Below are positions 1 to 64,000 of a DNA stretch of 64,000 bases, in pieces. The stretch lies in NCBI GenBank assembly GCA_964535655.1, contig CAZHTP010000001.1, positions 186,862 through 250,861 of the forward strand. Direction: 5' to 3'. The position numbers were made by a program, and so were the translations under genes. The DNA is from an uncultured Gammaproteobacteria bacterium. Its GTDB lineage: Bacteria > Patescibacteriota > Microgenomatia > JALYQM01. The stretch's first letter is position 1; each line of letters starts with the position of its first letter. The notes beneath the pieces are model-generated. The model saw only the letters and a list, made by a program, of their open reading frames with translations, had not been told where the DNA came from and made no database searches.

Positions 1-1365
1 TTAAAAGAAACTCTTTCTAACGCGATAGCGCAAGCGAGTGATGCTAAAGCATTTCTAAAAGATAGCAAGCCATTTCTTCAGGTGCTTCCTCAATTTTTAG
101 GCAAGGATAGGCCAGAAAAATATTTTATTATTTTTCAGAATGATAAGGAATTGCGGGCAACGGGTGGTTTTATAACCGCATTTGCTCGTTTAACTGTCGA
201 TAAGGGGCGGGTAGTTAATTCAGAATCAAGTGATATATACACTATTGATCAGCAGCTACGTTTAAAGCTTACTCCACCTGTTGCTATTCAAAAATATCTT
301 CCAGAGCCAAACGGTAAGGTAAAAACACATTGGCAGATTCGTGATTCAAACTTCTATCCAGATTTTAAGCAGTCAGCAGTACTCTTTGAAAATATATACG
401 AATACTTTAAGAGTAAAGAATATGTTTCTCTTACTGAAGACCAATTAAAGCAACGTCAAGCGACCGATTGGGATGGTCTAGTTGCTGTTGATACTAATGT
501 TGTTGAGCGGATAATTGGTATTCTTGGAGGGATAGAAGTAGATGGAGTTAAGTTTACTTCTGAAACTGATAAGCGGTGTAACTGTCCTAATGTTGTCTAT
601 GAGCTTGAGTCATATGCTGAGGGACAGGCTCGTGGAAATTCAGAACGTAAAGCATTGATTGGTAATTTAATGCAGGAAATTCTTTTACAATCATTTAAAC
701 AGGAAGATAAAATTCCTGCACTTGCTAACGAAGCGATTCGGTTAATGAATGAAAAGCATGTACAAGTCTACATGCACGAACCTAAGCTCCAACAGACTGT
801 TGAGAATTTAGACTGGGCTGGACGTATCGCTTCTGCTGAAAATCCAACAAAATTTAAGTACGAAGAGGGGAAATGGGACTATTGGCTTTGGAATGAATCT
901 AATTTTGCTAGTAAAAAAGCAAATCTTTATATAAGGCATGTTTCTAATCACCAATATGATGTTGCCGGTGATGGTACCACTACTGTTACTGCAACGGAGA
1001 CTGTTTCTAATCCTCAGCGGAATGATTATTGGTTGAATGCGTTATATCGTGCTTATTTCCGCGTTTATGTGCCTCCAGGTTCAGAACTCATCAAGGCTGA
1101 AGGATCTAGGGATCAAGTGCAGGTTACCAAAGAACAGGGCAAAACTATGTTTGACGGTTTTTATGAGTTGAAGCCGCAACAAGATCCTCCTGCAAAGGTA
1201 ACGTTAAAATATCGCTTGCCGTTTAAGCTTAAGAAAGGTGACGTGTATAAAGGTTTGTATCAAAAGCAAGCGGGAACAACTGGATTTGAATATACTATTA
1301 AAGGGCTTGGTGACGAAATAAAATTCGATTTAAATCAAGATCGATCAATTCAAGTTCAGCTCTAA
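1..1365 (+). CDS. DUF4012-family protein (5' end outside the window; ORF track start at 82 is GTG, but the frame is open from nt 1)
   Basis: Frame 1 has no stop from nt 1 to 1365. Motifs FIIFQNDKELRATGGF..AFA and a downstream D/W/Y-rich region are typical of DUF4012 proteins, which are common in CPR/Gram-positive genomes. A hairpin terminator follows. Confidence 0.6.
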   Translation, partial: LKETLSNAIAQASDAKAFLKDSKPFLQVLPQFLGKDRPEKYFIIFQNDKELRATGGFITAFARLTVDKGRVVNSESSDIYTIDQQLRLKLTPPVAIQKYLPEPNGKVKTHWQIRDSNFYPDFKQSAVLFENIYEYFKSKEYVSLTEDQLKQRQATDWDGLVAVDTNVVERIIGILGGIEVDGVKFTSETDKRCNCPNVVYELESYAEGQARGNSERKALIGNLMQEILLQSFKQEDKIPALANEAIRLMNEKHVQVYMHEPKLQQTVENLDWAGRIASAENPTKFKYEEGKWDYWLWNESNFASKKANLYIRHVSNHQYDVAGDGTTTVTATETVSNPQRNDYWLNALYRAYFRVYVPPGSELIKAEGSRDQVQVTKEQGKTMFDGFYELKPQQDPPAKVTLKYRLPFKLKKGDVYKGLYQKQAGTTGFEYTIKGLGDEIKFDLNQDRSIQVQL

Positions 1366-1385
1366 CTGTTTCTTGATATTTTTTA

Positions 1386-1416
1386 AGGACCTTGAAGTAA
1401 TTTGAGGTCCTTTTTG
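1386..1416 (+). terminator. Rho-independent terminator after the DUF4012 gene
   Basis: Inverted repeat AGGACCT / AGGTCCT separated by about 12 nt, followed by TTTTTGTT. Confidence 0.6.
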
Positions 1417-1431
1417 TTGATATAATTAGGT

Positions 1432-2085
1432 ATGTCAAAGTCATTCGTTTTAGATTGTGTGGTTTTAAAGAGGTTTGATTTAGGAGAAGCTGATCGGGTG
1501 TTGACTGTTTTTTCGCGAGAATTAGGTAAGGTGTCGGTTATTGCAAAAGGGGTTCGTCGGATAGTTTCACGAAAAGCAGGGAGTGTTGAAATTGGGAATA
1601 ACAGTCGTATTTTTGTGTTTGAAGGTAAGAATTTCTTTATTTTACAGGAAGTGAAAGTGTTGCATGCTTTTTTAACTTTAGGAACTCAGTTACCGATTTT
1701 TAAATATGGTTATTATGTTCTTGAGTTAGTTGATAGACTTACTCAGCCTGAAGAGCAGAATGAAAGTGTGTATCGTCTTTTAGTGGAAATATTAAAAATA
1801 CTTAATGCTAACCCGCGTAAGATTTTTATACGGGCTTTTGAGATGAAAATTTTGCATCGGTTGGGGTTTTTAACTGTAGATACACAGGCGGGCTCCATTT
1901 CCGGTTCGGAATTTCTAGATGATGAGTCGCTTGATCTATTGATTCATTTACAAGAGGACGGATGGGCAGTGATTGCGGGTATGGGGATGTCTGAGGATAG
2001 TTCGTTTCGGTTGGAGCAGTTTTTGAAGTTTAGGCTTGAGATGATTATTGAGCGGGAATTGAAGAGTTTGTATTATTTTGATTAA
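1432..2085 (+). CDS. recO: DNA repair protein RecO
   Basis: 217 aa. The N-terminal OB-fold pattern (VLKRFDLGEADRVLTVFSRELGKVSVIAKGVRR) is characteristic of RecO. Confidence 0.7.
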   Translation: MSKSFVLDCVVLKRFDLGEADRVLTVFSRELGKVSVIAKGVRRIVSRKAGSVEIGNNSRIFVFEGKNFFILQEVKVLHAFLTLGTQLPIFKYGYYVLELVDRLTQPEEQNESVYRLLVEILKILNANPRKIFIRAFEMKILHRLGFLTVDTQAGSISGSEFLDDESLDLLIHLQEDGWAVIAGMGMSEDSSFRLEQFLKFRLEMIIERELKSLYYFD

Positions 2086-2126
2086 ACTTTTTTGTATACT
2101 TTCTTGCTGAATCCTAGTTCACTTAT

Positions 2127-2155
2127 TGCTGGATATGTGGTTGAGGCGGTATAAT
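2127..2155 (+). promoter_or_regulatory. Sigma-70-like promoter (TTGCTG, 18 nt, TATAAT) ending 8 nt before the glyQS ATG; the mRNA is leaderless
   Basis: TATAAT at 2150-2155, ATG at 2164, no Shine-Dalgarno sequence. Confidence 0.45.
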
Positions 2156-2163
2156 TTGCTGAT

Positions 2164-3552
2164 ATGGCTGAACAATCACTTACTGATAAAATAATAGCAC
2201 TTTGTAAAAGACGGGGATTTGTCTATCCTTCTTCTGAAATTTATGGCGGTTTAGCGAATAGCTATGACTACGGGCCAATGGGTGCGGCACTTTTACGTAA
2301 TATTCGTAATTTATGGTGGAAAAACTTTATTCAAATGCGTCCGGATATGGTCGGTTTGGATTCTTCAATAATTCTGCATCCTAAGGTATGGAAAGCTTCC
2401 GGGCATGTCGATACGTTTTCTGATGCGCTGATTGATTGTAAGAATTGTCAATTGCGCACACGTGCAGATCACTTAATAGAAGATTTTTTCGAAAAAGGAC
2501 AGGAATCTATTAAAGTTGAAGGGAAAACGGACGCACAGATGGACGAGATAGTTGCTCAAAATAAAATTTCCTGTCCAAATTGTGGTGAGTTTGCTTGGAC
2601 AAACATTCGTAAGTTTAATTTATTATTTGAGACCAATATTGGTATTGTTCCTGAATCGGAATCGAAAGCGTATCTTCGCGGGGAAACAGCACAAGGCATT
2701 TTTGTTTCATTTAAGAATATTATTGACTCAACTCGTGTTAAGTTTCCTTTCGGAGTAGGGCAAATTGGAAAAAGTTTCCGCAATGAAATTACCAAGGGCA
2801 ATTTTATTTTTCGCACATTAGAATTTGAACAAGCTGAAATTGAATATTTCTTTAATCCTAAGAAAACTGAATGGGAGCCAGTGTTTGAATCGTGGAAAAG
2901 TGCAATGTGGGACTTTCTCACTGAGAGCATGGGTATCCGTCCAGAAAATTTGCGTTGGCGAGAACATGGTGATGAAGAACGAAGTTTTTATAGTAAGCGA
3001 ACTGAAGATCTTGAATATAATTTTCCTTGGGGGTTTAAAGAGTTGTGGGGGATAGCTTACCGAACTGATTATGACCTAAATCAACATCAAAAGTTTTCTG
3101 GTAAGGATCTTACGGTTTTGGACACGGAAACAAATGAGAAATTCCTTCCTCATGTTATCGAGCCGGCGGTAGGAGTTACCCGCTTATTCTTTATGCTTTT
3201 GCTTGATTCTTTTGTAGAAGAAGGAGAGGGTGATTCTGCTCGATCGTATCTTAGATTACCAAAAGAGTTTGCACCATATCGAGTTGCTGTCTTTCCGTTG
3301 GTTGCGAATAAGCCACACTTAATCGAAAAAGCAGAAGAATTGTATCGCTTACTTTCAGCGGAATATGCTGTTGCGTGGGATGATAGAGGAAATATTGGGA
3401 AGCGATACCGTGCCCAGGATGAAATTGGTACTCCTTTCTGTGTAACTGTTGACTATCAAACACTTGAAGACGGTACTGTTACTATTCGTAATCGTGATAC
3501 CATGGAACAAGAGCGAGTGAAGATTGAGGGAGTAGCACAATTTATTGCATAA
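2164..3552 (+). CDS. glyQS: Glycine--tRNA ligase (dimeric class II GlyQS type)
   Basis: 462 aa. N-terminus RRGFVYPSSEIYGGLANSYDYGPMG and class II motifs. Confidence 0.9.
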   Translation: MAEQSLTDKIIALCKRRGFVYPSSEIYGGLANSYDYGPMGAALLRNIRNLWWKNFIQMRPDMVGLDSSIILHPKVWKASGHVDTFSDALIDCKNCQLRTRADHLIEDFFEKGQESIKVEGKTDAQMDEIVAQNKISCPNCGEFAWTNIRKFNLLFETNIGIVPESESKAYLRGETAQGIFVSFKNIIDSTRVKFPFGVGQIGKSFRNEITKGNFIFRTLEFEQAEIEYFFNPKKTEWEPVFESWKSAMWDFLTESMGIRPENLRWREHGDEERSFYSKRTEDLEYNFPWGFKELWGIAYRTDYDLNQHQKFSGKDLTVLDTETNEKFLPHVIEPAVGVTRLFFMLLLDSFVEEGEGDSARSYLRLPKEFAPYRVAVFPLVANKPHLIEKAEELYRLLSAEYAVAWDDRGNIGKRYRAQDEIGTPFCVTVDYQTLEDGTVTIRNRDTMEQERVKIEGVAQFIA

Positions 3553-3555
3553 GTT

Positions 3556-4011
3556 ATGAACATTCGGCCAGCAACGGAACACGATATACCTAAATTGCTT
3601 ACTTTGAAACCGAACCATGAAGAGTTTATTTATAGGGGACGGTTAAAAGAAATGAGTCGTGGCGAGTCTGTTTTTCTGGTTGCTGAAGATGCTGGACATT
3701 TGGTTGGAATGTCCCTGCTTTGTTATTACGGTAAAGCCACATATCCACACTATCCTGATATCCGTGATATTTATGTTCATGAAGGTAGGCGCAGCGCTGG
3801 AATTGGATCAGAATTGATTCATATTTGTGAAGAATTAGCGCGATCTAAGGGGTTTAATACGATAGGTCTGGCGGTTAACCCTACATTAAATGCTCGAGCA
3901 AGGCGACTATATGAGCGGTTAGGATATATGACAACCGGAGACGAGCCTTATTTGGATGGTGTTTATAATGGTGTGGAAGACTGGGTTGTTGATATGGTTA
4001 AGAAGATTTAA
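3556..4011 (+). CDS. GNAT family N-acetyltransferase
   Basis: 151 aa. Acetyl-CoA binding pattern RRSAGIGSELI..AR..G. Follows the glyQS stop after 3 nt. Confidence 0.65.
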   Translation: MNIRPATEHDIPKLLTLKPNHEEFIYRGRLKEMSRGESVFLVAEDAGHLVGMSLLCYYGKATYPHYPDIRDIYVHEGRRSAGIGSELIHICEELARSKGFNTIGLAVNPTLNARARRLYERLGYMTTGDEPYLDGVYNGVEDWVVDMVKKI

Positions 4012-4882
4012 TCCGCTGCCCCTTTCTATGTCCTTCTGCAATCAAAATAGCACCGATAATAACTGCTCCACCAAGCGCTTTAATTGGCATCATTTTTTCT
4101 CCTCCTAGAGTCCAGGCAAAAAAAGCAGCACTTATTGGTTCGAGTACGCCAAAAATTGAAACAGTCATAGGACTGATATATTTTTGAGATGTCGTTTGTA
4201 AAATGTATGCGACGACTGACGGAAAAATTGCTAAATAGACCATTTCGTAAAGTGAATTTGTTCCACTTATAGTCAATGGTGCGTGCATTAATAAAACGGT
4301 AATAAAGGTTGTAATTGTCAAAAAGAGGAATTGTTGAAAGCAAAGAATCAAGGCATCTGCCCGCTGTTTCAAGTAATAATCAACGAGCAAATATTGCCCG
4401 GCGATTGCAAAGGCAGCTAGAGCCGTTACGCTATCACCAAGTCCGATTTGACCAACGCCTCCCGTAATTATATACAGTCCTGTAGTTGCCATAATTACGG
4501 AAATAATTCGTTGCTTCGTAATTTTGGATTTATAAATTATGGCTGTTACGATAGGGATAATAATTATATACAGTGAGGTGATGAAACCTGAATTCGATGC
4601 ACTAACATATACGAGCCCAATTGTTTGCGGTATGTAGAGTAGCCATAGAATTAATCCTAAATGTAATCCGCGTTGTAGCTTTACAAAGGGATTCTTTTTA
4701 AGAAGTATCAGAATAAAACCCATTATTCCTGTCGCAATGAGAAATCGATACAAGACCAACGTGACGGGGTGAATACCACTTAGAGAATCTTTTATGACAA
4801 AATAGGTCGACCCCCAGATTAAAAAGGCAATAATAATTGCCATATGAGCTAACATTATTTTTCGCTGTTTTTTCTCAAGCAT
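3998..4882 (-). CDS. DMT (EamA-like) family transporter
   Basis: 294 aa with about 10 predicted TM helices and two EamA-like halves. Its 3' end overlaps the GNAT gene by 14 nt (convergent). Confidence 0.7.
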   Translation of the reverse strand: MLEKKQRKIMLAHMAIIIAFLIWGSTYFVIKDSLSGIHPVTLVLYRFLIATGIMGFILILLKKNPFVKLQRGLHLGLILWLLYIPQTIGLVYVSASNSGFITSLYIIIIPIVTAIIYKSKITKQRIISVIMATTGLYIITGGVGQIGLGDSVTALAAFAIAGQYLLVDYYLKQRADALILCFQQFLFLTITTFITVLLMHAPLTISGTNSLYEMVYLAIFPSVVAYILQTTSQKYISPMTVSIFGVLEPISAAFFAWTLGGEKMMPIKALGGAVIIGAILIAEGHRKGQRIKSS

Positions 4883-4904
4883 CTCTTTAATGGTACATCA
4901 AATT

Positions 4905-4913
4905 TGGTATACT
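4905..4913 (+). promoter_or_regulatory. Extended -10 TGGTATACT, 8 nt upstream of the rsmH ATG (leaderless)
   Basis: The ORF-track start at 4904 (TTG) lies inside this box. The first ATG after it is at 4922. Confidence 0.45.
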
Positions 4914-4921
4914 TTGTGCAG

Positions 4922-5818
4922 ATGAAGTATGTCCATATTCCCGTTCTACTTGCAGAAGTACTTGCTGCGCTACGCATTATGACCGGTCAAAAGTATATTG
5001 ATTGTACTTTTGGAGGGGGCGGTTACGCTCGGGGGATTGCTGAAAAGGGTGGTATCGTGCTGGGACTTGATGTAGACGAAGACGCGGTTGCTCGAGTAAT
5101 TTCTGGAGAAGTTGTAATTCCAAATGTTCGAGTAATCAGGGCGAATTTTGAAAGTGTATACGAGTTTGCCCAGAAAGAGAATTTCTTGCCAGTTCACGGC
5201 ATAGTTTTTGATTTGGGAGTGTCAAGCTTTCAGATTGATACCCCAGAGAAAGGATTTTCTTTTCTAAAGACCGGACCTTTGGATATGCGGATGGATCGTA
5301 CCTTAGGAATCTCGGCGGGGAGACTATTAGATATTCTCGATGAAAGATCTTTATCAGAGTTAATATACAAGTTTAGCGATGAAATGCACGCTAAAAAGAT
5401 CGCTCGCGAGATAGTTTCAGAGCGTGAAAAACATAAGAATGAAACTGGAGCTTACTGGGAAAACAGAACTACAACTGATCTGTCGGGATTTGTAGAAAAG
5501 GTGGTTGGTGGAAGAAGAGATCGTATTCACCCTGCGACTCGTTTATTTCAGGCCTTACGTATGGCTGTTAACGACGAAGCAGGTGCTTTGGATAGAGGAT
5601 TGCGTGGCGCCTTTGATTGTCTAGTAGCGCGCGGAAGGCTTGTTGTTGTAACTTTTCATTCGGGTGAAGACCGAATTGTGAAATCATTTATGGAATCAAA
5701 AATGGAGGATAGATCTGGTACGATAATTGGAGATATAACACTTGCTAATGAACGGGAAGTGGCAGCAAATCCGCGTTCACGAAGCGCTAAGATGCGTGTT
5801 ATAGAAAAGATATATTAA
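4922..5818 (+). CDS. rsmH: 16S rRNA (cytosine1402-N4)-methyltransferase RsmH/MraW
   Basis: MKYVHIPVLL..YIDCTFGGGGYARGI. Classic first gene of a dcw cluster. Confidence 0.9.
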   Translation: MKYVHIPVLLAEVLAALRIMTGQKYIDCTFGGGGYARGIAEKGGIVLGLDVDEDAVARVISGEVVIPNVRVIRANFESVYEFAQKENFLPVHGIVFDLGVSSFQIDTPEKGFSFLKTGPLDMRMDRTLGISAGRLLDILDERSLSELIYKFSDEMHAKKIAREIVSEREKHKNETGAYWENRTTTDLSGFVEKVVGGRRDRIHPATRLFQALRMAVNDEAGALDRGLRGAFDCLVARGRLVVVTFHSGEDRIVKSFMESKMEDRSGTIIGDITLANEREVAANPRSRSAKMRVIEKIY

Positions 5819-5829
5819 TTATAAAATAT

Positions 5830-6096
5830 ATGGGCTCATTTTCACTAAATAAAATTTTCTTTGTTGTTACCTGCTTAACCGTAACAGCGTTTTTTCTTTT
5901 GCTTGTTGTCGCAAATGTTACCAACCGCAAGGGGATTGAAGAGATTGGTACCTATCAAAAAGATATTCGTAAATATGATTTTCAAATATCTGAATTAGAC
6001 AGTACTATTGCAACCTATTCATCACTTATCAGAATTGAGAACAGAGCTCGAGAAATGGGGCTTGTTCCTGCTAGGAAAACCGAATATCTTAAATAG
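5830..6096 (+). CDS. ftsL: Cell division protein FtsL-like (small bitopic membrane protein)
   Basis: 88 aa with a single TM helix then a coiled-coil-like segment, positioned between rsmH and ftsI. Confidence 0.6.
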   Translation: MGSFSLNKIFFVVTCLTVTAFFLLLVVANVTNRKGIEEIGTYQKDIRKYDFQISELDSTIATYSSLIRIENRAREMGLVPARKTEYLK

Positions 6097-6184
6097 CCGG
6101 CATTGTACTTCACTGATACTGTTTGCTTTGCAAAGTTGAGTTACTGGAGTATACTTTCCTTACTACTAAGTTAGATATCTGCCC

Positions 6185-7975
6185 ATGTATCGACTACGTC
6201 TTCTATTTGCTTTCTTTATTGTGCTTATTGGACTTGTTTGGTTGCGCCTATTTTATTGGCAGGTTATCAGCGGTAGCAAAATTAAAGTGATTGCGGCTTC
6301 TCAGCATATTGGAAGATTTGATCTTAATGCTAAGCGAGGTGAGTTTTTTACCCATGATGGTTTTCCTCTGGTTTTAAACGCTGTTTCGTACCGCGTTGTT
6401 GCAGATCCTCATTCTGTAACCGATCCCATAGATACTATTTCACAAAAATTTGCTGATCTTGTTGTAAGTGATGATACTACGCGCAGAAATGAAGCAATGC
6501 AGATTGTTCATGAAGCAACTGCTGCTACAGAGCCCGCTTCCTATAAACTTACTGATGATCATGTTCGGTTGCAGAAGAATGAAGAGGCAAAGAGAATTGC
6601 AGATATTCTGAGTAAAAAGGATTTGCGTTGGGCTCAGTTGTATTCTCATGTATTCCCGGAGATAAAAGAAAAACTGGAAGCACTGAAGTATAAAGGGATA
6701 ACTTTTGAAAACACTTTTGGTCGAATGTACCCGGAAGCATCTCTTTCAGGAACGTTTGTTGGGATTCTTGGCTCAGATATGAATGGAGAGCCACAAGGTT
6801 CGTATGGGCTTGAAGGTAAGTATGATGGCGAAATTTCCGGTAAGGGTGGCAAAGTTCGTCAAGAGCAGGATGCTACAGGGCGTATGATCCTAGCAGGAGA
6901 TTATCGCAATATTAGAGCTCGTCACGGTTCGGATTTGCAGTTACACATAGATCGTACTGTGCAGCATATCGTCCAAGAAAAATTGCGAGCTGGCGTAATA
7001 AGTAATGGTGCTAAAGATGGTTCGATTATTGTAATGGACCCGAAAACAGGTGGGATTATTGCAATGTCTTCCTATCCAACCATTGTCCCTAATCTGCGCG
7101 AATTTTTCCCTAATTCGTGGTATAAAAACCCTTTAGTTGCCGATACCTATGAACCCGGCTCTACTTTTAAAACGGTTGTTATGGCCGCTGGAATCGATGC
7201 TGGAGTTATAAATTATAATACCACTTGTCCTGTATGTTCGGAGCCGAGAAAAGTGGGTACGGCATTAATCCGGACATGGAACAACCAGTATATGCAAAAC
7301 CCAACGATGGAGGAGGTATTAATTCATTCTGATAACACTGGAATGGTTTTTATTGGAGATAAGCTTGGAAAAGAAAAATTGCAAAGTTATCTCAAAAATT
7401 TTGGTTTTGGGCAAACAACAGGAGTAGATTTACAGGACGAAACAGGTTCGTTACTACGTGATGCTAAGGATATGCGGGATATAGATTTTGCGACCGAGAC
7501 ATTTGGTCAGGGAATTGCAGTAACGCCGATTCAGATGGTACGGGCTGTGAGTGCGATTGCAAATAAAGGTAAATTAATGGAACCTCATGTGGTAGAAAAG
7601 ATTATCAGAGGTAATGAAACAGTTGAAATTAAACCTAAAGAAATTCGGCAGGTAATTTCAGAGAGGGCGGCTCTTACTATGACTGATATCATGGTTAAAT
7701 CAGCAGAACATGGAGAAGCCAAATTCGCAATTTTACCTGGATATCGTATTGCAGGAAAAACAGGAACAGCTCAAATCCCTGTAGATGGTGTTTATGATGC
7801 AAGTAAAACGATTGCCTCATTTGTTGGTTTTGCTCCAGCTGATAACCCTAAATTTGTAATGCTTGTACGTTTAACTGAGCCTAAAAAATCACAGTGGGGC
7901 TCGGAGACGGCAGCCCCTTTGTTTTTTGCCATTACAAAGGAGTTATTGCGTTATTATAGTATCTCTCCGCAATAG
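6185..7975 (+). CDS. ftsI: Class B penicillin-binding protein (FtsI/PBP2-type transpeptidase)
   Basis: N-terminal TM anchor. Transpeptidase motifs STFK (PGSTFK), SDN (HSDNTG) and KTG (AGKTGTA). Confidence 0.9.
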   Translation: MYRLRLLFAFFIVLIGLVWLRLFYWQVISGSKIKVIAASQHIGRFDLNAKRGEFFTHDGFPLVLNAVSYRVVADPHSVTDPIDTISQKFADLVVSDDTTRRNEAMQIVHEATAATEPASYKLTDDHVRLQKNEEAKRIADILSKKDLRWAQLYSHVFPEIKEKLEALKYKGITFENTFGRMYPEASLSGTFVGILGSDMNGEPQGSYGLEGKYDGEISGKGGKVRQEQDATGRMILAGDYRNIRARHGSDLQLHIDRTVQHIVQEKLRAGVISNGAKDGSIIVMDPKTGGIIAMSSYPTIVPNLREFFPNSWYKNPLVADTYEPGSTFKTVVMAAGIDAGVINYNTTCPVCSEPRKVGTALIRTWNNQYMQNPTMEEVLIHSDNTGMVFIGDKLGKEKLQSYLKNFGFGQTTGVDLQDETGSLLRDAKDMRDIDFATETFGQGIAVTPIQMVRAVSAIANKGKLMEPHVVEKIIRGNETVEIKPKEIRQVISERAALTMTDIMVKSAEHGEAKFAILPGYRIAGKTGTAQIPVDGVYDASKTIASFVGFAPADNPKFVMLVRLTEPKKSQWGSETAAPLFFAITKELLRYYSISPQ

Positions 7976-8001
7976 GGAAAGAAATTGGTATAATGCTTGT
8001 T

Positions 8002-9615
8002 ATGCAATTACATAAACTATTATCTTCCCTCAATTATGAGGTATTAACTGGTTCACTCGAAAACGAAGTAGGGTCGATTCATTTTGATTCTCGAGAAATT
8101 AAGAACCGCGATATTTTTGTCGCTCGAAAAGGGTTAACTATTGATTCTCATTCATTTATTGATGATGTGATATCTTTGCAACCTTGTGCTATCGTTGGGC
8201 AGGATTTTACCGAAGATCAGATCCTAAAAGCCAGGGATACTAATGTGACTTTAATTAAAGTAGATGATTCTGCTTATGTTGGAGGCGTAATGGTTGCCGC
8301 GTGGTATGATTTTCCATTTACTAAAATGCATATGATTGGAGTTACGGGTACTGATGGTAAGACTACTACCTCTAATTTAATCTATCACTTATTAAAATCG
8401 GCTGGTAAAAAAGTGGGGGTGATTTCAACTTTATCTGCTTGTATTTTTGATGGAACCCGCGAAGTAGAAAATGATACCGGATTTCATGTTACTACCCCAG
8501 ATGTGTTAGAAGTTCAAAAATATCTTGCTGATATGGTCGCAAAGGGCTGCGAATATGCCGTTATTGAATGTACTTCTCATGCATTTGCTCAGGAACGAGT
8601 AGCGGGAATTAACTTTAACGTGGGAGTAGTAACTAACATAACTCATGAACACCTTGATTATCACAAGACTTTAGAACGCTATATTTTAGCTAAATCGCTT
8701 TTGTTTCGTATTGATACTTCACTGCCGCAATCTGCTTATACTGAACGTATTGCTGTAATTAATCAGGACGATCGTGCATGGGAATATCTGTTACCATATA
8801 CAAAAACATGGTCGCGAAAAGGGTACGGTTATAATGATTTTGCTGAATATCATATCATTTCAGATGAACAGCTTTCTTCCGGTATTTCCTATCTTTTTCA
8901 AAAAGAGAATACGATGGGAAATCCTATTGAGCAGATTAAAGTTCAGCTGTCTCTATTTGGTAGATATAATATTGCTAACTCGATCGCAGCAATTGCTACA
9001 TTGTCAGAGTTGGGTTTTCCCGATACTGTTAGTGCTTTGAATATAAAAAAGTTTATGGGTTTAGTGGGTAGGTTTGAGCGTTTTTCTACAAAATCTCATG
9101 GGTTGGTTGTCGTTGATTTTGCGCATACACCACATGCTCTCGAAGAGATTTTAAGATTAGCTCATTCATTATCGTCCGGAAAAATAACTGTTGTGTTTGG
9201 CTGTGCAGGGTTACGTGATGTAGAAAAGCGCTATTTAATGGGAGAAATTGCTGGTCAGCATGCCGATGTGACCATTATTACGGTAGAGGATCCTCGCACT
9301 GAGAAGCTTGATGATATCAATGGACGAATTATCAAAGGTCTGAGCGATACTGGAGCGGAGGAATATCCGGTTGAAAAAATTGAACAGTTTTCGTCAAAAG
9401 TTGTTCGCGAAAACCTCTCTGAACACTTCCCCCTTTATGTGAGGATTGATGATCGAAGAAAGGCCATTGAAAGCGCGATTCGAATTTCGAGTGAACAAGA
9501 TATTGTCTTGATCTGCGGTAAAGGCCACGAAAAGAGTATGAATTATGGTAATGGTGAAGTGCCTTGGAGCGACCAGCAAGTAGTGGTTGAGATGCTGAAA
9601 AATATCGAAGGATAG
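8002..9615 (+). CDS. murE: UDP-N-acetylmuramoyl-L-alanyl-D-glutamate--2,6-diaminopimelate ligase (MurE)
   Basis: Mur ligase P-loop GVTGTDGKTTT; C-terminal GKGHE and an EDPR variant of the DNPR motif. The ORF-track ATG at 7993 overlaps the TATAAT box at 7989-7994; the ATG at 8002 is 7 nt downstream (leaderless). Confidence 0.85.
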   Translation: MQLHKLLSSLNYEVLTGSLENEVGSIHFDSREIKNRDIFVARKGLTIDSHSFIDDVISLQPCAIVGQDFTEDQILKARDTNVTLIKVDDSAYVGGVMVAAWYDFPFTKMHMIGVTGTDGKTTTSNLIYHLLKSAGKKVGVISTLSACIFDGTREVENDTGFHVTTPDVLEVQKYLADMVAKGCEYAVIECTSHAFAQERVAGINFNVGVVTNITHEHLDYHKTLERYILAKSLLFRIDTSLPQSAYTERIAVINQDDRAWEYLLPYTKTWSRKGYGYNDFAEYHIISDEQLSSGISYLFQKENTMGNPIEQIKVQLSLFGRYNIANSIAAIATLSELGFPDTVSALNIKKFMGLVGRFERFSTKSHGLVVVDFAHTPHALEEILRLAHSLSSGKITVVFGCAGLRDVEKRYLMGEIAGQHADVTIITVEDPRTEKLDDINGRIIKGLSDTGAEEYPVEKIEQFSSKVVRENLSEHFPLYVRIDDRRKAIESAIRISSEQDIVLICGKGHEKSMNYGNGEVPWSDQQVVVEMLKNIEG

Positions 9616-9620
9616 CTTTT

Positions 9621-10451
9621 ATGGATACTCGACCGATTGGTGTTTTTGATTCTGGATTTGGTGGATTAACCGTCCTATCAGAGTTGGCTTCTCAGTTCCC
9701 CAATGAGAATTTTATCTATCTTGGTGATACTTTGCGTGTACCGTATGGGAATAAGTCTGAGAGCGAGGTTATTCAGTATTCATTGCAACTATCGCGTTGG
9801 CTTGTAAAGCAAAACGTAAAAGCAATTGTAGTCGCTTGTAATACTTCTTCATGTTTAGCGTTACCTTCGCTACGGACAGAATTTAATGCCTGTTTTTGGG
9901 GAATGATTGATGCTGGTACGGAAACTGTGATGCGGTATCAAGATTTACTTGGAGAAGATGTTAATCGTCTCGGTATTCTTGGGACGAAAAATACGATTGG
10001 AGCTCGTGCACATGAGAATGCATTACGCAGTGCAGGTTTTCTTGGTGAAATCTATCCTGTTGCTTGCCCTTTATTTGTTCCTATACTTGAAGAGGGAGTT
10101 ATGGATCGAAATATCTGGTATTCAGTCATAAATTACTATCTTTCGACTATTCGTGACGCCAATATCGGTGCTCTTTTACTTGCCTGTACCCATTATCCAA
10201 TTCTTACCGAGAATCTTCAGGAATATTTTGAAGGAAGGGTTCAATTACTCGATCCGAATTATCTCCTCGCTCTTGAGTTGCGTGCTTATATGACCGAGCG
10301 TTCTGAGTTAAACAATGAATCCTCACTTGGTAAAATTGAATTATGTATTACTGGTTCAGTTGATTCCTTTCAATCGTTTTATCATCGCTTTTTTGAATTT
10401 AAAGCTGAAAATGTTCGAGTTGTTGATTTATCTGAGTTAAGTAGTTTATAA
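9621..10451 (+). CDS. murI: Glutamate racemase MurI
   Basis: VFDSGFGGLTV, ACNTSS and ACTHYP motifs. Confidence 0.9.
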   Translation: MDTRPIGVFDSGFGGLTVLSELASQFPNENFIYLGDTLRVPYGNKSESEVIQYSLQLSRWLVKQNVKAIVVACNTSSCLALPSLRTEFNACFWGMIDAGTETVMRYQDLLGEDVNRLGILGTKNTIGARAHENALRSAGFLGEIYPVACPLFVPILEEGVMDRNIWYSVINYYLSTIRDANIGALLLACTHYPILTENLQEYFEGRVQLLDPNYLLALELRAYMTERSELNNESSLGKIELCITGSVDSFQSFYHRFFEFKAENVRVVDLSELSSL

Positions 10452-10462
10452 GTAACTAAACT

Positions 10463-11788
10463 ATGCTACATGTTAAAAACAAAAGAATAACAGTAATGGG
10501 TTTGGGTTTTCATCAAGGTGGTGAAGGTGTTGCTCGTTATTTAGCAGAACAAGGTGCTCTGGTCACTGTTACCGATGTTAATCCTGCAGAAAAGATGTAT
10601 GGAGCGGTGGAGCGGCTGCAGGATCTTCCTATACTATTTGTTTTAGGACGTCATGATGAGAAAGATTTTATTGATTCGGATATGATTGTGCGTAATCCTG
10701 GTGTTCCCCATACCTCTCCCTTTTTACAAATTGCTCGAGATCACCATGTTCCCGTTGAAATGGAATCCAGTTTATTTTTTAAGTTATCTCCCTCTCGAAA
10801 CATTGTTGCTGTTACCGGGACTAAGGGAAAATCTACTACTTCGCATCTGGCAGCATTTGTAACAGAGTTTTGCGGTAGAAAAACTCATTTGATGGGAAAT
10901 CTCGTTAAAAGTATGCTTGGAGAGCTTAATTCAATTTCGCCAGACTCAGTTGTAGTGCTTGAGCTTTCCAGCTATCAATGTGAAGGATTTTCTCCTTATA
11001 TTGAAGAAATGAGAAAAAATAGTTTGGGTCCGCAGTATAGTATCATTACTAATCTGTATCCGGATCATCTGAATCGATACCATTCGATGGAGGAATATGC
11101 AGCGGCTAAAAAGCAGTTACTATTGACTCAAAGTCGTAATCAAACTGCTATTTTAAATTCGGAGAATGATTGGGGAACCTTTTTTAGAAAAGACGTGTTG
11201 CCGTATGTAGAATGGTACGATTCGCATACTATACCGGAAGATTGGAAATTACGCTTGCTTGGTCGCCATAATAGACTAAACGCGGGGGCAGTGTTACGAA
11301 TGGCAGAAAGAATGGCTTTAGATGATCTTAAAGTGAAGGAAGCGATCTGTTCATTCCCTGGTGTTGAACATAGACTAGAATACGTGCGCACAATTGAGAG
11401 GGTCGATTTTTACAATGATACTACCGCAACTAACCCGAGTGCAGCTATTGAGGGAATTAAAACTATTCAGGGCTTAGGTAAGCGGATTGTGCTTTTGGCT
11501 GGTGGAAATGATAAAGGAATGGATTTTACTGGTTTTGTCGATTTAATTAATAATGCACATATACGAACTGTTTTATTACAGGGTAGTGCTAATGAAAAAC
11601 TGCGAGGAATACAAAATGACTTAGTAGTCGGTTCGTATACTGATTATGAAGAAGCAATTAGAGTCGCTTTTTCGGAAAGTGATGGGGAAGGTATTGTGTT
11701 GTTATCACCTGGTGCTACTAGTTTTAATATGTTTAAAGACGAGTTTGATCGTGGAAAGCAGTTTAAAGAGATAGTACACAATTTATGA
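10463..11788 (+). CDS. murD: UDP-N-acetylmuramoylalanine--D-glutamate ligase (MurD)
   Basis: N-terminal Rossmann region (ITVMGLG..GALVTVTD), P-loop VTGTKGKSTT, C-terminal SPGATSFNMFKDEFDRG. Confidence 0.85.
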   Translation: MLHVKNKRITVMGLGFHQGGEGVARYLAEQGALVTVTDVNPAEKMYGAVERLQDLPILFVLGRHDEKDFIDSDMIVRNPGVPHTSPFLQIARDHHVPVEMESSLFFKLSPSRNIVAVTGTKGKSTTSHLAAFVTEFCGRKTHLMGNLVKSMLGELNSISPDSVVVLELSSYQCEGFSPYIEEMRKNSLGPQYSIITNLYPDHLNRYHSMEEYAAAKKQLLLTQSRNQTAILNSENDWGTFFRKDVLPYVEWYDSHTIPEDWKLRLLGRHNRLNAGAVLRMAERMALDDLKVKEAICSFPGVEHRLEYVRTIERVDFYNDTTATNPSAAIEGIKTIQGLGKRIVLLAGGNDKGMDFTGFVDLINNAHIRTVLLQGSANEKLRGIQNDLVVGSYTDYEEAIRVAFSESDGEGIVLLSPGATSFNMFKDEFDRGKQFKEIVHNL

Positions 11789-13176
11789 AACATGTACATT
11801 TTTTAGGTATTGGTGGAAGTGGGATGAATGCTGTCGCAGGTATTGCACAAGCCTTTGGGTATACTGTCAGTGGTTGTGATATGAAGGAAAGTGAATATTG
11901 GAATGATCTTCGTACACAACATATTCCTATTACGATAGGTCATGATCCTGTTCATCTTGATGGAATCGATATTTTATGTATTACTGCCGCAGTTTTGCAC
12001 CAGAAAGATAAGCCACTTGAATACACAGAAGCGTTAGCTAAAGGAATTCCGGTGATGCAATGGCAGGAATTTTTAGGGAACGAGCTCCAGAAGAACAAGA
12101 GTGTAATTGCTATTGCTGGGACAAAGGGTAAAACTTCAACTACTGCTCTGACGGGACGACTTCTTGAAATAGCACAGAAAGACCCTATTGTTGAGGTGGG
12201 TGGTAAAGTGCTTGATTGGGGTAAAAACTATCGAGTAGGTGCAGGAGAATACTTTGTCTGTGAAGCAGATGAGTTTAATAACAATTTTTTACACTTTCAT
12301 CCTGAGATTGCTGTAGTTACAAATATTGAAATGGATCATCCCGAGTTTTTTAACTCTGAAGATGAATATAATTTGGCTTTTTTACATTTTGTACAAAAAC
12401 TTTCTGTTAGGGGGACGCTGGTTGGTAATGCTGATTCACCCGGCGTGCAATGGCTTTTGTCTCAGCTTACCGATTCTGCTTTAAAAATTGTTACGTATAG
12501 CATGAAGTCTTTGGAAAGTGATATTGCTCTTGCGTCTCTTCATACCCAGAAAGGTATGACTGAGTTTATTGTGCGAGGTTTTCAGGATTCGGACACTTCT
12601 TTTAAAACTACTTTATCGGGAATGCATACCATTTCGAATCTACTTGCGGTGATTGCTATTGCAAAAATATTGGAAATTTCACCAAGTGCTATTCAGTTGT
12701 TGCTGGATACGTTTCAGGGAACAGGGCGTCGGTTTGAATTAATTTGTGAGAAACGGGGTGTTGCCGTTTACAACGATTATGCTCATAATCCGATGTCTGT
12801 TAAGGCTGCATTGGAAGGGGCGCGTATGAAATATCCCCTTGCGCGAATTTGGGCGGTTTTCCAGCCACATATGTACACACGTACAAAATTATTCCTGGAA
12901 CAATTCGCTCATGCTTTTAGTTTTGCAAACGAGGTCATTATTTTAGAAATATTTGCATCGCGCGAGAAAGATTTACCCATATCAAAGGAGGTGGATAGCC
13001 AGATGCTTGCCAGTCGTATTTATAACGTAGACCCTCAGTTACACGTACGTTCGATAGTAGATAAGGAAAAGGCCGTGACAGTACTTCTTAGTGAGCTTAA
13101 ACCCGGGGATGTGGTTGTGAATATGGGGGCGGGGGATAATGGTATAATAGTGGAGACGTTAAAAGAGCGACTATGA
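11785..13176 (+). CDS. murC: UDP-N-acetylmuramate--L-alanine ligase (MurC)
   Basis: VHFLGIGGSGMNAVA, IAGTKGKTSTT, HNPMSV. Overlaps murD by 4 nt. Confidence 0.85.
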   Translation: MKHVHFLGIGGSGMNAVAGIAQAFGYTVSGCDMKESEYWNDLRTQHIPITIGHDPVHLDGIDILCITAAVLHQKDKPLEYTEALAKGIPVMQWQEFLGNELQKNKSVIAIAGTKGKTSTTALTGRLLEIAQKDPIVEVGGKVLDWGKNYRVGAGEYFVCEADEFNNNFLHFHPEIAVVTNIEMDHPEFFNSEDEYNLAFLHFVQKLSVRGTLVGNADSPGVQWLLSQLTDSALKIVTYSMKSLESDIALASLHTQKGMTEFIVRGFQDSDTSFKTTLSGMHTISNLLAVIAIAKILEISPSAIQLLLDTFQGTGRRFELICEKRGVAVYNDYAHNPMSVKAALEGARMKYPLARIWAVFQPHMYTRTKLFLEQFAHAFSFANEVIILEIFASREKDLPISKEVDSQMLASRIYNVDPQLHVRSIVDKEKAVTVLLSELKPGDVVVNMGAGDNGIIVETLKERL

Positions 13177-14219
13177 ACGATTATTCTCAATTTTTAGATC
13201 AATTTAAAATCATCTCTCCTAAAGAAGAGATTCTCTTAAATGAGCCGCTTGCTAAGTATACTACGTGGCGCGTGGGTGGCCCTGCGGATTTGTTTTATGA
13301 GGTGAAATCTGAATCTGAATTAATTAAGTTGGTTGGGTTAGCGCGTGAAATGAGCATCCCTTTTTTTATGCTTGGTGGTGGGGCGAATATTCTTGTTGGA
13401 GATAAAGGGTACCGGGGATTGGTAATTAAAAATGCAATTCAAGAATACACAAAAATAGAAATGCCTGAAAGTTGGAAAGAGCATAGTACTGGTATTGCCC
13501 GCCATGCTGCAGTACATTTTCACTATTATGACGATACTGAAAATGCTAGTTATGGAGCAGATACGGTATTTTATGAGGTCTCGGGTGGGTATTCCATGCC
13601 TCATTTTATTCGAGATATGTTTAAAGAAGGGAATACCGGTCTTGAATGGTTTGTGCGTATTCCTGGGACGCTTGGTGGCTGGATATATAACAATGTGCAT
13701 GGTCATACAATTTTCATTGGTGACTTTATTCATTCGGTACGAATCCTAACAGAGAATAATCAGATTGTAGAGAAATTTTGGAATGAATTAGATTTTGGAT
13801 ATGATTATTCAGTATTTCATACGAACAAAGACATTGTTCTTAGTGCACAGTTGCGATTGTTTAAAGGTAATGTCAAAAAAGCACAGGAAGTAGCAAAAAG
13901 TGTACTCGTTAAAAAGAATGAACACCAGCCAGCAAATAGCGCTGGATGCGTGTTTCATAATGTTTCAGCCGAAGATAAAGAGCGATGTAGTTTTGAAAGT
14001 GATGCAGTTGGCTATGTAGTTGATAAAAAATTTGGATGGCTTGGACAGCAGCGAGTGGGGGGCGCGTGGATTTCTGTAAAGCATGGAAACTTTATTGAAA
14101 CGGATGGAACTGCAACAGCACACGATGTTTTAGCTGTGATGGATGTTATTAAAAAAGAATTTAAAACTAGATACAATATTGATATTAAAGAAGAAGTTTT
14201 TAGAGTAGGAGAATTCTAA
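13173..14219 (+). CDS. murB: UDP-N-acetylenolpyruvoylglucosamine reductase (MurB), long form with insertions
   Basis: LAKYTTWRVGGPADLF and FMLGGGANIL FAD-binding motifs. 348 aa against a typical length of about 300. Overlaps murC by 4 nt. Confidence 0.8.
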   Translation: MNDYSQFLDQFKIISPKEEILLNEPLAKYTTWRVGGPADLFYEVKSESELIKLVGLAREMSIPFFMLGGGANILVGDKGYRGLVIKNAIQEYTKIEMPESWKEHSTGIARHAAVHFHYYDDTENASYGADTVFYEVSGGYSMPHFIRDMFKEGNTGLEWFVRIPGTLGGWIYNNVHGHTIFIGDFIHSVRILTENNQIVEKFWNELDFGYDYSVFHTNKDIVLSAQLRLFKGNVKKAQEVAKSVLVKKNEHQPANSAGCVFHNVSAEDKERCSFESDAVGYVVDKKFGWLGQQRVGGAWISVKHGNFIETDGTATAHDVLAVMDVIKKEFKTRYNIDIKEEVFRVGEF

Positions 14220-14239
14220 CTTCCCAAAGAATTATTTGT

Positions 14240-15559
14240 ATGGATAAATTTATCATTAAGGGTGGTAACCCACTTATTGGAACCGTTCGTGTTTCGGGTG
14301 CGAAGAATTGTGCGCTTAAAGTAGTTGTAGCTGGGCTTTACTCTGAGGAACCAATAGTACTGCAAAATATGCCAAATTTGAGGGATACTAGAGTTATGCT
14401 ACAAATTTTACAAGATTTTGGAGCTGAGACGACTTTTGTCGGAAACACCGTTACGGTTCGAGCCAAAACATTAATTTCTAATGAAGTTTCACTTGAAAAT
14501 GCATCAAAATGTAAAACAGCTACACTCGCATTTGGCCCTTTGCTGAATTTGACAGGTGAGGCGCATATTCCTGATCCAGGTGGAGATAAAATAGGGAAAC
14601 GGCCTATTGATCGATATATTGATGGACTTCGAGCTTTAAGCGCTACGGTTGAATATAAAGATGGATGTTTTCATGCGTTCGCACCTAATGGACTGCGTGG
14701 CAATACATTTCGGTTTGTTAAAAACACCCATGTTGGAACTGAGATGATGCTTTTAGCGACAGTTTGTGCTAAAGGGCGTAGCATTATTGAGAATGCGGCG
14801 CAGGAGCCTGAAATTGATGATTTAATTAGTCTTCTGAATAAAATGGGAGGCGATATCGTACGCACAAATCCTCGAACAATCCGAATTAACGGTGTTGCTT
14901 CTTTGCATGGCGCTAAGCATTCAATTCTTGGTGATCGTTTAGAGGCGGCAACTTTTATATGCGCTGCTATGGCAACTAAAGGAAAGATTGAGCTTGAAGG
15001 AATTGATTGGACAATTATGTCTGCTTTTTTAAATAAAGTAGAGGAATCGGGATGGCATTATGAGATTACCAAAAATGGACTGAAGGTTTTTGGTGACAGG
15101 ATAAAAGCTACCGAAGTAACTACTGAGATTTATCCGGGATTTAACACCGATTGCCAATCTCCATGGTGTGTCGCCATGACTCAAGCAGAAGGCACTTCAA
15201 TCATTCATGAGACAATTCATGAAGCTCGTTTTGGTTATGTAAAGGAATTGCATAAAATGGGTGCAGATATTGAATTATATCGCCCAGAGGTAACAAATCC
15301 AGATGAGATGTATAATTTTAATTTAACTGACGATCGTCCTGATCATCCTCATGCGGCTAGAATTTCTGGACCGAGTCACTTACATTCGGCAGAAGTTGAT
15401 GCAGGAGATATTCGTGCAGGTGCAACTTTAGTAATTGCTGCATTGTGTGCAGAAGGGGCAAGTATGGTACATGGTGTGCATCATATTGAGCGTGGGTACG
15501 AGCGATTTGTTGAGCGATTTGTTTCCCTTGGTGCCCAGATTGAAGTAGTTGGAGAATAG
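14240..15559 (+). CDS. murA: UDP-N-acetylglucosamine 1-carboxyvinyltransferase (MurA)
   Basis: IKGGNPLIGTVRVSGAKN. 439 aa, EPSP synthase/MurA fold. Confidence 0.9.
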   Translation: MDKFIIKGGNPLIGTVRVSGAKNCALKVVVAGLYSEEPIVLQNMPNLRDTRVMLQILQDFGAETTFVGNTVTVRAKTLISNEVSLENASKCKTATLAFGPLLNLTGEAHIPDPGGDKIGKRPIDRYIDGLRALSATVEYKDGCFHAFAPNGLRGNTFRFVKNTHVGTEMMLLATVCAKGRSIIENAAQEPEIDDLISLLNKMGGDIVRTNPRTIRINGVASLHGAKHSILGDRLEAATFICAAMATKGKIELEGIDWTIMSAFLNKVEESGWHYEITKNGLKVFGDRIKATEVTTEIYPGFNTDCQSPWCVAMTQAEGTSIIHETIHEARFGYVKELHKMGADIELYRPEVTNPDEMYNFNLTDDRPDHPHAARISGPSHLHSAEVDAGDIRAGATLVIAALCAEGASMVHGVHHIERGYERFVERFVSLGAQIEVVGE

Positions 15560-15574
15560 TTCTATCATGAATAT

Positions 15575-15967
15575 ATGCGTCGACGATTTAGACATCATAC
15601 TGCTTCCATAAAGAATGCCTTAAATGGTATCTTTTGGGTATTTTATACTCAGCCCAATTTTCAATTGCACGTTCTGGCAGGGTTTTTAATATTAGTTGCG
15701 GCATATATTTTAGCTATTCCTTTTGGAGAGTGCGCAATTCTTATCTTAACGGTGGTGTTTGTGTTAGTATGTGAGCTTATCAATACTGCTCTTGAGGCGT
15801 TTGTCGATTTACTTAGTTCAGAATGGCAGGGCCAAGCTAAAGTAGCTAAGGACGTATCCGCAGGAATGGTGCTTGTTGCTGCAATTGGCGCAGTGATAGT
15901 AGGATTATTTATTTTTGTTCCTCATGTTGTGCAGTTAGTTTATTATTTTTGGTATATGGATTTATAG
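15575..15967 (+). CDS. dgkA: Diacylglycerol/undecaprenol kinase DgkA family
   Basis: 130 aa with 3 TM helices and the ELINTALEAFVDL..AKD motif. Confidence 0.75.
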   Translation: MRRRFRHHTASIKNALNGIFWVFYTQPNFQLHVLAGFLILVAAYILAIPFGECAILILTVVFVLVCELINTALEAFVDLLSSEWQGQAKVAKDVSAGMVLVAAIGAVIVGLFIFVPHVVQLVYYFWYMDL

Positions 15968-15968
15968 T

Positions 15969-16964
15969 ATGGAGAAATTACTGGGCTTAGTTTTACTTTC
16001 ATTTTTCATCACTGCATTGCTTGTGGTACCGTTTATTGATTTACTTTACAAACTTAAATTTCGTCGAACTCGAGAAAAAGCAAAGGGTTCTGAAAAGAGT
16101 CTTTTTGATAAGCTGCATGGGCATAAAATTGGTACACCGGTAGGAGGAGGCCTGCTGGTTATTTTTGTAACCGTGCTCCTTTCTATCTTTTTGCCACCGG
16201 CTATGGGAGTTGATGGAGGAGGGCGTCTTTGGTCATTACTTTTTGCCTTGATTGGTTTTGGTATTCTAGGTCTCTATGACGATATTCATAAGTTTTTCCA
16301 ATTTAAACAAACGGGTGTTTGGGGGTTAAAAATGCGTTGGAAGTTTGTCATTCAGTGGGTTATTGGTTTGGGGTTAGGCTATCTTCTATACACGTTAGGA
16401 TATGACAATATTTATATTCCTAAGCTGGGTAACTTTTTGCTTGGCCCCGCCTACATAGCTTTTGCTGCTTTTGTTATTGTTTCTTTTTCTAATGCATTTA
16501 ATATCACTGACGGGCTTGATGGTCTAAGTGGAGGGTTGCTTATTATCTGTTTATTGGGATTTCTAGTGATTGCAAACGCTCAAGTTGACCCCACATTACA
16601 AATTTTTCTTGGGATATGGGTTGGTTCAATGTTTGCTTTCCTTTATTTTAATGTCTATCCTGCGCGTATCTGGATGGGAGATGTCGGAGCTTTGGCTTTT
16701 GGCGCAGCACTCGGTGTGGTAGCTCTTTTGACCGCTAAAGTTTTGGCTATGGCAATTATAGGGGGATTATTTATTATCGAAGTTGGTAGCTCAGCAATTC
16801 AGCTTCTTTCGCTTCGTTTTCGTAAGAAGAGAGCATTTCCTATTGCACCACTGCATTTATATTTGCAGACTATTGGTTGGGAAGAGCCGAAAGTTGTCAT
16901 GCGATTCTGGTTGATCGGTGCCATTTTTGCAATCTTTGGTGTGTGGTTGGCAACGATAAAATAA
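15969..16964 (+). CDS. mraY: Phospho-N-acetylmuramoyl-pentapeptide transferase MraY
   Basis: NITDGLDGL motif; polytopic membrane protein. Confidence 0.9.
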   Translation: MEKLLGLVLLSFFITALLVVPFIDLLYKLKFRRTREKAKGSEKSLFDKLHGHKIGTPVGGGLLVIFVTVLLSIFLPPAMGVDGGGRLWSLLFALIGFGILGLYDDIHKFFQFKQTGVWGLKMRWKFVIQWVIGLGLGYLLYTLGYDNIYIPKLGNFLLGPAYIAFAAFVIVSFSNAFNITDGLDGLSGGLLIICLLGFLVIANAQVDPTLQIFLGIWVGSMFAFLYFNVYPARIWMGDVGALAFGAALGVVALLTAKVLAMAIIGGLFIIEVGSSAIQLLSLRFRKKRAFPIAPLHLYLQTIGWEEPKVVMRFWLIGAIFAIFGVWLATIK

Positions 16965-16973
16965 TGGTATAGT
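16965..16973 (+). promoter_or_regulatory. Extended -10 TGGTATAGT, 9 nt upstream of the ftsW ATG
   Basis: Sits in the 18-nt gap after the mraY stop; no SD. Confidence 0.4.
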
Positions 16974-16982
16974 AGTACCATC

Positions 16983-18137
16983 ATGCAAGAAGAAGCTAAG
17001 TATAAGAAATATTTTATTCCCTTTTCGTTTGCTACGTGTGCCCTATTCTTATCATTGTTTGGTATCTTAATGATTTATGATGCGTCTTCATTTTCTAAAG
17101 CGCAGTCACAGATGATCTGGTTTATATTGGCGATTTGTTCTGGGCTCTTTTCTATGAGTATCGACTATCGATTTTGGAAAAAGCTTTCGTGGCCAATGTA
17201 TATTTTTTCGGTTATTTTATTGATACTCGTTCTTATCCCTGGAGTGGCTGACAAAACCCTTGGCGCGCAGCGCTGGATTCGCTTACCAGCGTTGCCATTC
17301 CTGGGGTCGGTGGGGTTTCAGCCTGCAGAAATTGCGAAAGTTTCAATGGTTGTTTTTTTTGCTTCCTGGTTTTCTAAACCTGGTCGCAAAAGAGACGGAA
17401 AGACGTTTGGTGGTTTTTTATTCTTTCTCGGAATTGTAGTTGGACTGGTTATGCTTGAGCCTGATCTCGGAACAACACTTATTACCGTTTCATCAATAAT
17501 TGTTATTTATATTTTAGCGCGTGAGCCATTGAAATATATCTACCTGTTGCTTCCAGCTATGTTTTTAGGTGTGGTAATACTTATTCTTATTGCACCTTAT
17601 CGTCTTGAGCGATTACAAAGCTATTTTCATTTCTGGAGCGATCCGTTTAACACGCCAGATAGCCTTGGTGCGACGTATCATATTCGCCAAGCAATTATAG
17701 GTATTGGCTCAGGTGGTCTGCTTGGAACCGGTCCCGGACAATCACGACAAAAGTATGGTTATTTACCCTTTGCCGAGACTGATTCTATTTTTGCTATTAT
17801 TGGGGAAGAGTTTGGTTTTTTCGGAGTCACTTTATTTTTGATTGTTTTACTCTTATTTATGCGACAGGGATTTCTTATTGCCGATCGAGCCGATGAAGAT
17901 TTTGGCCGGTTAATGGCAGCGGGTTTTATTACATGGTTTGGAGTGCAGATCTTTCTTAATATTGGGGCAATGTCGGTCCTTATCCCGTTTGCTGGAGTGC
18001 CGTTACTGTTTGTTTCCTATGGAGGTTCGGCCCTTGTTGTAGGATTTATTGCTGTCGGTATTTTAATGAATATTGCCTTTTCGACGAGTAGGAATCAAGG
18101 GATCCGAACGTCTGGCGGAGCTCGAAAACGAGGATAA
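16983..18137 (+). CDS. ftsW: SEDS peptidoglycan glycosyltransferase FtsW
   Basis: 384 aa, polytopic. Conserved SEDS segments (PDLGT, GGS..SYGGSAL). Confidence 0.85.
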   Translation: MQEEAKYKKYFIPFSFATCALFLSLFGILMIYDASSFSKAQSQMIWFILAICSGLFSMSIDYRFWKKLSWPMYIFSVILLILVLIPGVADKTLGAQRWIRLPALPFLGSVGFQPAEIAKVSMVVFFASWFSKPGRKRDGKTFGGFLFFLGIVVGLVMLEPDLGTTLITVSSIIVIYILAREPLKYIYLLLPAMFLGVVILILIAPYRLERLQSYFHFWSDPFNTPDSLGATYHIRQAIIGIGSGGLLGTGPGQSRQKYGYLPFAETDSIFAIIGEEFGFFGVTLFLIVLLLFMRQGFLIADRADEDFGRLMAAGFITWFGVQIFLNIGAMSVLIPFAGVPLLFVSYGGSALVVGFIAVGILMNIAFSTSRNQGIRTSGGARKRG

Positions 18138-18145
18138 TACCTTTT

Positions 18146-18154
18146 TGATACAAT
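18146..18154 (+). promoter_or_regulatory. Extended -10 TGATACAAT, 6 nt upstream of the murG ATG
   Basis: TACAAT at 18149-18154, ATG at 18161. Confidence 0.4.
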
Positions 18155-18160
18155 GCACCT

Positions 18161-19258
18161 ATGAGAATTGTTATTATCGGTGGTCATATTACTCCTGCTT
18201 TAGCAATGATGGAGGCTTTAAAGAAGCTTGATCCGTCGGTTGAATTTTTCTTTATCGGAAGAAAACATACGCGAGAAGGGGATACCGCGCTTTCCGCCGA
18301 ATACCTCATGATGAAGGAGAGAAGGATCCCTTCGTATACGCTTACAACGGGTCGATTACAACGTACTTTTACTCGATATACGATACCTTCACTCGCAAAA
18401 GTTCCCTATGGGTTTTTTCAGTCGATTCGTATTTTAAATAAAATTAAACCGGATCTGATCTGCTCTTTTGGAGGATATCCAGCAGTACCTGTTGTTATGG
18501 CAGGATGGTTCTTGCGAATACCGGCAATTACCCATGAACAAACTCTAATTCCAGGTTTGGCAAATAAAATTATTTCCCGCTTTGTAAAAACTATAGCGCT
18601 TTCATTTGAAGATACGAGGAAATGTTATCCGAACGTGCATACCGTGGTAACAGGGAATCCCATCCGATCTGAAGTTGCGAATCCTTTAGGAAACTTTGTA
18701 CTTAATAAAAATGGATTGCCTGTGGTTTATGTTACAGGAGGAAATCAAGGTTCACATCCGATTAATGATTTAGTATTTACCATCCTTGCGGAGTTATTAC
18801 AAATCGCCCATGTTATTCATCAGACTGGTAATGCAACATTCTTTCATGATTATGAAAAAGCTCAGGCTTTACAAATTGAGCATAAAGGAAAACATAACGG
18901 CAGTTACTTTGCTTTTGATTATGTGAAGCCTGACATCATTGGTGACGTGTTTTCTCTATCGGACGTGGTGGTAAGTCGTTCAGGTGTAAACACGCTCTGT
19001 GAGCTGCTGTTCTTGGGTAAAAAAGCAATTCTTATTCCCATACCTAACCATAAGGAACAAGAATATAACGCTGATTTTTTCTCTCAAAGCGGTCTCGGTG
19101 TTGCGTTAATGCAGGAGCGACTTACCGGGGAGAGGTTACTTAAATTAATTCAAGAAATGCTAGCCAAAAATGTTTCGACGGAAGATTTGGCGAAGGCGCG
19201 TTTAATGGCTCATCCAGATGCGGCACTTTTACTTGCTAAACTAGTTCACTCAATGTAG
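18161..19258 (+). CDS. murG: UDP-GlcNAc:undecaprenyl-PP-MurNAc-pentapeptide GlcNAc transferase MurG
   Basis: MRIVIIGGHITPALA N-terminal G-loop; GT28 two-domain length. Confidence 0.85.
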   Translation: MRIVIIGGHITPALAMMEALKKLDPSVEFFFIGRKHTREGDTALSAEYLMMKERRIPSYTLTTGRLQRTFTRYTIPSLAKVPYGFFQSIRILNKIKPDLICSFGGYPAVPVVMAGWFLRIPAITHEQTLIPGLANKIISRFVKTIALSFEDTRKCYPNVHTVVTGNPIRSEVANPLGNFVLNKNGLPVVYVTGGNQGSHPINDLVFTILAELLQIAHVIHQTGNATFFHDYEKAQALQIEHKGKHNGSYFAFDYVKPDIIGDVFSLSDVVVSRSGVNTLCELLFLGKKAILIPIPNHKEQEYNADFFSQSGLGVALMQERLTGERLLKLIQEMLAKNVSTEDLAKARLMAHPDAALLLAKLVHSM

Positions 19259-19280
19259 TAAAAATGCTATAGTTTAGGAT

Positions 19281-20216
19281 ATGCGCCATCCCAGACCTCA
19301 AAAGAAACACGCCTTTCATCGAACTCCAATAGTATCAAAATCGGCACGCAAGATCCCCATGGCAACACCGGTAAAGGGGGAGCGCAGACCATTAAAAATA
19401 TCTTTTTCAGGCATTACAATTTTCGTTAGCACTTTCTTAACGCTGCTTAAAGCGCGATTCTTGGTCTTTCTTTCAGTGTTAATTTTAGTTGTTTTTATTA
19501 TTATTTTTTTCTTTACATCACTTCTTGATATTAAAAACGTAGCATATCGATTTAAAGATGAAGCTGAAGATTGTGTGTCAGAGTCTGCGATCAAGGAGCA
19601 TTATTTCAAAAAGCCAGCAAAAGTTTGGGCTCACTATTCGTATGATGGTAGTTCTTTGAAGAAAAAGTTCCCATGCTTGGATGATGTTTCATTCAACTGG
19701 AATCCATTTAATTTCAACACTTTGTCTATTACTGTTGAATCGGCTAAACCGGTTGCTGAAATTACTATCGTCCGCATTGATGCTGCTAATCTGGGAGGCT
19801 CAAGTGATCAATATTTTATTTCTCAGGCACTTGGAGAAGAGACTGGCTATCTTACTCGTGACGGAAACTTTATTACTCTCGTTGCTAAGCCTTTTGTACC
19901 AAAGTTTAAGTATCGAATATTAAAGAATCAAAAGGTTAAAGATATTCATATATCTGTACATGAGTTGGAGAAACTTTTGCAGATACAAAAATATTTTGAA
20001 ACTGAATTTGATACTATTGCTATTCCTGATGTTGCAAGTGATGGATCGGTGCGCCTTGCTACTCCTTTACTTGAGGAAATTTATATTACATTGCATGATG
20101 ATTTAGCTGTGCAGTTGGGATCTTTACAAGCTATTTTGGAAACGTCTACAATAGATAAGAAGAAGATACATTTAATCGATTTGCGATTTGGTAACCCAGT
20201 GATAATTTTTAGGTAG
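19281..20216 (+). CDS. ftsQ: FtsQ/DivIB-like cell division protein (start may be an internal ATG near 19359)
   Basis: Basic N-terminus, one TM helix, then a POTRA-like periplasmic domain; position between murG and ftsA. Sequence similarity is weak, so the call rests partly on synteny. The extended -10 TGCTATAGT (19265-19273) lies 7 nt before the 19281 ATG. Confidence 0.5.
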   Translation: MRHPRPQKKHAFHRTPIVSKSARKIPMATPVKGERRPLKISFSGITIFVSTFLTLLKARFLVFLSVLILVVFIIIFFFTSLLDIKNVAYRFKDEAEDCVSESAIKEHYFKKPAKVWAHYSYDGSSLKKKFPCLDDVSFNWNPFNFNTLSITVESAKPVAEITIVRIDAANLGGSSDQYFISQALGEETGYLTRDGNFITLVAKPFVPKFKYRILKNQKVKDIHISVHELEKLLQIQKYFETEFDTIAIPDVASDGSVRLATPLLEEIYITLHDDLAVQLGSLQAILETSTIDKKKIHLIDLRFGNPVIIFR

Positions 20217-20254
20217 ACTTGTATCTTGGTTCAATTAGTTTTATAGTATTCAAT

Positions 20255-21577
20255 ATGGCTGACGCACGAGTAATAGCAGGTATTGATATCGGTTCTTCAA
20301 AAGTTTGTACGATTATCGGACAAGTTAATGAAGAAGATCATACCGTTAACATTTTAGGGGTTTCTACTTCACCTAGCCGCGGCATACGTAAAGGCCAAGT
20401 TGTAGATATAGTAGCCGCGGCTTCTTCAGTTCTTGAAGGTTTAGAAGCTGCGCAGCGAATGGCAGGCTATACTTTGTCTTCTGCGTACATATCGGTTGGC
20501 GGATCTCATATTCTTTCTCAGAATTCACATGCCGTTGTGGCGATTGCTCACCCTGAAGCAGAAATTACCAACGAAGATGTTGCTCGGGTTAGTGATGCAG
20601 CAAAGGCTATTACATTACCCTCTTCACGCGATATTATTCATGTAATCCCGCGTATGTTCATTGTTGATGGTCAAGATGGTATCAAGGATCCTATTGGGAT
20701 GGCTGGCATACGGCTTGAAGTAGATACTCATATTATTCATGGTGCGACGATTAGTATTAAGAACTTAACTAAGTGTATTAATGACATGAAGCTTGATGTT
20801 GAGTCATTTGTCTTTAGTGGGCTTGCTTCAGCGAATGCTGTTGTAACTGATACAGAAAAAGAGCTTGGTGTCGCGATTGTGGATATTGGTGGCGGAACTA
20901 CCGATATTTGTATGTATGTTGATGGCGCACTTGCTCACTCTGCAGTTTTACCAGTTGGAGCCAAAAATATCACTAACGATATCGCGATTGGCCTTCGAGT
21001 TTCACTTGATGCAGCTGAGCAAATTAAATTATTACTTTCTAAAGAACCTCGATTGTTAGTGGAGCCCTTAGGAAATGTGGTAGGCCATAAACCTTTTGAT
21101 CGTGAGGAACGTAAAAAATTGGATGAAATTGATCTTAAGCCATTCCATTTGGGAGAAGAGTTACAATCGGTTTCCCGTAAATTATTGTTAGAGGGGATAA
21201 TTCGACCACGATTGGAAGAAATTTTTGCTCATGTTGCAATGGAATTTAAAAAGTCTGGGTTTCATCACGCAATCCCTGCTGGTGTTGTTGTATGTGGAGG
21301 AGGAGCGCAGACAGTTGGATTAGTCGAAGTTTGTCGAAAAGTAATGGGATTGCCGACTCGGGTCGGTAACCCGACAAGAGTAACTGGTTTGATTGATGAA
21401 ATCCAAAGCCCTGCTTATGCTACTGCAGTTGGATTGTTATTATACGGAGCAGAGGAAGAAGATTCTGTGGTTGAAACACATCATGGTTTCTCAGTTCCCG
21501 GTATCAGTGTTTTGCGTGAAGGCGGGGAAGGAATGATTTCTCAAGTGATGAAGTGGATAAAAGGCTTCTTACCCTAG
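20255..21577 (+). CDS. ftsA: Cell division protein FtsA
   Basis: Actin-fold phosphate motifs (IAGIDIGSSKV, VDIGGGTTD). The ORF track starts at 20219; the ATG at 20255 follows TTATAGTAT. Confidence 0.9.
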   Translation: MADARVIAGIDIGSSKVCTIIGQVNEEDHTVNILGVSTSPSRGIRKGQVVDIVAAASSVLEGLEAAQRMAGYTLSSAYISVGGSHILSQNSHAVVAIAHPEAEITNEDVARVSDAAKAITLPSSRDIIHVIPRMFIVDGQDGIKDPIGMAGIRLEVDTHIIHGATISIKNLTKCINDMKLDVESFVFSGLASANAVVTDTEKELGVAIVDIGGGTTDICMYVDGALAHSAVLPVGAKNITNDIAIGLRVSLDAAEQIKLLLSKEPRLLVEPLGNVVGHKPFDREERKKLDEIDLKPFHLGEELQSVSRKLLLEGIIRPRLEEIFAHVAMEFKKSGFHHAIPAGVVVCGGGAQTVGLVEVCRKVMGLPTRVGNPTRVTGLIDEIQSPAYATAVGLLLYGAEEEDSVVETHHGFSVPGISVLREGGEGMISQVMKWIKGFLP

Positions 21578-21591
21578 ATACTTGTACTGTT

Positions 21592-22002
21592 ATGGGGACT
21601 TCAGATAACGCATATTCTTACGTTGCATTTTTGGCTTCAACAGTTTATTTTGTTGGGATTTTAGTTGGTCGAAATGAGGAATTAAAACTTAAAATTGAAA
21701 ATGTTTATTCGACTGATTTTGTTTTTTCTTTTGTAAAAGAATTAAAAAAGAAACTAACTGATTCTCAGAATAATAAATTAAGTGATTTAAGTTCTCTGAA
21801 TGTTGCATTTAAGTCTGTATATGATTATTTCTCAAATAATATCTCAGTAGAAATTCTTAGTGCTTTTGATCAAGATTCACTGGAACTGAACTTACGTAAG
21901 GCCATTTCGGTTACTTTACAGGTATTAGAAGGAGAAGAAAGAGATCTCTATAAAAAACAATTATTCGAAATTTATAATAGATATCGCTTAACTGATCTTT
22001 AA
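21592..22002 (+). CDS. Hypothetical small membrane-anchored protein between ftsA and ftsZ
   Basis: A 137-149 aa ORF in very AT-rich DNA, where stop codons should be frequent, with an N-terminal hydrophobic helix (AFLASTVYFVGILVG). I recognise no homology. Confidence 0.4.
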   Translation: MGTSDNAYSYVAFLASTVYFVGILVGRNEELKLKIENVYSTDFVFSFVKELKKKLTDSQNNKLSDLSSLNVAFKSVYDYFSNNISVEILSAFDQDSLELNLRKAISVTLQVLEGEERDLYKKQLFEIYNRYRLTDL

Positions 22003-22103
22003 TACATTTTTATAATTTGTTTCCCTTGCATTAACAGTTGTGGCATGTTATTCTCCCAATACGTATTCGTTTATTTTTCTCTTAAGTTTGATCAAATTTT
22101 CCT

Positions 22104-23375
22104 ATGTTTATAAAACCTGATGTACATCGTTTTGCAAAGATTAAAGTAATTGGTGCAGGTGGTGGTGGATGTAATGCGCTTGCGTCCATGATTCAGCTTC
22201 AACAGATTCAAGGTGTTGAATTTGTTGCGGTAAATACTGATGCACAAGCACTGTTAAAAAACCCTGCTGAACAGAAAATACAAATAGGAAATGAAGTCAC
22301 TCGCGGGCTTGGGGCTGGTGCAAATCCTGAAAAGGGACGACAAGCAGCAGAGGAATCTTCAGACGAAATCAAAAAAACCCTCACTGATTCTGATATGGTT
22401 TTTATTACCGCAGGTATGGGAGGTGGAACAGGGAGCGGATCAGCACCGATAATTGCGTCTTTGGCGAAGGAAATAGGATGTTTGACTGTTGCTGTTGTTA
22501 CAAAACCATTCATGTTTGAAGGTGCACGGCGTATGTCTATCGCTGAAGAAGCAATTGATCAGCTAAAAGATAAAGTTGATGCGCTAATTGTTATACCAAA
22601 CCAAAGAATTCTCGATGTTGTAGGGCGAGATACCTCTATTCTTGAAGCATTCAAAATTGTTGATTCAGTTTTGGGACAAGGTGTACAGGGCATTTCTGAT
22701 TTAATTACTATGCCAGGCTTAATTAATGTTGACTTTGCTGATGTGCGAACCATTATGACAAACGCTGGTTCTGCGTTAATGGGTATTGGAAATGGTAAGG
22801 GTGAAAACCGGGCTGTAGCCGCTGCTAAATCTGCTATTTCTTCGCCGCTGCTTGAACTTTCTATTGAAGGAGCAAAGGGAATACTCTTCAATATCGTTGG
22901 TGGCCCTGATATGTCGATGCTTGAGGTTGATGAGGCTGCAAAGATTATATCTCAGACTGCTGATTCTGATGCGAATATTATTTTCGGTGCCTCGATTGAT
23001 GAAAAGATGACCGATCAAATCAGAATTACAGTTGTGGCTACCGGATTTGATGAAGAAAAAAAGAAATTTTCTGAAATGGTCTCGAGCCGACTCAAGAAAC
23101 CGGTAGGATACATGGATTTTTCATCGCAGGCGCCAACCCGTGATGTGAATCAATACGCACAACAACCTTTTGGCAGTTCATCGACTTCGTCAACTCATCC
23201 CTCATCGTATCAATCAGGAATTCCGTATCAAAAACCGATACAGGATCAACGGCCGCCAGTTCAGCATAATCCCCAGCCGCCAGTGTACCAGCCGCAACAA
23301 CAACACAATTCGCAGCAGGAACAAATGCAGGATGATGATATTGATATACCAACATTTTTGAGAAAATCTTCTTAA
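22104..23375 (+). CDS. ftsZ: Cell division GTPase FtsZ
   Basis: GMGGGTGSG tubulin signature. Q/P-rich linker, then a C-terminal peptide DDDIDIPTFLRK that is conserved as the FtsA-binding peptide in FtsZ proteins. Confidence 0.95.
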   Translation: MFIKPDVHRFAKIKVIGAGGGGCNALASMIQLQQIQGVEFVAVNTDAQALLKNPAEQKIQIGNEVTRGLGAGANPEKGRQAAEESSDEIKKTLTDSDMVFITAGMGGGTGSGSAPIIASLAKEIGCLTVAVVTKPFMFEGARRMSIAEEAIDQLKDKVDALIVIPNQRILDVVGRDTSILEAFKIVDSVLGQGVQGISDLITMPGLINVDFADVRTIMTNAGSALMGIGNGKGENRAVAAAKSAISSPLLELSIEGAKGILFNIVGGPDMSMLEVDEAAKIISQTADSDANIIFGASIDEKMTDQIRITVVATGFDEEKKKFSEMVSSRLKKPVGYMDFSSQAPTRDVNQYAQQPFGSSSTSSTHPSSYQSGIPYQKPIQDQRPPVQHNPQPPVYQPQQQHNSQQEQMQDDDIDIPTFLRKSS

Positions 23376-23387
23376 GGAGTTTTTTAG

Positions 23388-24482
23388 GTGTTGAAAAAAT
23401 TGTTCACGTCAGTGGATTATTACATTCTTATACCTGCTTTATTATTAATTTTTTTATCTTTTTTTGTTCTTTCCTCTTTTCAACCTGATTTGGCTAGGTC
23501 ACAAGCATTAAATGCGTTGATTGGCTTACTCCTTTTCTTTTTTCTTAGTATGGGACATCCTGTTGTGTATAAAGGGTATGCCTATTATGGGTATATCGCC
23601 GTGCTTTTCTTGCTCGTTGCGGTATTTGTGATTGGTGAAATTAGTCATGGTGCAAACCGGTGGATTCCTATTATTGGAAATATTCGTATTCAGCCTTCTG
23701 AATTTGCTAAACCGGTACTAATTGTATGCTTAGCAAAGTTGTTTTCTGAACAACGAATTTTCACTGTTAAGTTGTTTTTCACCAGTCTAGGGTTAACTAG
23801 TATCTATTTTCTACTCGTATATAAACAGCCAGACTTGGGAACGGCGATGATGTTTTTAGTTGTATGGGGAATTTTTTTATATCTTTCGGACATTCCTAAA
23901 AAAACATTATTGTTTGGTGTGATCGCTTTTGCGCTTGTGGTTACTATTAGTGGTCCGATTGTATGGCATTCATTACATGATTACCAACGCAATCGGGTAC
24001 TTACTTTTATAGAGCCTGAGCGTGATCCTTTAGGGACAGGCTACAATGTTTTACAATCGATTATCACGGTTGGCAGTGGAGGATTTCTAGGTAAGGGTTT
24101 TGGTAGAGGGACGCAGTCTCATAACAACTTTTTGCCCGAGCAATATACCGATTTCGCGTTTGCAACTTATTCGGAGGAGTTTGGTTTTGTAGGTGTGCTG
24201 GTTTTATTGATACTGTATTCCATACTTCTTTGGCGAATATTTAGAGTAACTGATAGTTTTAAAAGCCGCTTTGCAGTGTTTGTGTGCATGGGGGTAGGCG
24301 CGCTTATTTTTTTTCAGATTTTTGTAAATATCGGTATGAACATTGGTATTGTGCCGGTGGCTGGAATTACATTGCCATTTTTCTCTTATGGCGGTAGCTC
24401 GTTAATTTCATTTTTGGTTTGCCTTGGTCTTATTGAATCGTTTAATAAAGCTAACTCTTCTCTGGATCAAACTGATCGTTGA
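23388..24482 (+). CDS. rodA: Second SEDS family protein (RodA/FtsW-like)
   Basis: 364 aa, polytopic, same SEDS blocks as ftsW (PDLGTA, SYGGSS). AAGGAG lies 7 nt before the GTG start. Confidence 0.8.
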   Translation: MLKKLFTSVDYYILIPALLLIFLSFFVLSSFQPDLARSQALNALIGLLLFFFLSMGHPVVYKGYAYYGYIAVLFLLVAVFVIGEISHGANRWIPIIGNIRIQPSEFAKPVLIVCLAKLFSEQRIFTVKLFFTSLGLTSIYFLLVYKQPDLGTAMMFLVVWGIFLYLSDIPKKTLLFGVIAFALVVTISGPIVWHSLHDYQRNRVLTFIEPERDPLGTGYNVLQSIITVGSGGFLGKGFGRGTQSHNNFLPEQYTDFAFATYSEEFGFVGVLVLLILYSILLWRIFRVTDSFKSRFAVFVCMGVGALIFFQIFVNIGMNIGIVPVAGITLPFFSYGGSSLISFLVCLGLIESFNKANSSLDQTDR

Positions 24483-24515
24483 CGGTAATAGGCTTATCAG
24501 GTACAATTCTACGGT

Positions 24516-24815
24516 ATGAAATACGCAATCGTTCAATTTAACGGAAAACAATATAAAGTAGCTGAAGGCGATGTAATCGCTGTTGATGCAAATACAACGG
24601 ATTCTACCCTCAATTTTGACCAAGTTTTGGTTGTTGGTGGGGATTCAGTTCAGTTTGGTGCTCCGTTTGTAAAAGGTGCTGTTGTTAAAGCTACGGTGCT
24701 CCGTGATGTAAAGGGGCCAAAAATCCGTGTTGCTAAGTTTAAGGCTAAATCAAACTATCACCGCGCAACCGGTCATCGTCAACACCTCAAACAGATTCGC
24801 ATTGATTCCATCTAA
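24516..24815 (+). CDS. rplU: 50S ribosomal protein L21
   Basis: MKYAIVQFNGKQYKVAEGDVI. Confidence 0.9.
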   Translation: MKYAIVQFNGKQYKVAEGDVIAVDANTTDSTLNFDQVLVVGGDSVQFGAPFVKGAVVKATVLRDVKGPKIRVAKFKAKSNYHRATGHRQHLKQIRIDSI

Positions 24816-24832
24816 TCTGGTACAATCTACCT

Positions 24833-26083
24833 ATGCATGACTATTTTTTCGTATTAGGTCGATCTATCGACTTGTGTCGAGCAGAATTCGATGCTCTGAT
24901 CCATTCGTATAAACCTCAAAATGAATTTGAAGTTGGTCCGGTGGTGGTATGTTCTACCGATTCCGAAGTTCCCCTTAAACCGCTTTTAAAGACAGCGGGT
25001 GGTTTGGTAAAGGCTGGTTTAGTTGTCGATTGGTTAAATGCTGATTGCTCCCTCGATGAGCTCGTCACCAAGATTGTTTCCATTCTTCGTACTCACTTTT
25101 CAGATAATAAGAAATTTGCTTTTGGTATTAGTTTGTATGGCACTAAAACTCACCAAGTATCTCCTATAAACTTACACAAAGAAGTTAAGGATGCCCTTAG
25201 TGCTCAAGGAAATCCTTCCGAATTTGTTCTTCCGGAAGGACAGGAACTTACTTCAGTACAACTCGAGAAATACCGCCTTATGGGAGAAAAGGGGGTTGAA
25301 ATAGTCTTAATCTACTCCAAAGATTCCCTGATTGTCGGTTTAACTAAGGCTGTTCAACCATTTGAGACCTGGTCCCAAGCAGATTATGGTCGTCCTTTCC
25401 GAGACGCTAAATCAGGAATGTTGCCACCTAAAGTGGCACGAATGATGATTCAAATTGGTCTTGGTGCATATTATTCAATTTCCCGCAGAGAAGAGGCTCC
25501 CGTAATTTTTGATCCTTTTTGCGGTAGTGGAACTGTTCTTACCGAGAGTCTTCGGCTAGGGTGCCGAGCTGGTGGATCAGATAATTCCGAAAAGGCAGTG
25601 CATGACTCGATTGAGAATGTTACTTGGATTCGTTCTTCTTCATTGTACTCTGGAGAAGATGAACAATCTTCATTTTTTCCCTATACACGGGAATATAATG
25701 TTGAGATAGCGGTGCCAATATTTCAGTCCGATTCAGCACACATCGCTACTGTTTTAACGCCTAAGAGTGTCGATATTATTGTCACGGAGAGCTACCTGGG
25801 GCCAGCGTTTAGTGAGGTACCAACTCCTGGTAAAATTGACCGGATTATTAAAGGGCTTGAGAAGCTTTATATCGGTTCATTTAAGACGTTCCACACGGTT
25901 TTAGCCGATAAAGGAATTATCGTATTTGCCGAGCCGGAATACTTTATGCATGGAAAGAGCTATAAAGTAGGTATTATTGACAATTGTGAGCGTTTTGGCT
26001 ATACTGCAATACGACAACCGATACTTTACAAGCGCGAGAATGCGTTAGTGGGGAGAAGAATCGGAATACTAAAGAAGAAATAG
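24833..26083 (+). CDS. Putative RNA methyltransferase-like protein (COG0116/THUMP-associated class I SAM methyltransferase fold) inserted between rplU and rpmA
   Basis: Motif I DPFCGSGTVLTESL..G, preceded by LPPKVARMMI (compare APLKETLAAA in RlmL/Trm11). Where motif IV should be (DIIVTESY), the expected (D/N)PPY is replaced by TESY. Confidence 0.5.
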   Translation: MHDYFFVLGRSIDLCRAEFDALIHSYKPQNEFEVGPVVVCSTDSEVPLKPLLKTAGGLVKAGLVVDWLNADCSLDELVTKIVSILRTHFSDNKKFAFGISLYGTKTHQVSPINLHKEVKDALSAQGNPSEFVLPEGQELTSVQLEKYRLMGEKGVEIVLIYSKDSLIVGLTKAVQPFETWSQADYGRPFRDAKSGMLPPKVARMMIQIGLGAYYSISRREEAPVIFDPFCGSGTVLTESLRLGCRAGGSDNSEKAVHDSIENVTWIRSSSLYSGEDEQSSFFPYTREYNVEIAVPIFQSDSAHIATVLTPKSVDIIVTESYLGPAFSEVPTPGKIDRIIKGLEKLYIGSFKTFHTVLADKGIIVFAEPEYFMHGKSYKVGIIDNCERFGYTAIRQPILYKRENALVGRRIGILKKK

Positions 26084-26094
26084 GAGATAGCACA

Positions 26095-26346
26095 ATGGCA
26101 CATATTAAAGCTGGTAAAACAACAAAAGGTAACAAAGATTCCATTTCCAAGCGACTTGGTATAAAAATGTATGCCGGAGAGAAAGCTCTTGCTGGTAACA
26201 TCTTAATTCGTCAACGCGGCACTCGTTACATTGCTGGGGTGAATACCTATTATGGTAATGACTTTACTATTCACGCTAAAATAGATGGTGTCGTCAAGTA
26301 TGGTACTCGTTTTGGGAAGTCGGTTGTTTCGGTTGTTTCGGCTTAG
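26095..26346 (+). CDS. rpmA: 50S ribosomal protein L27
   Basis: MAHIKAGKTTKGNKDS; no N-terminal propeptide. Confidence 0.9.
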   Translation: MAHIKAGKTTKGNKDSISKRLGIKMYAGEKALAGNILIRQRGTRYIAGVNTYYGNDFTIHAKIDGVVKYGTRFGKSVVSVVSA

Positions 26347-26366
26347 TTTTTTTCTGTACTAGATTT

Positions 26367-26393
26367 AAATCCTCCTTTTAAGGGGGATTTTTA
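26367..26393 (+). terminator. Rho-independent terminator after rpmA
   Basis: AAATCCTCCTT / AAGGGGGATTT hairpin followed by a T-run. Confidence 0.6.
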
Positions 26394-26418
26394 GTATTAC
26401 ATTTCCACATTTTCACGA

Positions 26419-26446
26419 TTGCATGTCGTTTTTTTCCTGATATACT
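26419..26446 (+). promoter_or_regulatory. Promoter TTGCAT, 16 nt, TATACT (with upstream TG) for parB; this one has a 45-nt leader and an SD (GGAG)
   Basis: Hexamers at 26419-26424 and 26441-26446. Confidence 0.45.
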
Positions 26447-26490
26447 AAGTTGTAGTTAGTAACTTTAGTTTACATAAAGGAGCTTTGACG

Positions 26491-27354
26491 ATGGCCGAGC
26501 AGATGGTGTATCTTGATATCGATTTATTACAGCCCAATCCCTTGCAGCCTCGTGGGGTGATCTCTCCTGAGTCACTTGTCGAATTAATTGATTCGATTCG
26601 AGAGCACGGTATTATGGAGCCAATTGTTGTGGCACATACTCCAGCTGGGTATCAAATTATTGCTGGGGAGAGGCGTTGGCGTGCTTCTAAGGCATCAGGG
26701 CTAAAACAAGTTCCGGTAATTATAAAAGAAACAACTCCTCAAGGGATGCTTGAAATGGCAATCGTTGAAAATGTGCAGCGCGTTGATCTTAATCCACTTG
26801 AGCGAGCTCAAGCGTATTATCGCTTAATGAATGAATTTGCGCTTACTAACCAGGAGGTTGCTCAAAAAGTAGGAAAGAGTCCTTCGTATATTTCCAATAC
26901 GCTTCGTCTTTTACAATTGCCTGACGCGCTTAAAGATGGATTATTGTCTAATGCTACTTCGGAAGGACATGTGCGGGCATTAGCAGCTCTTGGTGACTCA
27001 CGGCTGATGGTGGAAGCATATAAGGTTGTTTTGAGAAATAATCTTTCAGTACGTGGTACCGAAGAATTGGTTCGTAATTATCGTTTTGAATCAGAGAAGA
27101 AAAAGAAGGTCAATCCGTTTGATAAGCAGCCTTCAGAGTCTATATCGCATTTAACGGTTAGCCCTCGTTTGGATAAGATGCAAAAGGGTTTGAGTCGTGT
27201 TTTGATGTCGCGAGTTAAGATTACTCAGTCTCGTGTGCAAGCTAAAATTGTGATAATGATAAACGGTACGATGTCAGAAACTAATCCAATTCTGGATAAG
27301 ATGTACGAGGCTTTAACTGGGCAGGATCCTGAAGAATTATACGAAGAAAAATAG
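26491..27354 (+). CDS. parB: ParB/Spo0J chromosome partitioning protein
   Basis: LQPNPLQPR and GERRWRA motifs, helix-turn-helix region. The ORF track starts at a TTG at 26485. Confidence 0.85.
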   Translation: MAEQMVYLDIDLLQPNPLQPRGVISPESLVELIDSIREHGIMEPIVVAHTPAGYQIIAGERRWRASKASGLKQVPVIIKETTPQGMLEMAIVENVQRVDLNPLERAQAYYRLMNEFALTNQEVAQKVGKSPSYISNTLRLLQLPDALKDGLLSNATSEGHVRALAALGDSRLMVEAYKVVLRNNLSVRGTEELVRNYRFESEKKKKVNPFDKQPSESISHLTVSPRLDKMQKGLSRVLMSRVKITQSRVQAKIVIMINGTMSETNPILDKMYEALTGQDPEELYEEK

Positions 27355-27355
27355 T

Positions 27356-28450
27356 TTAGGCTACCCACATATTCGCTGTGAAATCGTTCACTAACTTAAG
27401 TTGAAGTATAGCAAAAATGATATAGAGAATGAATCGTAATCGCTTAGATTGGGTTGTTCCTCCAAGCACCATGAACGCAGGAAAGACGACTAATATGTAG
27501 CGAGCCATGCCTACTAAGCTTCCCGACATCAGAGGTATACTAATCATCGCTACACTATACATAAAATAGTTTAAAGAAAGCGTCTTGTATGTTTTTTTAA
27601 GTAACAAGAGTCCTGCGATTGCACAGATCCAATCGAGTACAACATAATTAAACGAAAAGGTGGTAATGAACTCATGAACCACGGGCGCCGCGTCAAATAG
27701 AGCCTTAGTTGGTAATGTGAGTTGACAGCGATTGTTAACAGAACACCACTCTCTTTGGGCTTCAAGGAATAAGAAAGGATTGTTAAATTTTATTTTTAGA
27801 AAGAGCATATATCCTAGAATGCCACTAAAAGAGATTATCATTAGATTAATTTTTCTCCATAGCTTTGTCTTTGTTGTGAGGAAGGCTATTACTATTCCTG
27901 AGCCATTCAAACGAGTTGCGCTACAGAGTCCTCCAAAGAGTGCAGATAGGTAGTACCTTTTGTGTTCAAGCATTAAAAAAGATAGCATGGTCGTCACTAA
28001 GAAAAGATTCTCTGTGTAACTTGCAAGTAAAAATATGGTTGAAGGAAATAGAGCGAAAAGGATGAGGCTTGTTCGTGCATTTATTTCTGAAGTGATTTTT
28101 TTGCACAGTAAATAAAATAAAATAAATACAGTGAGATTAAAGAGTATTGAGAGTACAAATCCTACTGCAATGCTATTGCCGAAACTGGTTATGTTGATAA
28201 GAAGTGGCCATAACGGAAAGAATGCATGCTGAGGGTACTGATATCCTTTTAACGCAATTGATACGTAGTGTCCTGAATCCCAATAAGTCGCCCACGATAG
28301 ATATATCCTTTCGTATACCGTATTTGAACTGTCAGTTATAAAAATATGTTGCTGAATAAATAGTTGATAAAACAACAGGTATGTGCGCCATGCTAAGAAT
28401 ACATATAGTGGAAATTGTACTTTGCCAATGAGTTTAAAATACTTTTCCAT
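27356..28450 (-). CDS. Polytopic membrane protein, GT-C-type glycosyltransferase-like (PIG-V/mannosyltransferase-like)
   Basis: 11-12 predicted TM helices. An N-terminal loop pattern WDSGHY..IA..GY....AFFPLWPL, as seen in GT-C mannosyltransferase-like families. Confidence 0.4.
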   Translation of the reverse strand: MEKYFKLIGKVQFPLYVFLAWRTYLLFYQLFIQQHIFITDSSNTVYERIYLSWATYWDSGHYVSIALKGYQYPQHAFFPLWPLLINITSFGNSIAVGFVLSILFNLTVFILFYLLCKKITSEINARTSLILFALFPSTIFLLASYTENLFLVTTMLSFLMLEHKRYYLSALFGGLCSATRLNGSGIVIAFLTTKTKLWRKINLMIISFSGILGYMLFLKIKFNNPFLFLEAQREWCSVNNRCQLTLPTKALFDAAPVVHEFITTFSFNYVVLDWICAIAGLLLLKKTYKTLSLNYFMYSVAMISIPLMSGSLVGMARYILVVFPAFMVLGGTTQSKRLRFILYIIFAILQLKLVNDFTANMWVA

Positions 28451-28459
28451 TCGGTTATG

Positions 28460-29047
28460 TTACTCTTCTGGATATCTGTGCTCGGGGTCAAAACCTAGTC
28501 GATTAAACGGCCAATACACAAACCAAGCTTTTCCTATGATTGCGTCTTTTTTAAGGGGCCCCCAGGCACGAGAATCGTACGAGTTTAACCGATTATCTCC
28601 CATCACCATATATTCACCTTGGGGGACAATATCTGCTTCACCTTCTTTAAACACCACTCCACCTTCAGTGATCTGGGTTGTATCCAAATAATCTTCTTTC
28701 AACAAGAATCCGTCTGGGTGTTTTGAATTATAAATCTTAACAGTGTTGTGGCTTATTTCTACTTTTTCGCCAGGTAAACCGATGATTCGTTTAATATAAT
28801 CTTTTTTTGGATCGACAGGTGCTTTAAAGGTTATAACATCGCCACGTTGCAGTTCTTTGGTGCGGTAGACTATTTTATTGGTTAAGATTAGCTCGCCATC
28901 TTTTAACGTAGACATCATAGATTGACCGGAAACTTTATGAGGCTGTACAACAAATCCGTAAATGATTAAGAAGAAGGCGAATGCAACGATAAACGTTTGA
29001 GTGATATCGAGGACAAACATTAAGAGATCATAAAAATAAGATTTCAT
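28460..29047 (-). CDS. lepB: Signal peptidase I
   Basis: SGQSM (catalytic Ser box), KRIIGLPGE, GDNRLNSYDSR boxes. Confidence 0.85.
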   Translation of the reverse strand: MKSYFYDLLMFVLDITQTFIVAFAFFLIIYGFVVQPHKVSGQSMMSTLKDGELILTNKIVYRTKELQRGDVITFKAPVDPKKDYIKRIIGLPGEKVEISHNTVKIYNSKHPDGFLLKEDYLDTTQITEGGVVFKEGEADIVPQGEYMVMGDNRLNSYDSRAWGPLKKDAIIGKAWFVYWPFNRLGFDPEHRYPEE

Positions 29048-29090
29048 ACGTTTTAATTGTACTGAACTTTCTCCTTGGATTGCAAGGTAT

Positions 29091-29912
29091 CTATTTGGTA
29101 GATCGGGGAACGCGAAATTGTCGATTTCCGAAGTGTGTTAATCCTTCCGCTATCAGCGCTGCTTTCATAATTTGAACATATTCTGAAAAACTGCGATTAC
29201 TGACGGCATACGGTGACGTACGTTTTTCTTGGACGGCTTCAATGTATGCCTTAGAGGTTAGTTCATTCATGTAGACAGCTGTGTTACCGTTTCCCACATG
29301 GTGCGCTTCGTGGTAATCAGTAAAAGAAAAAGGAGCCAATTTAAGAGACGTATTGTAATTATGAATTCCTTTTTCCTGTTTTGCTCGTTTCCAAAAGAAT
29401 GCTTGGCACATCCAATTGTACACTTCTATACCTATGTTTTTATGGTATCTAGGAGGAATTTTACTTAATAAATCTTCAATGTTTTGTAGGCTAATTCCTT
29501 TTAGTGGTGCTACTTCAGGGTGCGGAAATATAATTATTGCATTGTAGCTGTCGATGTATTCTTCAATTAATTCAGATGGAGTAGGGCGTCGCGGCGGCTT
29601 TTTAAAATTGGCTATAAAATTTTCGGCATGGGGACGGTCGGGGATAGTAACTAATAGATCTCCTAAAGTGGTGCTTATTTCAACCGCAGGAATCGGTAAA
29701 ATTATCATTTTATGCTTATTAATTTTGTCGGCATAGTCTAAAAAGCGAGGTAAATTGGAGATTACATTGTGATCTGATAAACCGATTATCTGTAAGCCTT
29801 TTTTGACAGCAATATCAATAATTTGTTCGGGTTTGTTAAGCCCATCACTTGCATTTGAGTGTCCGTGTCCATCATACAAGTACACATTGTATTGCGCATT
29901 GTTAATTTGCAT
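29091..29912 (-). CDS. PHP-domain metal-dependent phosphoesterase
   Basis: N-terminal DGHGHSNASDG and SDHN motifs of the PHP fold. Confidence 0.7.
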   Translation of the reverse strand: MQINNAQYNVYLYDGHGHSNASDGLNKPEQIIDIAVKKGLQIIGLSDHNVISNLPRFLDYADKINKHKMIILPIPAVEISTTLGDLLVTIPDRPHAENFIANFKKPPRRPTPSELIEEYIDSYNAIIIFPHPEVAPLKGISLQNIEDLLSKIPPRYHKNIGIEVYNWMCQAFFWKRAKQEKGIHNYNTSLKLAPFSFTDYHEAHHVGNGNTAVYMNELTSKAYIEAVQEKRTSPYAVSNRSFSEYVQIMKAALIAEGLTHFGNRQFRVPRSTK

Positions 29913-29928
29913 AAGAACAATCCTTTGA

Positions 29929-30822
29929 TTAAAGCGCCGCCGCCTTAGGACTGGTGGATGCTGTGGCCGATGGTTTTGCAGTGGCCTTCAGGTTCTTTTC
30001 ATCAGTGGATTGTTTATCTGCTGCAGCAGAGGCATCTCGAATATCTTTTAATAGTCCGGCTGCTCTACCCGGAATTACAAAAATTCTTGTAATTATATTT
30101 TTGTTTGATTTGTCATCTATATAGAAGGTAAATGTGACACGATCACCAATTTTGATGTCGCTTAATTTTGGAGTATCGAGCTCTTTTACTTTAACTACAG
30201 TATCTGCATTTACCGTGTAATCAGTGACTTTATCGTCTTTACCGGGGCTTTTAATTGAAAGTACAAATGCTGCTGATCCAGAAGCTTCTCTGCTTGAAAC
30301 TATCCCATACTTTGCATTCCGAGTTTTTTCTGCTGGTGCATTTCGGGTTACTAGGACAAATTTTGCGAGCAGTGCTTTTCCTTCTTCAGTCATGTGTCCA
30401 ATAGCCACTGCTTGATCACCAATTTTAACTTTGGAAATGCTGATAACCGATTTTATTCCTTTATCAAAGAGAAATACTTTGGTTGCTTTATCAGTGTCGA
30501 CATTTTTCTGCCCGTTGGGAGTTGTGATTAAAAATTTACCTACCGCACTGGGAGTAGCTGTTACTTCTCCTTTGTATACAACCATTTTTTGATTGGATAA
30601 GCCACCGCTTGCATCTTGAGGAGATGCTGACGCTGAAGCGTTTCGTGTAGTAAGACCGCGTGTAACAGGGGATGCTGTTGTTTTAGGGGTCGCGGTACTG
30701 AAGTCTTCCACGACATCTTTAGTGGACTGTGCGTTACCTTCGATAGCTACGGTAGGCGAGATAACCGATGTAATTATTGTAAAAAATAAAACAGTTAATC
30801 CAATTGAATAATACTTTTTCAT
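29929..30822 (-). CDS. Exported hypothetical protein with an internal tandem duplication
   Basis: Signal peptide (MKKYYSIGLTVLFFTIITSVISPTVA), S/T/A-rich linkers, and two roughly 80-aa beta-rich modules each containing K(V/I)KIGD. Confidence 0.45.
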   Translation of the reverse strand: MKKYYSIGLTVLFFTIITSVISPTVAIEGNAQSTKDVVEDFSTATPKTTASPVTRGLTTRNASASASPQDASGGLSNQKMVVYKGEVTATPSAVGKFLITTPNGQKNVDTDKATKVFLFDKGIKSVISISKVKIGDQAVAIGHMTEEGKALLAKFVLVTRNAPAEKTRNAKYGIVSSREASGSAAFVLSIKSPGKDDKVTDYTVNADTVVKVKELDTPKLSDIKIGDRVTFTFYIDDKSNKNIITRIFVIPGRAAGLLKDIRDASAAADKQSTDEKNLKATAKPSATASTSPKAAAL

Positions 30823-30824
30823 TT

Positions 30825-31292
30825 TTATCCCTCCACGATGGAATACACGGTTCTGTTGATTGTTTTTTGTTGCCCGGATTGATCAAATACTGTAATAATA
30901 AGTTCATTTTCTCCTTCTTTTAATGGAACGTCGAGTGCAAATGATCCATCAGCGTTAGTATCATTTGCAATATCTTTTGAACCACCTGTAATTGTGACTG
31001 TTGTTCCTACTTTTGTTGCGCCAGCAACCTTAATTGAATTTGCGTTGATATATATATTATCTTCTGGTGAAGCGATAGTTAGTTTAATTGCGTCTTGCGG
31101 AGAAGGGGAGGCGGTGCCGGCAGCGTTTGCCTGATCTACTTGAGTAGGTGCTTTATATTGTGTTGCTTCTAGATTAAATTCTTTAGTTTTTGATTGTGAG
31201 GTAAATAGAAATACTCCCAGTGCAGCAACAAAAACTACGACAAAAATACCAATATATATCACGTATGGGGGTATACCCTGCCTGTCATTCAT
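30825..31292 (-). CDS. Membrane-anchored hypothetical protein with an Ig-like extracellular domain
   Basis: N-terminal TM helix, then a beta-sandwich-like segment (TVTITGG..DGSFALDVPLKEGENELIITV). Confidence 0.4.
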   Translation of the reverse strand: MNDRQGIPPYVIYIGIFVVVFVAALGVFLFTSQSKTKEFNLEATQYKAPTQVDQANAAGTASPSPQDAIKLTIASPEDNIYINANSIKVAGATKVGTTVTITGGSKDIANDTNADGSFALDVPLKEGENELIITVFDQSGQQKTINRTVYSIVEG

Positions 31293-31422
31293 ATCAACTC
31301 CTTGCCTCTTATATTTTGAATAGTCACATAGTACGAATATCTCCTGATGTTGTCAAGTTTGGGTATACAGAGTATAAATAGGTATACTGAGTAATCTACT
31401 TATATATAAATTGGAGGATACA

Positions 31423-32055
31423 ATGGATATTTTGTGGTACGGGCAATCATGCTTTAAATTAAAAGGTAAAAATGCATCGGTGGTTATTGATCCATATGAT
31501 CCAGAAAAAGTTGGCTTAAAGAAATTAAAGCTGTCGGGTGATATTTTGGCAATTTCTCATCAGCATGAAGATCATAACAATAAAGAGGCCGTTGAAGGTG
31601 TGCCTTTTGTGATTGAAGGTGCTGGAGAATATGAAGTGAAGGGTGTTACGGTGCACGGTATTCAAACGTTTCACGACGATAAAGATGGTAAAGAGCGTGG
31701 GCAAAATGTTGTTTATACCGTTGAAATAGATGGTGTTAATGTATGTCATTTAGGCGATTTAGGGCATGAATTAAATACGTCTCAGCTTGAAGCAATTGGT
31801 GATGTAGATGTTTTGCTGGTTCCTGTTGGTGGTGTGTATACCATTGATGCAGCGGCTGCAATTAAGGTTATCGCACAAATCGAGCCAAAGGTTGTAATTC
31901 CTATGCATTATAAGACCAGCGATAAATTGCCATTGGGGACTCTTGAAGAATTTTTAAAGGTTTACGGCAAAGGCAAAATTGACCCAGTCGCAAAATATGT
32001 TACGGCAAAAGATAAATTACCTGAAGGCGAAGAGCTGGTAGTATTGGAAATGTAA
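31423..32055 (+). CDS. MBL-fold metallo-hydrolase
   Basis: HQHEDH metal-binding motif and the later H/D ligands. The ORF-track TTG at 31411 sits inside the SD TTGGAGGA; the ATG is at 31423. Confidence 0.7.
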   Translation: MDILWYGQSCFKLKGKNASVVIDPYDPEKVGLKKLKLSGDILAISHQHEDHNNKEAVEGVPFVIEGAGEYEVKGVTVHGIQTFHDDKDGKERGQNVVYTVEIDGVNVCHLGDLGHELNTSQLEAIGDVDVLLVPVGGVYTIDAAAAIKVIAQIEPKVVIPMHYKTSDKLPLGTLEEFLKVYGKGKIDPVAKYVTAKDKLPEGEELVVLEM

Positions 32056-32057
32056 TT

Positions 32058-33368
32058 ATGGAAAATATTCCCCCACAAAACATAGAGGCGGAGCAGTCTG
32101 TCTTAGGCGCCTTGTTGTTATCGGCTGATGCAATTGTCGAGGTAGCTGAAATTCTTAAACCGCATCATTTTTATCGAGAAGAGCAGCACGGGACTATTTA
32201 TGCATGCATGATTGATTTATACGAACGTCGTGAACCGATTGATGTGATCACGCTGCAAGAAGAGCTGCGTAGGCGTGAAGCGTATGATTTGGTTGGAGGA
32301 AGTGCATATTTAGCAATGCTGGCATCGGTTGTTCCTACAGCTGCTAATGTTGTCCGTTATGCCAAGATCGTTAAAGATCATTTTACTAAACGAGAGCTGA
32401 TTTCATCGGCAAATCGTATTTCAGAAATGGCGATGTCGCCAACGAGTGATGTTGCAAGTGTTTTAGATCAGGCCGAGCAGTTAGTTTTTCACTTATCTCA
32501 GGAACATACAAATAGTGACTTCGTTCCGATTAGAGATACGCTTGCTGAATCTTTTGATCGGCTAGATGATTTACATAAGAATGCCGGTAAATTGCGTGGC
32601 GTTCCAACAGGATTTCGCGATGTTGACAATAAGCTTGCTGGTCTTCAAGACTCGGCACTTATTGTATTGGCTGCTCGCCCTGGTACCGGTAAAACTGCAT
32701 TTTCTTTAAATATCGCGCAAAACGCGGCAATTCGTTACAAAATTCCGGTTGGTTATTTTTCGTTGGAAATGTCTAAAGAAGAATTAACCGACCGTTTGCT
32801 TTCTATTCAGTCCCTTGTTGATGGTTGGAACATTAAAACAGGTCGATTAGAAGAAACGGATTGGGAGAAGCTGCAGGATGCTATGGGTGAGTTGGCGGAG
32901 GCTCCTCTTTACATTGACGACACTCCTGGTATTTCAATTATGGAAATGCGTACTAAAGCACGACGCTTACAAATGGAAAAAGGGTTGAAATTGTTAATTG
33001 TTGATTATTTGCAGTTGGTACATGGTCGAACCACTGATAACCGTGTGCAAGAAGTTTCGGAAATCTCACAAGGACTTAAAAACTTGGCTCGTGAATTACG
33101 GATTCCAGTGCTTGCGCTTTCTCAACTATCGCGTGCTGTGGAGTCGCGCACTTCAAAGGCACCACAACTTTCTGACCTTCGTGAATCGGGTGCTATTGAA
33201 CAGGATGCTGATGTGGTAATGTTTCTTTACAAAGAAGATCCAGATCAACCGGAATTTATTAAGCTTGGTATAGCCAAGCATCGTTCTGGCGCTATAGGAG
33301 ATATTGATCTAGTGTTTAAGGGTGCCAGGCAACGGTTTTATGGTGTTGATAAAAAGAAGGTTAGTTAA
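32058..33368 (+). CDS. dnaB: Replicative DNA helicase DnaB
   Basis: Walker A ARPGTGKT, DYLQL, SQLSR, and arginine-finger region. Confidence 0.95.
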   Translation: MENIPPQNIEAEQSVLGALLLSADAIVEVAEILKPHHFYREEQHGTIYACMIDLYERREPIDVITLQEELRRREAYDLVGGSAYLAMLASVVPTAANVVRYAKIVKDHFTKRELISSANRISEMAMSPTSDVASVLDQAEQLVFHLSQEHTNSDFVPIRDTLAESFDRLDDLHKNAGKLRGVPTGFRDVDNKLAGLQDSALIVLAARPGTGKTAFSLNIAQNAAIRYKIPVGYFSLEMSKEELTDRLLSIQSLVDGWNIKTGRLEETDWEKLQDAMGELAEAPLYIDDTPGISIMEMRTKARRLQMEKGLKLLIVDYLQLVHGRTTDNRVQEVSEISQGLKNLARELRIPVLALSQLSRAVESRTSKAPQLSDLRESGAIEQDADVVMFLYKEDPDQPEFIKLGIAKHRSGAIGDIDLVFKGARQRFYGVDKKKVS

Positions 33369-33982
33369 TATATACCTTGACATTCACTGTTGGGGCCGTC
33401 CCAGACAGTTTTGCCCGTTTGTAAGTCTACATAAATTTTTCGTCGGTTTTGCATGGTTTCCATATTACAGTAGCTTAATTGTGCAACGATTGCACCTTGA
33501 TACATTACGAGCGTCAATCCGCTGCCTAGATTTTCTCTTTTAGCTATTTCGGATAATTCTTTTTTGCTGATAGTCCATTTGCAATGATACTTGTCCAATT
33601 CACAACTTGGTAGTGCTAAGGGGACATGATTGTTTGCTAGACTTACTTTGGATTGATTTCCATCATTTGAGTAATAAAAAAGATATGTGGGATTCTTTTC
33701 GTATACTTTTCCTGGTAGAAATTCATAGTCTATGTAGCAAAAGGAACTATTTAAATTGCAGCTTTGTGAATCCATTAAATTAATTTCATAATTATTTCTG
33801 AATTCTTTTTCCCCAACAATGCTTGCGATATAGGCGTCTAACTGACTTTTGACTCTAGAGTCGATTTTGGCTGGGAACTTTATTTTAGGGAGTAAGGGGA
33901 ACATTACCAATAGCAATGCTATTATTAGCGGAATCAGTGCAATAATGATTGGTGTTTTGTTTACTTTAGGTAGCTTGCTCAT
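33365..33982 (-). CDS. Hypothetical membrane-anchored protein
   Basis: 205 aa with an N-terminal TM helix and several Cys in the extracytoplasmic part; no recognisable family. Confidence 0.35.
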   Translation of the reverse strand: MSKLPKVNKTPIIIALIPLIIALLLVMFPLLPKIKFPAKIDSRVKSQLDAYIASIVGEKEFRNNYEINLMDSQSCNLNSSFCYIDYEFLPGKVYEKNPTYLFYYSNDGNQSKVSLANNHVPLALPSCELDKYHCKWTISKKELSEIAKRENLGSGLTLVMYQGAIVAQLSYCNMETMQNRRKIYVDLQTGKTVWDGPNSECQGIY

Positions 33983-34153
33983 CTACAGTTAATTTTACAT
34001 CGCAGATTATTTAATTTTCAAGTTGAACACTATTGAGATAATGGATCAATTTTATTCTAGTAATTACTATCAACAACCTCTTGAGTAAAGTTCCTTTGAT
34101 TTGAATTTGACAGACATATAGGAATTGACAACGAAAGCCCTCTGTGATATGCT

Positions 34154-35332
34154 ATGGGCCATATGTCTGAGTTAAATAATGGTTCTTCTTGGTCGCGCGA
34201 GCAAATGATTCCAGAAAAAGGTAAAAGGGAACGGAGGTTGTTACCAATAGCCTTAACAGGATTAGCCCTAGCAAGGTGCGGGTCACTGACCGCTCCAGAG
34301 CCCGCACCGCAGATACAAGCAATCAGTGTCCCAAGCATGCCTACTGCAGAAAGCCGTTCGCCAGATTTCTTGAGGGTGGATAGTCACCCAGGCTTTGAGC
34401 TAGAAGCGCCTTATGACTATTGTCCAGTGCTAGCCGCTTTGATACCGCAGCCAACAGATGCGAGCGCTGAGTCTCCTACAGCAGTTGCAATGACTGAGCC
34501 TGAGGCTAGTGAAACACAAGAATTTATAGGTAATTCTGATGGCATTGCTGCCTGGAGTCGAGAAATTAATCTGAGTAGAATGGTAGGGTATAGACCCGGT
34601 CTTGAGGAACTCCATGTTGCAATTGTTCCTGTGGGGTATTCGAACCCTAGGGCCGAGATGCCAAAATTCCTAGAGTACTTAAATCTTTTTTATGGGGACT
34701 ATCCGATTAATTTTTACTTTACTGACAAAAGTGTGCCTATTGGAATAACTTTTGGATCAGATTCGTCCGCTCGATACACCGATGGGGAAGAACATAAGCG
34801 GGTTGAAAACGCCTTAAACCAGTATGGAAAAACTGATGTGGTTATATACATGACAAATAGTGGAGAAAATTATGGTGATTATGTATACGCCAATCCAGAT
34901 CAAGGTATTTCTGCATCTGCAATAGTAGTTTCCGGGGAACGAGAAGATACGCATGTTGTCCTTCCACACGAGTTGGGCCACTTTGCGTTAGATGATGGAT
35001 ATCATAGTGAGGTAGGTGCGTATTGGGCAGCAAGATCTACAGAGATTTTTACGGACGTGCGAAGGCTTCCTCCTAACGTAGCTACGGTATATAGGCGAGA
35101 TCCTTCTAAATATCCTATATACTCAACACCCGCCACTTGTGGGAAAGACCCTATTTTTCGGTGGAGACCTGATGGGCAATACGACCTGATGTACTATCCT
35201 TACTACAAGTCAAACGGAGAAATAATAGAAGCGCACAGTAAAGGCATTCCGCTCTTAAACCCAATGCAAAAAAGTATATTTGGCAGTGCTGTAGAGGCCA
35301 AAATTGCTGAGAATAAAAGAAAAACGCATTAG
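34154..35332 (+). CDS. Putative secreted zinc metalloprotease-like protein (HExxH)
   Basis: HELGHFALDDGYH motif, an N-terminal hydrophobic signal-like segment, and a GC-rich 5' third that differs from the window's composition. An alternative start is the ATG at 34163. Confidence 0.45.
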   Translation: MGHMSELNNGSSWSREQMIPEKGKRERRLLPIALTGLALARCGSLTAPEPAPQIQAISVPSMPTAESRSPDFLRVDSHPGFELEAPYDYCPVLAALIPQPTDASAESPTAVAMTEPEASETQEFIGNSDGIAAWSREINLSRMVGYRPGLEELHVAIVPVGYSNPRAEMPKFLEYLNLFYGDYPINFYFTDKSVPIGITFGSDSSARYTDGEEHKRVENALNQYGKTDVVIYMTNSGENYGDYVYANPDQGISASAIVVSGEREDTHVVLPHELGHFALDDGYHSEVGAYWAARSTEIFTDVRRLPPNVATVYRRDPSKYPIYSTPATCGKDPIFRWRPDGQYDLMYYPYYKSNGEIIEAHSKGIPLLNPMQKSIFGSAVEAKIAENKRKTH

Positions 35333-35378
35333 CTTTTTTTGTAATAGTATATCGTCTCATTTCACTTAGTTTGCTTTG

Positions 35379-35462
35379 TGCCGAGGGAGGGAGTCGAACC
35401 CTCACATCCATTATAGATATTGGTTTTTGAGACCAACGCGTCTGCCATTCCGCCACCCCGGC
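35379..35462 (-). tRNA. tRNA-Leu (anticodon CAA), type II with a long variable arm; CCA not encoded
   Basis: Folded by hand: acceptor GCCGGGG/CCTCGGC, 3-bp D-stem, anticodon loop CUCAAAA, T-loop TTCGACT. Confidence 0.8.
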
Positions 35463-35544
35463 AATTAGTGACTATTTTATCAATAATCAAACTAAATAGC
35501 AAAAGCAGACACTCTAAAAATTTTCTGTTATAATTTTAAAAACT

Positions 35545-36291
35545 ATGTATCCAATCTTATTTAAAGTCGGTCCAATGGTTATTTATACCTATGGATTTGC
35601 GATTACGATAGCTACTTTAGTAGCAAGTTTCTTGATTTGGCGAAGGGCGCGTAAGCTTTTGTATAACGAAGAGCATATTATCGATATGATTCTGTTTTCG
35701 CTCTTTGTTGCGCTAGTTTTCGCCCGGGGAGTTTATGTTGTATATCATTCTCATCAGTTTGGTTCCGAAATTCTAAAGATTCTACTCGTGACATATTTTC
35801 CTGGACTTGATGGCGTTGCAGCACTTGTTGGTGGACTGCTCGGGTTTTTGGTTTTTTCGTATTTACGACGTTGGAAGCTTTGGCCAATATTTGACTGTAT
35901 TGTTAAAGGAATGACTTTAGGAATAGCTATTGTTATGATGGGAGCTTTTTTCGCCGGAAGCTATGTAGGCACACCGACTCATTCAGGTTGGGGAGTGGTT
36001 TTGCCTGGGTTTACCGAACTTCGACACCCTGTAGCACTTTATTATGCACTCTATAGCTTTATCCTCTTTATAATTTTAGTTTTTGTTGATAAAGTGCGTA
36101 GGCCCGATGGCTTAATTACATCGTTATTTTTTATTATTTTTGGGATAGGGTTGTTTGTTTTCGAATATTTTACCGAAGGCGGAGCAACGCTGTTTGGAGT
36201 TCATTTGACACAGTTTTGGGGAATTGTTAGTATAGTCATTGGAATTCTGTTCATGATACGTGTTCGAAAGGAAAAATATGTTACAACCTGA
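35545..36291 (+). CDS. lgt: Prolipoprotein diacylglyceryl transferase Lgt
   Basis: 248 aa, polytopic. The N-terminal WYG-like start and the RHPVALYYA region (compare RHPSQLYE) fit Lgt. Confidence 0.65.
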   Translation: MYPILFKVGPMVIYTYGFAITIATLVASFLIWRRARKLLYNEEHIIDMILFSLFVALVFARGVYVVYHSHQFGSEILKILLVTYFPGLDGVAALVGGLLGFLVFSYLRRWKLWPIFDCIVKGMTLGIAIVMMGAFFAGSYVGTPTHSGWGVVLPGFTELRHPVALYYALYSFILFIILVFVDKVRRPDGLITSLFFIIFGIGLFVFEYFTEGGATLFGVHLTQFWGIVSIVIGILFMIRVRKEKYVTT

Positions 36292-36664
36292 TGTAGTAAA
36301 AAAGATAAAAGTAAAATTGCAGTCACAAAAAAAAGAATCACTTGAGCGTATTGCTGAATTGGAAAAAACTGACCCATTTAACCTTGATGCGGCGCTAGAT
36401 TTAGTTGATGATCGCACCTCACCCGATGATGAAGCTCAAGTGAATGAGGTTCACGAGCGAGTTGCCTCTCAAGTTGCATCACTACAAAACAGTGTTGCCC
36501 GTATCGAATCAGCTTTAGAGCGAATGGTAAAGGGAACCTATGGGGTTTGTGAGGCGTGTGGAAAAGAGATTGAAGAAACACGTTTAAGTATTATGCCTTT
36601 AGCAAGTTTGTGCTTGGACGATGAAAAAAGTATAGAAAAGCGCGCTAAAAAGATCACCTCATAA
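36278..36664 (+). CDS. DksA/TraR-family C4 zinc-finger protein
   Basis: C-terminal [14 protein letters not shown] four-Cys finger after a coiled-coil. SD AAAGGA lies 6 nt before the ATG at 36278. Overlaps the lgt 3' end by 14 nt. Confidence 0.65.
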
Positions 36665-36669
36665 TATTC

Positions 36670-37137
36670 ATGTATATATATCAGCTGCCACTTTCGTTAC
36701 GAAAAAAAATCTTCTTTTGTGGTGCTGTTTTTTCCATTGTTTTGATTTTAGATCAACTGAGTAAATATTTTGTTATTACGTATACTTTGCTTCCTGTTTT
36801 TTTTAATAACACAATCGCATTTTCTTTACCAATTGCCTGGTATTTACCGTGGCTTTTTTTATTCGTAAGTCTCATTTATGTATCTTTAACAAATAAAGCC
36901 AACTATTTTTCTATTGAGAAATTAGATACTCTCCTAAGTAAAAGGTTGTTATCCGTAGCATTGCCACTTATCGTTGGAGGTGGTATATCAAATATTATAG
37001 ATCGGGTATTTCATAACGGTAGCGTCGTTGATTTTATTGATCTGCGTTATTGGCCAGTGTTCAATTTGGCTGATTCTGCTATAGTTATTGGAGTATTCTT
37101 GATTATTTATCACTTATACCAAAAAAAGGGAGCGTAA
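36670..37137 (+). CDS. lspA: Lipoprotein signal peptidase II
   Basis: [10 protein letters not shown] and [14 protein letters not shown] motifs. Confidence 0.85.
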
Positions 37138-37138
37138 A

Positions 37139-37528
37139 ATGGCAAGTCACAAAATTCTACTTGTTGAAGATGATCAGTTTTTACGAGATATGTACAATGA
37201 ACTTCTTTCTGATGAAGGATTTGAAGTTACAGCGTGTGCTGATGGTGAGGATGGCTACAATAAGGCAATGGAAGGTGGATTCAATTTAGTCCTATTGGAT
37301 ATTATGCTCCCCAAAATGGACGGTTTACAGATCCTTAAGAATCTCAAAGAAAAAGACATGCTTGGCAAGAACGGACCTGTTGTAATGCTAACAAATCTTG
37401 GACAGGATAATATTGTGAAAGAAGGGTTTGATTATGGGGCTTCGGGATATCTTATCAAGAGTGCGATGACTCCTGACCAAGTTCTTCATGAAGTGCACAC
37501 TTTTTTGAATACCGGAAAAGCTGCTTAA
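37139..37528 (+). CDS. Stand-alone response-regulator receiver domain (CheY-like)
   Basis: LLVEDD, LDIMLPKMDG and the conserved T/K positions. 129 aa with no output domain. Begins 2 nt after the lspA stop. Confidence 0.8.
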   Translation: MASHKILLVEDDQFLRDMYNELLSDEGFEVTACADGEDGYNKAMEGGFNLVLLDIMLPKMDGLQILKNLKEKDMLGKNGPVVMLTNLGQDNIVKEGFDYGASGYLIKSAMTPDQVLHEVHTFLNTGKAA

Positions 37529-37571
37529 TGTATCTTCCCTTTATTAAAGCTTTTTCTGGTATAATGCCGTA

Positions 37572-38333
37572 ATGAAAACTTATTCTTTGCCGATATTGTT
37601 CCAGGACGAGTATCTTATTGCTATTGATAAGCCGTTTGGGATGTCGGTTGCCCCTTCTGAGTCGGATAAGGATATTACGGTTGCTGAGGTAATAACTGAG
37701 CAAATTGGTATCCCACTGGACCGTGCAGGTATTATTCACCGGTTGGATAAAGATACTTCTGGAGTGCTTCTTGTTGCAAAAACCCAAGATATGTTGGGGT
37801 TAATGCAAGAAAAGTTTAAAGGCAGAGAAGTTCATAAGACATACCGTGCTTTGGTTCATGGGCAAATCGAAGAAGAGAAGGGAATTATTAAGGCTCCAAT
37901 TGCTCGAAATCCCAAGAATAGAGAAAAATTTGGTGTTTTTGAAGGAGGACGAGATTCGGAGACACGTTTTGAAATAGAAAAGCGATTAACTTTGCCTTTT
38001 GAGAAAATAGAAGAAGTGCTCGGCGCGATGACTAAAAAAGAGAAGGTATTTTATCAGGGCGAAGCGACTGACTATTGTTTGGTAAAACTTTTTCCCAGAA
38101 CTGGTCGTACTCACCAAATTCGAGTTCACATGAAGTTTATTAATCATCCGTTGGTTGGGGATGAAGTGTACACTGGCAAAAAGCTGTATCGTTTTGATGC
38201 TCGTTGGTGCACGCGGCAATTCTTGCATGCCGCTGCGATTGAGTTTGAACATCCCGTCACTAAAGTAAATTTGAAGATTGACGCTCCTTTAGCTGAAGAT
38301 CTAATTTTAGCCTTAGAATATTTAACAAGTTAG
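37572..38333 (+). CDS. RluA-family pseudouridine synthase
   Basis: HRLDKDTSGVLLVAKT catalytic Asp motif. The extended -10 TGGTATAAT sits 6 nt before the ATG. Confidence 0.85.
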   Translation: MKTYSLPILFQDEYLIAIDKPFGMSVAPSESDKDITVAEVITEQIGIPLDRAGIIHRLDKDTSGVLLVAKTQDMLGLMQEKFKGREVHKTYRALVHGQIEEEKGIIKAPIARNPKNREKFGVFEGGRDSETRFEIEKRLTLPFEKIEEVLGAMTKKEKVFYQGEATDYCLVKLFPRTGRTHQIRVHMKFINHPLVGDEVYTGKKLYRFDARWCTRQFLHAAAIEFEHPVTKVNLKIDAPLAEDLILALEYLTS

Positions 38334-38478
38334 CCCCCTTGTTGTACGACTTTGATTATAGCGATAAATCTGGTATACTTTCTCAAGTTATTTTTATTAC
38401 GCACACGTACAGCAGTATCCTTGCCTAGAATTGAGTTCAGTTCGAGGTATTGTATGTGGAGGTTGAAAGGAGCACGTA

Positions 38479-39270
38479 ATGTCTTCCCAGGATATATCAA
38501 TGCGCGAGCTTTTAGAGGCAGGCGCACACTTTGGTCACCAGTCACGGCGCTGGAACCCTAAAATGAAGCCGTTTATTTATCAGTCCCGCGATAACATTCA
38601 TGTTATTGACCTTGCTTTAACAGCAAGCGGCCTTCGTGAAGCATGTGAGTATATACATGACTTGGCTGCTGAAGGTGGAACGGTTCTTTTTGTTGCTACT
38701 AAGCGACAAGCTAAAGAACTTGTAAAAAAAGCAGCAATAGATTGCGGAATGCCATTTATTGTTGAGCGTTGGGTTGGCGGAATGCTTACAAATTGGGATA
38801 CCATTCAGAAAAATATCGATCGCCTTCGACTAACTAAATCTCAACAGGCTTCTGGTGAACTTGAACACTATACTAAAAAAGAACAGTCTCTCATGATGAA
38901 GGAAGCTGACCGTTTACAGAAGATTTATGAAGGTCTTTTGGACATCAATAAAATTCCTGATGCTGTGTTTATTGTAGATGTACGTAAAGAAAAAATTGGC
39001 CTTAAAGAAGCAAAACGACGAGCAATTCCCGTAATTGGTGTCTGCGATACCAACTGTGACCCTTCAGAAGTAGATATTGTTATTCCAGCAAACGATGACG
39101 CTTTAAAGTCAATAGAGTACATCGTAACAAAAGTATCTGATGCAGCGCTTGCAGGTAGAAAAGCCGCTGGTGCAAAAGCTTCGGATAAAGATAAGGCCGA
39201 AACTGTTGAAGGCTTAAAAGATGTAAAGCCAAAACGAAAGACTGCTAAAAAATCAGAAGAGACTAAATAA
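38479..39270 (+). CDS. rpsB: 30S ribosomal protein S2
   Basis: MRELLEAGAHFGHQSRRWNPKM. Preceded by a leader of about 100 nt carrying an SD (AAAGGAGC). Confidence 0.95.
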   Translation: MSSQDISMRELLEAGAHFGHQSRRWNPKMKPFIYQSRDNIHVIDLALTASGLREACEYIHDLAAEGGTVLFVATKRQAKELVKKAAIDCGMPFIVERWVGGMLTNWDTIQKNIDRLRLTKSQQASGELEHYTKKEQSLMMKEADRLQKIYEGLLDINKIPDAVFIVDVRKEKIGLKEAKRRAIPVIGVCDTNCDPSEVDIVIPANDDALKSIEYIVTKVSDAALAGRKAAGAKASDKDKAETVEGLKDVKPKRKTAKKSEETK

Positions 39271-39344
39271 CCCTCTTAATATAAACTAAAGAGAAAGCCT
39301 TGAATAGTTTCAAGGCTTTCTGGGCAACATATAGGAGACTATAT

Positions 39345-39803
39345 ATGAATATTTCAGCTGAAATGGTTAAAGAGCTCCGAGAAAAAACAGGAGCGGGAAT
39401 TATGAATTGTCGTCGTGCTTTAGAGAAAGCCGAAGGAGATCTAAAAAAGGCAGCCGAGATCTTAATGACTGAAGGTATTGAAAAAGCAGATAAGAAATCT
39501 GATCGTGTAACGGGGAGCGGATCTGTATTTACCTATACTCATGGAGAAGGTCGAATTGCTGCAATGGTTGAGTTACTTTGTGAAACAGATTTCGTGGCTC
39601 GAACTGAAGATTTTCAGAAACTTGGAAAAGAGATTGCAATGCAGGTTTCAGCTATGAACCCTGTAGACGTTGCGGAACTTGAAAAACAAACGTATATTAG
39701 AGATAGTAAAATGACAATTAAAGATTTAGTTAAGTCGGGAATTGCAAAACTTGGAGAAAATATTCAGGTTCGCCGCTTTGCTCGGTTTACGCTTGGGGAG
39801 TAA
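39345..39803 (+). CDS. tsf: Elongation factor Ts (short form)
   Basis: ELREKTGAGIMNCRRAL UBA-like N-terminus. About 153 aa. SD GGAG upstream. The ORF-track start at 39300 lies within a hairpin. Confidence 0.85.
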   Translation: MNISAEMVKELREKTGAGIMNCRRALEKAEGDLKKAAEILMTEGIEKADKKSDRVTGSGSVFTYTHGEGRIAAMVELLCETDFVARTEDFQKLGKEIAMQVSAMNPVDVAELEKQTYIRDSKMTIKDLVKSGIAKLGENIQVRRFARFTLGE

Positions 39804-39805
39804 GT

Positions 39806-40348
39806 ATGGATCTTGATTCTCAAATGCAAAAAATACTAGATGGACTCAAATCGGAGTTAGCACAAGTTAGGACTGGCCGCGCAACACCTGCCCTTGTCGA
39901 GAATGTTTTTGTAGAAGTGTATGGAACTAAAATGCGTTTAATGGAGCTTGCAACGATACTTGCTCCTGATGCTCATTTAATTACTATTCAGCCATGGGAT
40001 ACCGGGAACCTAACTCCAATTAGAAAAGGGATTGAAGAAGCTAATTTAGGGCTAAACCCTCAAATTGATGCAACAAATGTTATTCGTATCTCTATACCTC
40101 CACTTACGGAAGAGCGTCGAAAAGAATTTGTAAAACGTGTTAAAGCGATAATTGAAGATTTTAAGGTTCGATTACGTATGGCTCGACAAGATGCGGTAAA
40201 AGATATTGAAAAACAGGAAAAAGCTAAAGAAATATCTGAAGATGACGCAAAACGGGAGAAAGATAAGATTCAGAAATCTGTTGATTCCTATGTTGCGAAA
40301 ATTGACGCATTAGGCAGTGCGAAAGAAGAAGATTTAATGAAAGTATAG
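39806..40348 (+). CDS. frr: Ribosome recycling factor
   Basis: 180 aa of RRF family (ELAQVRTGRATPALVENV). Directly follows tsf; pyrH is absent. Confidence 0.9.
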   Translation: MDLDSQMQKILDGLKSELAQVRTGRATPALVENVFVEVYGTKMRLMELATILAPDAHLITIQPWDTGNLTPIRKGIEEANLGLNPQIDATNVIRISIPPLTEERRKEFVKRVKAIIEDFKVRLRMARQDAVKDIEKQEKAKEISEDDAKREKDKIQKSVDSYVAKIDALGSAKEEDLMKV

Positions 40349-40386
40349 TCCCTCGACTTAATTTGGGATACGAAAGGATCTGCTCA

Positions 40387-41487
40387 ATGGATTTTATTAT
40401 CATTCTTCTCGTGCTTGTGATACTTCATGAGTTCGGCCATTTTATTGCCGCAAGGCGAAGCGGTGTTCGTGTTGAGGAATTTGGTTTTGGACTTCCTCCT
40501 CGGATTTTTGGACGAAAGTTTGGGAAAAAACCTCTTCCTGGTAAACCTGATGAACGAACCTTATTTTCACTTAACTGGTTGCCAATTGGCGGATTTGTAC
40601 GCTTAACTGGCGAAGATGCAATTTACCAAGATGAAACTGATCCCCGCAATTTTCAGAACGCTGCTTTATGGAAACGTATGGTGATTGTGTTAAGTGGCGT
40701 AGTAATGAATTTTATTTTAGGTATTACACTTTTTGCGGTTGTTTATTCTTTTATTGGGATACCTGCTCGGCCACCTAAGGTTGATGTTTTAGTAAGTAAA
40801 GTAGCTCAGGATTCTCCCGCTTCAATAGTTGGCTTACAGAAAGGTGACCGAATTGATGGCTTCAATGGAGCTACTGTCAAGGACTCAGAATCGCTTATCA
40901 CTGAGGTTAAGAAGAATGTTGATAAAGTTATTACACTCTCTATTGTCCGTAATGGTTCAGAAAAGCGTGATGTTGCCTTGATTCCTCGAAGTAATCCTCC
41001 TGAGGGACAAGGAGCTCTTGGAGTTCAGCTTGATCAAAAGTTACGTACAACGTTCTATCCAAAATGGCAGATGCCTTTTTATGGTGTTGCTGCAGGATTT
41101 ACTGATACGGTCGAGATGTCCAAGCAGATTTTACCTGCGTTGAAAAATTTAATTACCTCACTTGCATTCCAGCAAAAGGTCCCATCTGAAGTGGCTGGTC
41201 CTGTAGGGATTTATCGTGCTTCAAAGCTTTTCTGCGGATCTGGGGTTCTTTCTTGTCTGCAGTTTGCTGGATTGCTTTCTGTAAACCTAGCTATCTTTAA
41301 TCTATTGCCAATTCCGGCTCTCGATGGAGGACGGTTTGCTTTTATGCTCTATGAGGCAATTACTCGTCGTAAGCCGAATCCTAAGTTTGAACAGTGGTCA
41401 CATGCGATATTCTTTGCGCTTCTTATCTTGTTGTTGCTGTTTGTGACGTACAATGATGTGTTTGTGTCGAAAGGGTTGTTGAAGTAG
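40387..41487 (+). CDS. rseP: RIP (site-2) zinc metalloprotease RseP
   Basis: HEFGHF in TM1, a PDZ-like segment, and the C-terminal LDGG motif. SD AAAGGA before the ATG at 40387. Confidence 0.85.
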   Translation: MDFIIILLVLVILHEFGHFIAARRSGVRVEEFGFGLPPRIFGRKFGKKPLPGKPDERTLFSLNWLPIGGFVRLTGEDAIYQDETDPRNFQNAALWKRMVIVLSGVVMNFILGITLFAVVYSFIGIPARPPKVDVLVSKVAQDSPASIVGLQKGDRIDGFNGATVKDSESLITEVKKNVDKVITLSIVRNGSEKRDVALIPRSNPPEGQGALGVQLDQKLRTTFYPKWQMPFYGVAAGFTDTVEMSKQILPALKNLITSLAFQQKVPSEVAGPVGIYRASKLFCGSGVLSCLQFAGLLSVNLAIFNLLPIPALDGGRFAFMLYEAITRRKPNPKFEQWSHAIFFALLILLLLFVTYNDVFVSKGLLK

Positions 41488-41663
41488 ATCGCTAGCTAGT
41501 TATTATTCGCTCAAAGCTAGGCATTTAGAAGCTCCTGCGCTTATAGCTCAGGATCTACGGCTCCGCCAAGTTGCGTTCGCCTGCGATCTGCTTTGCCAAT
41601 AGCAGTATGGCAAAGAAGGTCACCACAAAGCTTTCCATTGAAAGTGCAAGTACATTCCTCTAA

Positions 41664-44228
41664 TTACATCTCTATTGATTGGCCTTCAGTTAGTTTTCCT
41701 TCGAGAATTAGTGTGGCGATTTTTGACTCAAGCTGGTCTTGGATTTCTCGTTGTAATGGTCTTGCGCCTAGCTCAACATTGTAGCCATTTTTAATGAGTG
41801 CCTCAATGGTTTGTGGTGCGAAGGTAATGGTAATCTTTTTGGTGTCGTAGAGTTGCTGTGCTATCTTACCAAGTTGTATTTGTACTACTTTCTCGATGCT
41901 TTGGCGAGTGAGTGGTTTAAATAAAATTATTTCATCGAAGCGGTTAAGAAATTCGGTGCGGAAGTAGGGTGATAAGATGTGGTATATCTCTTTTTGAATT
42001 TGTTCGTACTGATCGGGTGCTGTTATTGTTTGAAATCTTTTCGTAATCTCATGGGTACCGGCATTGCTGGTAGCTATAATAATTGATTCGTTGAATTCGA
42101 CGGTGGAACCATATGCGTCGGTTAATCGTGCATCGTCAAGTACTTGCAAAAATAAATCGAGGACCTGTGGATGAGCTTTCTCGAGCTCATCAAGAAGCAG
42201 TAAACTATATGGTTGTTTGCGAATGATCTCAGTTAGAGGAGCGAGACTAGTGCTCCCCTCAGAGTTGCCGATAATCCTCGCGACGCTATCCTGATTCTGA
42301 TATTCACTCATATCCAAACGAATCATTTTTTTCTCACTACCGAAATATATTTTTGCAAGCGTTTTTGCCATCTCAGTTTTTCCTACACCAGTAGGCCCAA
42401 CAAAAAGAAAGGAGCCGATAGGTTTATTAGTATTGCGAAGGCCAGATCTGTTGCGACGGAGGTTTTCAGAGATCGCATGTACCGCGTCAGTCTGATCTAC
42501 TATATATTTTCTAAACTCATCTTCCATATGGAGCAGAGTTTGCGCCTCATTTTTTTCAATATCACCGACAGGTATTGTTGTTTGTGCTGTAACGATTTTA
42601 TCAACAAGTTGCTCCAGGATTGGAACTCTTTTACCATATCGTGTTATCCATAGATTTTGAGAGTGATCATTGTAGGCAACAATCGCGATATCATCAATAA
42701 GCGTTAGGGCTTTCTCAGGGAAAAAACCTTGGTGAATATAATTTTTAGCATACGTTACGATTAGATCGAGTATAGGGTAGGGGAAAAAGAGTGCATATTT
42801 TTCTTCAAGTTGTAGTGATGCGGTATGAATGATTGATGCCGTTTCGTTTTGATCTGTTTCTGGGACTTTTATATGAGTGAATTGCCCTAAGAACATGGGA
42901 CTATTCTGTTCGAGTGTTTTATATTCTTTTGGTGTTATTGCTCCAATGATAGTTAATTTCCCGTTAGTTATGGGTTTTTGTAATAATGAAAAAAGATTTA
43001 TGCCTTCTTTTGTTTTAGTTTCGATAGCTGCACTGAAATCATTTAAATAGAGTATGATATTGGTGCTTCGTTCAATTTCATCGATAATCAGTTCTACGCG
43101 CTCTTCAAATGCTCCTTTTTCTGTTGTTCCTGCAAACAATCTACCAATATCGAGATCCATTATTCTTTTACTCCATAACGGACCATGGGTTGCCCCAGTA
43201 TTAATTGCATGAGTGATTTCGCGAACAAGTGTATCTTTCCCAACACCAATTTCACCAATTAAAAGCACATTGGCATTTTGAGGTTTTTGTAGCGCTTTTT
43301 CAATAGCTTTAATAATTTCGCTGCGAATAACTCGTTGCGGTTCATTGGCTACTGCTGAATTTAAATCATATCCGTATTGGTTAAGAATAGGTGTAACTGT
43401 TCCTTGCCAGGTGCGATTGGTTCCTCCACCTACAAGAAGCTGGTAATCGGAATCCCATAAACGGGGAGGATACAAGAGTGTGAATTCGTATTCTTCCCAG
43501 GAAATGAAGAGGTGAAATAGATGAAGGTCAAGTTTATTCTTTCGCAAAATTACTTCAATTTCCGCTCCATATAAATGCATTATTGCAGCAAATACGTGTA
43601 CAGTTCTGATTATTCGTACATTTTGCTCACGTACCAGGGTATATATTTCCACTAGTAAATTCTTTCCGTTTGTCTGATGCGAAGCTAAGACCGGCCAAAT
43701 CTCGTTCATTGGGAGCAAAGATCTTTGAATAAAATGTTTAACATCAGGAGAGTCTTTTAATACTGATAGAAAATTTGGATTACCAAGATTTTTAATGAGC
43801 GTGCGAGCTTCTTTGTTGCAATAGGGTAAGATATCATAATTAGTTGCTTTAATAGGGTGAAGTTGGTAGGCTTTTTTGCGGGCAATAGCAATAAAATACA
43901 TTAATCCTATGAATGGTGTAATTAAAAACAGGGGGTACCTAAATGCAACAGCTAATGAACTTATCCAAATTAAAGGAAGCGTTAAAAGTATAATTGAACT
44001 TATAGTGAAAACGAGTGCGCCAATTATTATTACAGAAGTTCGTGTAACTAGTGAGATACATCTTCCTACAAAGGTACGATCACCATAAATTGGTGTAAAG
44101 AAATAACGTGCATTGGTTGTAATGCCAATTAAATCTTCAATTTTTGCTAAAGCATTATTAATGAAATGAAATTGAGCAATTAAAGCGCGATAAAAATACC
44201 AGGAAAAAAACTCTGTTATTGTATTCAT
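41664..44228 (-). CDS. Membrane-anchored Clp-like double AAA+ ATPase with a degenerate first nucleotide-binding domain
   Basis: 854 aa. Residues roughly 60-125 form 2-3 hydrophobic helices where a Clp_N domain would normally sit. D1 has Walker A GEIGVGKD (Thr replaced by Asp) and Walker B LYLNDF (DE replaced by ND). D2 is canonical (GPTGVGKT, LLLLDELEKAH, sensor ATSNAG, GARPLQR). No IGF/LGF ClpP-docking loop is seen. Confidence 0.75.
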   Translation of the reverse strand: MNTITEFFSWYFYRALIAQFHFINNALAKIEDLIGITTNARYFFTPIYGDRTFVGRCISLVTRTSVIIIGALVFTISSIILLTLPLIWISSLAVAFRYPLFLITPFIGLMYFIAIARKKAYQLHPIKATNYDILPYCNKEARTLIKNLGNPNFLSVLKDSPDVKHFIQRSLLPMNEIWPVLASHQTNGKNLLVEIYTLVREQNVRIIRTVHVFAAIMHLYGAEIEVILRKNKLDLHLFHLFISWEEYEFTLLYPPRLWDSDYQLLVGGGTNRTWQGTVTPILNQYGYDLNSAVANEPQRVIRSEIIKAIEKALQKPQNANVLLIGEIGVGKDTLVREITHAINTGATHGPLWSKRIMDLDIGRLFAGTTEKGAFEERVELIIDEIERSTNIILYLNDFSAAIETKTKEGINLFSLLQKPITNGKLTIIGAITPKEYKTLEQNSPMFLGQFTHIKVPETDQNETASIIHTASLQLEEKYALFFPYPILDLIVTYAKNYIHQGFFPEKALTLIDDIAIVAYNDHSQNLWITRYGKRVPILEQLVDKIVTAQTTIPVGDIEKNEAQTLLHMEDEFRKYIVDQTDAVHAISENLRRNRSGLRNTNKPIGSFLFVGPTGVGKTEMAKTLAKIYFGSEKKMIRLDMSEYQNQDSVARIIGNSEGSTSLAPLTEIIRKQPYSLLLLDELEKAHPQVLDLFLQVLDDARLTDAYGSTVEFNESIIIATSNAGTHEITKRFQTITAPDQYEQIQKEIYHILSPYFRTEFLNRFDEIILFKPLTRQSIEKVVQIQLGKIAQQLYDTKKITITFAPQTIEALIKNGYNVELGARPLQREIQDQLESKIATLILEGKLTEGQSIEM

Positions 44229-44317
44229 AAATCTAGTGTAATGGGTTTAGTGCGAGCAGTAAAGGATTAGTGAATATTGTGTTTGGGACGGTTTTTTTGT
44301 ATGATGGGCGGAGTTTT

Positions 44318-44391
44318 GGACTCTTAGCTCAGTTGGTTAGAGCGTCACATTGACATTGTGAAGGTCAGAGGTTCGAGTCCTCTAGGGTCCA
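44318..44391 (+). tRNA. tRNA-Val (anticodon GAC)
   Basis: Hand-folded cloverleaf: acceptor GGACTCT/AGGGTCC, D-loop AGTTGGTTA, anticodon loop TTGACAT, T-loop TTCGAGT. Confidence 0.8.
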
Positions 44392-44410
44392 CATATAGAG
44401 TAAAAGCAGA

Positions 44411-44438
44411 TTGATGTTTAAAACAAACGTAGTATACT
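44411..44438 (+). promoter_or_regulatory. Promoter TTGATG, 16 nt, TATACT driving the thrS leader
   Basis: Hexamers at 44411-44416 and 44433-44438. Confidence 0.45.
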
Positions 44439-44444
44439 CATTCC

Positions 44445-44602
44445 TACGAAAGCGCTTGTACTTGGATTACCAACCCGAGGAGCTGGAAACGAGTGATTCA
44501 CGTAATGAATTAAGAGTGTCCCTTAGGGGGAATCGAAGTGGAACCGCGGTAGAAAAGCCGTCTTCGAGCATTATTAGATTAGTGCTTGAGGACGGTTTTT
44601 TT
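44445..44602 (+). promoter_or_regulatory. T-box riboswitch leader of thrS (Thr specifier ACC, then A)
   Basis: T-box core AATCGAAGTGGAACCGCGG (44531-44549) matches the AAnnnGGGUGGnACCGCG consensus, with UGGA as in the B. subtilis thrS leader. Candidate specifier ACC-A at 44469-44472. Terminator hairpin GCCGTCTTCGAGCA...TGCTTGAGGACGG plus T7 (44558-44602), then SD AAGGAGG. Confidence 0.7.
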
Positions 44603-44620
44603 AGTTCTTAAGGAGGACAT

Positions 44621-46381
44621 ATGAAAACGGAGGAATATTTACCCTTGCTTCGCCATAGTGCGGCTCATTTGCTTGCAGCAGCAGTGATGGAACTCTATCC
44701 GGAGGCTAAAAGAACTATTGGTCCGGCTATCGAGAATGGTTTTTACTATGATTTTGATTTTGGTGATGTGAAAGTATCCGATGAGGATCTCGCTAAAATT
44801 GAAGCAAAAATGCATGAAATTGTAACCTCGTGGAATGGATTTGAAAAAGAAGAGGTATCCGTTGAGGAAGCAAAGAAGCGATTTGCAGATAATCCCTATA
44901 AACTTGAACTCATTGAAGAGTTTGCGCAGGAAGGTCAACAGTTAACTATATATAAGAGTGGTGCTTTTGAGGATCTCTGCCGAGGTGGACACTCGGCCAA
45001 TCCTCAGAAAGATCTGGTTGCCTTTAGATTGCTTTCTTTGGCCGGAGCATATTGGCGGGGGAATGAAAAGAATAAAATGTTGACTCGCATTTATGGTACT
45101 GCCTTTCCTACACAAAAAGAGCTTGATGCATATATTACGCAACAGGAAGAAGCTAAGAAGCGTGATCATAAAAAATTAGGTAAGGAACTAGATTTATTTA
45201 TTTTTTCCGACCTGGTCGGTAAAGGATTGCCGTTATGGACGCCCAAGGGTTCAACCGTACGACGCGAATTGGAACGATTTATTGTTGATGAAGAGCTTGA
45301 TCGCGGCTATTTGCATGTATATACGCCTGATATTGCTCAAATCAAATTATATGAGACTTCGGGACACTATCCATATTATAAAGATTCAATGTATGCGCCT
45401 ATTGTTATTGATGATGAACAATTCATGCTTCGTCCGATGACATGTCCTCATCATTTCGAAATTTATCGATCTCGCCCAAGAAGCTATAAAGAACTTCCTA
45501 TGCGTATTGCTGAGTTAGCTAAATTGTATCGTTATGAACAATCCGGAGAGTTATCGGGACTGCAAAGAGTACGTAGTTTCTGCCTTGCTGATGCACATAT
45601 TATTACGCAGCCTGAGAAGGCAGAGGATGAAATTAATCAGGCTTTAGATCTGATTGAATATGCAGCAGGCATCTTTGGATTAAAAGCAAACGAAGATTAT
45701 TGGTATCGTTTATCTTTAGGCGATCGTTCCGATGATACTAAATACTTTAAAAGCGATGCAGAGTGGGATAATGCCGAAGATATTTTGCGCAAAGTTTTAG
45801 GATCACGTTCAGTTCGCAATGTCGAAGCCCCCGGAGAGGCTGCTTTTTATGGTCCAAAAATTGACGTTCAAATGAAAAATGTTAATGGTAAGGAAGATAC
45901 CGCTTTCACTGTACAATATGACTTTGTTATGCCGAAGCGATTTCAGCTTAAATACATCGACGAGCATGGACAGGAGCTTGAGCCGGTAGTTGTTCATCGT
46001 TCTTCAATTGGCGCAATCGAGCGTGTAATAGCGTTCCTTATTGAAAAATATGGTGGTGCATTTCCAGCTTGGCTTGCGCCTGTTCAAGCGGTAGTTATTC
46101 CAATCGCCGATCGTCATGCTGAATATGCCCAAGAATTGGCAGCTGAACTGAAAAAGGCAAAAGTTCGGGTAGATGTAGATTCCCGTTCAGAGTCGATGCA
46201 ATCTAAAATACGAGATGCTCAATTGCAAAAAGTTCCTTATATGCTCGTCGTAGGGGATAAAGAGATGGAAGCGAAAGGTGTGGCAGTGCGTAAACGTAAT
46301 GGAAAAAATGGAAGTCTTCAGCCATTCTCTGAATTTAAAGCTGAATTGCTCAGAGAGATCGCTAATAAAGAAAATAAGTAA
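44621..46381 (+). CDS. thrS: Threonine--tRNA ligase (lacks the N-terminal TGS domain; begins at the editing domain)
   Basis: RHSAAHLLAAAV..GFYYDF editing-domain start, class II catalytic motifs, C-terminal anticodon-binding domain. Confidence 0.9.
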   Translation: MKTEEYLPLLRHSAAHLLAAAVMELYPEAKRTIGPAIENGFYYDFDFGDVKVSDEDLAKIEAKMHEIVTSWNGFEKEEVSVEEAKKRFADNPYKLELIEEFAQEGQQLTIYKSGAFEDLCRGGHSANPQKDLVAFRLLSLAGAYWRGNEKNKMLTRIYGTAFPTQKELDAYITQQEEAKKRDHKKLGKELDLFIFSDLVGKGLPLWTPKGSTVRRELERFIVDEELDRGYLHVYTPDIAQIKLYETSGHYPYYKDSMYAPIVIDDEQFMLRPMTCPHHFEIYRSRPRSYKELPMRIAELAKLYRYEQSGELSGLQRVRSFCLADAHIITQPEKAEDEINQALDLIEYAAGIFGLKANEDYWYRLSLGDRSDDTKYFKSDAEWDNAEDILRKVLGSRSVRNVEAPGEAAFYGPKIDVQMKNVNGKEDTAFTVQYDFVMPKRFQLKYIDEHGQELEPVVVHRSSIGAIERVIAFLIEKYGGAFPAWLAPVQAVVIPIADRHAEYAQELAAELKKAKVRVDVDSRSESMQSKIRDAQLQKVPYMLVVGDKEMEAKGVAVRKRNGKNGSLQPFSEFKAELLREIANKENK

Positions 46382-46425
46382 AGCTCTAGTAATATATTTA
46401 GACCTATAGTATAATCTTTCGCATT

Positions 46426-47898
46426 ATGAAAGATGAACAATCTAAAAGTCTAGGTGACAGTGTATATCATGATCTCGCAGAGCCACTTTGGAAGAATAGT
46501 TTTGCGATCGGATTTCGGAGAATGGAGCAAATACTTGCTGATGCTCAGATTAATACTGACCAGGTATTGCAGCAGCAACGAGCGCTTTTTGTTACAGCGT
46601 TCAACAGTAATCATTCTCAGGAGGGGTTTTGCGGTAGAGCGCAGGTTGTTTTCCGAAATGTTAGTGAGAGACTAACGCAGCTTGATAGGCACGATCTGGT
46701 TGAGGAGCTTGTAGCTGTTGCCAAGAGAGCCTCGGAAAGATCTAATCTTTTGTTGCATGATTTGGCTGAAAGTGGAGGAACTTTCCATGCTACTGAACAA
46801 TCATTTATAACTGACGGGACCATTATGATAGCTGGAGAAGCGATGGAAGCATTTGCTTCAACTCCTGACTACTTTTCGGCTATGGCAAAACTCTTTGGTT
46901 GTACAGAAGAAGTTGCACCTATTTTGAAAGATTCATTTTTTAAGGGGGCACATTTAGATGAAGATGATATTCAAAATATTGTTAATGCACAGCAGGCTGG
47001 GGATGATACAGTTGATATTCTCGTAGGTTTTTTACTTAGACAGCAGAGAAAATATCGATTCCCTACAACTCAGGATTATGAGTTTGTACCTGGAAAATCT
47101 GACGAATATAATCAGCAACGAAAGATAAAAGCAATTCGTGATGCTGCATATTGTGTTGGCTCAGTGATACGGGTTGTGAGTATCCTGTGCCAAGACGAAA
47201 TCTCGGCAATCTCAGATATCTCCGCTTGTGAGGACCCTATAGCTTTGTTCTTGAAATGTACTAGCAAAGAATATACTGCTGAGCAAGTAGATGTAATTAA
47301 AAGGATTGCTCTTGCCCATTGTACTCATGGTTTAAATTCCGGAGAGTTGACGGCTCGGTTATCTGGTTCTGTACGTACAACATTTCCACGCGGTATCATG
47401 GCGAGTTTACTTGTGCGCAGTGGTATTGTGCATGCTGGTGCGTTGAGTGAATGTATGATGCAAACGTCAGACTACTTGCAATCAGAGCTATCGGCGGAGG
47501 AATTTGTTAGCCTACTATTTTCCTCTCACGGAAAGTTATATGGATTTGGCCATCGGATACATAAGATCGATGCTTCGGATTCATCGGAGGTGCTTGGACG
47601 GGATCCTCGTGTACATTTTTACATCTCCTGTGCTAGAGAGGCATTCCCTGATAAAGCAGATGTTATTGATCGGCTTGTTGAATATGCAAAGGCCATACGT
47701 AAGAATAAGCCTACGCTTGGTGCTAATACCGACTTTGGGGCAAGCGTCTTATTTAATTGCCTTGATCTTTCGCCTCAAGTGGCAAGCGGGTTTTTTACTG
47801 CTTTTCGAATCCCTGGGATTTGCGCGAATATTGTGAATGAGTTACAGATTAAGTCTAATTCTAGAAAACCACCATTCCCTCCAGTGTTACCATATTAA
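46426..47898 (+). CDS. Citrate synthase-fold family protein, divergent, with an N-terminal extension of about 100 aa
   Basis: GFGHRIHK...DPRV (citrate synthase His box, with about 9 inserted residues) and a C-terminal block ANTDFGASVLFNCLDLS..FTAFRIPGICANIVNE that lines up with PNVDFYSGIILKAMGIP..FAMARTVGWIAHWSE of GltA. The start is 7-10 nt after TATAGTATAAT (leaderless). Confidence 0.5.
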   Translation: MKDEQSKSLGDSVYHDLAEPLWKNSFAIGFRRMEQILADAQINTDQVLQQQRALFVTAFNSNHSQEGFCGRAQVVFRNVSERLTQLDRHDLVEELVAVAKRASERSNLLLHDLAESGGTFHATEQSFITDGTIMIAGEAMEAFASTPDYFSAMAKLFGCTEEVAPILKDSFFKGAHLDEDDIQNIVNAQQAGDDTVDILVGFLLRQQRKYRFPTTQDYEFVPGKSDEYNQQRKIKAIRDAAYCVGSVIRVVSILCQDEISAISDISACEDPIALFLKCTSKEYTAEQVDVIKRIALAHCTHGLNSGELTARLSGSVRTTFPRGIMASLLVRSGIVHAGALSECMMQTSDYLQSELSAEEFVSLLFSSHGKLYGFGHRIHKIDASDSSEVLGRDPRVHFYISCAREAFPDKADVIDRLVEYAKAIRKNKPTLGANTDFGASVLFNCLDLSPQVASGFFTAFRIPGICANIVNELQIKSNSRKPPFPPVLPY

Positions 47899-48465
47899 TT
47901 ACAATAAATTTAATAAGCAGTTTTTGTCATATACGGTCGAAGATATTCCCAACTCCGAAGCTTTTTTAACATACTGTTCATTATCATCAATGTAGAGCAA
48001 TTCGTGCACAGAGTATTTGTTAAGTAATATTTTATACATTTCCTCTTCAGGCTTCATAACTCCCGTGTAACCCGAAGTAATGTAGTCGCTAAAAATCTCG
48101 TTAAGCCTTGCTTTGTCAATTCGATAGTCCATCCATTCTTTAGGACAATTGTTACAGGATATAAATCGATATTTTTTAGATAATTTTTGGAGGAGAGGGA
48201 GAGTGCTTTTGTTAATTTTTACTTTTTTTCGATATTCCTCAGCTAAGTCAATTTTAATTGGGGTCGCTATTGATTTTTCAACTTTAGCCCAATACGTTTC
48301 CTCAGAAATTTTTCCGGTGTAAAATTCCACTTTGCCGATTTCTAAAGCAGCTCTAAATTTATCAGGAGAGATTTCTAAGGTTTTACTTACTTCGACTATT
48401 CCTTCGGTTCGCCATGTAGTTCTAAAAACTATACCACCTATGTCTAAGGCAATCATTTTGATCAT
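47899..48465 (-). CDS. HAD-superfamily (subfamily IA-like) hydrolase
   Basis: Motif I IALDIGGIVF (DxG variant), motif III GVMKPEEEMY, motif IV LYIDDNEQ. Start overlaps the upstream gene's stop (ATGA). Confidence 0.45.
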   Translation of the reverse strand: MIKMIALDIGGIVFRTTWRTEGIVEVSKTLEISPDKFRAALEIGKVEFYTGKISEETYWAKVEKSIATPIKIDLAEEYRKKVKINKSTLPLLQKLSKKYRFISCNNCPKEWMDYRIDKARLNEIFSDYITSGYTGVMKPEEEMYKILLNKYSVHELLYIDDNEQYVKKASELGISSTVYDKNCLLNLL

Positions 48466-49166
48466 ACTGTTTGATTAGCATAGCGCAATAGTGCTGCGGC
48501 TATCAATATATCATCGGCATCATTAATGTTTATTGATCGTCTTTTAGGCATAACAAAACCTCGCGAATCTTTTCCAAATAGGCTTCCGTCTAAAATTACA
48601 TCCGCTCGTGTAACATAGACAGCGCCATTTCTTCTGTACACTGTGGGAATTGCCTGGCGTGGCAGAGGGGAATCTTCTTCACCAGGCATAAGAGGGATAA
48701 CGCGCCTATCTTCCGAAAGATATTTTAAGCGCATAGGGTGGCCGGTTTCGTCTGCTACCATACTTACTACAGAATCAGCCTCAGTTGCATCCATAAGCTC
48801 TAGAGCGCTATTAATATCAAAAGCAGTTCGAAGTGGGCTGGTAGCTCTCATTGTTACAACCAAGTCATAGTGTTCACCTTGATTTCTCAGCGAGGTGACA
48901 ACCTGCCTTATCACGGGAAATGTGGGTTGACCGTCGTAGGATAATTCCGGTGGGTGTCGGTTAGTACGGGCACCATATTGTTGTGCGACTTCTTCAATTT
49001 GATCATTGTCGGTAGTGACCATGACTGTACTCAGCCTTCGGCATTGTTGCGCGGCTTCGATGGTATATGCGAGCATAGGCCTACCTTCTAAGAGTATAAT
49101 GTTCTTACCCTCGACTCCTTTTGATCCGCCTCGGGTTGGAATGAGACCTAATATGCGTTGTTCCAT
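48462..49166 (-). CDS. Acylneuraminate/nonulosonate cytidylyltransferase family (CMP-NeuAc synthetase-like)
   Basis: ILGLIPTRGGSKGVEGKNI N-terminal motif of the CTP_transf_3 family. The ORF track extends to 49202, but an extended -10 TGGTATACT (forward 49175-49183) lies 8 nt upstream of the ATG at 49166, so I take 49166 as the leaderless start. Confidence 0.65.
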   Translation of the reverse strand: MEQRILGLIPTRGGSKGVEGKNIILLEGRPMLAYTIEAAQQCRRLSTVMVTTDNDQIEEVAQQYGARTNRHPPELSYDGQPTFPVIRQVVTSLRNQGEHYDLVVTMRATSPLRTAFDINSALELMDATEADSVVSMVADETGHPMRLKYLSEDRRVIPLMPGEEDSPLPRQAIPTVYRRNGAVYVTRADVILDGSLFGKDSRGFVMPKRRSININDADDILIAAALLRYANQTV

Positions 49167-49260
49167 TTGGGCAGAGTATACCACTGCTTTCTCCCATTGC
49201 AAAGGTTTTTTGTGCGTGATACAATTTTTTGTATAGATTTAATCGGATTTTACGTGTTCG

Positions 49261-49818
49261 GTGCTCTGTTTTGAGTTTAAAATAGAGGGAAAGGCCACAA
49301 TAGCTAAGAAATTTTACCGCGTTAACCAGTTCATTCGAGCTGATCAAGTTCGTGTTCTGGACGCTACAGGGAAACAACTCGGTGTATTTACCCTTCCTGA
49401 GGCTCTAAAACTAGCCCAAGAGCAAAAGTTAGACTTAGTTGAAGTAGCAGGTCAAGCAGTCCCTCCCGTCTGTAAGATCATTGATTTTAAGAAATTTAAG
49501 TATCTTGAGAGTAAAAAAGAGGCTGATAATAAAAAAGCCGCTAAGCAGGTTGAAACAAAAGAGATACGGCTTCGGCCTTTTACCTCCGATAATGACTTGG
49601 ATGTGCGACTGAGGAAAATGAAGGAATTTTTGGAGGATGGTAATCGGGTAAAGGTTGTGATACAATTCCGAGGTCGTGAAATGGCGCGGCCGGAATTCGG
49701 TCATCAGTTGGTAAAGAAAATAACTACCTTTCTCGTTGCAGAGGAATTAGGAAAAGAAGATAGACCAGCTCGATTTGAAGGTACAAAATTAGTTGTTGCG
49801 TATAGTCCGGCTAAATAA
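49261..49818 (+). CDS. infC: Translation initiation factor IF-3 (true start probably a non-ATG codon near 49300)
   Basis: RVNQFIRADQVRVLD..PPVCKIIDFKKFKY. There is no in-frame ATG before the conserved N-terminus. Candidate ATA at about 49300 after GAGGGAAAGG. Confidence 0.85.
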   Translation: MLCFEFKIEGKATIAKKFYRVNQFIRADQVRVLDATGKQLGVFTLPEALKLAQEQKLDLVEVAGQAVPPVCKIIDFKKFKYLESKKEADNKKAAKQVETKEIRLRPFTSDNDLDVRLRKMKEFLEDGNRVKVVIQFRGREMARPEFGHQLVKKITTFLVAEELGKEDRPARFEGTKLVVAYSPAK

Positions 49819-49829
49819 AGGATAATTTT

Positions 49830-50027
49830 ATGCCAAAAATGAAAACAAAGAAATCTCTATCAAAGAGAATCAAAGTTACCGGTACTGGTAAATTAATGCA
49901 CTACTCCAAGGGCAATAATCATATTAGAACCCCAAAGTCTGCATCACGATTGCGACGTATGGCTCATGCTAAACCAATTACAGGTAAGATGGAGAAGAAC
50001 TTTAAAAAGTTACTTCCTGGTATCTAG
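49830..50027 (+). CDS. rpmI: 50S ribosomal protein L35
   Basis: MPKMKTKKSLSKRIKVTGTGK. Confidence 0.9.
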   Translation: MPKMKTKKSLSKRIKVTGTGKLMHYSKGNNHIRTPKSASRLRRMAHAKPITGKMEKNFKKLLPGI

Positions 50028-50038
50028 GAGTTTTTATA

Positions 50039-50382
50039 TGTCCAGAGTAAAAAGAGGTGTTACATCAAGAGCCCGTCATAACCGCTTACTCAAAAGAGTA
50101 GAGGGCTATCGAATGACTAATAATCGCCTTGTGCAGCGTGCGCGAGAAGCAGATTTGCATGCAGGTCAGTATGCATACCATGGTCGTAAATTACGTAAGA
50201 GAGATATGCGTTCACTATGGATTACTCGTATTAGTGGAGCGTTACGGTTGGAAGGTCTAAAGTACAGCACCTTTATGGCAGCTTTAAAGAAAAAAGAAAT
50301 AAACCTTGATCGAAAAATGCTTGCTACTATGGTTCTTGAAGACCCAAAGAGCTTTACTCAATTAATGGGAATGGTTAAGTAG
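50039..50382 (+). CDS. rplT: 50S ribosomal protein L20
   Basis: MSRVKRGVTSRARHNRLLK. The ORF-track start at 49966 overlaps the rpmI 3' end. Confidence 0.9.
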
Positions 50383-50402
50383 GATAAAAGCTGCTTATTC
50401 AA

Positions 50403-50439
50403 ATCCCGCATTCATGCTTGTGAGTGCGGGATTTTTTTT
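50403..50439 (+). terminator. Rho-independent terminator after rplT
   Basis: ATCCCGCA...TGCGGGAT hairpin followed by T8. Confidence 0.7.
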
Positions 50440-50447
50440 GATATACT
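50439..50447 (+). promoter_or_regulatory. Extended -10 TGATATACT for pheST (short leader with SD GGAGC)
   Basis: Immediately after the terminator's T-run; ATG at 50462. Confidence 0.4.
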
Positions 50448-50461
50448 TGGAGCATTGCTTT

Positions 50462-51499
50462 ATGAAAGAAGATTTACAAAAACTCTTAGATACAACATTA
50501 AGTCAAATCAACGATATTCAGGATATTCCTCAGCTAGATAAACTTCGATTTGAAGTGCTTGATAAGAAAGATACTCTTTATTCTCAAATATCGATGCGCA
50601 TGCGTGAGCTTTCTAAGGACGAACGGCCGGTTATGGGACAGTTGTTGAATCAAATTAAGGGACAGCTAGATTCGGCCTTTTTAAGCAAAATGAAAGCCTT
50701 AAAAGAGGCCCGGTATAGTCAACTTGATACTATTGAACATGAGGATATGACTTTTCCTGTTCCACTGTCTGTTTTGGGGCATATTCATCCCGTTACTCAG
50801 GCTTATTTTGAAATTATTGAAATCTTCTCTCAAATTGGTTTCTCGTTTGCTGAAGGTCCTGAAGTTGAATGGTTTTGGCATGCCTTTGAAGCCTTAAATA
50901 TGCCTTCAGATCATCCTGCTTCTGATGATTTTGAAACATACTATGTATCTCATCCTTCGCATTCGCGTCATGGACGTATGTTACTACGACCCCATACTTC
51001 TCCTGTTCAAATACGCACCATGCTCTCGCAAAAGCCACCAATTAGAGTTGTGGTGCCTGGGAAGACGTATCGCCCTAATTACGACACTTCACATACGCCA
51101 ATGTTTCATCAGTTTGAAGGACTACTGGTTGATAAAAATGTCTCGATTGGGCATTTAGTAGGAACTCTGGATTATTTTGTCAAAAAATTCTTTGGAAATG
51201 ACATTCGTACTCGGATCCGTCCGTATCACTTTCAATTTACTGAGCCTTCATTTGAAGTAGATATCTCATGCACTATCTGTAAAGGTGAAGGCTGTCGTTT
51301 ATGTAAAGAAGGTTGGCTGGAACTAGGTGGAGCAGGTATGGTGCATCCAAACGTTTTGCAAAACGGTGGTATTGATCCTAAAGAATATAATGGCTTTGCG
51401 TTTGGATGGGGGATCGAGCGTTGTTTATCGATTCGTTCCGGAATTCCCGATATTCGTATGATTTATGAAGGTGAACTAAAATTGCTCAAGCAATTTTAA
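50462..51499 (+). CDS. pheS: Phenylalanine--tRNA ligase alpha subunit
   Basis: Class II catalytic core motifs (FRPHTSPVQIR, GLAFGWGIER-like GFAFGWGIER). Confidence 0.9.
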   Translation: MKEDLQKLLDTTLSQINDIQDIPQLDKLRFEVLDKKDTLYSQISMRMRELSKDERPVMGQLLNQIKGQLDSAFLSKMKALKEARYSQLDTIEHEDMTFPVPLSVLGHIHPVTQAYFEIIEIFSQIGFSFAEGPEVEWFWHAFEALNMPSDHPASDDFETYYVSHPSHSRHGRMLLRPHTSPVQIRTMLSQKPPIRVVVPGKTYRPNYDTSHTPMFHQFEGLLVDKNVSIGHLVGTLDYFVKKFFGNDIRTRIRPYHFQFTEPSFEVDISCTICKGEGCRLCKEGWLELGGAGMVHPNVLQNGGIDPKEYNGFAFGWGIERCLSIRSGIPDIRMIYEGELKLLKQF

Positions 51500-51521
51500 A
51501 TTATTGGAGCAAAATAAAATT

Positions 51522-53996
51522 ATGCTAGTACCCTTATCTTGGCTTAAAGAATATGTTGATATTTCGGATATCCCCGTAACCGAACTTCGTAAGAGAATGT
51601 CGGCGTCAGGTTTGGCTGTAGAGAGACAGCATGTTGTAGGAGAACGTATTGAATCGATTGTGGTTGGTGAAATAATAAATCAGCAAAAACATCCTGATTC
51701 AGATCACCTGTGGGTGTGCCAAATTAATATTGGGAAAAAAATAGCAGATCGGGATCTTAGCGACGATATTTTGCAGGCAGTTCAAATCATTACAGGTGCG
51801 CAGAATGTTTTTGAAGGCGCCAAAGTGCCCGTGATTTTACCGGGTAGTCAGCTTCCGGATGGAACGAAGATCGAATCAGCAAAGATGCGTGGCTGGGATT
51901 CTCAAGGCATGCTGTGTTCTGAGCGAGAACTTGGTCTTGGGGAAGGTCACGAAGGAATTATGATCCTTGGTAATGATGCTTGTGTTGGAGAGAGTCTGGT
52001 CACCTATTTAGGTCTGCCTGACGTTGTTTTTGACGTTGAAATTACTTCAAATCGAGGTGACTGTCTGTCTATGGTTGGGATTGCTCGAGAAGTGGCAACC
52101 TTATTTGGAAAAGAATTGCGGATGCCAACTGCTCTTTCGCTTGAAAATCCTGGGAAATCTGAACTTATTCCTGCAATTTCTGTTACCGTTGAAGACCCTA
52201 AGAAATGCGCTCGATTTTCAGTTGTTGGATTGGATGGTTTCCATTTAGGGACGTCTCCCATGTGGATGCAGCAACGGCTTTTGCGCGCTGGTATGCGTCC
52301 AATTAACAATCTAGTGGATATTACCAATTATGTAATGCTTGAATTAGGGCAGCCGTCGCATGCTTATGATGCGTTGCACGTTACTGATAAAACATTTGTC
52401 ATCCGCAGCGCGAAGCCAGGTGAAGTGCTTCAAACGCTTGATGAGAAGAAATTTACTTTAGAAGAAGGAATGCTTGTTATTGCCGATACTGAAAAATCCT
52501 TAGGGTTAGCTGGAATAATGGGAGGGAATTCAAGCAAAATTACGGAGGATACTCGTTCTCTCTTACTTGAAGTGGCTAACTTTAATCCCGTGAGCATTCG
52601 TCAAACTGGAATGAAGTTAGCTATTCGGAGTGAAGCTATTCTTCGATTTGAAAGAGGAATTGATGTTGGAGAGGTGCCTTGTGCTCTCTCGAGATTGCAC
52701 TATTTGTTTCATGAGTATGCCCAAGCGCATTTAGTTACACCCGTAGTCGAAGTGTATGCACAAGAAGAAGATTCTGCTCCAGTAACGCTTACATCACGTC
52801 TGTTAACTACTTATTTAGGAGAATCGATGAGTTGTTCGAGTGCAGAGAGGATCCTAAACAGTTTAGGGTTTGAGACTAAAGAAAAAACAGGAGATGATTT
52901 AGAATGGCGCTTAACCGTGGGTATTCCGAGCTGGCGTCGACGTGATGTATCAATAGAAGAAGATCTTATAGAAGAGGTTACTCGTATCTATGGATACGAT
53001 AATTTGAAAATTGCTACTCCGGTAGGTTCAGTTCCTTTTGTTCCTAAAAATAAAAAACTGGCCGTTAAATTGGAAACGCTTGATGTGATGCGAGGTCTTG
53101 GTTTTCAAGAAATACTAACATACTCATTTAATAGTAAAGATCAGATTGAATCGAGTGGATATGCTATCGAACAGGCTTTAGAAATGGCTAATCCATTATC
53201 GGAAGAACAGCGCTATTTGCGTATGTCATTATTGCCAAATTTACTTTGGACACTTGAAAAGAATAAACATTTAAAACAAAATTTACAGCTATTTGAATTG
53301 TCTTCAGTGTATCATCGAACATTGTTCGATGTTTTACCTGAAGAAGCAGTTGGTTTGCAGTACGAACCTCTTTATCTTAGTGGTTTTGTAATGGGAGAGC
53401 ACTATTCGTTTGATGACGCATATCGTGTTGTACACTCAGTTTTTGATTCTCTTTCAGCACGGTTACAAATTTTGACTGTAACGTTTACTCAGAATAGCGA
53501 GAAGCTGCAAAAAATGCCTTCTATAAAGATGTTCCATCCTGGAAGAGTGGGTGGCGTGATTTTAGATGGAAAAAATTGTGTTGGTCTATTTGGCGAAATC
53601 CATCCAAAAATACAGGAGGGATTTGGACTTAAGCAAGCTTCATTTGTTTTCGATGTTGCCTTTATGCCTTTTGTTGAACTGGCTACCCTTACAAAAGTGT
53701 ATCATCCATTTTCAGTATTCCCTGAAACAACTGAAGCCTTGTCCTTTATCTTGAATGAATCACAATTAGTAGGTGAGATTGTAGATACCCTGCGAAGCCT
53801 TGACTCTCGAATTGTTAAAATTGAAGTAGGACAGCCGTACCGGGGGAATCAAATTGATTTCGGCAAAAAAGCGATAACTTTTACTTTTGTATTCCAATCG
53901 ATCGAAGGACCAATCAAGGAGCAAGATGCTCAAACGCTGCGGGATAGAATTACCTCGCTTGTTACCTCCCTTTACAAAGGCGAGTTGCGTCGTTAG
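51522..53996 (+). CDS. pheT: Phenylalanine--tRNA ligase beta subunit
   Basis: MLVPLSWLKEYVD N-terminus, B3/B4 and B5 domains, about 825 aa. Confidence 0.9.
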   Translation: MLVPLSWLKEYVDISDIPVTELRKRMSASGLAVERQHVVGERIESIVVGEIINQQKHPDSDHLWVCQINIGKKIADRDLSDDILQAVQIITGAQNVFEGAKVPVILPGSQLPDGTKIESAKMRGWDSQGMLCSERELGLGEGHEGIMILGNDACVGESLVTYLGLPDVVFDVEITSNRGDCLSMVGIAREVATLFGKELRMPTALSLENPGKSELIPAISVTVEDPKKCARFSVVGLDGFHLGTSPMWMQQRLLRAGMRPINNLVDITNYVMLELGQPSHAYDALHVTDKTFVIRSAKPGEVLQTLDEKKFTLEEGMLVIADTEKSLGLAGIMGGNSSKITEDTRSLLLEVANFNPVSIRQTGMKLAIRSEAILRFERGIDVGEVPCALSRLHYLFHEYAQAHLVTPVVEVYAQEEDSAPVTLTSRLLTTYLGESMSCSSAERILNSLGFETKEKTGDDLEWRLTVGIPSWRRRDVSIEEDLIEEVTRIYGYDNLKIATPVGSVPFVPKNKKLAVKLETLDVMRGLGFQEILTYSFNSKDQIESSGYAIEQALEMANPLSEEQRYLRMSLLPNLLWTLEKNKHLKQNLQLFELSSVYHRTLFDVLPEEAVGLQYEPLYLSGFVMGEHYSFDDAYRVVHSVFDSLSARLQILTVTFTQNSEKLQKMPSIKMFHPGRVGGVILDGKNCVGLFGEIHPKIQEGFGLKQASFVFDVAFMPFVELATLTKVYHPFSVFPETTEALSFILNESQLVGEIVDTLRSLDSRIVKIEVGQPYRGNQIDFGKKAITFTFVFQSIEGPIKEQDAQTLRDRITSLVTSLYKGELRR

Positions 53997-54013
53997 CTTT
54001 GTTATTTCCTTCA

Positions 54014-56566
54014 TTACCTTACATTAACGGTAATTTCTTTAGTTGATGTAACATTCTTGTTATCTGTTGCTTCGATTCTAATTTTGTGAGTTCCAGCCTG
54101 CTCAGACTTGAAGTTTACTTGTGTGCTGACGGGAGAGGAGTTGGAACTTCTCAACATGTTGTAATCATCAATATATATCTTCATATTAGCAATCTGTGCA
54201 TCGCCCTTAGGATTGGCATCTGCTGTTAAGTTGAATGTAAACGGTACATTTGCCTGATCTGGAATGTCGCGGATGATGATATCTGGAGCATCTTTTGGAT
54301 TGCCACCAATTGATGAATATCCTCCGAAGGCTCCTCCGTTAGGGCAGTCACCCTGGCAAACACCTGGCTTATTAAATAACTTAAGGTATGGGTCGGTTAG
54401 AATTGCGAACTGTTTATCTTCGGCATCGCAACTGTCGTGTTCAACATCATTGGTTCCTTTACATACGCGAACATTTTGGTATGTAATATCATTCGGTTGT
54501 GGTTCGGTACCCTTAATGAATATCTCAGGGCGAGTGGCGGTTGTGCCGTTACCGGGTCGCATACCGGTTTTTGCATCAATGGCGAGTGGTCCGTTAATTT
54601 CGTCGGGCTTTTTGTACCACTCATCAGGTTTATTATCCACTAACTGGTGCATTATTTTGTTCCAGATTGGTGTTGCACCGGTAACACCAGAAGCAATTGA
54701 CTGGTCCATAACTGCATTATTATTGTTACCGACCCAGGTTCCAACTACATAGGAAGGTGTGTATCCAAATGCCCAGTTGTCTCTCTTTTGGTCGGTTGTT
54801 CCTGTTTTGACTGCGATGTGTTTCCCTGCAATATAAAGCAAACTACGTGGGCCGAAGGCAGGAATGCGTGCATTATCGTCGGACAAGATATCGGATATAA
54901 GATAGGCTATCTCTGGCTTGAATATGCGTTTTCCTGATGAAGGTTGGAATTCTTCTAATACCTTACCTTTTGCGTCGGTGACCTTAATTACTGACACAAC
55001 GTCTTGTTTAACACCTTCATTCGCAAATACAGCATATGCAGAGGTGAGATCAAGAAGCGAGGTTTCTCGACCTCCAAGCGTAAGCGAAAGTCCAACATTT
55101 TGCATTGCTTGTGTTGTTGGTTCCCAGTTTGATATCCCCATTTCATAGGCAGTTTTCATGGTGTCTTTGATGCCATTAGTTGCCAGGGCTTTTACCGCGG
55201 GGACGTTTAAGGATGATCCTAAAGCTGTTCTTGTTTGAACCGGTCCGCGATATTTTCCATCGTAGTTAACTGGTTTATATGGATCTTGACCCGGTCCTGC
55301 GTCAAACTCGGTTTGTACATCTAACCACATGGTTGCGGGCGTATACCCTTTAGTGAATCCAACCGCGTAAGTTATAGGCTTAGTAGCAGATCCTGGTTGC
55401 CTATTACGGGTGGTTACGTTTACTTGGCCGTCGTAATCTTTAGCGAAATAGTCTTTTGATCCAACCATAGCCAAAATTTCGCCGGTTTTAGGATTTAGCA
55501 CAACTGCTGCTCCATTACCTACTTTAGCTTTTGCTAATTTATCTACTTCAGTTCTGACAATTTCCTGGACCTTATTTTGTAAATCTAGGTCAAGAGAGGT
55601 GTAAATGCGTAATCCGCCGGAGGCCACCACTTCTTTTCCGTATTTCTGCTCCATTAGATCTTTTACATAAAGCGTAAAATGAGGTGCTTGTATATCAATT
55701 TTTTGATCGGCGAATTTTATAGAATCCAGCTCTCCTAGCGAAGCTGTTTCTTGCTCTTTCGTGATGTGTTTTTCTTCTCGCATGCGGCGTAAAACATATT
55801 TTGCGCGATTTTTATAGGCATCAGGATATTCTCCAAAAGGCGAGTAATAGGTAGGAGATTGAGGTAACCCCGCTAAAATAGCACTTTCAGTTAGAGTTAA
55901 ATCTTTGGCTGGTTTTCCAAAATAGGTTTGTGCAGCAGTTTCAACGCCATAGGTTGTTCCTCCATACGGAATTTCATTTAAGTACATTTGAAGTACTTCG
56001 TCTTTACTGAATCGTTTATCTACTTGAATAGCTAAAATCAATTCACGCAATTTACGAGTTGGCGTTCGTTCTCCTCCAACTAGCGTGTTTTTGACAAGCT
56101 GCTGTGTAATAGAGGAGGCACCAATTAATCGATGATACCGAATTAAGTCGTATAGAATACGAAAATATCCTTCAACGGCAAACCCTTGATGTTTATAAAA
56201 ATCTTTATCTTCAGTGTCAATTGTAGCGTTAATGAGATCTTTGGGGATTTTGTCAAGGGTAACCAGTTCACGATTCTGTTTATCATAGACACTATAGAGC
56301 GTTTTTCCGTTGCGGTCCATGATTTTTGTGGCTTGGTCGACTGAACGATCTTTTAACGTGGTTGGACTGGGAAGATCCCTGGCAAACCAGGCAAAAACTA
56401 TTATAATTACTATAACACCTAGTAAGAAAAGTCCAAAAAATACACTGATTAGTACTGCGGTGATAGTTAGAATTTTTTGTTTTGTCGTGAGTTCTACTTT
56501 GTCTTTTGGGCCTTTTTTATCGAGTTTGGCGCGTCTTGAGGAAAATCCATTTTTTAAATCTTGCAT
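54014..56566 (-). CDS. Class A penicillin-binding protein (bifunctional GT51 transglycosylase/transpeptidase) with a C-terminal extension
   Basis: GT51 motifs EDKDFYKHQG and GASSITQQL; transpeptidase motifs SATKP, SLN, KTGTT; an extra C-terminal tail of about 150 aa. Confidence 0.9.
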   Translation of the reverse strand: MQDLKNGFSSRRAKLDKKGPKDKVELTTKQKILTITAVLISVFFGLFLLGVIVIIIVFAWFARDLPSPTTLKDRSVDQATKIMDRNGKTLYSVYDKQNRELVTLDKIPKDLINATIDTEDKDFYKHQGFAVEGYFRILYDLIRYHRLIGASSITQQLVKNTLVGGERTPTRKLRELILAIQVDKRFSKDEVLQMYLNEIPYGGTTYGVETAAQTYFGKPAKDLTLTESAILAGLPQSPTYYSPFGEYPDAYKNRAKYVLRRMREEKHITKEQETASLGELDSIKFADQKIDIQAPHFTLYVKDLMEQKYGKEVVASGGLRIYTSLDLDLQNKVQEIVRTEVDKLAKAKVGNGAAVVLNPKTGEILAMVGSKDYFAKDYDGQVNVTTRNRQPGSATKPITYAVGFTKGYTPATMWLDVQTEFDAGPGQDPYKPVNYDGKYRGPVQTRTALGSSLNVPAVKALATNGIKDTMKTAYEMGISNWEPTTQAMQNVGLSLTLGGRETSLLDLTSAYAVFANEGVKQDVVSVIKVTDAKGKVLEEFQPSSGKRIFKPEIAYLISDILSDDNARIPAFGPRSLLYIAGKHIAVKTGTTDQKRDNWAFGYTPSYVVGTWVGNNNNAVMDQSIASGVTGATPIWNKIMHQLVDNKPDEWYKKPDEINGPLAIDAKTGMRPGNGTTATRPEIFIKGTEPQPNDITYQNVRVCKGTNDVEHDSCDAEDKQFAILTDPYLKLFNKPGVCQGDCPNGGAFGGYSSIGGNPKDAPDIIIRDIPDQANVPFTFNLTADANPKGDAQIANMKIYIDDYNMLRSSNSSPVSTQVNFKSEQAGTHKIRIEATDNKNVTSTKEITVNVR

Positions 56567-56651
56567 TGATTCATTATATCAAACAGCAAGGATACAATTG
56601 CAAGTGAATAACTGCTTTACCGCTTGGTAGGGTCTTGTTATAATTTCCTTT

Positions 56652-57857
56652 ATGGACGACTTGCACACCCTCCTTGTGCGTAATGTAGATAGTATTTATC
56701 CTTCACGGGAGTTTCTTGAAAAGAGACTTGCAGAAGGGAAGCCTCTTCGCGTCTATTTGGGCGTAGATCCGACTGGTGCTTTGCAACTTCACCACTCGGT
56801 TCCGCTTTTTAAATTAAGGCATTTTCAAAAATTAGGTCATAAAATTTATTTGTTAATAGGAAGTTTTACGGCAATGATTGGGGATCCAACAGGCAAGTCA
56901 GCAGTCCGTGTTCCATTAACAAAAGAGCAAGTTATGGAAAATGCTAAAAATTACGCCGATCTTGCTTCTAAAATTTTAGATTTTCAAAACAATCCTCCTG
57001 AAGTAGTCTATAACGGAGATTGGCTGGAAAAGCTTACCTTTAAAGAAGTGATTGAACTTGCCTCTCATTTTACCGTACAGCAAATGATCGAACGCGATAT
57101 GTTTCAGAAAAGATTACAAAATGGATTACCGATCAGTTTGCACGAGTTTTTATATCCTTTAATGCAAGGCTACGACAGCGTTGTTCTCGATGTTGACGTT
57201 GAAGTAGGGGGGACTGATCAGACTTTTAACATGCTTGCCGGTAGAAAACTAATAGAACAATATTCTCACAAAGAGAAAGCCGTTGTAACAAATCCGCTTA
57301 TTACCGACTCTCAAGGTAAGAAAATGAGTACGAGTGATGGTACAGGTATCTCCTTAAATGTTTCTTCTATCGATCTCTATGGAAAAGTAATGTCATTACC
57401 CGATGACTTTATTTTGAATTTATTTATCATGTGTACTGAATTAGAAACAGAAAAGATCGATTCAATCAGGGACGCAATGGAGAAGGGTGAAAATCCTCTT
57501 ACTTATAAAAAACAGTTGGCTTATGAATTAACTCGCAGGTTCCATTCTGAGGATGCTGCCAAAGAAGCACAATCCTTTTTCGAATCTACCGTACAGCATG
57601 ACGAATTACCCACAGATATTCCAGAATGGATTGTCGAGCCTGGTTTGTACGAGATAACTGACTTATTAATGGATACTGGGCTGGTTACAAGTAAGAGCGA
57701 AGCAAAAAGAATGGTCTTTCAAGGTGGCGTTACCCTTCTTCACGACATTGAAGAAAAACGCATCGACGACGTACATACATTAGTTGAAGTAAAAAATGGA
57801 ATGATAATCAAGCTCGGTAAACGTCGATTTTTGAAGTTACAATTAGATACTAAATAA
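56652..57857 (+). CDS. tyrS: Tyrosine--tRNA ligase
   Basis: GVDPTGALQLHH (HIGH-like), KMSTS (KMSKS), C-terminal S4 domain. The extended -10 TGTTATAAT lies 7 nt before the ATG. Confidence 0.85.
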   Translation: MDDLHTLLVRNVDSIYPSREFLEKRLAEGKPLRVYLGVDPTGALQLHHSVPLFKLRHFQKLGHKIYLLIGSFTAMIGDPTGKSAVRVPLTKEQVMENAKNYADLASKILDFQNNPPEVVYNGDWLEKLTFKEVIELASHFTVQQMIERDMFQKRLQNGLPISLHEFLYPLMQGYDSVVLDVDVEVGGTDQTFNMLAGRKLIEQYSHKEKAVVTNPLITDSQGKKMSTSDGTGISLNVSSIDLYGKVMSLPDDFILNLFIMCTELETEKIDSIRDAMEKGENPLTYKKQLAYELTRRFHSEDAAKEAQSFFESTVQHDELPTDIPEWIVEPGLYEITDLLMDTGLVTSKSEAKRMVFQGGVTLLHDIEEKRIDDVHTLVEVKNGMIIKLGKRRFLKLQLDTK

Positions 57858-57868
57858 GGAAACCTGCC

Positions 57869-57970
57869 ATGGAGTTTATTCAAAAACATCAGAAATTAAT
57901 ATCTATTATAAGTATTTTTGCTTTTGTGTCTATTATACTTTCATCGTTACTCTCAGGATTATTATATTAA
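57869..57970 (+). CDS. Candidate 33-aa hydrophobic micro-protein (MEFIQKHQKLISIISIFAFVSIILSSLLSGLLY)
   Basis: Not in the ORF track (too short). SD AAGGAAAC lies 5 nt upstream. Single predicted TM helix. Its stop overlaps the recG SD. Confidence 0.3.
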   Translation: MEFIQKHQKLISIISIFAFVSIILSSLLSGLLY

Positions 57971-57982
57971 GGAGCGTATTTA

Positions 57983-60088
57983 ATGCTTCAGTTATCAGCA
58001 CCGTTATCAAAAATACCGGGGGTAGGTCCAGCGTATATTTCGCGGCTAGAGAGTTTGGGATTATTTACTGTTCACGATTTACTTCTTTATTTTCCGTTTC
58101 GTTATGATGATTTTTCAATTGTCGTTGATTCCAGTACTGTTCGAATAAACACCAGTGTAACCATTACTGCTCGCTTGTTAACCATTGAAAATATTTATAC
58201 CAGAAATGGGAAAAAACTTACGAAAGCGTTGTTTCAAGATGAAAGTGGAATAGTACCCGTGATGTGGTTTAATCAACCCTATCTGGTTAAATCGCTGAAG
58301 CCTGGTTTATTACTGCGATTAACGGGAAAGGTTCAGGAGTTTAGTCGGGTTGAGACGCTGATGTCTCCTAAATGGGAACGAGTTAGTGAGCAATCTAGCC
58401 CAGCCAGTCGTGCTCCTGAAACCTCGATTACGACTGATGTTCCTATAGAGAAATCCCTACATGCGGGGCGATTAGTCCCGATTTATAGTGAGACGGTTGG
58501 CTTGAGTTCACGATGGTTGCGGGAAAAAGTTGCGTATATAATTGAAAATTTAGGGGAGTTCCCTGCAGAATATATCCCCGATGGCTTGTTACGAAAAAAT
58601 AGCTTACTGCCGCTGGATAAAGCGATCACGAGTATCCATTTTCCGGAATCATTTGAGATTGCCGAACAGGCTCGGCACCGCTTTGCCTACGATGAGATAT
58701 TGTTTGCTCAATTGCGTTCTCAGTTACAGCGACTACAGTGGCGATCGAAGAAACTTGCATTTCGTTTAGATTTTACCGATTTTGCTGAAAAAATTGATCA
58801 GGTATGCGCTGGACTACCTTTTTCGCTGACCTGTGCTCAGGAGCGAGTAGTTCAGGAGATTATGCATGATCTGCAAAAAAATGAACCTATGAATCGATTG
58901 GTAGAAGGGGATGTAGGTAGCGGGAAAACGGTTGTTGCGGCGCTGGCGATGTATGCTGTATTCTTGAGCGGCCATAAAAGCGTATTAATGGCTCCAACGC
59001 AAATACTTGCTACTCAGCATTACGAAACTATTTCACGGATCTTAGGAGCGTATGGGGTCTCGGTATCATTACTGGTAGGTGGCAAAAAAATTGTTGATTC
59101 CGAATTGCGCTCTAATTTCCTAAAATCTGATATTATAGTTGGGACTCATGCTTTGTTGCATGGAGATTTAGCTTTCGAATCTGTCGCACTAACAGTTGTT
59201 GATGAACAACATCGTTTTGGAGTTGCACAGCGAGCTTTTTTGCGTTCCCGGCACGGATTAACCCATATTCTTTCGATGACGGCAACTCCAATTCCTCGAA
59301 CCTTGGCTTTAACTTTATATGGAGACTTAGATCTTTCAGTTATTGATGAAATGCCAGCCGGGCGTAGACCGATTAAAACATGGGTTGTACCACTTCATAA
59401 GCGAGAGGGTGCTTACTCTTGGATTAGGAAACATATACAGAAAACAGGTGAGCAAGTGTTCGTTGTTTGTCCATTTATTGAACCTTCTGAATCATCTGAT
59501 ACTGTTAAAGCTGCAGTAGAGGAATTTAAACGTTTGAAAACGGTTGTTTTCTCTGATTTGAAAATTGGCTTGCTCCATGGAGGAATGAAGGGGAGTGAGA
59601 AGGATGTAATTCTGCAGGATTTTAGAGACAAAAAAATGGAAATTCTTGTGTGTACACCAGTTGTTGAGGTAGGAATTGATATTCCGAACGCATCAATTAT
59701 TCTTATTGAATCCTCAGAGAGATTTGGCTTAGCTCAATTGCATCAATTGCGAGGACGTGTTGGACGAGGGGGGCAGCAAGCTTTTTGCTTGCTCTTTACT
59801 TCAGAGGAAAAACAAGAAGAGTCTCGAAGGCTGAAAGCCTTGGAAAATAGCAACTCAGGATTAGAATTGGCGGAGATTGACTTACAATACCGTGGTGCAG
59901 GGAATATTTTTGGTGTTCAACAGTCGGGAAAAATACTCTTTAAATACGCGGATTTTTTTGATACGGGTTTCATTTCGGGGGTAAAACAGGACGCAGCAGG
60001 GCTTCTTGAAGCGGATTCAGGGTTACAGCGAAATCCAGGATTACTTGCTAAGGTTTTAGTTGATGGGGAACGTATCGAGGCTAATTGA
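57983..60088 (+). CDS. recG: ATP-dependent DNA helicase RecG
   Basis: Wedge domain N-terminus; helicase motifs GDVGSGKT, DEQHRFGV, MTATPIPRT, QLRGRVGRG. Confidence 0.9.
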   Translation: MLQLSAPLSKIPGVGPAYISRLESLGLFTVHDLLLYFPFRYDDFSIVVDSSTVRINTSVTITARLLTIENIYTRNGKKLTKALFQDESGIVPVMWFNQPYLVKSLKPGLLLRLTGKVQEFSRVETLMSPKWERVSEQSSPASRAPETSITTDVPIEKSLHAGRLVPIYSETVGLSSRWLREKVAYIIENLGEFPAEYIPDGLLRKNSLLPLDKAITSIHFPESFEIAEQARHRFAYDEILFAQLRSQLQRLQWRSKKLAFRLDFTDFAEKIDQVCAGLPFSLTCAQERVVQEIMHDLQKNEPMNRLVEGDVGSGKTVVAALAMYAVFLSGHKSVLMAPTQILATQHYETISRILGAYGVSVSLLVGGKKIVDSELRSNFLKSDIIVGTHALLHGDLAFESVALTVVDEQHRFGVAQRAFLRSRHGLTHILSMTATPIPRTLALTLYGDLDLSVIDEMPAGRRPIKTWVVPLHKREGAYSWIRKHIQKTGEQVFVVCPFIEPSESSDTVKAAVEEFKRLKTVVFSDLKIGLLHGGMKGSEKDVILQDFRDKKMEILVCTPVVEVGIDIPNASIILIESSERFGLAQLHQLRGRVGRGGQQAFCLLFTSEEKQEESRRLKALENSNSGLELAEIDLQYRGAGNIFGVQQSGKILFKYADFFDTGFISGVKQDAAGLLEADSGLQRNPGLLAKVLVDGERIEAN

Positions 60089-60143
60089 TTTATTTACATT
60101 TGTTCTGATATAATCCACAATAGTGGTAATTTAAGGAGGATTT

Positions 60144-60263
60144 ATGGCACCGCTTCCGAAGAGAAGACATTCAACCGCAAGACAGGGAAAGAGAACCTCT
60201 GCGATTGTACTTAAACTCAGAAAAAAGCTTGAGCATACTAAAACATTTATTAAGTCAAAATAA
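60144..60263 (+). CDS. rpmF: 50S ribosomal protein L32 (short form, 39 aa, no zinc ribbon)
   Basis: MAPLPKRRHSTARQGKRTSA matches the L32 N-terminal signature. Strong SD AAGGAGG 5 nt upstream. Not in the ORF track. Confidence 0.5.
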   Translation: MAPLPKRRHSTARQGKRTSAIVLKLRKKLEHTKTFIKSK

Positions 60264-60266
60264 TAC

Positions 60267-60659
60267 ATGAAATCAAGAAATGACCCAAGACATCAAAAAA
60301 GAGAGCATCTCATTCAAATTCTATTTGAATGGGGGTTTCGTAAGAACAATGAAAATAGTTTTGAATTGCAGCCTCTTTTTGAGCATTTAGATGTTATAGA
60401 TGGCTATATTAAAGAAGCGGCTCCTCAATGGCCTTTAGAGCAAATTGCGCCGGTTGATTTGGCTGTATTACGACATGGGGTATGGGAACTACTTTTTAGC
60501 GATGATATTTTGCCTGATAAAGTTGTCTTAGATGAATCAATTGAACTTGCTAAAGAGTATGGTGGAGAGAGCTCTCCATCTTTTATTAATGGAGTATTGG
60601 GTACTGTTCTTAGGCTCCATCATAGAGAGAACAGTACACAAGAAGAACCCAGCAACTAA
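60267..60659 (+). CDS. nusB: Transcription antitermination factor NusB
   Basis: Helical NusB pattern including VVLDESIELAKEYGGESSPSFINGVL. Confidence 0.75.
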   Translation: MKSRNDPRHQKREHLIQILFEWGFRKNNENSFELQPLFEHLDVIDGYIKEAAPQWPLEQIAPVDLAVLRHGVWELLFSDDILPDKVVLDESIELAKEYGGESSPSFINGVLGTVLRLHHRENSTQEEPSN

Positions 60660-60661
60660 CT

Positions 60662-61357
60662 ATGTTTGAACCACTTATTGCGTTACTTCAAAAGGATTCA
60701 ATTCCTGTACATGATGAACTAATTCTGAAGAGGGCGTTTATTCATAGATCTTTTCTTAACGAAAGTCGAGATAAAACATTAGAAAGTAATGAGCGTCTTG
60801 AATTTTTAGGAGATAGTGTTTTGTCCTTAATAGTCTCACATTATTTATACGTTACGTATCCTTCTTTGCCTGAAGGGCAGTTAACAAATTATCGTTCTTC
60901 AATAGTTAAAACGGGTTCTTTGGCTCTCGCTGCAAAAGAGCTTGGGTTGGGAACATATTTACATATGGCTCGCGGTGAGGCAGAATCAGGCGGTAAGGAA
61001 AATCCTTCATTACTTGCCGATACCTTTGAAGCTTTACTTGGGGTAATTTATTTAAATTTCGGTTTTGAAAAAGCCCGTATTTTTGTTCAGAATAGGCTCT
61101 TAATTCATTTGGAAAATATTATATCAAGCGGCACATTCCGTGATTATAAGAGTATGTTTCAAGAGAAAGTACAGGAAAAATTTCGTATTTCACCGCTGTA
61201 TACAGTAGTGAGCACTTCAGGTCCTGACCATGCCAAAGAGTTTGAAGTTCAAGTTCAGGTCGATTTACAAATTTATGGAAAGGGTCATGGTAAGAGTAAG
61301 CAAGAAGCTGAGCAAGCTGCAGCAAAGGCAGCACTTGACGCTTGGCCTCAATCATGA
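60662..61357 (+). CDS. rnc: Ribonuclease III
   Basis: ERLEFLGDSVL catalytic signature and a C-terminal dsRBD. Confidence 0.9.
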   Translation: MFEPLIALLQKDSIPVHDELILKRAFIHRSFLNESRDKTLESNERLEFLGDSVLSLIVSHYLYVTYPSLPEGQLTNYRSSIVKTGSLALAAKELGLGTYLHMARGEAESGGKENPSLLADTFEALLGVIYLNFGFEKARIFVQNRLLIHLENIISSGTFRDYKSMFQEKVQEKFRISPLYTVVSTSGPDHAKEFEVQVQVDLQIYGKGHGKSKQEAEQAAAKAALDAWPQS

Positions 61358-61372
61358 TATCTTGGAGGGGTT

Positions 61373-61612
61373 ATGTCTACAACTATCAGATTATCACGTG
61401 TTGGTTCAAAGAAAGAAGCTCGATACCGCATCGTTGTTAAAACGACTCGTAGTCGACGAGACGGTCAGGCACTTGAAGTGCTTGGTACGTATGCTCCACT
61501 CGCAGAGGATTCAAAGCAGGTTGTTTTAAATCTTGATTCCTATAAAGATTGGATTAAGCAAGGTGCTAAGCCAAGCCAGACTGTTGCGTCTCTCGCTAAA
61601 AGAGTATCATAA
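61373..61612 (+). CDS. rpsP: 30S ribosomal protein S16
   Basis: MSTTIRLSRVGSKKEARYRIVV. Confidence 0.9.
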   Translation: MSTTIRLSRVGSKKEARYRIVVKTTRSRRDGQALEVLGTYAPLAEDSKQVVLNLDSYKDWIKQGAKPSQTVASLAKRVS

Positions 61613-61648
61613 ACTTTGTACACTCATACTTAAAATAAAGGAGTCAGA

Positions 61649-61921
61649 ATGAAAGACTTATTACTCTACATCCTCAAATCCATTGTCGATTTCCCAGATG
61701 AAGTTAGTGTTGATGAGCAAGTCCGCGAAGACGGTTATGTAGTTTTAAACGTTCATGTTAATCAGGGCGATATGGGGAAAGTTATCGGACGCGAAGGAAA
61801 AATAATTAAAGCTATTCGTAGTTTAGTCCGTGTGGTCGCTATTCGAGAGAATAAAAAGGTCTCAGTTGAACTTGAGGATCAACCATCAACAAGTGCTGAG
61901 AGCACAGACTCTGAAGAATAA
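61649..61921 (+). CDS. KH-domain RNA-binding protein (YlqC/UPF0109-like)
   Basis: GKVIGREGKIIKAIR KH GxxG loop; conserved position after rpsP. Confidence 0.8.
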   Translation: MKDLLLYILKSIVDFPDEVSVDEQVREDGYVVLNVHVNQGDMGKVIGREGKIIKAIRSLVRVVAIRENKKVSVELEDQPSTSAESTDSEE

Positions 61922-62622
61922 TGAATCTTTATTTTATAACGCTATTTCCTGAAGTTATAAATGCAACTATGTTAACGAGCATTATCGGTCGAGCGCATGA
62001 CAATGCTCTTTTTCATTTTAGTTGTTATAATCCAAGAGACTTTTCCCCAGATAAGCATAAAAACGTTGACGATCATCCTTATGGTGGAGGTAAAGGGATG
62101 GTCCTTAGGGCAGATGTCCTTGAGCTTACATTAAAGCAGGCATTTGCCGATGCTGGGCTTAGTTTAACCGACTATGACCGAGCTAAAGTTAGCATTGTTG
62201 CTACTGTGGCTGGCGGGGATCTTTTTTCCCAAAGAATAGCTGAACAGTATTCCTCCTTGGAGCATTTATTTATTATTTGTGGACATTATGAAGGAATAGA
62301 TCAGCGGTTTATTGATTTGTATTGTGATAATGAGATAAGTATAGGGAAATATGTTTTAACGGGAGGAGAGTTGGCAGCTGTAGTTATCGCTGAAGCAGTA
62401 CTTCGTTTGCTCCCTGGAGTATTAGGATCTGATGAATCTTCAGAAGAGGAATCATACAGTATCTTTGATAACGATCAGCAATTGGTTGAATATCCTCACT
62501 ATACTCGCCCAGCAGAATTTAATGGTGTAGCCGTACCGAACGTACTCGTGAATGGTAATCATAAAGAGATCCAAAAATGGAGATTACAGCAGTCACGAGT
62601 ACGTTCCCATAAACAAAAGTAG
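61921..62622 (+). CDS. trmD: tRNA (guanine37-N1)-methyltransferase TrmD
   Basis: SPOUT knot motifs (HPYGGGKGMVL, ICGHYEGIDQR, VLTGGELAA). rimM is absent upstream. Confidence 0.9.
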   Translation: MNLYFITLFPEVINATMLTSIIGRAHDNALFHFSCYNPRDFSPDKHKNVDDHPYGGGKGMVLRADVLELTLKQAFADAGLSLTDYDRAKVSIVATVAGGDLFSQRIAEQYSSLEHLFIICGHYEGIDQRFIDLYCDNEISIGKYVLTGGELAAVVIAEAVLRLLPGVLGSDESSEEESYSIFDNDQQLVEYPHYTRPAEFNGVAVPNVLVNGNHKEIQKWRLQQSRVRSHKQK

Positions 62623-62629
62623 TATTTTT

Positions 62630-63427
62630 TTATGGTGTAGCGGTTGGTTTCACCGTAGCTTTTGCTGAACTACTTTGGTTAGCAGCTTCAGTTGGGACAG
62701 GGGTTGGTGATGTTTCTGGTGAAGCCTTAGACTCACTGTTTCCTTCTATTTGGTACGAATTATATGTTTGTAGCAAATCATATGTTTTTCGGTCTTCTGC
62801 GGTTAAGGTGGGAATTTCTTCTGTTTCATCTTTAGGGGTAGGTGGTAGTTGAAGATAAAAAGCTGACATGTTTGAGCTCACAGTTACACCGCCATCTTCA
62901 GACTGGGTACCACCTGTATTTAAGTTTACCGATTCCATATTAATTAATCGTTTTGCTTTATATACCTTACCCATGAAAGTCTTAATGGCTTCGTAGTTGC
63001 CTCGGTATGCGAGTGTAAAAGAAATGGATGGACCTGTTTTAGCATTAGCTGCTGTTATTGACGTGTCGTTCACTAATTTTCCTGGAGTGAGCTGGATTCC
63101 CTGAATCTGAACATCACTTTCCTGTGCAATTTTTTGAAGCTGGATAATAAGCGCTGGAACCTCTTTTTGGTTGGGAAGAGCGATCGTTAGAGCCGAGAGT
63201 TGGGCTACTAAATCGGTTTTGTTACTTTCGAGTTGAGTCAGATCTGCAAGCTTTTTGTCTAACTTTACTTTGCGTTCTTCTTCTGCCGCTTTACGTGTTT
63301 GTAGTTCCTGGATTTCTCCAATCTTTGGCTGAATAAAGAGAAGACCAATTCCTACTACTACAATGATTGCTATCACAGGAAGGACGTAATATACACTCAT
63401 TTTCATTTTACTATTCGCGTTTTTCAT
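62630..63427 (-). CDS. pilO: Type IV pilus assembly protein PilO-like
   Basis: N-terminal TM helix, coiled-coil, then a periplasmic domain; S/T/P-rich C-terminus. Overlaps pilN by 4 nt. Confidence 0.55.
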   Translation of the reverse strand: MKNANSKMKMSVYYVLPVIAIIVVVGIGLLFIQPKIGEIQELQTRKAAEEERKVKLDKKLADLTQLESNKTDLVAQLSALTIALPNQKEVPALIIQLQKIAQESDVQIQGIQLTPGKLVNDTSITAANAKTGPSISFTLAYRGNYEAIKTFMGKVYKAKRLINMESVNLNTGGTQSEDGGVTVSSNMSAFYLQLPPTPKDETEEIPTLTAEDRKTYDLLQTYNSYQIEGNSESKASPETSPTPVPTEAANQSSSAKATVKPTATP

Positions 63428-63987
63428 TGTGCTCCCCCTGAGGTTTTTACTAACGTCATTGAAATATTGAACTGTAAATCTCCATCTTTTGTTGTACTGA
63501 CACTGCCTAAATTTATATCCGTAAAATATTTTGCACCTTTTTCTTTATCTAAAACATTCTTTACATAGTTATAAAAACTTTCAGAATTGTTAGCTTTTCC
63601 GTTGAGAACTATTTTGTCAGTTTTATCTATAGCGACGTCTGAGATCGTAATTCCGTCAGGTACAATGCTTTGAATATTTTCAATAACTGTTTTATAATCT
63701 TTCGCAGCGGAAAGGGTATTCATTGATGTCGTTATTTTAGCTTTAATTGCCCGCTGTGAAAGTTCGGTATCTGCAAAACCGAGCACTTGGGTTTTCTTGC
63801 TATCATTTTCTTGTACAACTTTTTTATAACTTTCGTTTAAAGTGATCTGGATTGTAAAGACGGCAATGACGGCAATAATGCCGATTACAAAAATAGCCAT
63901 ACTGACAATAGTTAGTAATTTTTGCAACTTGCTTTCACGCTCTTCTTTAAGAGTTATATCTGGTAAGAGGTTAATTTCTTTGGCCAT
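63424..63987 (-). CDS. pilN: Type IV pilus assembly protein PilN-like
   Basis: N-terminal INLLP motif followed by a single TM helix. pilM is expected just beyond the window edge. Confidence 0.6.
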   Translation of the reverse strand: MAKEINLLPDITLKEERESKLQKLLTIVSMAIFVIGIIAVIAVFTIQITLNESYKKVVQENDSKKTQVLGFADTELSQRAIKAKITTSMNTLSAAKDYKTVIENIQSIVPDGITISDVAIDKTDKIVLNGKANNSESFYNYVKNVLDKEKGAKYFTDINLGSVSTTKDGDLQFNISMTLVKTSGGAQ

Positions 63988-64000
63988 ACTTTTTTAGATC

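Follow-up and report, generated by a model that had tools for sequence, protein, structure and literature searches.

The open reading frame (ORF) on the minus strand at 41664..44228 of the window, as the 64,000-nucleotide stretch of DNA analysed here is called, encodes a Patescibacteria-specific, membrane-integrated paralogue of the class-I Clp/Hsp100 ATPases, with membrane insertion predicted from hydropathy, charge bias and a monomeric AF2 model. Its domains run in the order leader, two-helix transmembrane (TM) hairpin, cryptic Clp_N, linker, D1, D2 and D2-small. The strongest clue to its function is the coupling, by fusion or as an adjacent gene, to a family of small two-TM proteins, which a preliminary description of this DNA had missed. 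The features referred to below are these:

41664..44228, minus strand: whole ORF, 854 aa plus stop, Clp/Hsp100 paralogue predicted to be membrane-integrated
44064..44228, minus strand: leader, aa 1-55, predicted cytosolic, motif F..WYF.RA...ED.IG...R.FF.PI[FY]GD...GR
43875..44063, minus strand: predicted two-helix TM hairpin, aa 56-118, from Kyte-Doolittle hydropathy and AF2
43464..43856, minus strand: cryptic, highly divergent Clp_N, aa ~125-255, eight helices within aa 139-252
43359..43463, minus strand: N-to-D1 linker, aa 256-290, motif WD.DY....GGGTNRTWQGTVTPILNQY
42609..43358, minus strand: D1 AAA+ module (large and small subdomains), aa 291-540, predicted pseudo-ATPase
43233..43256, minus strand: D1 Walker A, GEIGVGKD, aa 325-332, Thr replaced by Asp
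43098..43133, minus strand: D1 pore-1 loop, AGTTEKGAFEER, canonically AG[AST]KY[RK]G.FEER, Tyr replaced by Glu
43035..43058, minus strand: D1 Walker B, IILYLNDF, aa 391-398, canonically hhhhDE, DE replaced by ND
42876..42899, minus strand: D1 arginine-finger site, PMFLGQFT, canonically ..ERRFQ, both Arg lost
41919..42608, minus strand: D2 AAA+ large subdomain, aa 541-770, Pfam AAA_2, catalytically intact by its motifs
42375..42398, minus strand: D2 Walker A, GPTGVGKT, canonical
42225..42275, minus strand: D2 pore-1 region, IIGNSEGSTSLAPLTEI, canonically LIGAPPGYVGYEEGGQLTE, tyrosines lost and three residues deleted
42180..42203, minus strand: D2 Walker B, LLLLDELE, canonical
41934..41951, minus strand: D2 arginine finger, FLNRFD, R763 invariant
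41667..41918, minus strand: D2-small, aa 771-854, Pfam ClpB_D2-small, with sensor-2 GARPLQR at aa 821-827

The length of 854 aa first given for the protein holds, as it can be aligned from first residue to last with homologues of 850-855 aa and the ORF is therefore free of frameshifts; full-length homologues (P0002-P0013) share 36-72% identity with it, and the ORF is unbroken in all the lineages examined. The two-AAA+ Clp architecture that had been proposed is likewise borne out by Pfam, PDB sequence search and Foldseek. Pfam places AAA_2 (PF07724) in D2 at 2.3e-49 and ClpB_D2-small (PF10431) at the C-terminus at 1.7e-20, with weak D1 matches to AAA_16 and AAA_lid_9 (4e-5); the top PDB match by sequence is ClpB 1qvr (1e-111), and Foldseek matches ClpC, ClpB and ClpA subunits to the model at E 1e-47 to 1e-39, aligning both AAA+ tiers with a target-normalised TM-score of ~0.8 over ~580 residues. 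In a rough NJ tree the family forms a single clade against ClpA/B/C references. The protein has the class-I combination of an AAA_2-type D2 followed by ClpB_D2-small, a D1 fold with AAA_lid_9, and a Clp_N, but has neither the class-I pore-1 tyrosines (KYRG in D1, GYVG in D2) nor, to judge from its motifs, a competent D1.

With ClpA, ClpC and ClpB it thus has the core Clp_N, D1, D2 and D2-small in common; its D2 aligns over the full length at ~40-50% similarity, and the short D1-D2 junction is like that of ClpA. It differs from all three by the added leader and two-TM hairpin, by a Clp_N that is unrecognisable by sequence, by a D1 that appears catalytically dead and by the absence of a pore-loop tyrosine from either ring, from ClpB and ClpC by the absence of an M-domain, and from ClpA and ClpC by the absence of a ClpP loop. 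It scores far below all NCBIfam equivalog cut-offs (TIGR02639 ClpA, 412 bits against 993; TIGR03346 ClpB, 431 against 1232). The predicted membrane anchor, the dead-D1 motifs and the lack of an M-domain and of a ClpP loop recur across the family, and so are not an artefact of one sequence.

That such a protein did not belong to a described class had been suggested, and we found neither a Pfam or NCBIfam model nor a published description for it; the Patescibacteria/CPR literature on Clp, ClpB, AAA+ and membrane anchors yielded no description of the family, and a paper on Patescibacteria genetics mentions neither Clp nor AAA proteins (PMC10633639). One locus (L010) carries a canonical Clp paralogue alongside the family member, so the family would seem to be an addition to the canonical proteins and not a replacement for them; a second Clp gene was not found within the 64-kb window.

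The leader forms helices at aa 2-34 and 36-41 in the AF2 model, and its invariant residues are W10, E31, D32, F44, P46, D50 and G55. Following it, the hairpin is made up of TM1 (~aa 65-94, with a conserved P85..W88), a turn (aa 95-99) and TM2 (~aa 100-116), with a Kyte-Doolittle maximum of 2.73 over aa 56-118 and AF2 helices at aa 53-94 and 99-117. Of the two to three TM helices originally suggested the hydrophobic block is upheld by both methods, but a third helix is not, and the block is best described as a two-TM hairpin. TM1 and TM2 are both free of charged residues, the turn is short and the flanks are rich in K/R, with mean K/R counts of 2.7 before the hairpin, 0.6 in the turn and 4.3 after it, a distribution from which an N-in/C-in topology is predicted. 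When scanned at E up to 10, the N-terminal 300 aa matched nothing in Pfam, and neither Pfam nor NCBIfam has a model that matches the leader and the small proteins.

These first ~118 aa, that is the leader and hairpin, are also found as a separate family of ~115-aa membrane proteins. Clustered at 90% identity, this family has at least 349 members, none of them annotated and every named one from CPR. The reading frame studied here (stop to stop, 41667-44246 of the window) matches the HMM of the stand-alone small proteins at E 1.3e-25, and it has the defining motif W.[YF]...ED..G...R.[FL]F.P[LI][FY].D...GR and two-TM hairpin of that family, fused to a Clp-like ATPase. A search with the N-terminal profile recovered 383 representatives, and the best 150 of the 383 matches include ~59 stand-alone proteins with lengths of 77-157 aa; any impression that most members are fused is subject to sampling bias, as the family set was gathered largely with the leader profile. 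A scan of GTDB species representatives with the N-terminal alignment returned only three loci, which understates the family because the scan patterns were specific to subfamily A, and family size is better gauged by the exhaustive profile search.

In 8/8 loci with the two parts unfused, the small gene runs up to or into the start of the Clp-like gene. It lies directly upstream in L003/L004, L009, L013, L010 and L012, and the same adjacency is seen in all three loci that were sampled independently from the small proteins (L014, L015 and L016); the overlap, where measured, is 20-23 nt. A stand-alone leader-TM paralogue was not found within the 64-kb window. The pair of small gene and Clp gene is the only arrangement that recurs across the unfused loci sampled in all subfamilies. 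Subfamily A has a conserved order of thrS, clp and rseP-frr-tsf-rpsB, subfamily B has an operon of a TIGR00375/PHP-like gene, the small gene, clp, LytR_cpsA_psr and a Mur ligase, and other subfamilies have UDG upstream and PolX or MFS downstream. A functional link to RseP, an M50 protease, was considered and rejected: the genes converge and no other subfamily shows this order, so that the adjacency is read as inherited synteny. The operon of subfamily B was set aside in the same way, as it is not common to the other subfamilies. Scans for promoters and terminators around the gene gave nothing above shuffled expectation.

It had been thought that the TM block takes the place of Clp_N, which proved to be wrong, since a Clp_N is kept behind the hairpin and is recognised from structure. 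Its identity emerged from structure comparison, with weak hhalign support, and Pfam matched nothing in aa 118-270 with E allowed up to 10; PDB 9kkx (SMAX1/D53) is a weak match by both sequence and fold. The plant double-Clp-N proteins SMAX1 and D53 resemble the family in being derived from Hsp100 and in retaining Clp_N, but are soluble nuclear co-repressors of eukaryotes with no TM segment. Their ATPase function is degenerate, whereas the D2 described here is catalytically intact by its motifs. Clp_N is the least conserved domain, with an identity of 0.32, and the linker that follows is the most conserved within the subfamily, with a mean pairwise identity of 0.71 against 0.64 for D2-large and with G269, N271, G276, V278, T279 and P280 invariant; its pLDDT in the AF2 model is below 50 at aa 268-276.

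The proposal that D1 is catalytically dead is upheld, as far as motifs can tell, by HMMER alignment of aa 265-515 to the D1 of ClpB, in which both GEIGVGKD and LNDF stand at the Walker positions. GK[D/E] at the D1 Walker A is conserved in three D1-dead subfamilies, and the loss of the D1 arginine fingers (RRF to GQF) had gone unmentioned. D1 is still under constraint, with 0.56 identity within the subfamily. Of 74 representatives, 36 keep the D1 catalytic motifs whole, 29 have none of them left and nine have lost some, and since they are intact in only part of the members D1 hydrolysis would appear to be dispensable in the family. The M-domain is indeed lacking, with 46 residues at the insertion site compared to 39 in ClpA-like, 96 in ClpC-like and 157 in ClpB-like references.

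D2 was described as fully canonical, which is true of its ATPase motifs and not of its pore-1 loop, where GAPPGYVGY has become GNSEGSTSL. GPTGVGKT, LLLLDELE, the sensor-1 TSN, NRFD and GARPLQR are invariant across the family, as are the individual residues G611-T618, D680, E681, T720, N722 and R763 of D2 and R823 and R827 of D2-small, and the catalytic residues remain unchanged even between proteins at only 24-30% identity. The reported absence of a ClpP-docking loop is also confirmed: no xGF lies between the D2 sensor-1 and the arginine finger, the sole xG[FL] of the protein is inside TM2, and 73/74 members are empty at a site where the references show VGF, LGF or IGF.

Loss of the pore-1 tyrosines extends to both rings. 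The D1 loop reads TEKG, a loss that was not previously recorded, and none of the 74 family representatives has an aromatic residue in the D1 tyrosine column. In D2 the alignment by HMMER to 1qvr, together with the family alignments, shows GSTS in place of GYVG, and the motif G[YFW][VIL]G is found in 0/74 representatives; the loop is short, polar and variable in length across the family, being deleted in nine of the 74 and without an aromatic residue in 47 more. The canonical ClpA-, ClpB- and ClpC-like sequences aligned with them retain KY[RK]G and GY[VI]G. Loss of the canonical tyrosines is not proof that translocation is absent, as a substrate could still be gripped by other loops or, in some lineages, by aliphatic residues such as the ILG of subfamily B.

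The interpretation to which we give about an even chance is that of a D2-powered, probably non-threading, Torsin-like ATPase that acts on or with the leader-TM membrane module. A ring, probably a hexamer, would assemble on the cytoplasmic face of the membrane, as the conserved trans-acting D2 arginine finger and the D2-small domain suggest; such a ring is predicted from motifs and the monomeric AF2 model. ATP would be hydrolysed only in D2, and D1 would serve as a structural or assembly tier of pseudo-ATPases. Both rings are without a canonical pore loop for gripping a substrate, which makes it probable that the ATP cycle does not serve the processive threading of polypeptides. The D2 cycle would instead switch the conformation of, or remodel, a membrane assembly made from the leader-TM module, which is fused to the ATPase here and would come from a translationally coupled gene upstream of it in other lineages. 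This working mode would be closer to that of Torsin than to those of ClpB, FtsH or Msp1.

Torsins are eukaryotic, lumenal proteins (ER, nuclear envelope) with a single AAA+ domain, and receive their arginine finger from LAP1 or LULL1. The protein described here is in contrast bacterial, two-tiered and predicted to face the cytoplasm, with its own D2 arginine finger, and its two AAA+ tiers and the invariance of R763 place it outside the Torsins. What is similar is that Torsins are related to Clp/HSP100, have no aromatic pore loops and have a membrane-associated hydrophobic N-terminus, and they are thought to work by dynamic assembly or remodelling and not by threading (PMC5425593). The resemblance may be one of working mode, and not of membership or direct descent. 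A D2 with its own arginine finger looks fully competent, which would be wasteful in a pure switch and counts against the Torsin-like reading.

An unlikely alternative, albeit one with some claim to be taken seriously, is that the protein is a membrane-tethered, D2-powered threading unfoldase or extractase resembling Msp1 or an FtsH without its protease, the role put forward in the preliminary description. The Clp/Hsp100 fold, intact D2 ATPase site, D2-small and predicted membrane anchor would all suit it, the retained Clp_N could recruit substrates, and in subfamily A the gene of a membrane protease, rseP, adjoins. It is however weakened by the absence of both pore-1 tyrosines in 74/74 members and by a D2 loop that is polar and short, differs in length between members and has been deleted in nine lineages; furthermore Clp_N is the domain conserved least, and rseP is convergent and not operonic, and adjoins in subfamily A only. 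FtsH, Msp1/ATAD1 and archaeal LonB are alike in that an N-terminal TM anchor holds an AAA+ ring at the membrane. They are members of the classical AAA clade or the Lon clade and have a single ATPase tier and aromatic pore loops, with FtsH and LonB also carrying a protease domain. None of these features of clade, tier, pore or protease is seen here, and neither an M41 metalloprotease nor any other protease domain was found by Pfam or NCBIfam.

Slightly less likely still, in our estimate, is that the leader-TM protein and the Clp ring without pore loops make up an unrecognised CPR-specific machine in which D2 hydrolysis drives or gates an oligomeric TM assembly, encoded by two genes in most of the unfused lineages sampled and by one fused gene here, with threading abandoned. 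Such an assembly could, for instance, take up host-derived molecules or build envelope or surface structures for episymbiosis.

We regard as improbable a motor of a PTEX-like translocon, in which the ring would sit on, or form, a channel of 12-24 leader-TM helices and carry across the membrane a non-standard cargo, which might be a protein, a glycan, a nucleic acid or a lipid-linked substrate. It would make sense of an ATPase fused or translationally coupled to a two-TM module that the ring would multimerise, of the extreme conservation of the N-to-D1 linker at the membrane-proximal mouth of the ring, and of the LCP (LytR_cpsA_psr) and Mur-ligase genes in the subfamily B operon, but these envelope-gene neighbours are not conserved beyond subfamily B, and the D2 loop showed no conserved residues, either aromatic or basic, that would line a pore. 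The HSP101 of the Plasmodium PTEX is soluble, docks on EXP2/PTEX150 and threads its cargo with pore-loop tyrosines retained, whereas the present protein is itself predicted to be inserted in the membrane and has lost those tyrosines.

A non-enzymatic scaffold or decaying paralogue without ATP-dependent function is very improbable: the apparently dead D1, two degenerate pore loops and highly divergent Clp_N would fit decay, but the D2 catalytic residues are all invariant between such distant relatives, no lineage examined has a broken ORF, and the linker and leader are strongly conserved. Hardly credible at all is a partner of ClpP in a membrane-bound ClpA- or ClpC-type protease, since for all that the relatives are annotated 'ClpA' or 'ClpC' in their source records and the D1-D2 junction is short as in ClpA, the docking loop xGF/L is missing in 73/74 members where ClpA- and ClpC-like references have IGF, VGF or LGF, and the NCBIfam scores fall far under the cut-offs.

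Protein unfolding by threading has its textbook examples in the Clp/Hsp100 proteins, whose pore-loop tyrosines are held to be indispensable. Here a whole bacterial clade combines an invariant D2 ATPase site with tyrosines discarded in both rings and predicted membrane insertion, and its genes are closely tied to that of a small membrane protein with no annotation. This combination suggests that the Hsp100 motor is put to another use here and may provide a tractable bacterial counterpart to the still-enigmatic Torsins. If the reading as a CPR-specific machine were true, bacteria would have their first non-threading Hsp100, and the Clp clade a way of working that is new to it. Patescibacteria have tiny genomes and retain few non-essential genes, and a conserved, lineage-wide, two-part membrane ATPase is a candidate for a part in their envelope or host-interaction biology. 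The labels in current use, 'ClpA/ClpC/AAA family ATPase' for the ATPase and 'hypothetical protein' for its partner, are misleading or empty.

Finally, two MAG records carry the label 'uncultured Gammaproteobacteria', which we reject as taxonomy on the evidence of ThrRS; the ThrRS of the window is 87% identical to that on one MAG contig so labelled, and its best named relatives are all Patescibacteria.

The ORF at 41664..44228 (-) was confirmed at 854 aa and aligns collinearly with homologues of 850-855 aa, therefore no frameshift or assembly artefact is present at this position. The two-AAA+ Clp/Hsp100 architecture of the preliminary description is borne out by Pfam, NCBIfam and PDB-sequence matches and by Foldseek. 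Pfam recognises AAA_2 at aa 602-767 (2.3e-49), ClpB_D2-small at aa 773-853 and, weakly, AAA_lid_9, with nothing more than weak generic P-loop matches in the first AAA+ tier (D1) and no Pfam match to Clp_N. Among NCBIfam models it scores highest against ClpB (431 bits, where the cut-off is 1232) and next against ClpA (412 bits, cut-off 993), and judged from sequence the protein is Clp-like, yet the equivalog of no named Clp. ClpB, ClpE, ClpC and ClpA are the closest solved structures by sequence search, and a confident AlphaFold2 monomer model (built from 34 family sequences; pLDDT 84, pTM 0.78) superposes in Foldseek on ClpC, ClpB and ClpA subunits (E 1e-47 to 1e-39). We regard the domain architecture as set out here as very nearly certain.

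The hydrophobic block first reported as 2-3 transmembrane helices at aa 60-125 is present, the third helix is not. Hydropathy reaches its maximum (2.73) over aa 56-118, AlphaFold2 places helices at aa 53-94 and 99-117, and the subfamily pattern is a helix of 30 residues, uncharged and with P85 and W88 conserved, joined through a turn of 5 residues to a second helix of 17 residues. The flanks are rich in K/R and the turn is poor in them (mean counts across the subfamily are 2.7 ahead of the helices, 0.6 at the turn and 4.3 beyond), which is consistent with a predicted hairpin of two helices whose ends both lie in the cytoplasm, the side on which the ATPase has to be. This hairpin does not replace Clp_N as had been supposed, rather a cryptic Clp_N lies downstream of it, since aa 139-252 form eight helices, the second Clp_N repeat aligns in register in profile-profile comparison (P 1.7e-4) and a distant relative, P0014, has both the TM block and a Pfam Clp_N match at the aligned position. 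The linker from here to D1, with the motif WD.DY....GGGTNRTWQGTVTPILNQY (aa 256-290, window 43359-43463 (-)), is the most conserved stretch in the subfamily (0.71 identity) and may serve to bind a partner or form part of the pore mouth; part of it, aa 268-276, is predicted to be disordered (pLDDT below 50).

The claim that D1 is dead was correct and even understated, as Walker A, Walker B, the arginine-finger motif and the pore loop have all changed. The substitutions were placed by HMMER alignment to Thermus thermophilus ClpB and by family alignments, with coordinates verified.

D1 motifs, canonical form followed by the query
Walker A: GEPGVGKT, in the query GEIGVGKD
Walker B: ILFIDELH, in the query ILYLNDFS
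Arginine-finger motif: ERRFQ, in the query LGQFT
Pore loop: AGAKYRGEFEER, in the query AGTTEKGAFEER

Because D1 is still constrained (mean identity 0.56 within the subfamily), its sequence argues that it is a maintained pseudo-ATPase and is not decaying. The P-loop keeps its glycines and Lys, and in each of three distinct D1-dead subfamilies the residue immediately after that Lys is acidic.

D1 P-loop Lys with the acidic residue after it
Subfamily A, the query's own branch: GK[DE]
Subfamily B: GKE
Third D1-dead group: GIGKE

The description of the second tier (D2) as fully canonical holds for its ATPase site and fails for its substrate-translocating loop. Walker A, Walker B, sensor-1 (TSN), sensor-2 (GARPLQR) and likewise the trans Arg finger R763 (in NRFD) are invariant across proteins down to 24-30% identity, whereas the pore-1 loop, canonically GAPPGYVGY, reads GNSEGSTSL in the query with 3 residues deleted.

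An exhaustive profile search, built from the first 290 aa only, returned 383 representative clusters, of which 89 reach an E-value of at most 1e-10, and the family is sampled mainly via its leader profile. The TM N-terminus and D1 substitutions first noted in the query proved to be common to full-length homologues. When 74 full-length members were aligned with canonical ClpA-, ClpB- and ClpC-like sequences, the column of the D1 pore-loop Tyr was aromatic in none of them (0/74) and none (0/74) had the D2 motif G[YFW][VIL]G; the D2 loop is without any aromatic residue in 47 of the 74 and deleted in 9. Of the same 74, 36 keep the D1 catalytic motifs intact, 29 have lost them altogether and 9 in part. 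A rough NJ tree groups the family as a single clade, separate from the canonical references, and the D1-dead lineages are gathered largely in one region of it. From these counts and the tree, the pore-loop tyrosine loss and the membrane anchor are common to every family member examined and D1 death is a later event that marks the query's branch. The family is an extra paralogue and not a replacement, as a canonical 864-aa Clp (Clp_N, AAA_lid_9, AAA_2, D2-small; L010 5814-8408) coexists with P0014 in locus L010, 2.7 kb away.

We propose that the protein would form a membrane-apposed ring, as the D2-small domain and the conservation of the trans-acting Arg finger suggest, that ATP would be turned over in D2 only with D1 as a structural tier, and that the ATP cycle would drive conformational change of a membrane assembly made from the leader-TM module (aa 1-118, a cytosolic leader and the hairpin). 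Processive threading would be absent, given pore-1 loops that have degenerated in both tiers and that the family as a whole can dispense with. To the overall statement, non-threading mechanism included, we give roughly even credence. An extractase that threads its substrate, the role envisaged in the preliminary description, would share the anchor and the intact D2 site and has the same two loops to account for; we think it unlikely, if still worth keeping in mind. The motor of a PTEX-like translocon is improbable. An inert scaffold could draw on the dead D1 and is set against an invariant D2 site, making it very improbable. Least credible of all is a partner of ClpP: the docking tripeptide (IGF, VGF or LGF in the ClpA-/ClpC-like references) is missing at the aligned site in the query and in 73/74 relatives, as had been suspected for the query, whose sole xG[FL] falls within TM2. 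The lack of a long M-domain was also upheld, with 46 residues at the insertion site against 157 in the ClpB-like, 96 in the ClpC-like and 39 in the ClpA-like reference of the same alignment.

The nearest working analogy for the proposed non-threading ATPase is Torsin, which is Clp/HSP100-related, membrane-associated and without aromatic pore loops (PMC5425593); the query, two-tiered and with an Arg finger of its own, is not a Torsin. We found neither a description in the literature nor a profile model for the leader-TM family, for an Hsp100 integrated in the membrane or for an Hsp100 clade without the tyrosines, the current database names being ClpA, ClpC, 'AAA family ATPase' or 'hypothetical'. 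The query is clearly a Clp/Hsp100 derivative and so is not categorically new; a membrane-inserted, tyrosine-less Hsp100 clade with an invariant D2 site would surprise AAA+ specialists.

The same N-terminal profile also retrieves many stand-alone proteins of ~105-160 aa that consist of leader and hairpin only. Their own profile finds at least 349 clusters, all 'hypothetical' and with no Pfam or NCBIfam match, the named ones all CPR (Parcubacteria, Paceibacterota, Liptonbacteria, 'Patescibacteria group'), and their HMM matches the query reading frame at E 1.3e-25. Where the ATPase is without a leader the small gene lies directly upstream, in L003/L004 (P0037), L009 (P0026), L013 (P0046), L010 (P0014) and L012 (P0051). 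In an independent test that began from three small proteins on long contigs (L014, L015, L016), all three genes overlap by 20 nt into a Clp-like gene encoding 844-850 aa, the product of which bears a TM hairpin of its own, is dead in D1 (GE.GIGKE / IPDI) and lacks the pore-loop tyrosines. The small gene adjoins the Clp-like gene start in 8/8 unfused loci and fused forms exist, the fusion/fission signature typical of two parts of one machine, and this two-gene system is open to direct testing.

Among the loci compared no further neighbour is common to the subfamilies. A uracil-DNA glycosylase (UDG) gene lies directly upstream of the pair in three loci (L014 4345-4986, L015 4319-4978, L016 4335-4976) and nearby in another (L008 3466-4029), which may be lineage synteny or an additional conserved neighbour. 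The subfamily B pair is preceded by a TIGR00375-family protein (L003 6180-7685, L009 6434-7684, L013 4435-5682) with the precomputed Pfam label MJ0043_C, which we read as PHP-like from an HLHSKYS-type motif, and is followed, in this subfamily only, by LytR_cpsA_psr and then a Mur ligase, all closely packed in one operon.

The named relatives of the window ThrRS, at 67-70% identity, are all 'Patescibacteria group bacterium', and on this sequence evidence the window comes from an organism of the Patescibacteria (CPR). MAG records of the closest relatives (L006 CAZGHS010000003.1, L007 CAYOFQ010000001.1) are titled 'uncultured Gammaproteobacteria bacterium', a label that looks wrong given these named relatives and the ThrRS on the 1.57-Mb contig, which is 87% identical to that of the window. 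A single contig of 1.57 Mb would also be large for a Patescibacteria genome.

Other features of the window
6185-23375 (+): dcw (division/cell-wall) cluster with FtsI-type PBP, Mur ligases, MraY (Glycos_transf_4), FtsW and FtsZ
24833-26083 (+) and 34154-35332 (+): ORFs of ~400 aa each, no Pfam match at E up to 1e-5
44318-44392 (+): tRNA-Val (GAC) gene, between the divergently oriented Clp-like and thrS genes
44402-44600 (+): full-length T-box leader match, below threshold, upstream of thrS (44621-46381)
46426-47898 (+): 490-aa ORF with the C-terminal part only of a citrate synthase domain (PF00285, 3e-22, aa 267-474), N-terminal half unassigned

The T-box match (RF00230, 33.6 bits, E 6e-6, model positions 1-219) contains the T-box-like sequence AGTGGAACCGCGG, and a 20-bp terminator hairpin with a T-run lies at 44553-44600, ~20 nt ahead of where thrS begins. 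The element is probably an attenuator of the T-box class, in divergent form, within a CPR genome. Patescibacteria normally lack a TCA cycle, and a protein resembling citrate synthase was not to be expected in one of them. Within the dcw cluster, the AT skew is strongly negative at 16-18 kb, where the genes for the membrane proteins MraY and FtsW lie.

Follow-up and report, generated by a model that had tools for sequence, protein, structure and literature searches.

A three-gene module of a citrate-synthase-like enzyme, a HAD hydrolase and an atypical cytidylyltransferase inserted between thrS and infC: a candidate pathway to a CMP-activated acid

A citrate-synthase-like protein (CSL), a HAD-superfamily hydrolase (HAD) and an atypical cytidylyltransferase (CMPT) are encoded between thrS and infC in the stretch of DNA analysed here (64 kb, referred to as the window). 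The host is probably a bacterium of the CPR/Patescibacteria type. As their recurrence in other genomes shows, the three genes form one conserved and self-contained module. We give roughly even chances to the view that this inserted module acts as one short pathway, which would lead to a CMP-activated, citrate-like acid that is not a sugar.

Organization of the locus

The gap between thrS and infC is 2.9 kb in length and holds three open reading frames, as the earlier note had described and as an ORF check bore out. On the upstream side lies thrS (threonyl-tRNA synthetase; 44621-46381, plus strand), with the Pfam domains tRNA-synt_2b, HGTP_anticodon and tRNA_SAD. As context, a probable T-box-type leader with a terminator hairpin (44402-44600, plus strand) precedes thrS: the match to RF00230 (33.6 bits, E 6e-6) is under the gathering score of 93, and positions 44553-44600 contain a hairpin of 20 pairs with a T-run. 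The CSL gene (490 aa; 46426-47898, plus strand; PF00285, Citrate_synt) begins 44 nt downstream of the thrS stop codon, with no terminator-like site between the two genes. It abuts, without a spacer, the convergent HAD gene (188 aa; 47899-48465, minus strand), which was assigned from Pfam and NCBIfam matches.

The end of the CMPT gene (240 aa; 48462-49184, minus strand; PF02348, NeuA/LegF/KdsB-type) overlaps the start of the HAD gene by 4 nt, which suggests that translation of the two is coupled. The cytidylyltransferase ORF itself had been recognized previously, but its start had been placed at 49166; the likeliest start is the ATG at 49184, which was also chosen in an independent gene call on a Logan contig. 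The longest ORF begins with a TTG at 49202. The divergent intergenic region of 76 nt between CMPT and infC (49185-49260), as inspected in the sequence, presumably carries promoters for both genes. Promoter-like hexamers are found on both strands at 49175-49225 at a frequency equal to chance, and the matches of the promoter and terminator scans, being at chance level, were discarded as evidence. Downstream, infC-rpmI-rplT (49261-50382, plus strand) consists of infC (49261-49818; IF3_N and IF3_C in Pfam), rpmI (49830-50027; L35 ORF) and rplT (L20 ORF, ending at 50382), followed by pheS and pheT.

Comparison with related thrS loci

Eighty related thrS loci were fetched, 63 of which had enough downstream flank to be informative. 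The gene order in the relatives is thrS-infC-rplT-pheS, and in the closest thrS relatives (64-66% identity) infC is located 58-80 nt downstream. Because infC lies within 250 nt of thrS in 28 of the 63 informative loci, and cassette genes were found in none of the 80, the three-gene cassette is a lineage-specific insertion at the thrS-infC junction. This agrees with the earlier proposal of an accessory insertion in a conserved thrS-infC-rpmI-rplT(-pheST) arrangement. Other small inserts are present at the same junction in some relatives (L072, L099, L121).

No significant direct or inverted repeats flank the insertion, and the ORF list holds no integrase, transposase or other mobility gene between thrS and infC; the one argument for mobility of the module is its variable location. 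The remark in the earlier note that the local GC looked somewhat higher fails, because GC3 and codon usage are ordinary when compared across the genes of the window. The GC contents of the CSL, HAD and CMPT genes are 0.422, 0.339 and 0.458 (window mean 0.394 +/- 0.028), their GC3 values are 0.326, 0.333 and 0.361 (0.313 +/- 0.035), and their codon-usage distances do not exceed those seen for genes of comparable length. Horizontal transfer argued from composition was rejected on these values. A viral origin was also rejected, as no relative was found in IMG/VR. A search for plasmid-borne relatives of CSL gave no match; for the short citrate-synthase-like family described below, the plasmid matches were only generic citryl-CoA lyases (~30% identity).

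Recurrence of the three genes

The layout of CSL on the plus strand and HAD and CMPT on the minus strand is identical in Paceibacterota (L002, L036, L037), in Kerfeldbacteria (L008) and at three further loci (L035, L043, L045). The same convergent layout is present in L003, which is archaeal (DPANN) as judged by its aIF5A and S24e genes. At every other cassette locus the neighbouring genes differ, and none is beside thrS or infC. In one case (P0021), CMPT and CSL are fused in a single protein. CSL, which had been regarded as a separate, TCA-type oddity, is instead the conserved partner of CMPT. The fusion protein is adjoined by a TauE anion transporter.

A phosphatase recurs with the CSL family: it is of the HAD type in the CPR bacteria and DPANN archaea and of the DSP/PTP type in the Burkholderiales version. 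The partner of CSL in Burkholderiales is a LAL-type ATP-grasp ligase, and those in Parashewanella are an acyl-CoA-ligase-like enzyme and an MFS transporter. The CSL loci of both groups sit in variable islands. It should be added that TA, BREX and DISARM-like neighbours near these loci prompted a reading as anti-phage defence, which was rejected: PADLOC gave no matches, whether for CSL, HAD and CMPT or for the proteins that accompany CSL in Burkholderiales and Parashewanella.

No transferase for a CMP-activated product is conserved beside the module, and the CPR and DPANN cassettes share no conserved transporter or condensing enzyme. In gene tables and Pfam scans, neither the window nor seven cassette loci contained NeuB, PseI, LegI, KdsA or sugar-modifying genes; the search for nonulosonate and TCA genes that had been proposed found no PseB/C, aminotransferase or TCA gene in them either. 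A phosphonate pathway was considered and rejected, as PEP mutase or another phosphonate gene is present in no cassette locus. The literature searched gave no description of a pairing of a citrate-synthase-like protein with PF02348; the matches obtained were unrelated (Borg glycosylation, a fosfomycin review).

Fold and conserved residues of CSL

The Pfam Citrate_synt model (PF00285) matches CSL with 79.6 bits (gathering score 27), over residues 267-474 only. The best NCBIfam score of 61.5 bits, against cut-offs of 193-594, is under that of every citrate synthase, methylcitrate synthase and citryl-CoA lyase model; for the citryl-CoA lyase models, the match covers the C-terminal half of CSL, with E ~1e-10 and under the cut-off. 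In the AlphaFold (AF2) model (pLDDT 89.5), CSL is predicted to have the full two-domain, all-alpha citrate-synthase fold. The best 50 Foldseek matches of the model are all citrate or methylcitrate synthases with TM values of 0.61-0.75 normalised to the target, and the alignments reach ~380 columns at the TM value of 0.75 and E 1e-11. The fold that had been proposed for 46426-47898 was thus recovered, and the three domain assignments were correct at the superfamily level. Beyond the fold, CSL has a helical N-terminal extension of ~115 aa. Profile matches to citrate synthases in the PDB start at about residue 168 of CSL, opposite residue 50 of the enzyme, in accordance with the earlier observation of about 100 unmatched N-terminal residues.

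Among 28 family members, H301, H336, H376 and R395 are invariant, and D436 and R461 are nearly invariant. These six residues align with the catalytic motifs in the PDB citrate synthases. In the numbering of the pig enzyme, His274, His320 and Asp375 are catalytic, and His238, Arg329 and Arg401 bind oxaloacetate; CSL keeps counterparts of all six, and thus retains the catalytic residues of citrate synthase. In addition to the fold, the catalytic His/His/Asp is common to CSL and the PF00285 enzymes (citrate synthase, 2-methylcitrate synthase and citryl-CoA lyase). However, CSL is only 14-18% identical to these enzymes and differs from them in a ~10-residue insertion after GFGHRIHK, in the family-specific invariants E307, S315-V316-R317, C343 and K380, and in its presence in organisms and loci without a TCA context. 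The family is rare, with 22 cluster representatives at E<=1e-30 among 1.84e9 (1.84 billion), and a drop in score from 176 to 105 bits separates it from ordinary citrate synthase sequences.

Active-site substitutions in CMPT

PF02348 matches CMPT with 70.5 bits (gathering score 22.6). The best NCBIfam match is PseF, at 119.3 bits (cut-off 205.7), and the Kdo models score at most 48 bits (cut-offs 155-281); the best PDB matches are the CMP-Neu5Ac synthetases 6ifd and 1eyr. The cytidylyltransferases linked to CSL form a clade of their own: 22 sequences are at least 50% identical and score at least 236 bits, and the next match falls to 193 bits. The signature of this clade is R76-H77, S82, R113, A114, D145, T147, R184 and N221-D222. 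Its nearest homologues outside the cassette are environmental proteins similar to CMP-N,N'-diacetyllegionaminic acid synthase and NeuA, which have 38-48% identity, the same length and the same fold family.

In CMP-Neu5Ac synthetase, Gln104 is a sugar- and metal-binding residue, Asp209 and Asp211 bind Mg, and Arg165 binds the carboxylate (PMC2901514). R18, K27 and R176 of CMPT are conserved and correspond to Arg12 and Lys21 (CTP-binding) and Arg165 of NmCNS. In 91-100% of the cassette clade, the residues aligned to Gln104, Asp209 and Asp211 are R113, N219 and N221, with Asp222 one residue on. The homologues outside the cassette mostly have Gln at position 113 (85/121 of all aligned sequences) and have Asp at 221 in 86% of 98 non-cassette sequences; unlike them, the cassette clade and a sister group have Arg113, Asn221 and an adjoining gene of the citrate-synthase family. 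Specific to the clade are three additional basic residues, R76, H77 and R184. These added positive charges fit a substrate more anionic than a nonulosonate. As the canonical Mg-binding Asp pair is lost in the alignment, CMPT might be catalytically different, or might serve for ligand binding only.

The sister group shows the same H77/S82/R113/N221 signature, and its members are translationally coupled to a different citrate-synthase-family protein of ~250 aa (L129-131). Five further pairs of a sister CMPT and a short citrate-synthase-like protein are suggested by contigs of identical length.

Motifs of the HAD hydrolase

The HAD protein matches the Pfam Hydrolase model with 28.7 bits (cut-off 26.4), and six other cassette loci have an orthologue (38-44% identity) at the equivalent place. 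In the orthologue alignment, motif I is atypical (LDIGGI): the nucleophile Asp (D8) is kept, and the Asp+2 residue is replaced by an invariant Gly. Lys138 and Asp160-Asp161 of motifs III and IV are invariant, and motif II has Asn in place of Ser/Thr. The best PDB match is 3cnh, an uncharacterised HAD protein with a "DIGGV" motif (E 2e-12), and YihX glucose-1-phosphatase is a weak PDB match; the DxG motif is presumably found also in YihX-type phosphatases. A weak similarity to pyrimidine nucleotidases was seen in NCBIfam. Lacking the Asp+2 general acid, the protein may not be a simple phosphomonoesterase.

Proposed pathway and alternative explanations

We infer the substrates, the order of the steps and the fate of the product as follows. 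CSL would join an acyl-CoA, probably acetyl-CoA, and a 2-oxo-acid by the Claisen mechanism of citrate synthase. The product would be a citrate-like tertiary alpha-hydroxy polycarboxylic acid, and the oxo-acid may carry a phosphate. HAD would strip the phosphate from the intermediate, or would pull the pathway forward. CMPT would then use CTP to attach CMP onto the hydroxyl next to a carboxylate, which is the position activated by KdsB and NeuA on Kdo and sialic acids. The activated acid might be transferred to a surface acceptor or be metabolized further. CPR-type organisms often have no obvious source of oxaloacetate or acetyl-CoA, which counts against this pathway.

The ATP-grasp and acyl-CoA-ligase-like partners found elsewhere are carboxylate-activating enzymes; they fit a soluble citrate-derived metabolite, or a supply of acyl-CoA, no worse than they fit a CMP donor. 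There is a minor but real chance that the module makes such a soluble molecule (a chelator, a metallophore or an antimetabolite), CSL providing the tricarboxylate core and the partner activating it for condensation or export. This would suit a partner that varies by lineage and always uses a nucleotide, the MFS and TauE transporters, and the location in variable islands. However, PF02348 enzymes are known to form phosphodiesters with hydroxyls and not acyl-nucleotides, and the lack of a conserved transporter or condensing enzyme in the CPR and DPANN cassettes also argues against it.

A catabolic or salvage role seems improbable. CSL would run in the lyase direction, as does citryl-CoA lyase, on an acyl-CoA from a scavenged host compound, while CMPT and HAD would process a nucleotide-linked or phosphorylated precursor. 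The citryl-CoA lyase matches of the C-terminal half of CSL, the lyase-like size of the proteins paired with the sister CMPTs, and the similarity of HAD to pyrimidine nucleotidases point in this direction, and the Parashewanella set of MFS transporter, acyl-CoA ligase and CSL resembles uptake, activation and cleavage. Against this, the fold of the long CSL is that of an entire synthase and goes beyond the lyase core, the CPR cassette has no CoA ligase or transferase, and cytidylyltransferases are, to our knowledge, biosynthetic in every characterised case.

The earlier note had regarded CMPT and the phosphatase as a pair that activates a sugar acid, either nine-carbon (sialic, pseudaminic or legionaminic) or Kdo-like, for glycosylation of the surface or pilin, with CSL an unrelated neighbour. 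HAD phosphatases do accompany the Kdo, KDN and Neu5Ac pathways, a PilO gene is present in the window (62630-63427), and the PF02348 membership and the best NCBIfam and PDB matches of CMPT would be in line with this idea. It is nevertheless hardly probable: the PseF score is far under the cut-off, Arg/Asn/Asn occupy the key sites, and no NeuB/PseI synthase, dehydratase, aminotransferase or acetyltransferase is found in the window or seven cassette loci. Furthermore, a citrate-synthase-like gene is the invariant neighbour of the CMPT clade, fused to it once, and a second such family pairs with the sister clade. Chance accumulation of three unrelated accessory genes without functional meaning at a permissive intergenic site, for which the other small inserts at the junction and the missing repeats and integrase might speak, is effectively refuted because of the conserved synteny (the three genes recur, arranged and oriented alike, at seven or more independent loci in two domains of life, with unrelated neighbours) and the fusion of two of the three genes.

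More broadly and more tentatively, citrate-synthase-family enzymes paired with "R113-type" NeuA-like cytidylyltransferases could constitute a route, so far unrecognised, that leads to citrate-like donors: CMP-activated alpha-hydroxy (poly)carboxylic acids that are not sugars. Such a route might have passed by horizontal transfer between CPR bacteria, DPANN archaea and members of other phyla, and it might serve either to give cell-surface polymers strongly acidic groups or to make metabolites of a new class; we consider this possible but doubtful. If the pathway model is true, CMP-activated acid donors would reach beyond the 8- and 9-carbon ulosonic sugars, and, in organisms without a TCA cycle, the chemistry of citrate synthase would have a use beyond central metabolism. 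As one of few accessory metabolic units common to CPR bacteria and DPANN archaea, the module may have to do with the construction or disguise of the cell surface in these ultra-small symbionts. The automatic labels "citrate synthase" and "CMP-legionaminic or neuraminic acid synthase" are both probably wrong for the cassette clade.

Comparison with known pathways

The proposed order of synthase, phosphatase and cytidylyltransferase is that of the Kdo, KDN and mammalian Neu5Ac pathways (KdsA-KdsC-KdsB; KDN-9-P synthase, phosphatase and CMP-KDN synthetase; NANS-NANP-CMAS), which share the logic of a C-C synthase, a HAD phosphatase and a PF02348 enzyme. In these pathways CMP is attached to the hydroxyl of the carboxylate-bearing carbon, as proposed for CMPT, and CMPT keeps the Arg and Lys with which their cytidylyltransferases bind CTP, as well as the Arg that binds the carboxylate. 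In contrast, the synthase of the cassette is of the citrate-synthase family (acyl-CoA Claisen type), which would replace the PEP-dependent KdsA/NeuB aldolase-type synthase. CMPT also differs in that Gln104 is replaced by Arg and both Asp209 and Asp211 by Asn, and genes for sugar precursors are absent from the cassette. The HAD of the cassette is presumably a cap-bearing, IA-like protein with a DxG motif I and not of the KdsC type.

Phosphonate antibiotic pathways provide a precedent for having, in a single specialised pathway, both the condensation of acetyl-CoA with a 2-oxo-acid and the attachment of CMP to a non-sugar compound (Psf2/FrbC; the CyTase domain of Fom1; FrbH) (PMC9088020). The condensation and cytidylylation steps are not adjacent in those pathways, and the two systems are likened here by the chemistry described.

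Gene organization of the thrS-infC interval

Three genes lie between thrS (44621-46381, + strand) and infC (49261-49818, + strand), the latter being followed by rpmI, rplT, pheS, and pheT. They encode the citrate-synthase-like protein CSL (46426-47898, + strand; 490 residues), the hydrolase HAD (47899-48465, - strand; 188 residues), and the cytidylyltransferase CMPT (48462-49184, - strand; 240 residues). The Pfam matches are Citrate_synt for CSL (79.6 bits, in residues 267-474 only), the HAD Hydrolase family for HAD (28.7 bits), and CTP_transf_3 for CMPT (70.5 bits). The best NCBIfam model for CMPT is PseF, at 119 bits and under the cut-off of 205.7. All three proteins are members of known superfamilies, and the superfamily assignments of the earlier note were borne out by both databases. 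The longest open reading frame in the CMPT frame begins with TTG at 49202; an independent gene call on a Logan contig gave 240 residues.

The same note had proposed a raised local GC content, which was not confirmed: the three genes have values of 0.42, 0.34, and 0.46, and the window's 59 genes, these three among them, give 0.394 +/- 0.028. Their GC3 values are at most 1.4 sd from the window mean, and their codon-usage distances are within the range seen for genes of comparable length.

The thrS stop and the CSL start are 44 nt apart. No terminator-like site was found in this gap, and CSL may be co-transcribed with thrS. Directly 5' of thrS, the region 44402-44600 weakly matches the T-box leader (RF00230; E 6e-6), its 33.6 bits falling short of the gathering score, and a strong 20-pair hairpin with a T-run follows this match. 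T-box attenuation may act on thrS. A tRNA-Val gene (44318-44392) is located further upstream.

All the other genes of the window are housekeeping genes, among them the dcw cluster, parB, dnaB, lgt, lspA, rpsB-tsf-frr, recG, nusB, rnc, trmD, pilO, and genes for a Peptidase_M50 (rseP-like) protein, a Clp-type ATPase, a PBP1-type penicillin-binding protein, and aminoacyl-tRNA synthetases (thrS, pheS, pheT, a class I Trp/Tyr-type tRNA-synt_1b, and a class II tRNA-synt_2b). It should be mentioned that a Clp/ClpB-type double-AAA ATPase (41664-44228, - strand) has about 270 strongly hydrophobic N-terminal residues in place of the usual Clp_N domain, and may be membrane-anchored.

Insertion into the thrS-infC junction

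Eighty metagenomic loci with thrS relatives (45-66% identity) were searched for infC, rplT, pheS, and the three cassette proteins. The cassette genes were found in none of the 80. Among the 63 informative loci, those with at least 700 nt 3' of thrS, infC lies within 250 nt of thrS in 28 and at 750-1229 nt in three, and thrS has another downstream neighbour in 32. Of the informative loci, L046 has the closest thrS (64% identity), and its infC follows after a gap of 58 nt; in L047 (66% identity), infC lies 80 nt downstream of thrS. Two of the closest CSL homologues, P0002 (53% identity) and P0003 (47% identity), adjoin a methyltransferase gene and greA, respectively. Since the thrS relatives lack the cassette and the closest CSL homologues stand beside unrelated genes, the cassette was inserted, specifically in this lineage, into a thrS-infC-rpmI-rplT-pheST block that is ancestral, as the earlier note had supposed for the split operon. 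Neither flanking repeats nor mobility genes were found at the cassette.

In the thrS relatives L072 (7725-8954), L099, and L121, 0.75-1.2 kb of extra DNA lies between thrS and infC; in L072 it includes one open reading frame of about 250 residues. Small insertions may occur repeatedly at this junction.

A conserved three-gene module

The same layout recurs elsewhere: CSL on the + strand, HAD on the - strand abutting or overlapping CSL, and CMPT on the - strand overlapping the start of HAD. It was observed in a Paceibacterota MAG (L002/L036/L037), a Kerfeldbacteria MAG (L008), two Logan contigs (L035 and L043), an NCBI contig (L045), and a MAG labelled Micrarchaeota (L003), which is truly archaeal, as aIF5A and ribosomal protein S24e are among the neighbouring genes. 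The flanking genes are different at each locus. In addition, P0021 (735 residues) is a fusion of CMPT and CSL. The cassette is a mobile, conserved module common to CPR bacteria and one DPANN archaeon. We are highly confident that the insertion and the module are real, and it is quite likely that the three genes work together. In the DPANN contig, two tandem FtsZ genes are located just upstream of the cassette (L003:7469-9572).

Fold and active site of CSL

The AlphaFold model of CSL, for which 28 family members were used as input, was confident (pLDDT 89.5, pTM 0.86). Its best matches in the PDB were all citrate or methylcitrate synthases (about 380 columns, E ~1e-11, TM up to 0.75 normalised to the target); beyond this fold there are about 115 extra residues, which form a helical extension at the N terminus. 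The alignment keeps the motif residues H301 (HGLNSGE), H336 (HAGA), H376 (GFGHRIHK), R395 (DPR), D436 (NTDF), and R461, which correspond to His238, His274, His320, Arg329, Asp375, and Arg401 of pig citrate synthase. The citrate synthase active site is apparently intact, and retention of these residues makes acyl-CoA Claisen chemistry on an oxaloacetate-like 2-oxo-acid plausible. In contrast to citrate synthases, CSL carries 10 inserted residues behind the GFGH motif, together with invariant residues of its own (E307, S315-V316-R317, C343, and K380). It scores below every NCBIfam cut-off and is far from functional citrate synthases. Members of the family are very scarce: of 1.84 billion representatives searched with a profile, only 22 matched at E<=1e-30, and the scores then fall from 176 bits to 105 bits, the level at which ordinary citrate synthases start.

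Outside the cassette, CSL occurs with other partners. In Burkholderiales (L039:10001-13325, L041, L042, and L004-L007) the next gene encodes a LAL-type ATP-grasp ligase, followed, where the downstream flank is readable, by a DSP/PTP-type phosphatase in L007, L039, and L041 and by none in L042. These sets are often within defence or toxin-antitoxin islands; the L039 trio adjoins a DISARM-like DUF1156/SNF2 pair and BrxR, RES-Xre, ParE, and SocA genes. In Parashewanella tropica (CP037951; L034:10001-14200), the genes that come after CSL encode an acyl-CoA-ligase-like enzyme and an MFS transporter, and the adjoining AbiE toxin-antitoxin and Phage_AlpA genes suggest a genomic island. PADLOC gave no defence-system match for the three cassette proteins or for the Burkholderiales and Parashewanella partners. 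In each of these settings CSL is paired with an activating enzyme that uses a nucleotide, and a phosphatase is found repeatedly. In L007, a long-read Burkholderiales MAG, CSL is split over two frames (L007:10441-10500) by an assembly error or as a pseudogene. A distant full-length relative, P0175 (523 residues), is encoded together with RING-finger, Ras/Arf GTPase, and VWA genes on a compact contig (L126:124-5200), which may be of eukaryotic or giant-virus origin.

Substrate pocket of CMPT

The best solved relatives of CMPT are the CMP-Neu5Ac synthetases 6ifd and 1eyr. Its clade consists of the top 22 of 1627 homologues (at least 50% identity and 236 bits), several of them on contigs of the same size as CSL-bearing contigs; below them the scores drop to 193 bits, where LegF/NeuA-like proteins begin. 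The clade was compared with the LegF/NeuA-like group column by column. It retains the Arg and Lys that bind CTP and the Arg that binds the carboxylate (Arg165 in the Neisseria meningitidis enzyme, whose numbering also applies to Gln104, Asp209, and Asp211). In place of Gln104 it has Arg, and in place of both Asp209 and Asp211 it has Asn, with an Asp shifted by one residue. R76, H77, and R184 (CMPT numbering) are additional clade-specific residues. Mutational work on the N. meningitidis protein showed that the catalytic Mg2+ requires Asp209 and Asp211, and that Gln104 matters for sugar binding as well as catalysis (PMC2901514). Because these three residues are replaced, CMPT, judged from its sequence, does not pass as a canonical CMP-nonulosonate synthetase. 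Its pocket is remodelled. It still resembles a nucleotidyltransferase, one whose substrate would bear a carboxylate and probably be more anionic.

Pairing of citrate-synthase-family proteins with cytidylyltransferases

The H77/S82/R113/N221 signature is present in 35 of 121 aligned cytidylyltransferases (the 120 best homologues and the N-terminal half of the P0021 fusion). For one signature-bearing protein from outside the cassette clade, P0125, a different citrate-synthase-family gene directly precedes its gene on three contigs (L129:1-1438, L130, and L131); both genes share a strand and overlap by 8 nt. The product of this gene (PF00285, 77 bits) is 23% identical to CSL. The cassette, the P0125 pairing, and the P0021 fusion therefore mean that two divergent citrate-synthase-family lineages and one fusion associate with this R113-signature type. 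The gene next to P0125 belongs to a short family (about 250 residues, as long as citryl-CoA lyase), of which more than 150 members (P0311-P0430) are distributed over Paceibacterota, Andersenbacteria, Planctomycetia, and Dictyobacter. Contigs of the same size in both searches suggest five further pairs of a short citrate-synthase-like gene with a CMPT relative. No description of such a pairing was found in the literature searched.

Proposed pathway

The most economical mechanism, which we propose tentatively by analogy, is a three-step pathway. A citrate-synthase-type condensation would give a tertiary alpha-hydroxy polycarboxylate, HAD would remove a phosphate, and CMP would then be joined to the hydroxyl beside the carboxylate.

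Production of a soluble citrate-derived metabolite is a somewhat less probable reading. A lyase or salvage role is improbable; the short family has the size of a lyase, and the long CSL has the whole synthase fold. Slightly less probable still is the nonulosonate activation (sialic, pseudaminic, legionaminic, or Kdo-like acid) suggested in the earlier note: the replaced CMPT residues speak against it, and no NeuB/PseI, PseB/C, aminotransferase, or TCA gene was found in the 64-kb window. Chance juxtaposition of the three genes is very improbable in view of the recurring layout.

There is a realistic chance that the finding reveals a new class of CMP-activated acid. In the proposed pathway, condensation, dephosphorylation, and CMP transfer would be analogous to the three steps of KdsA-KdsC-KdsB.
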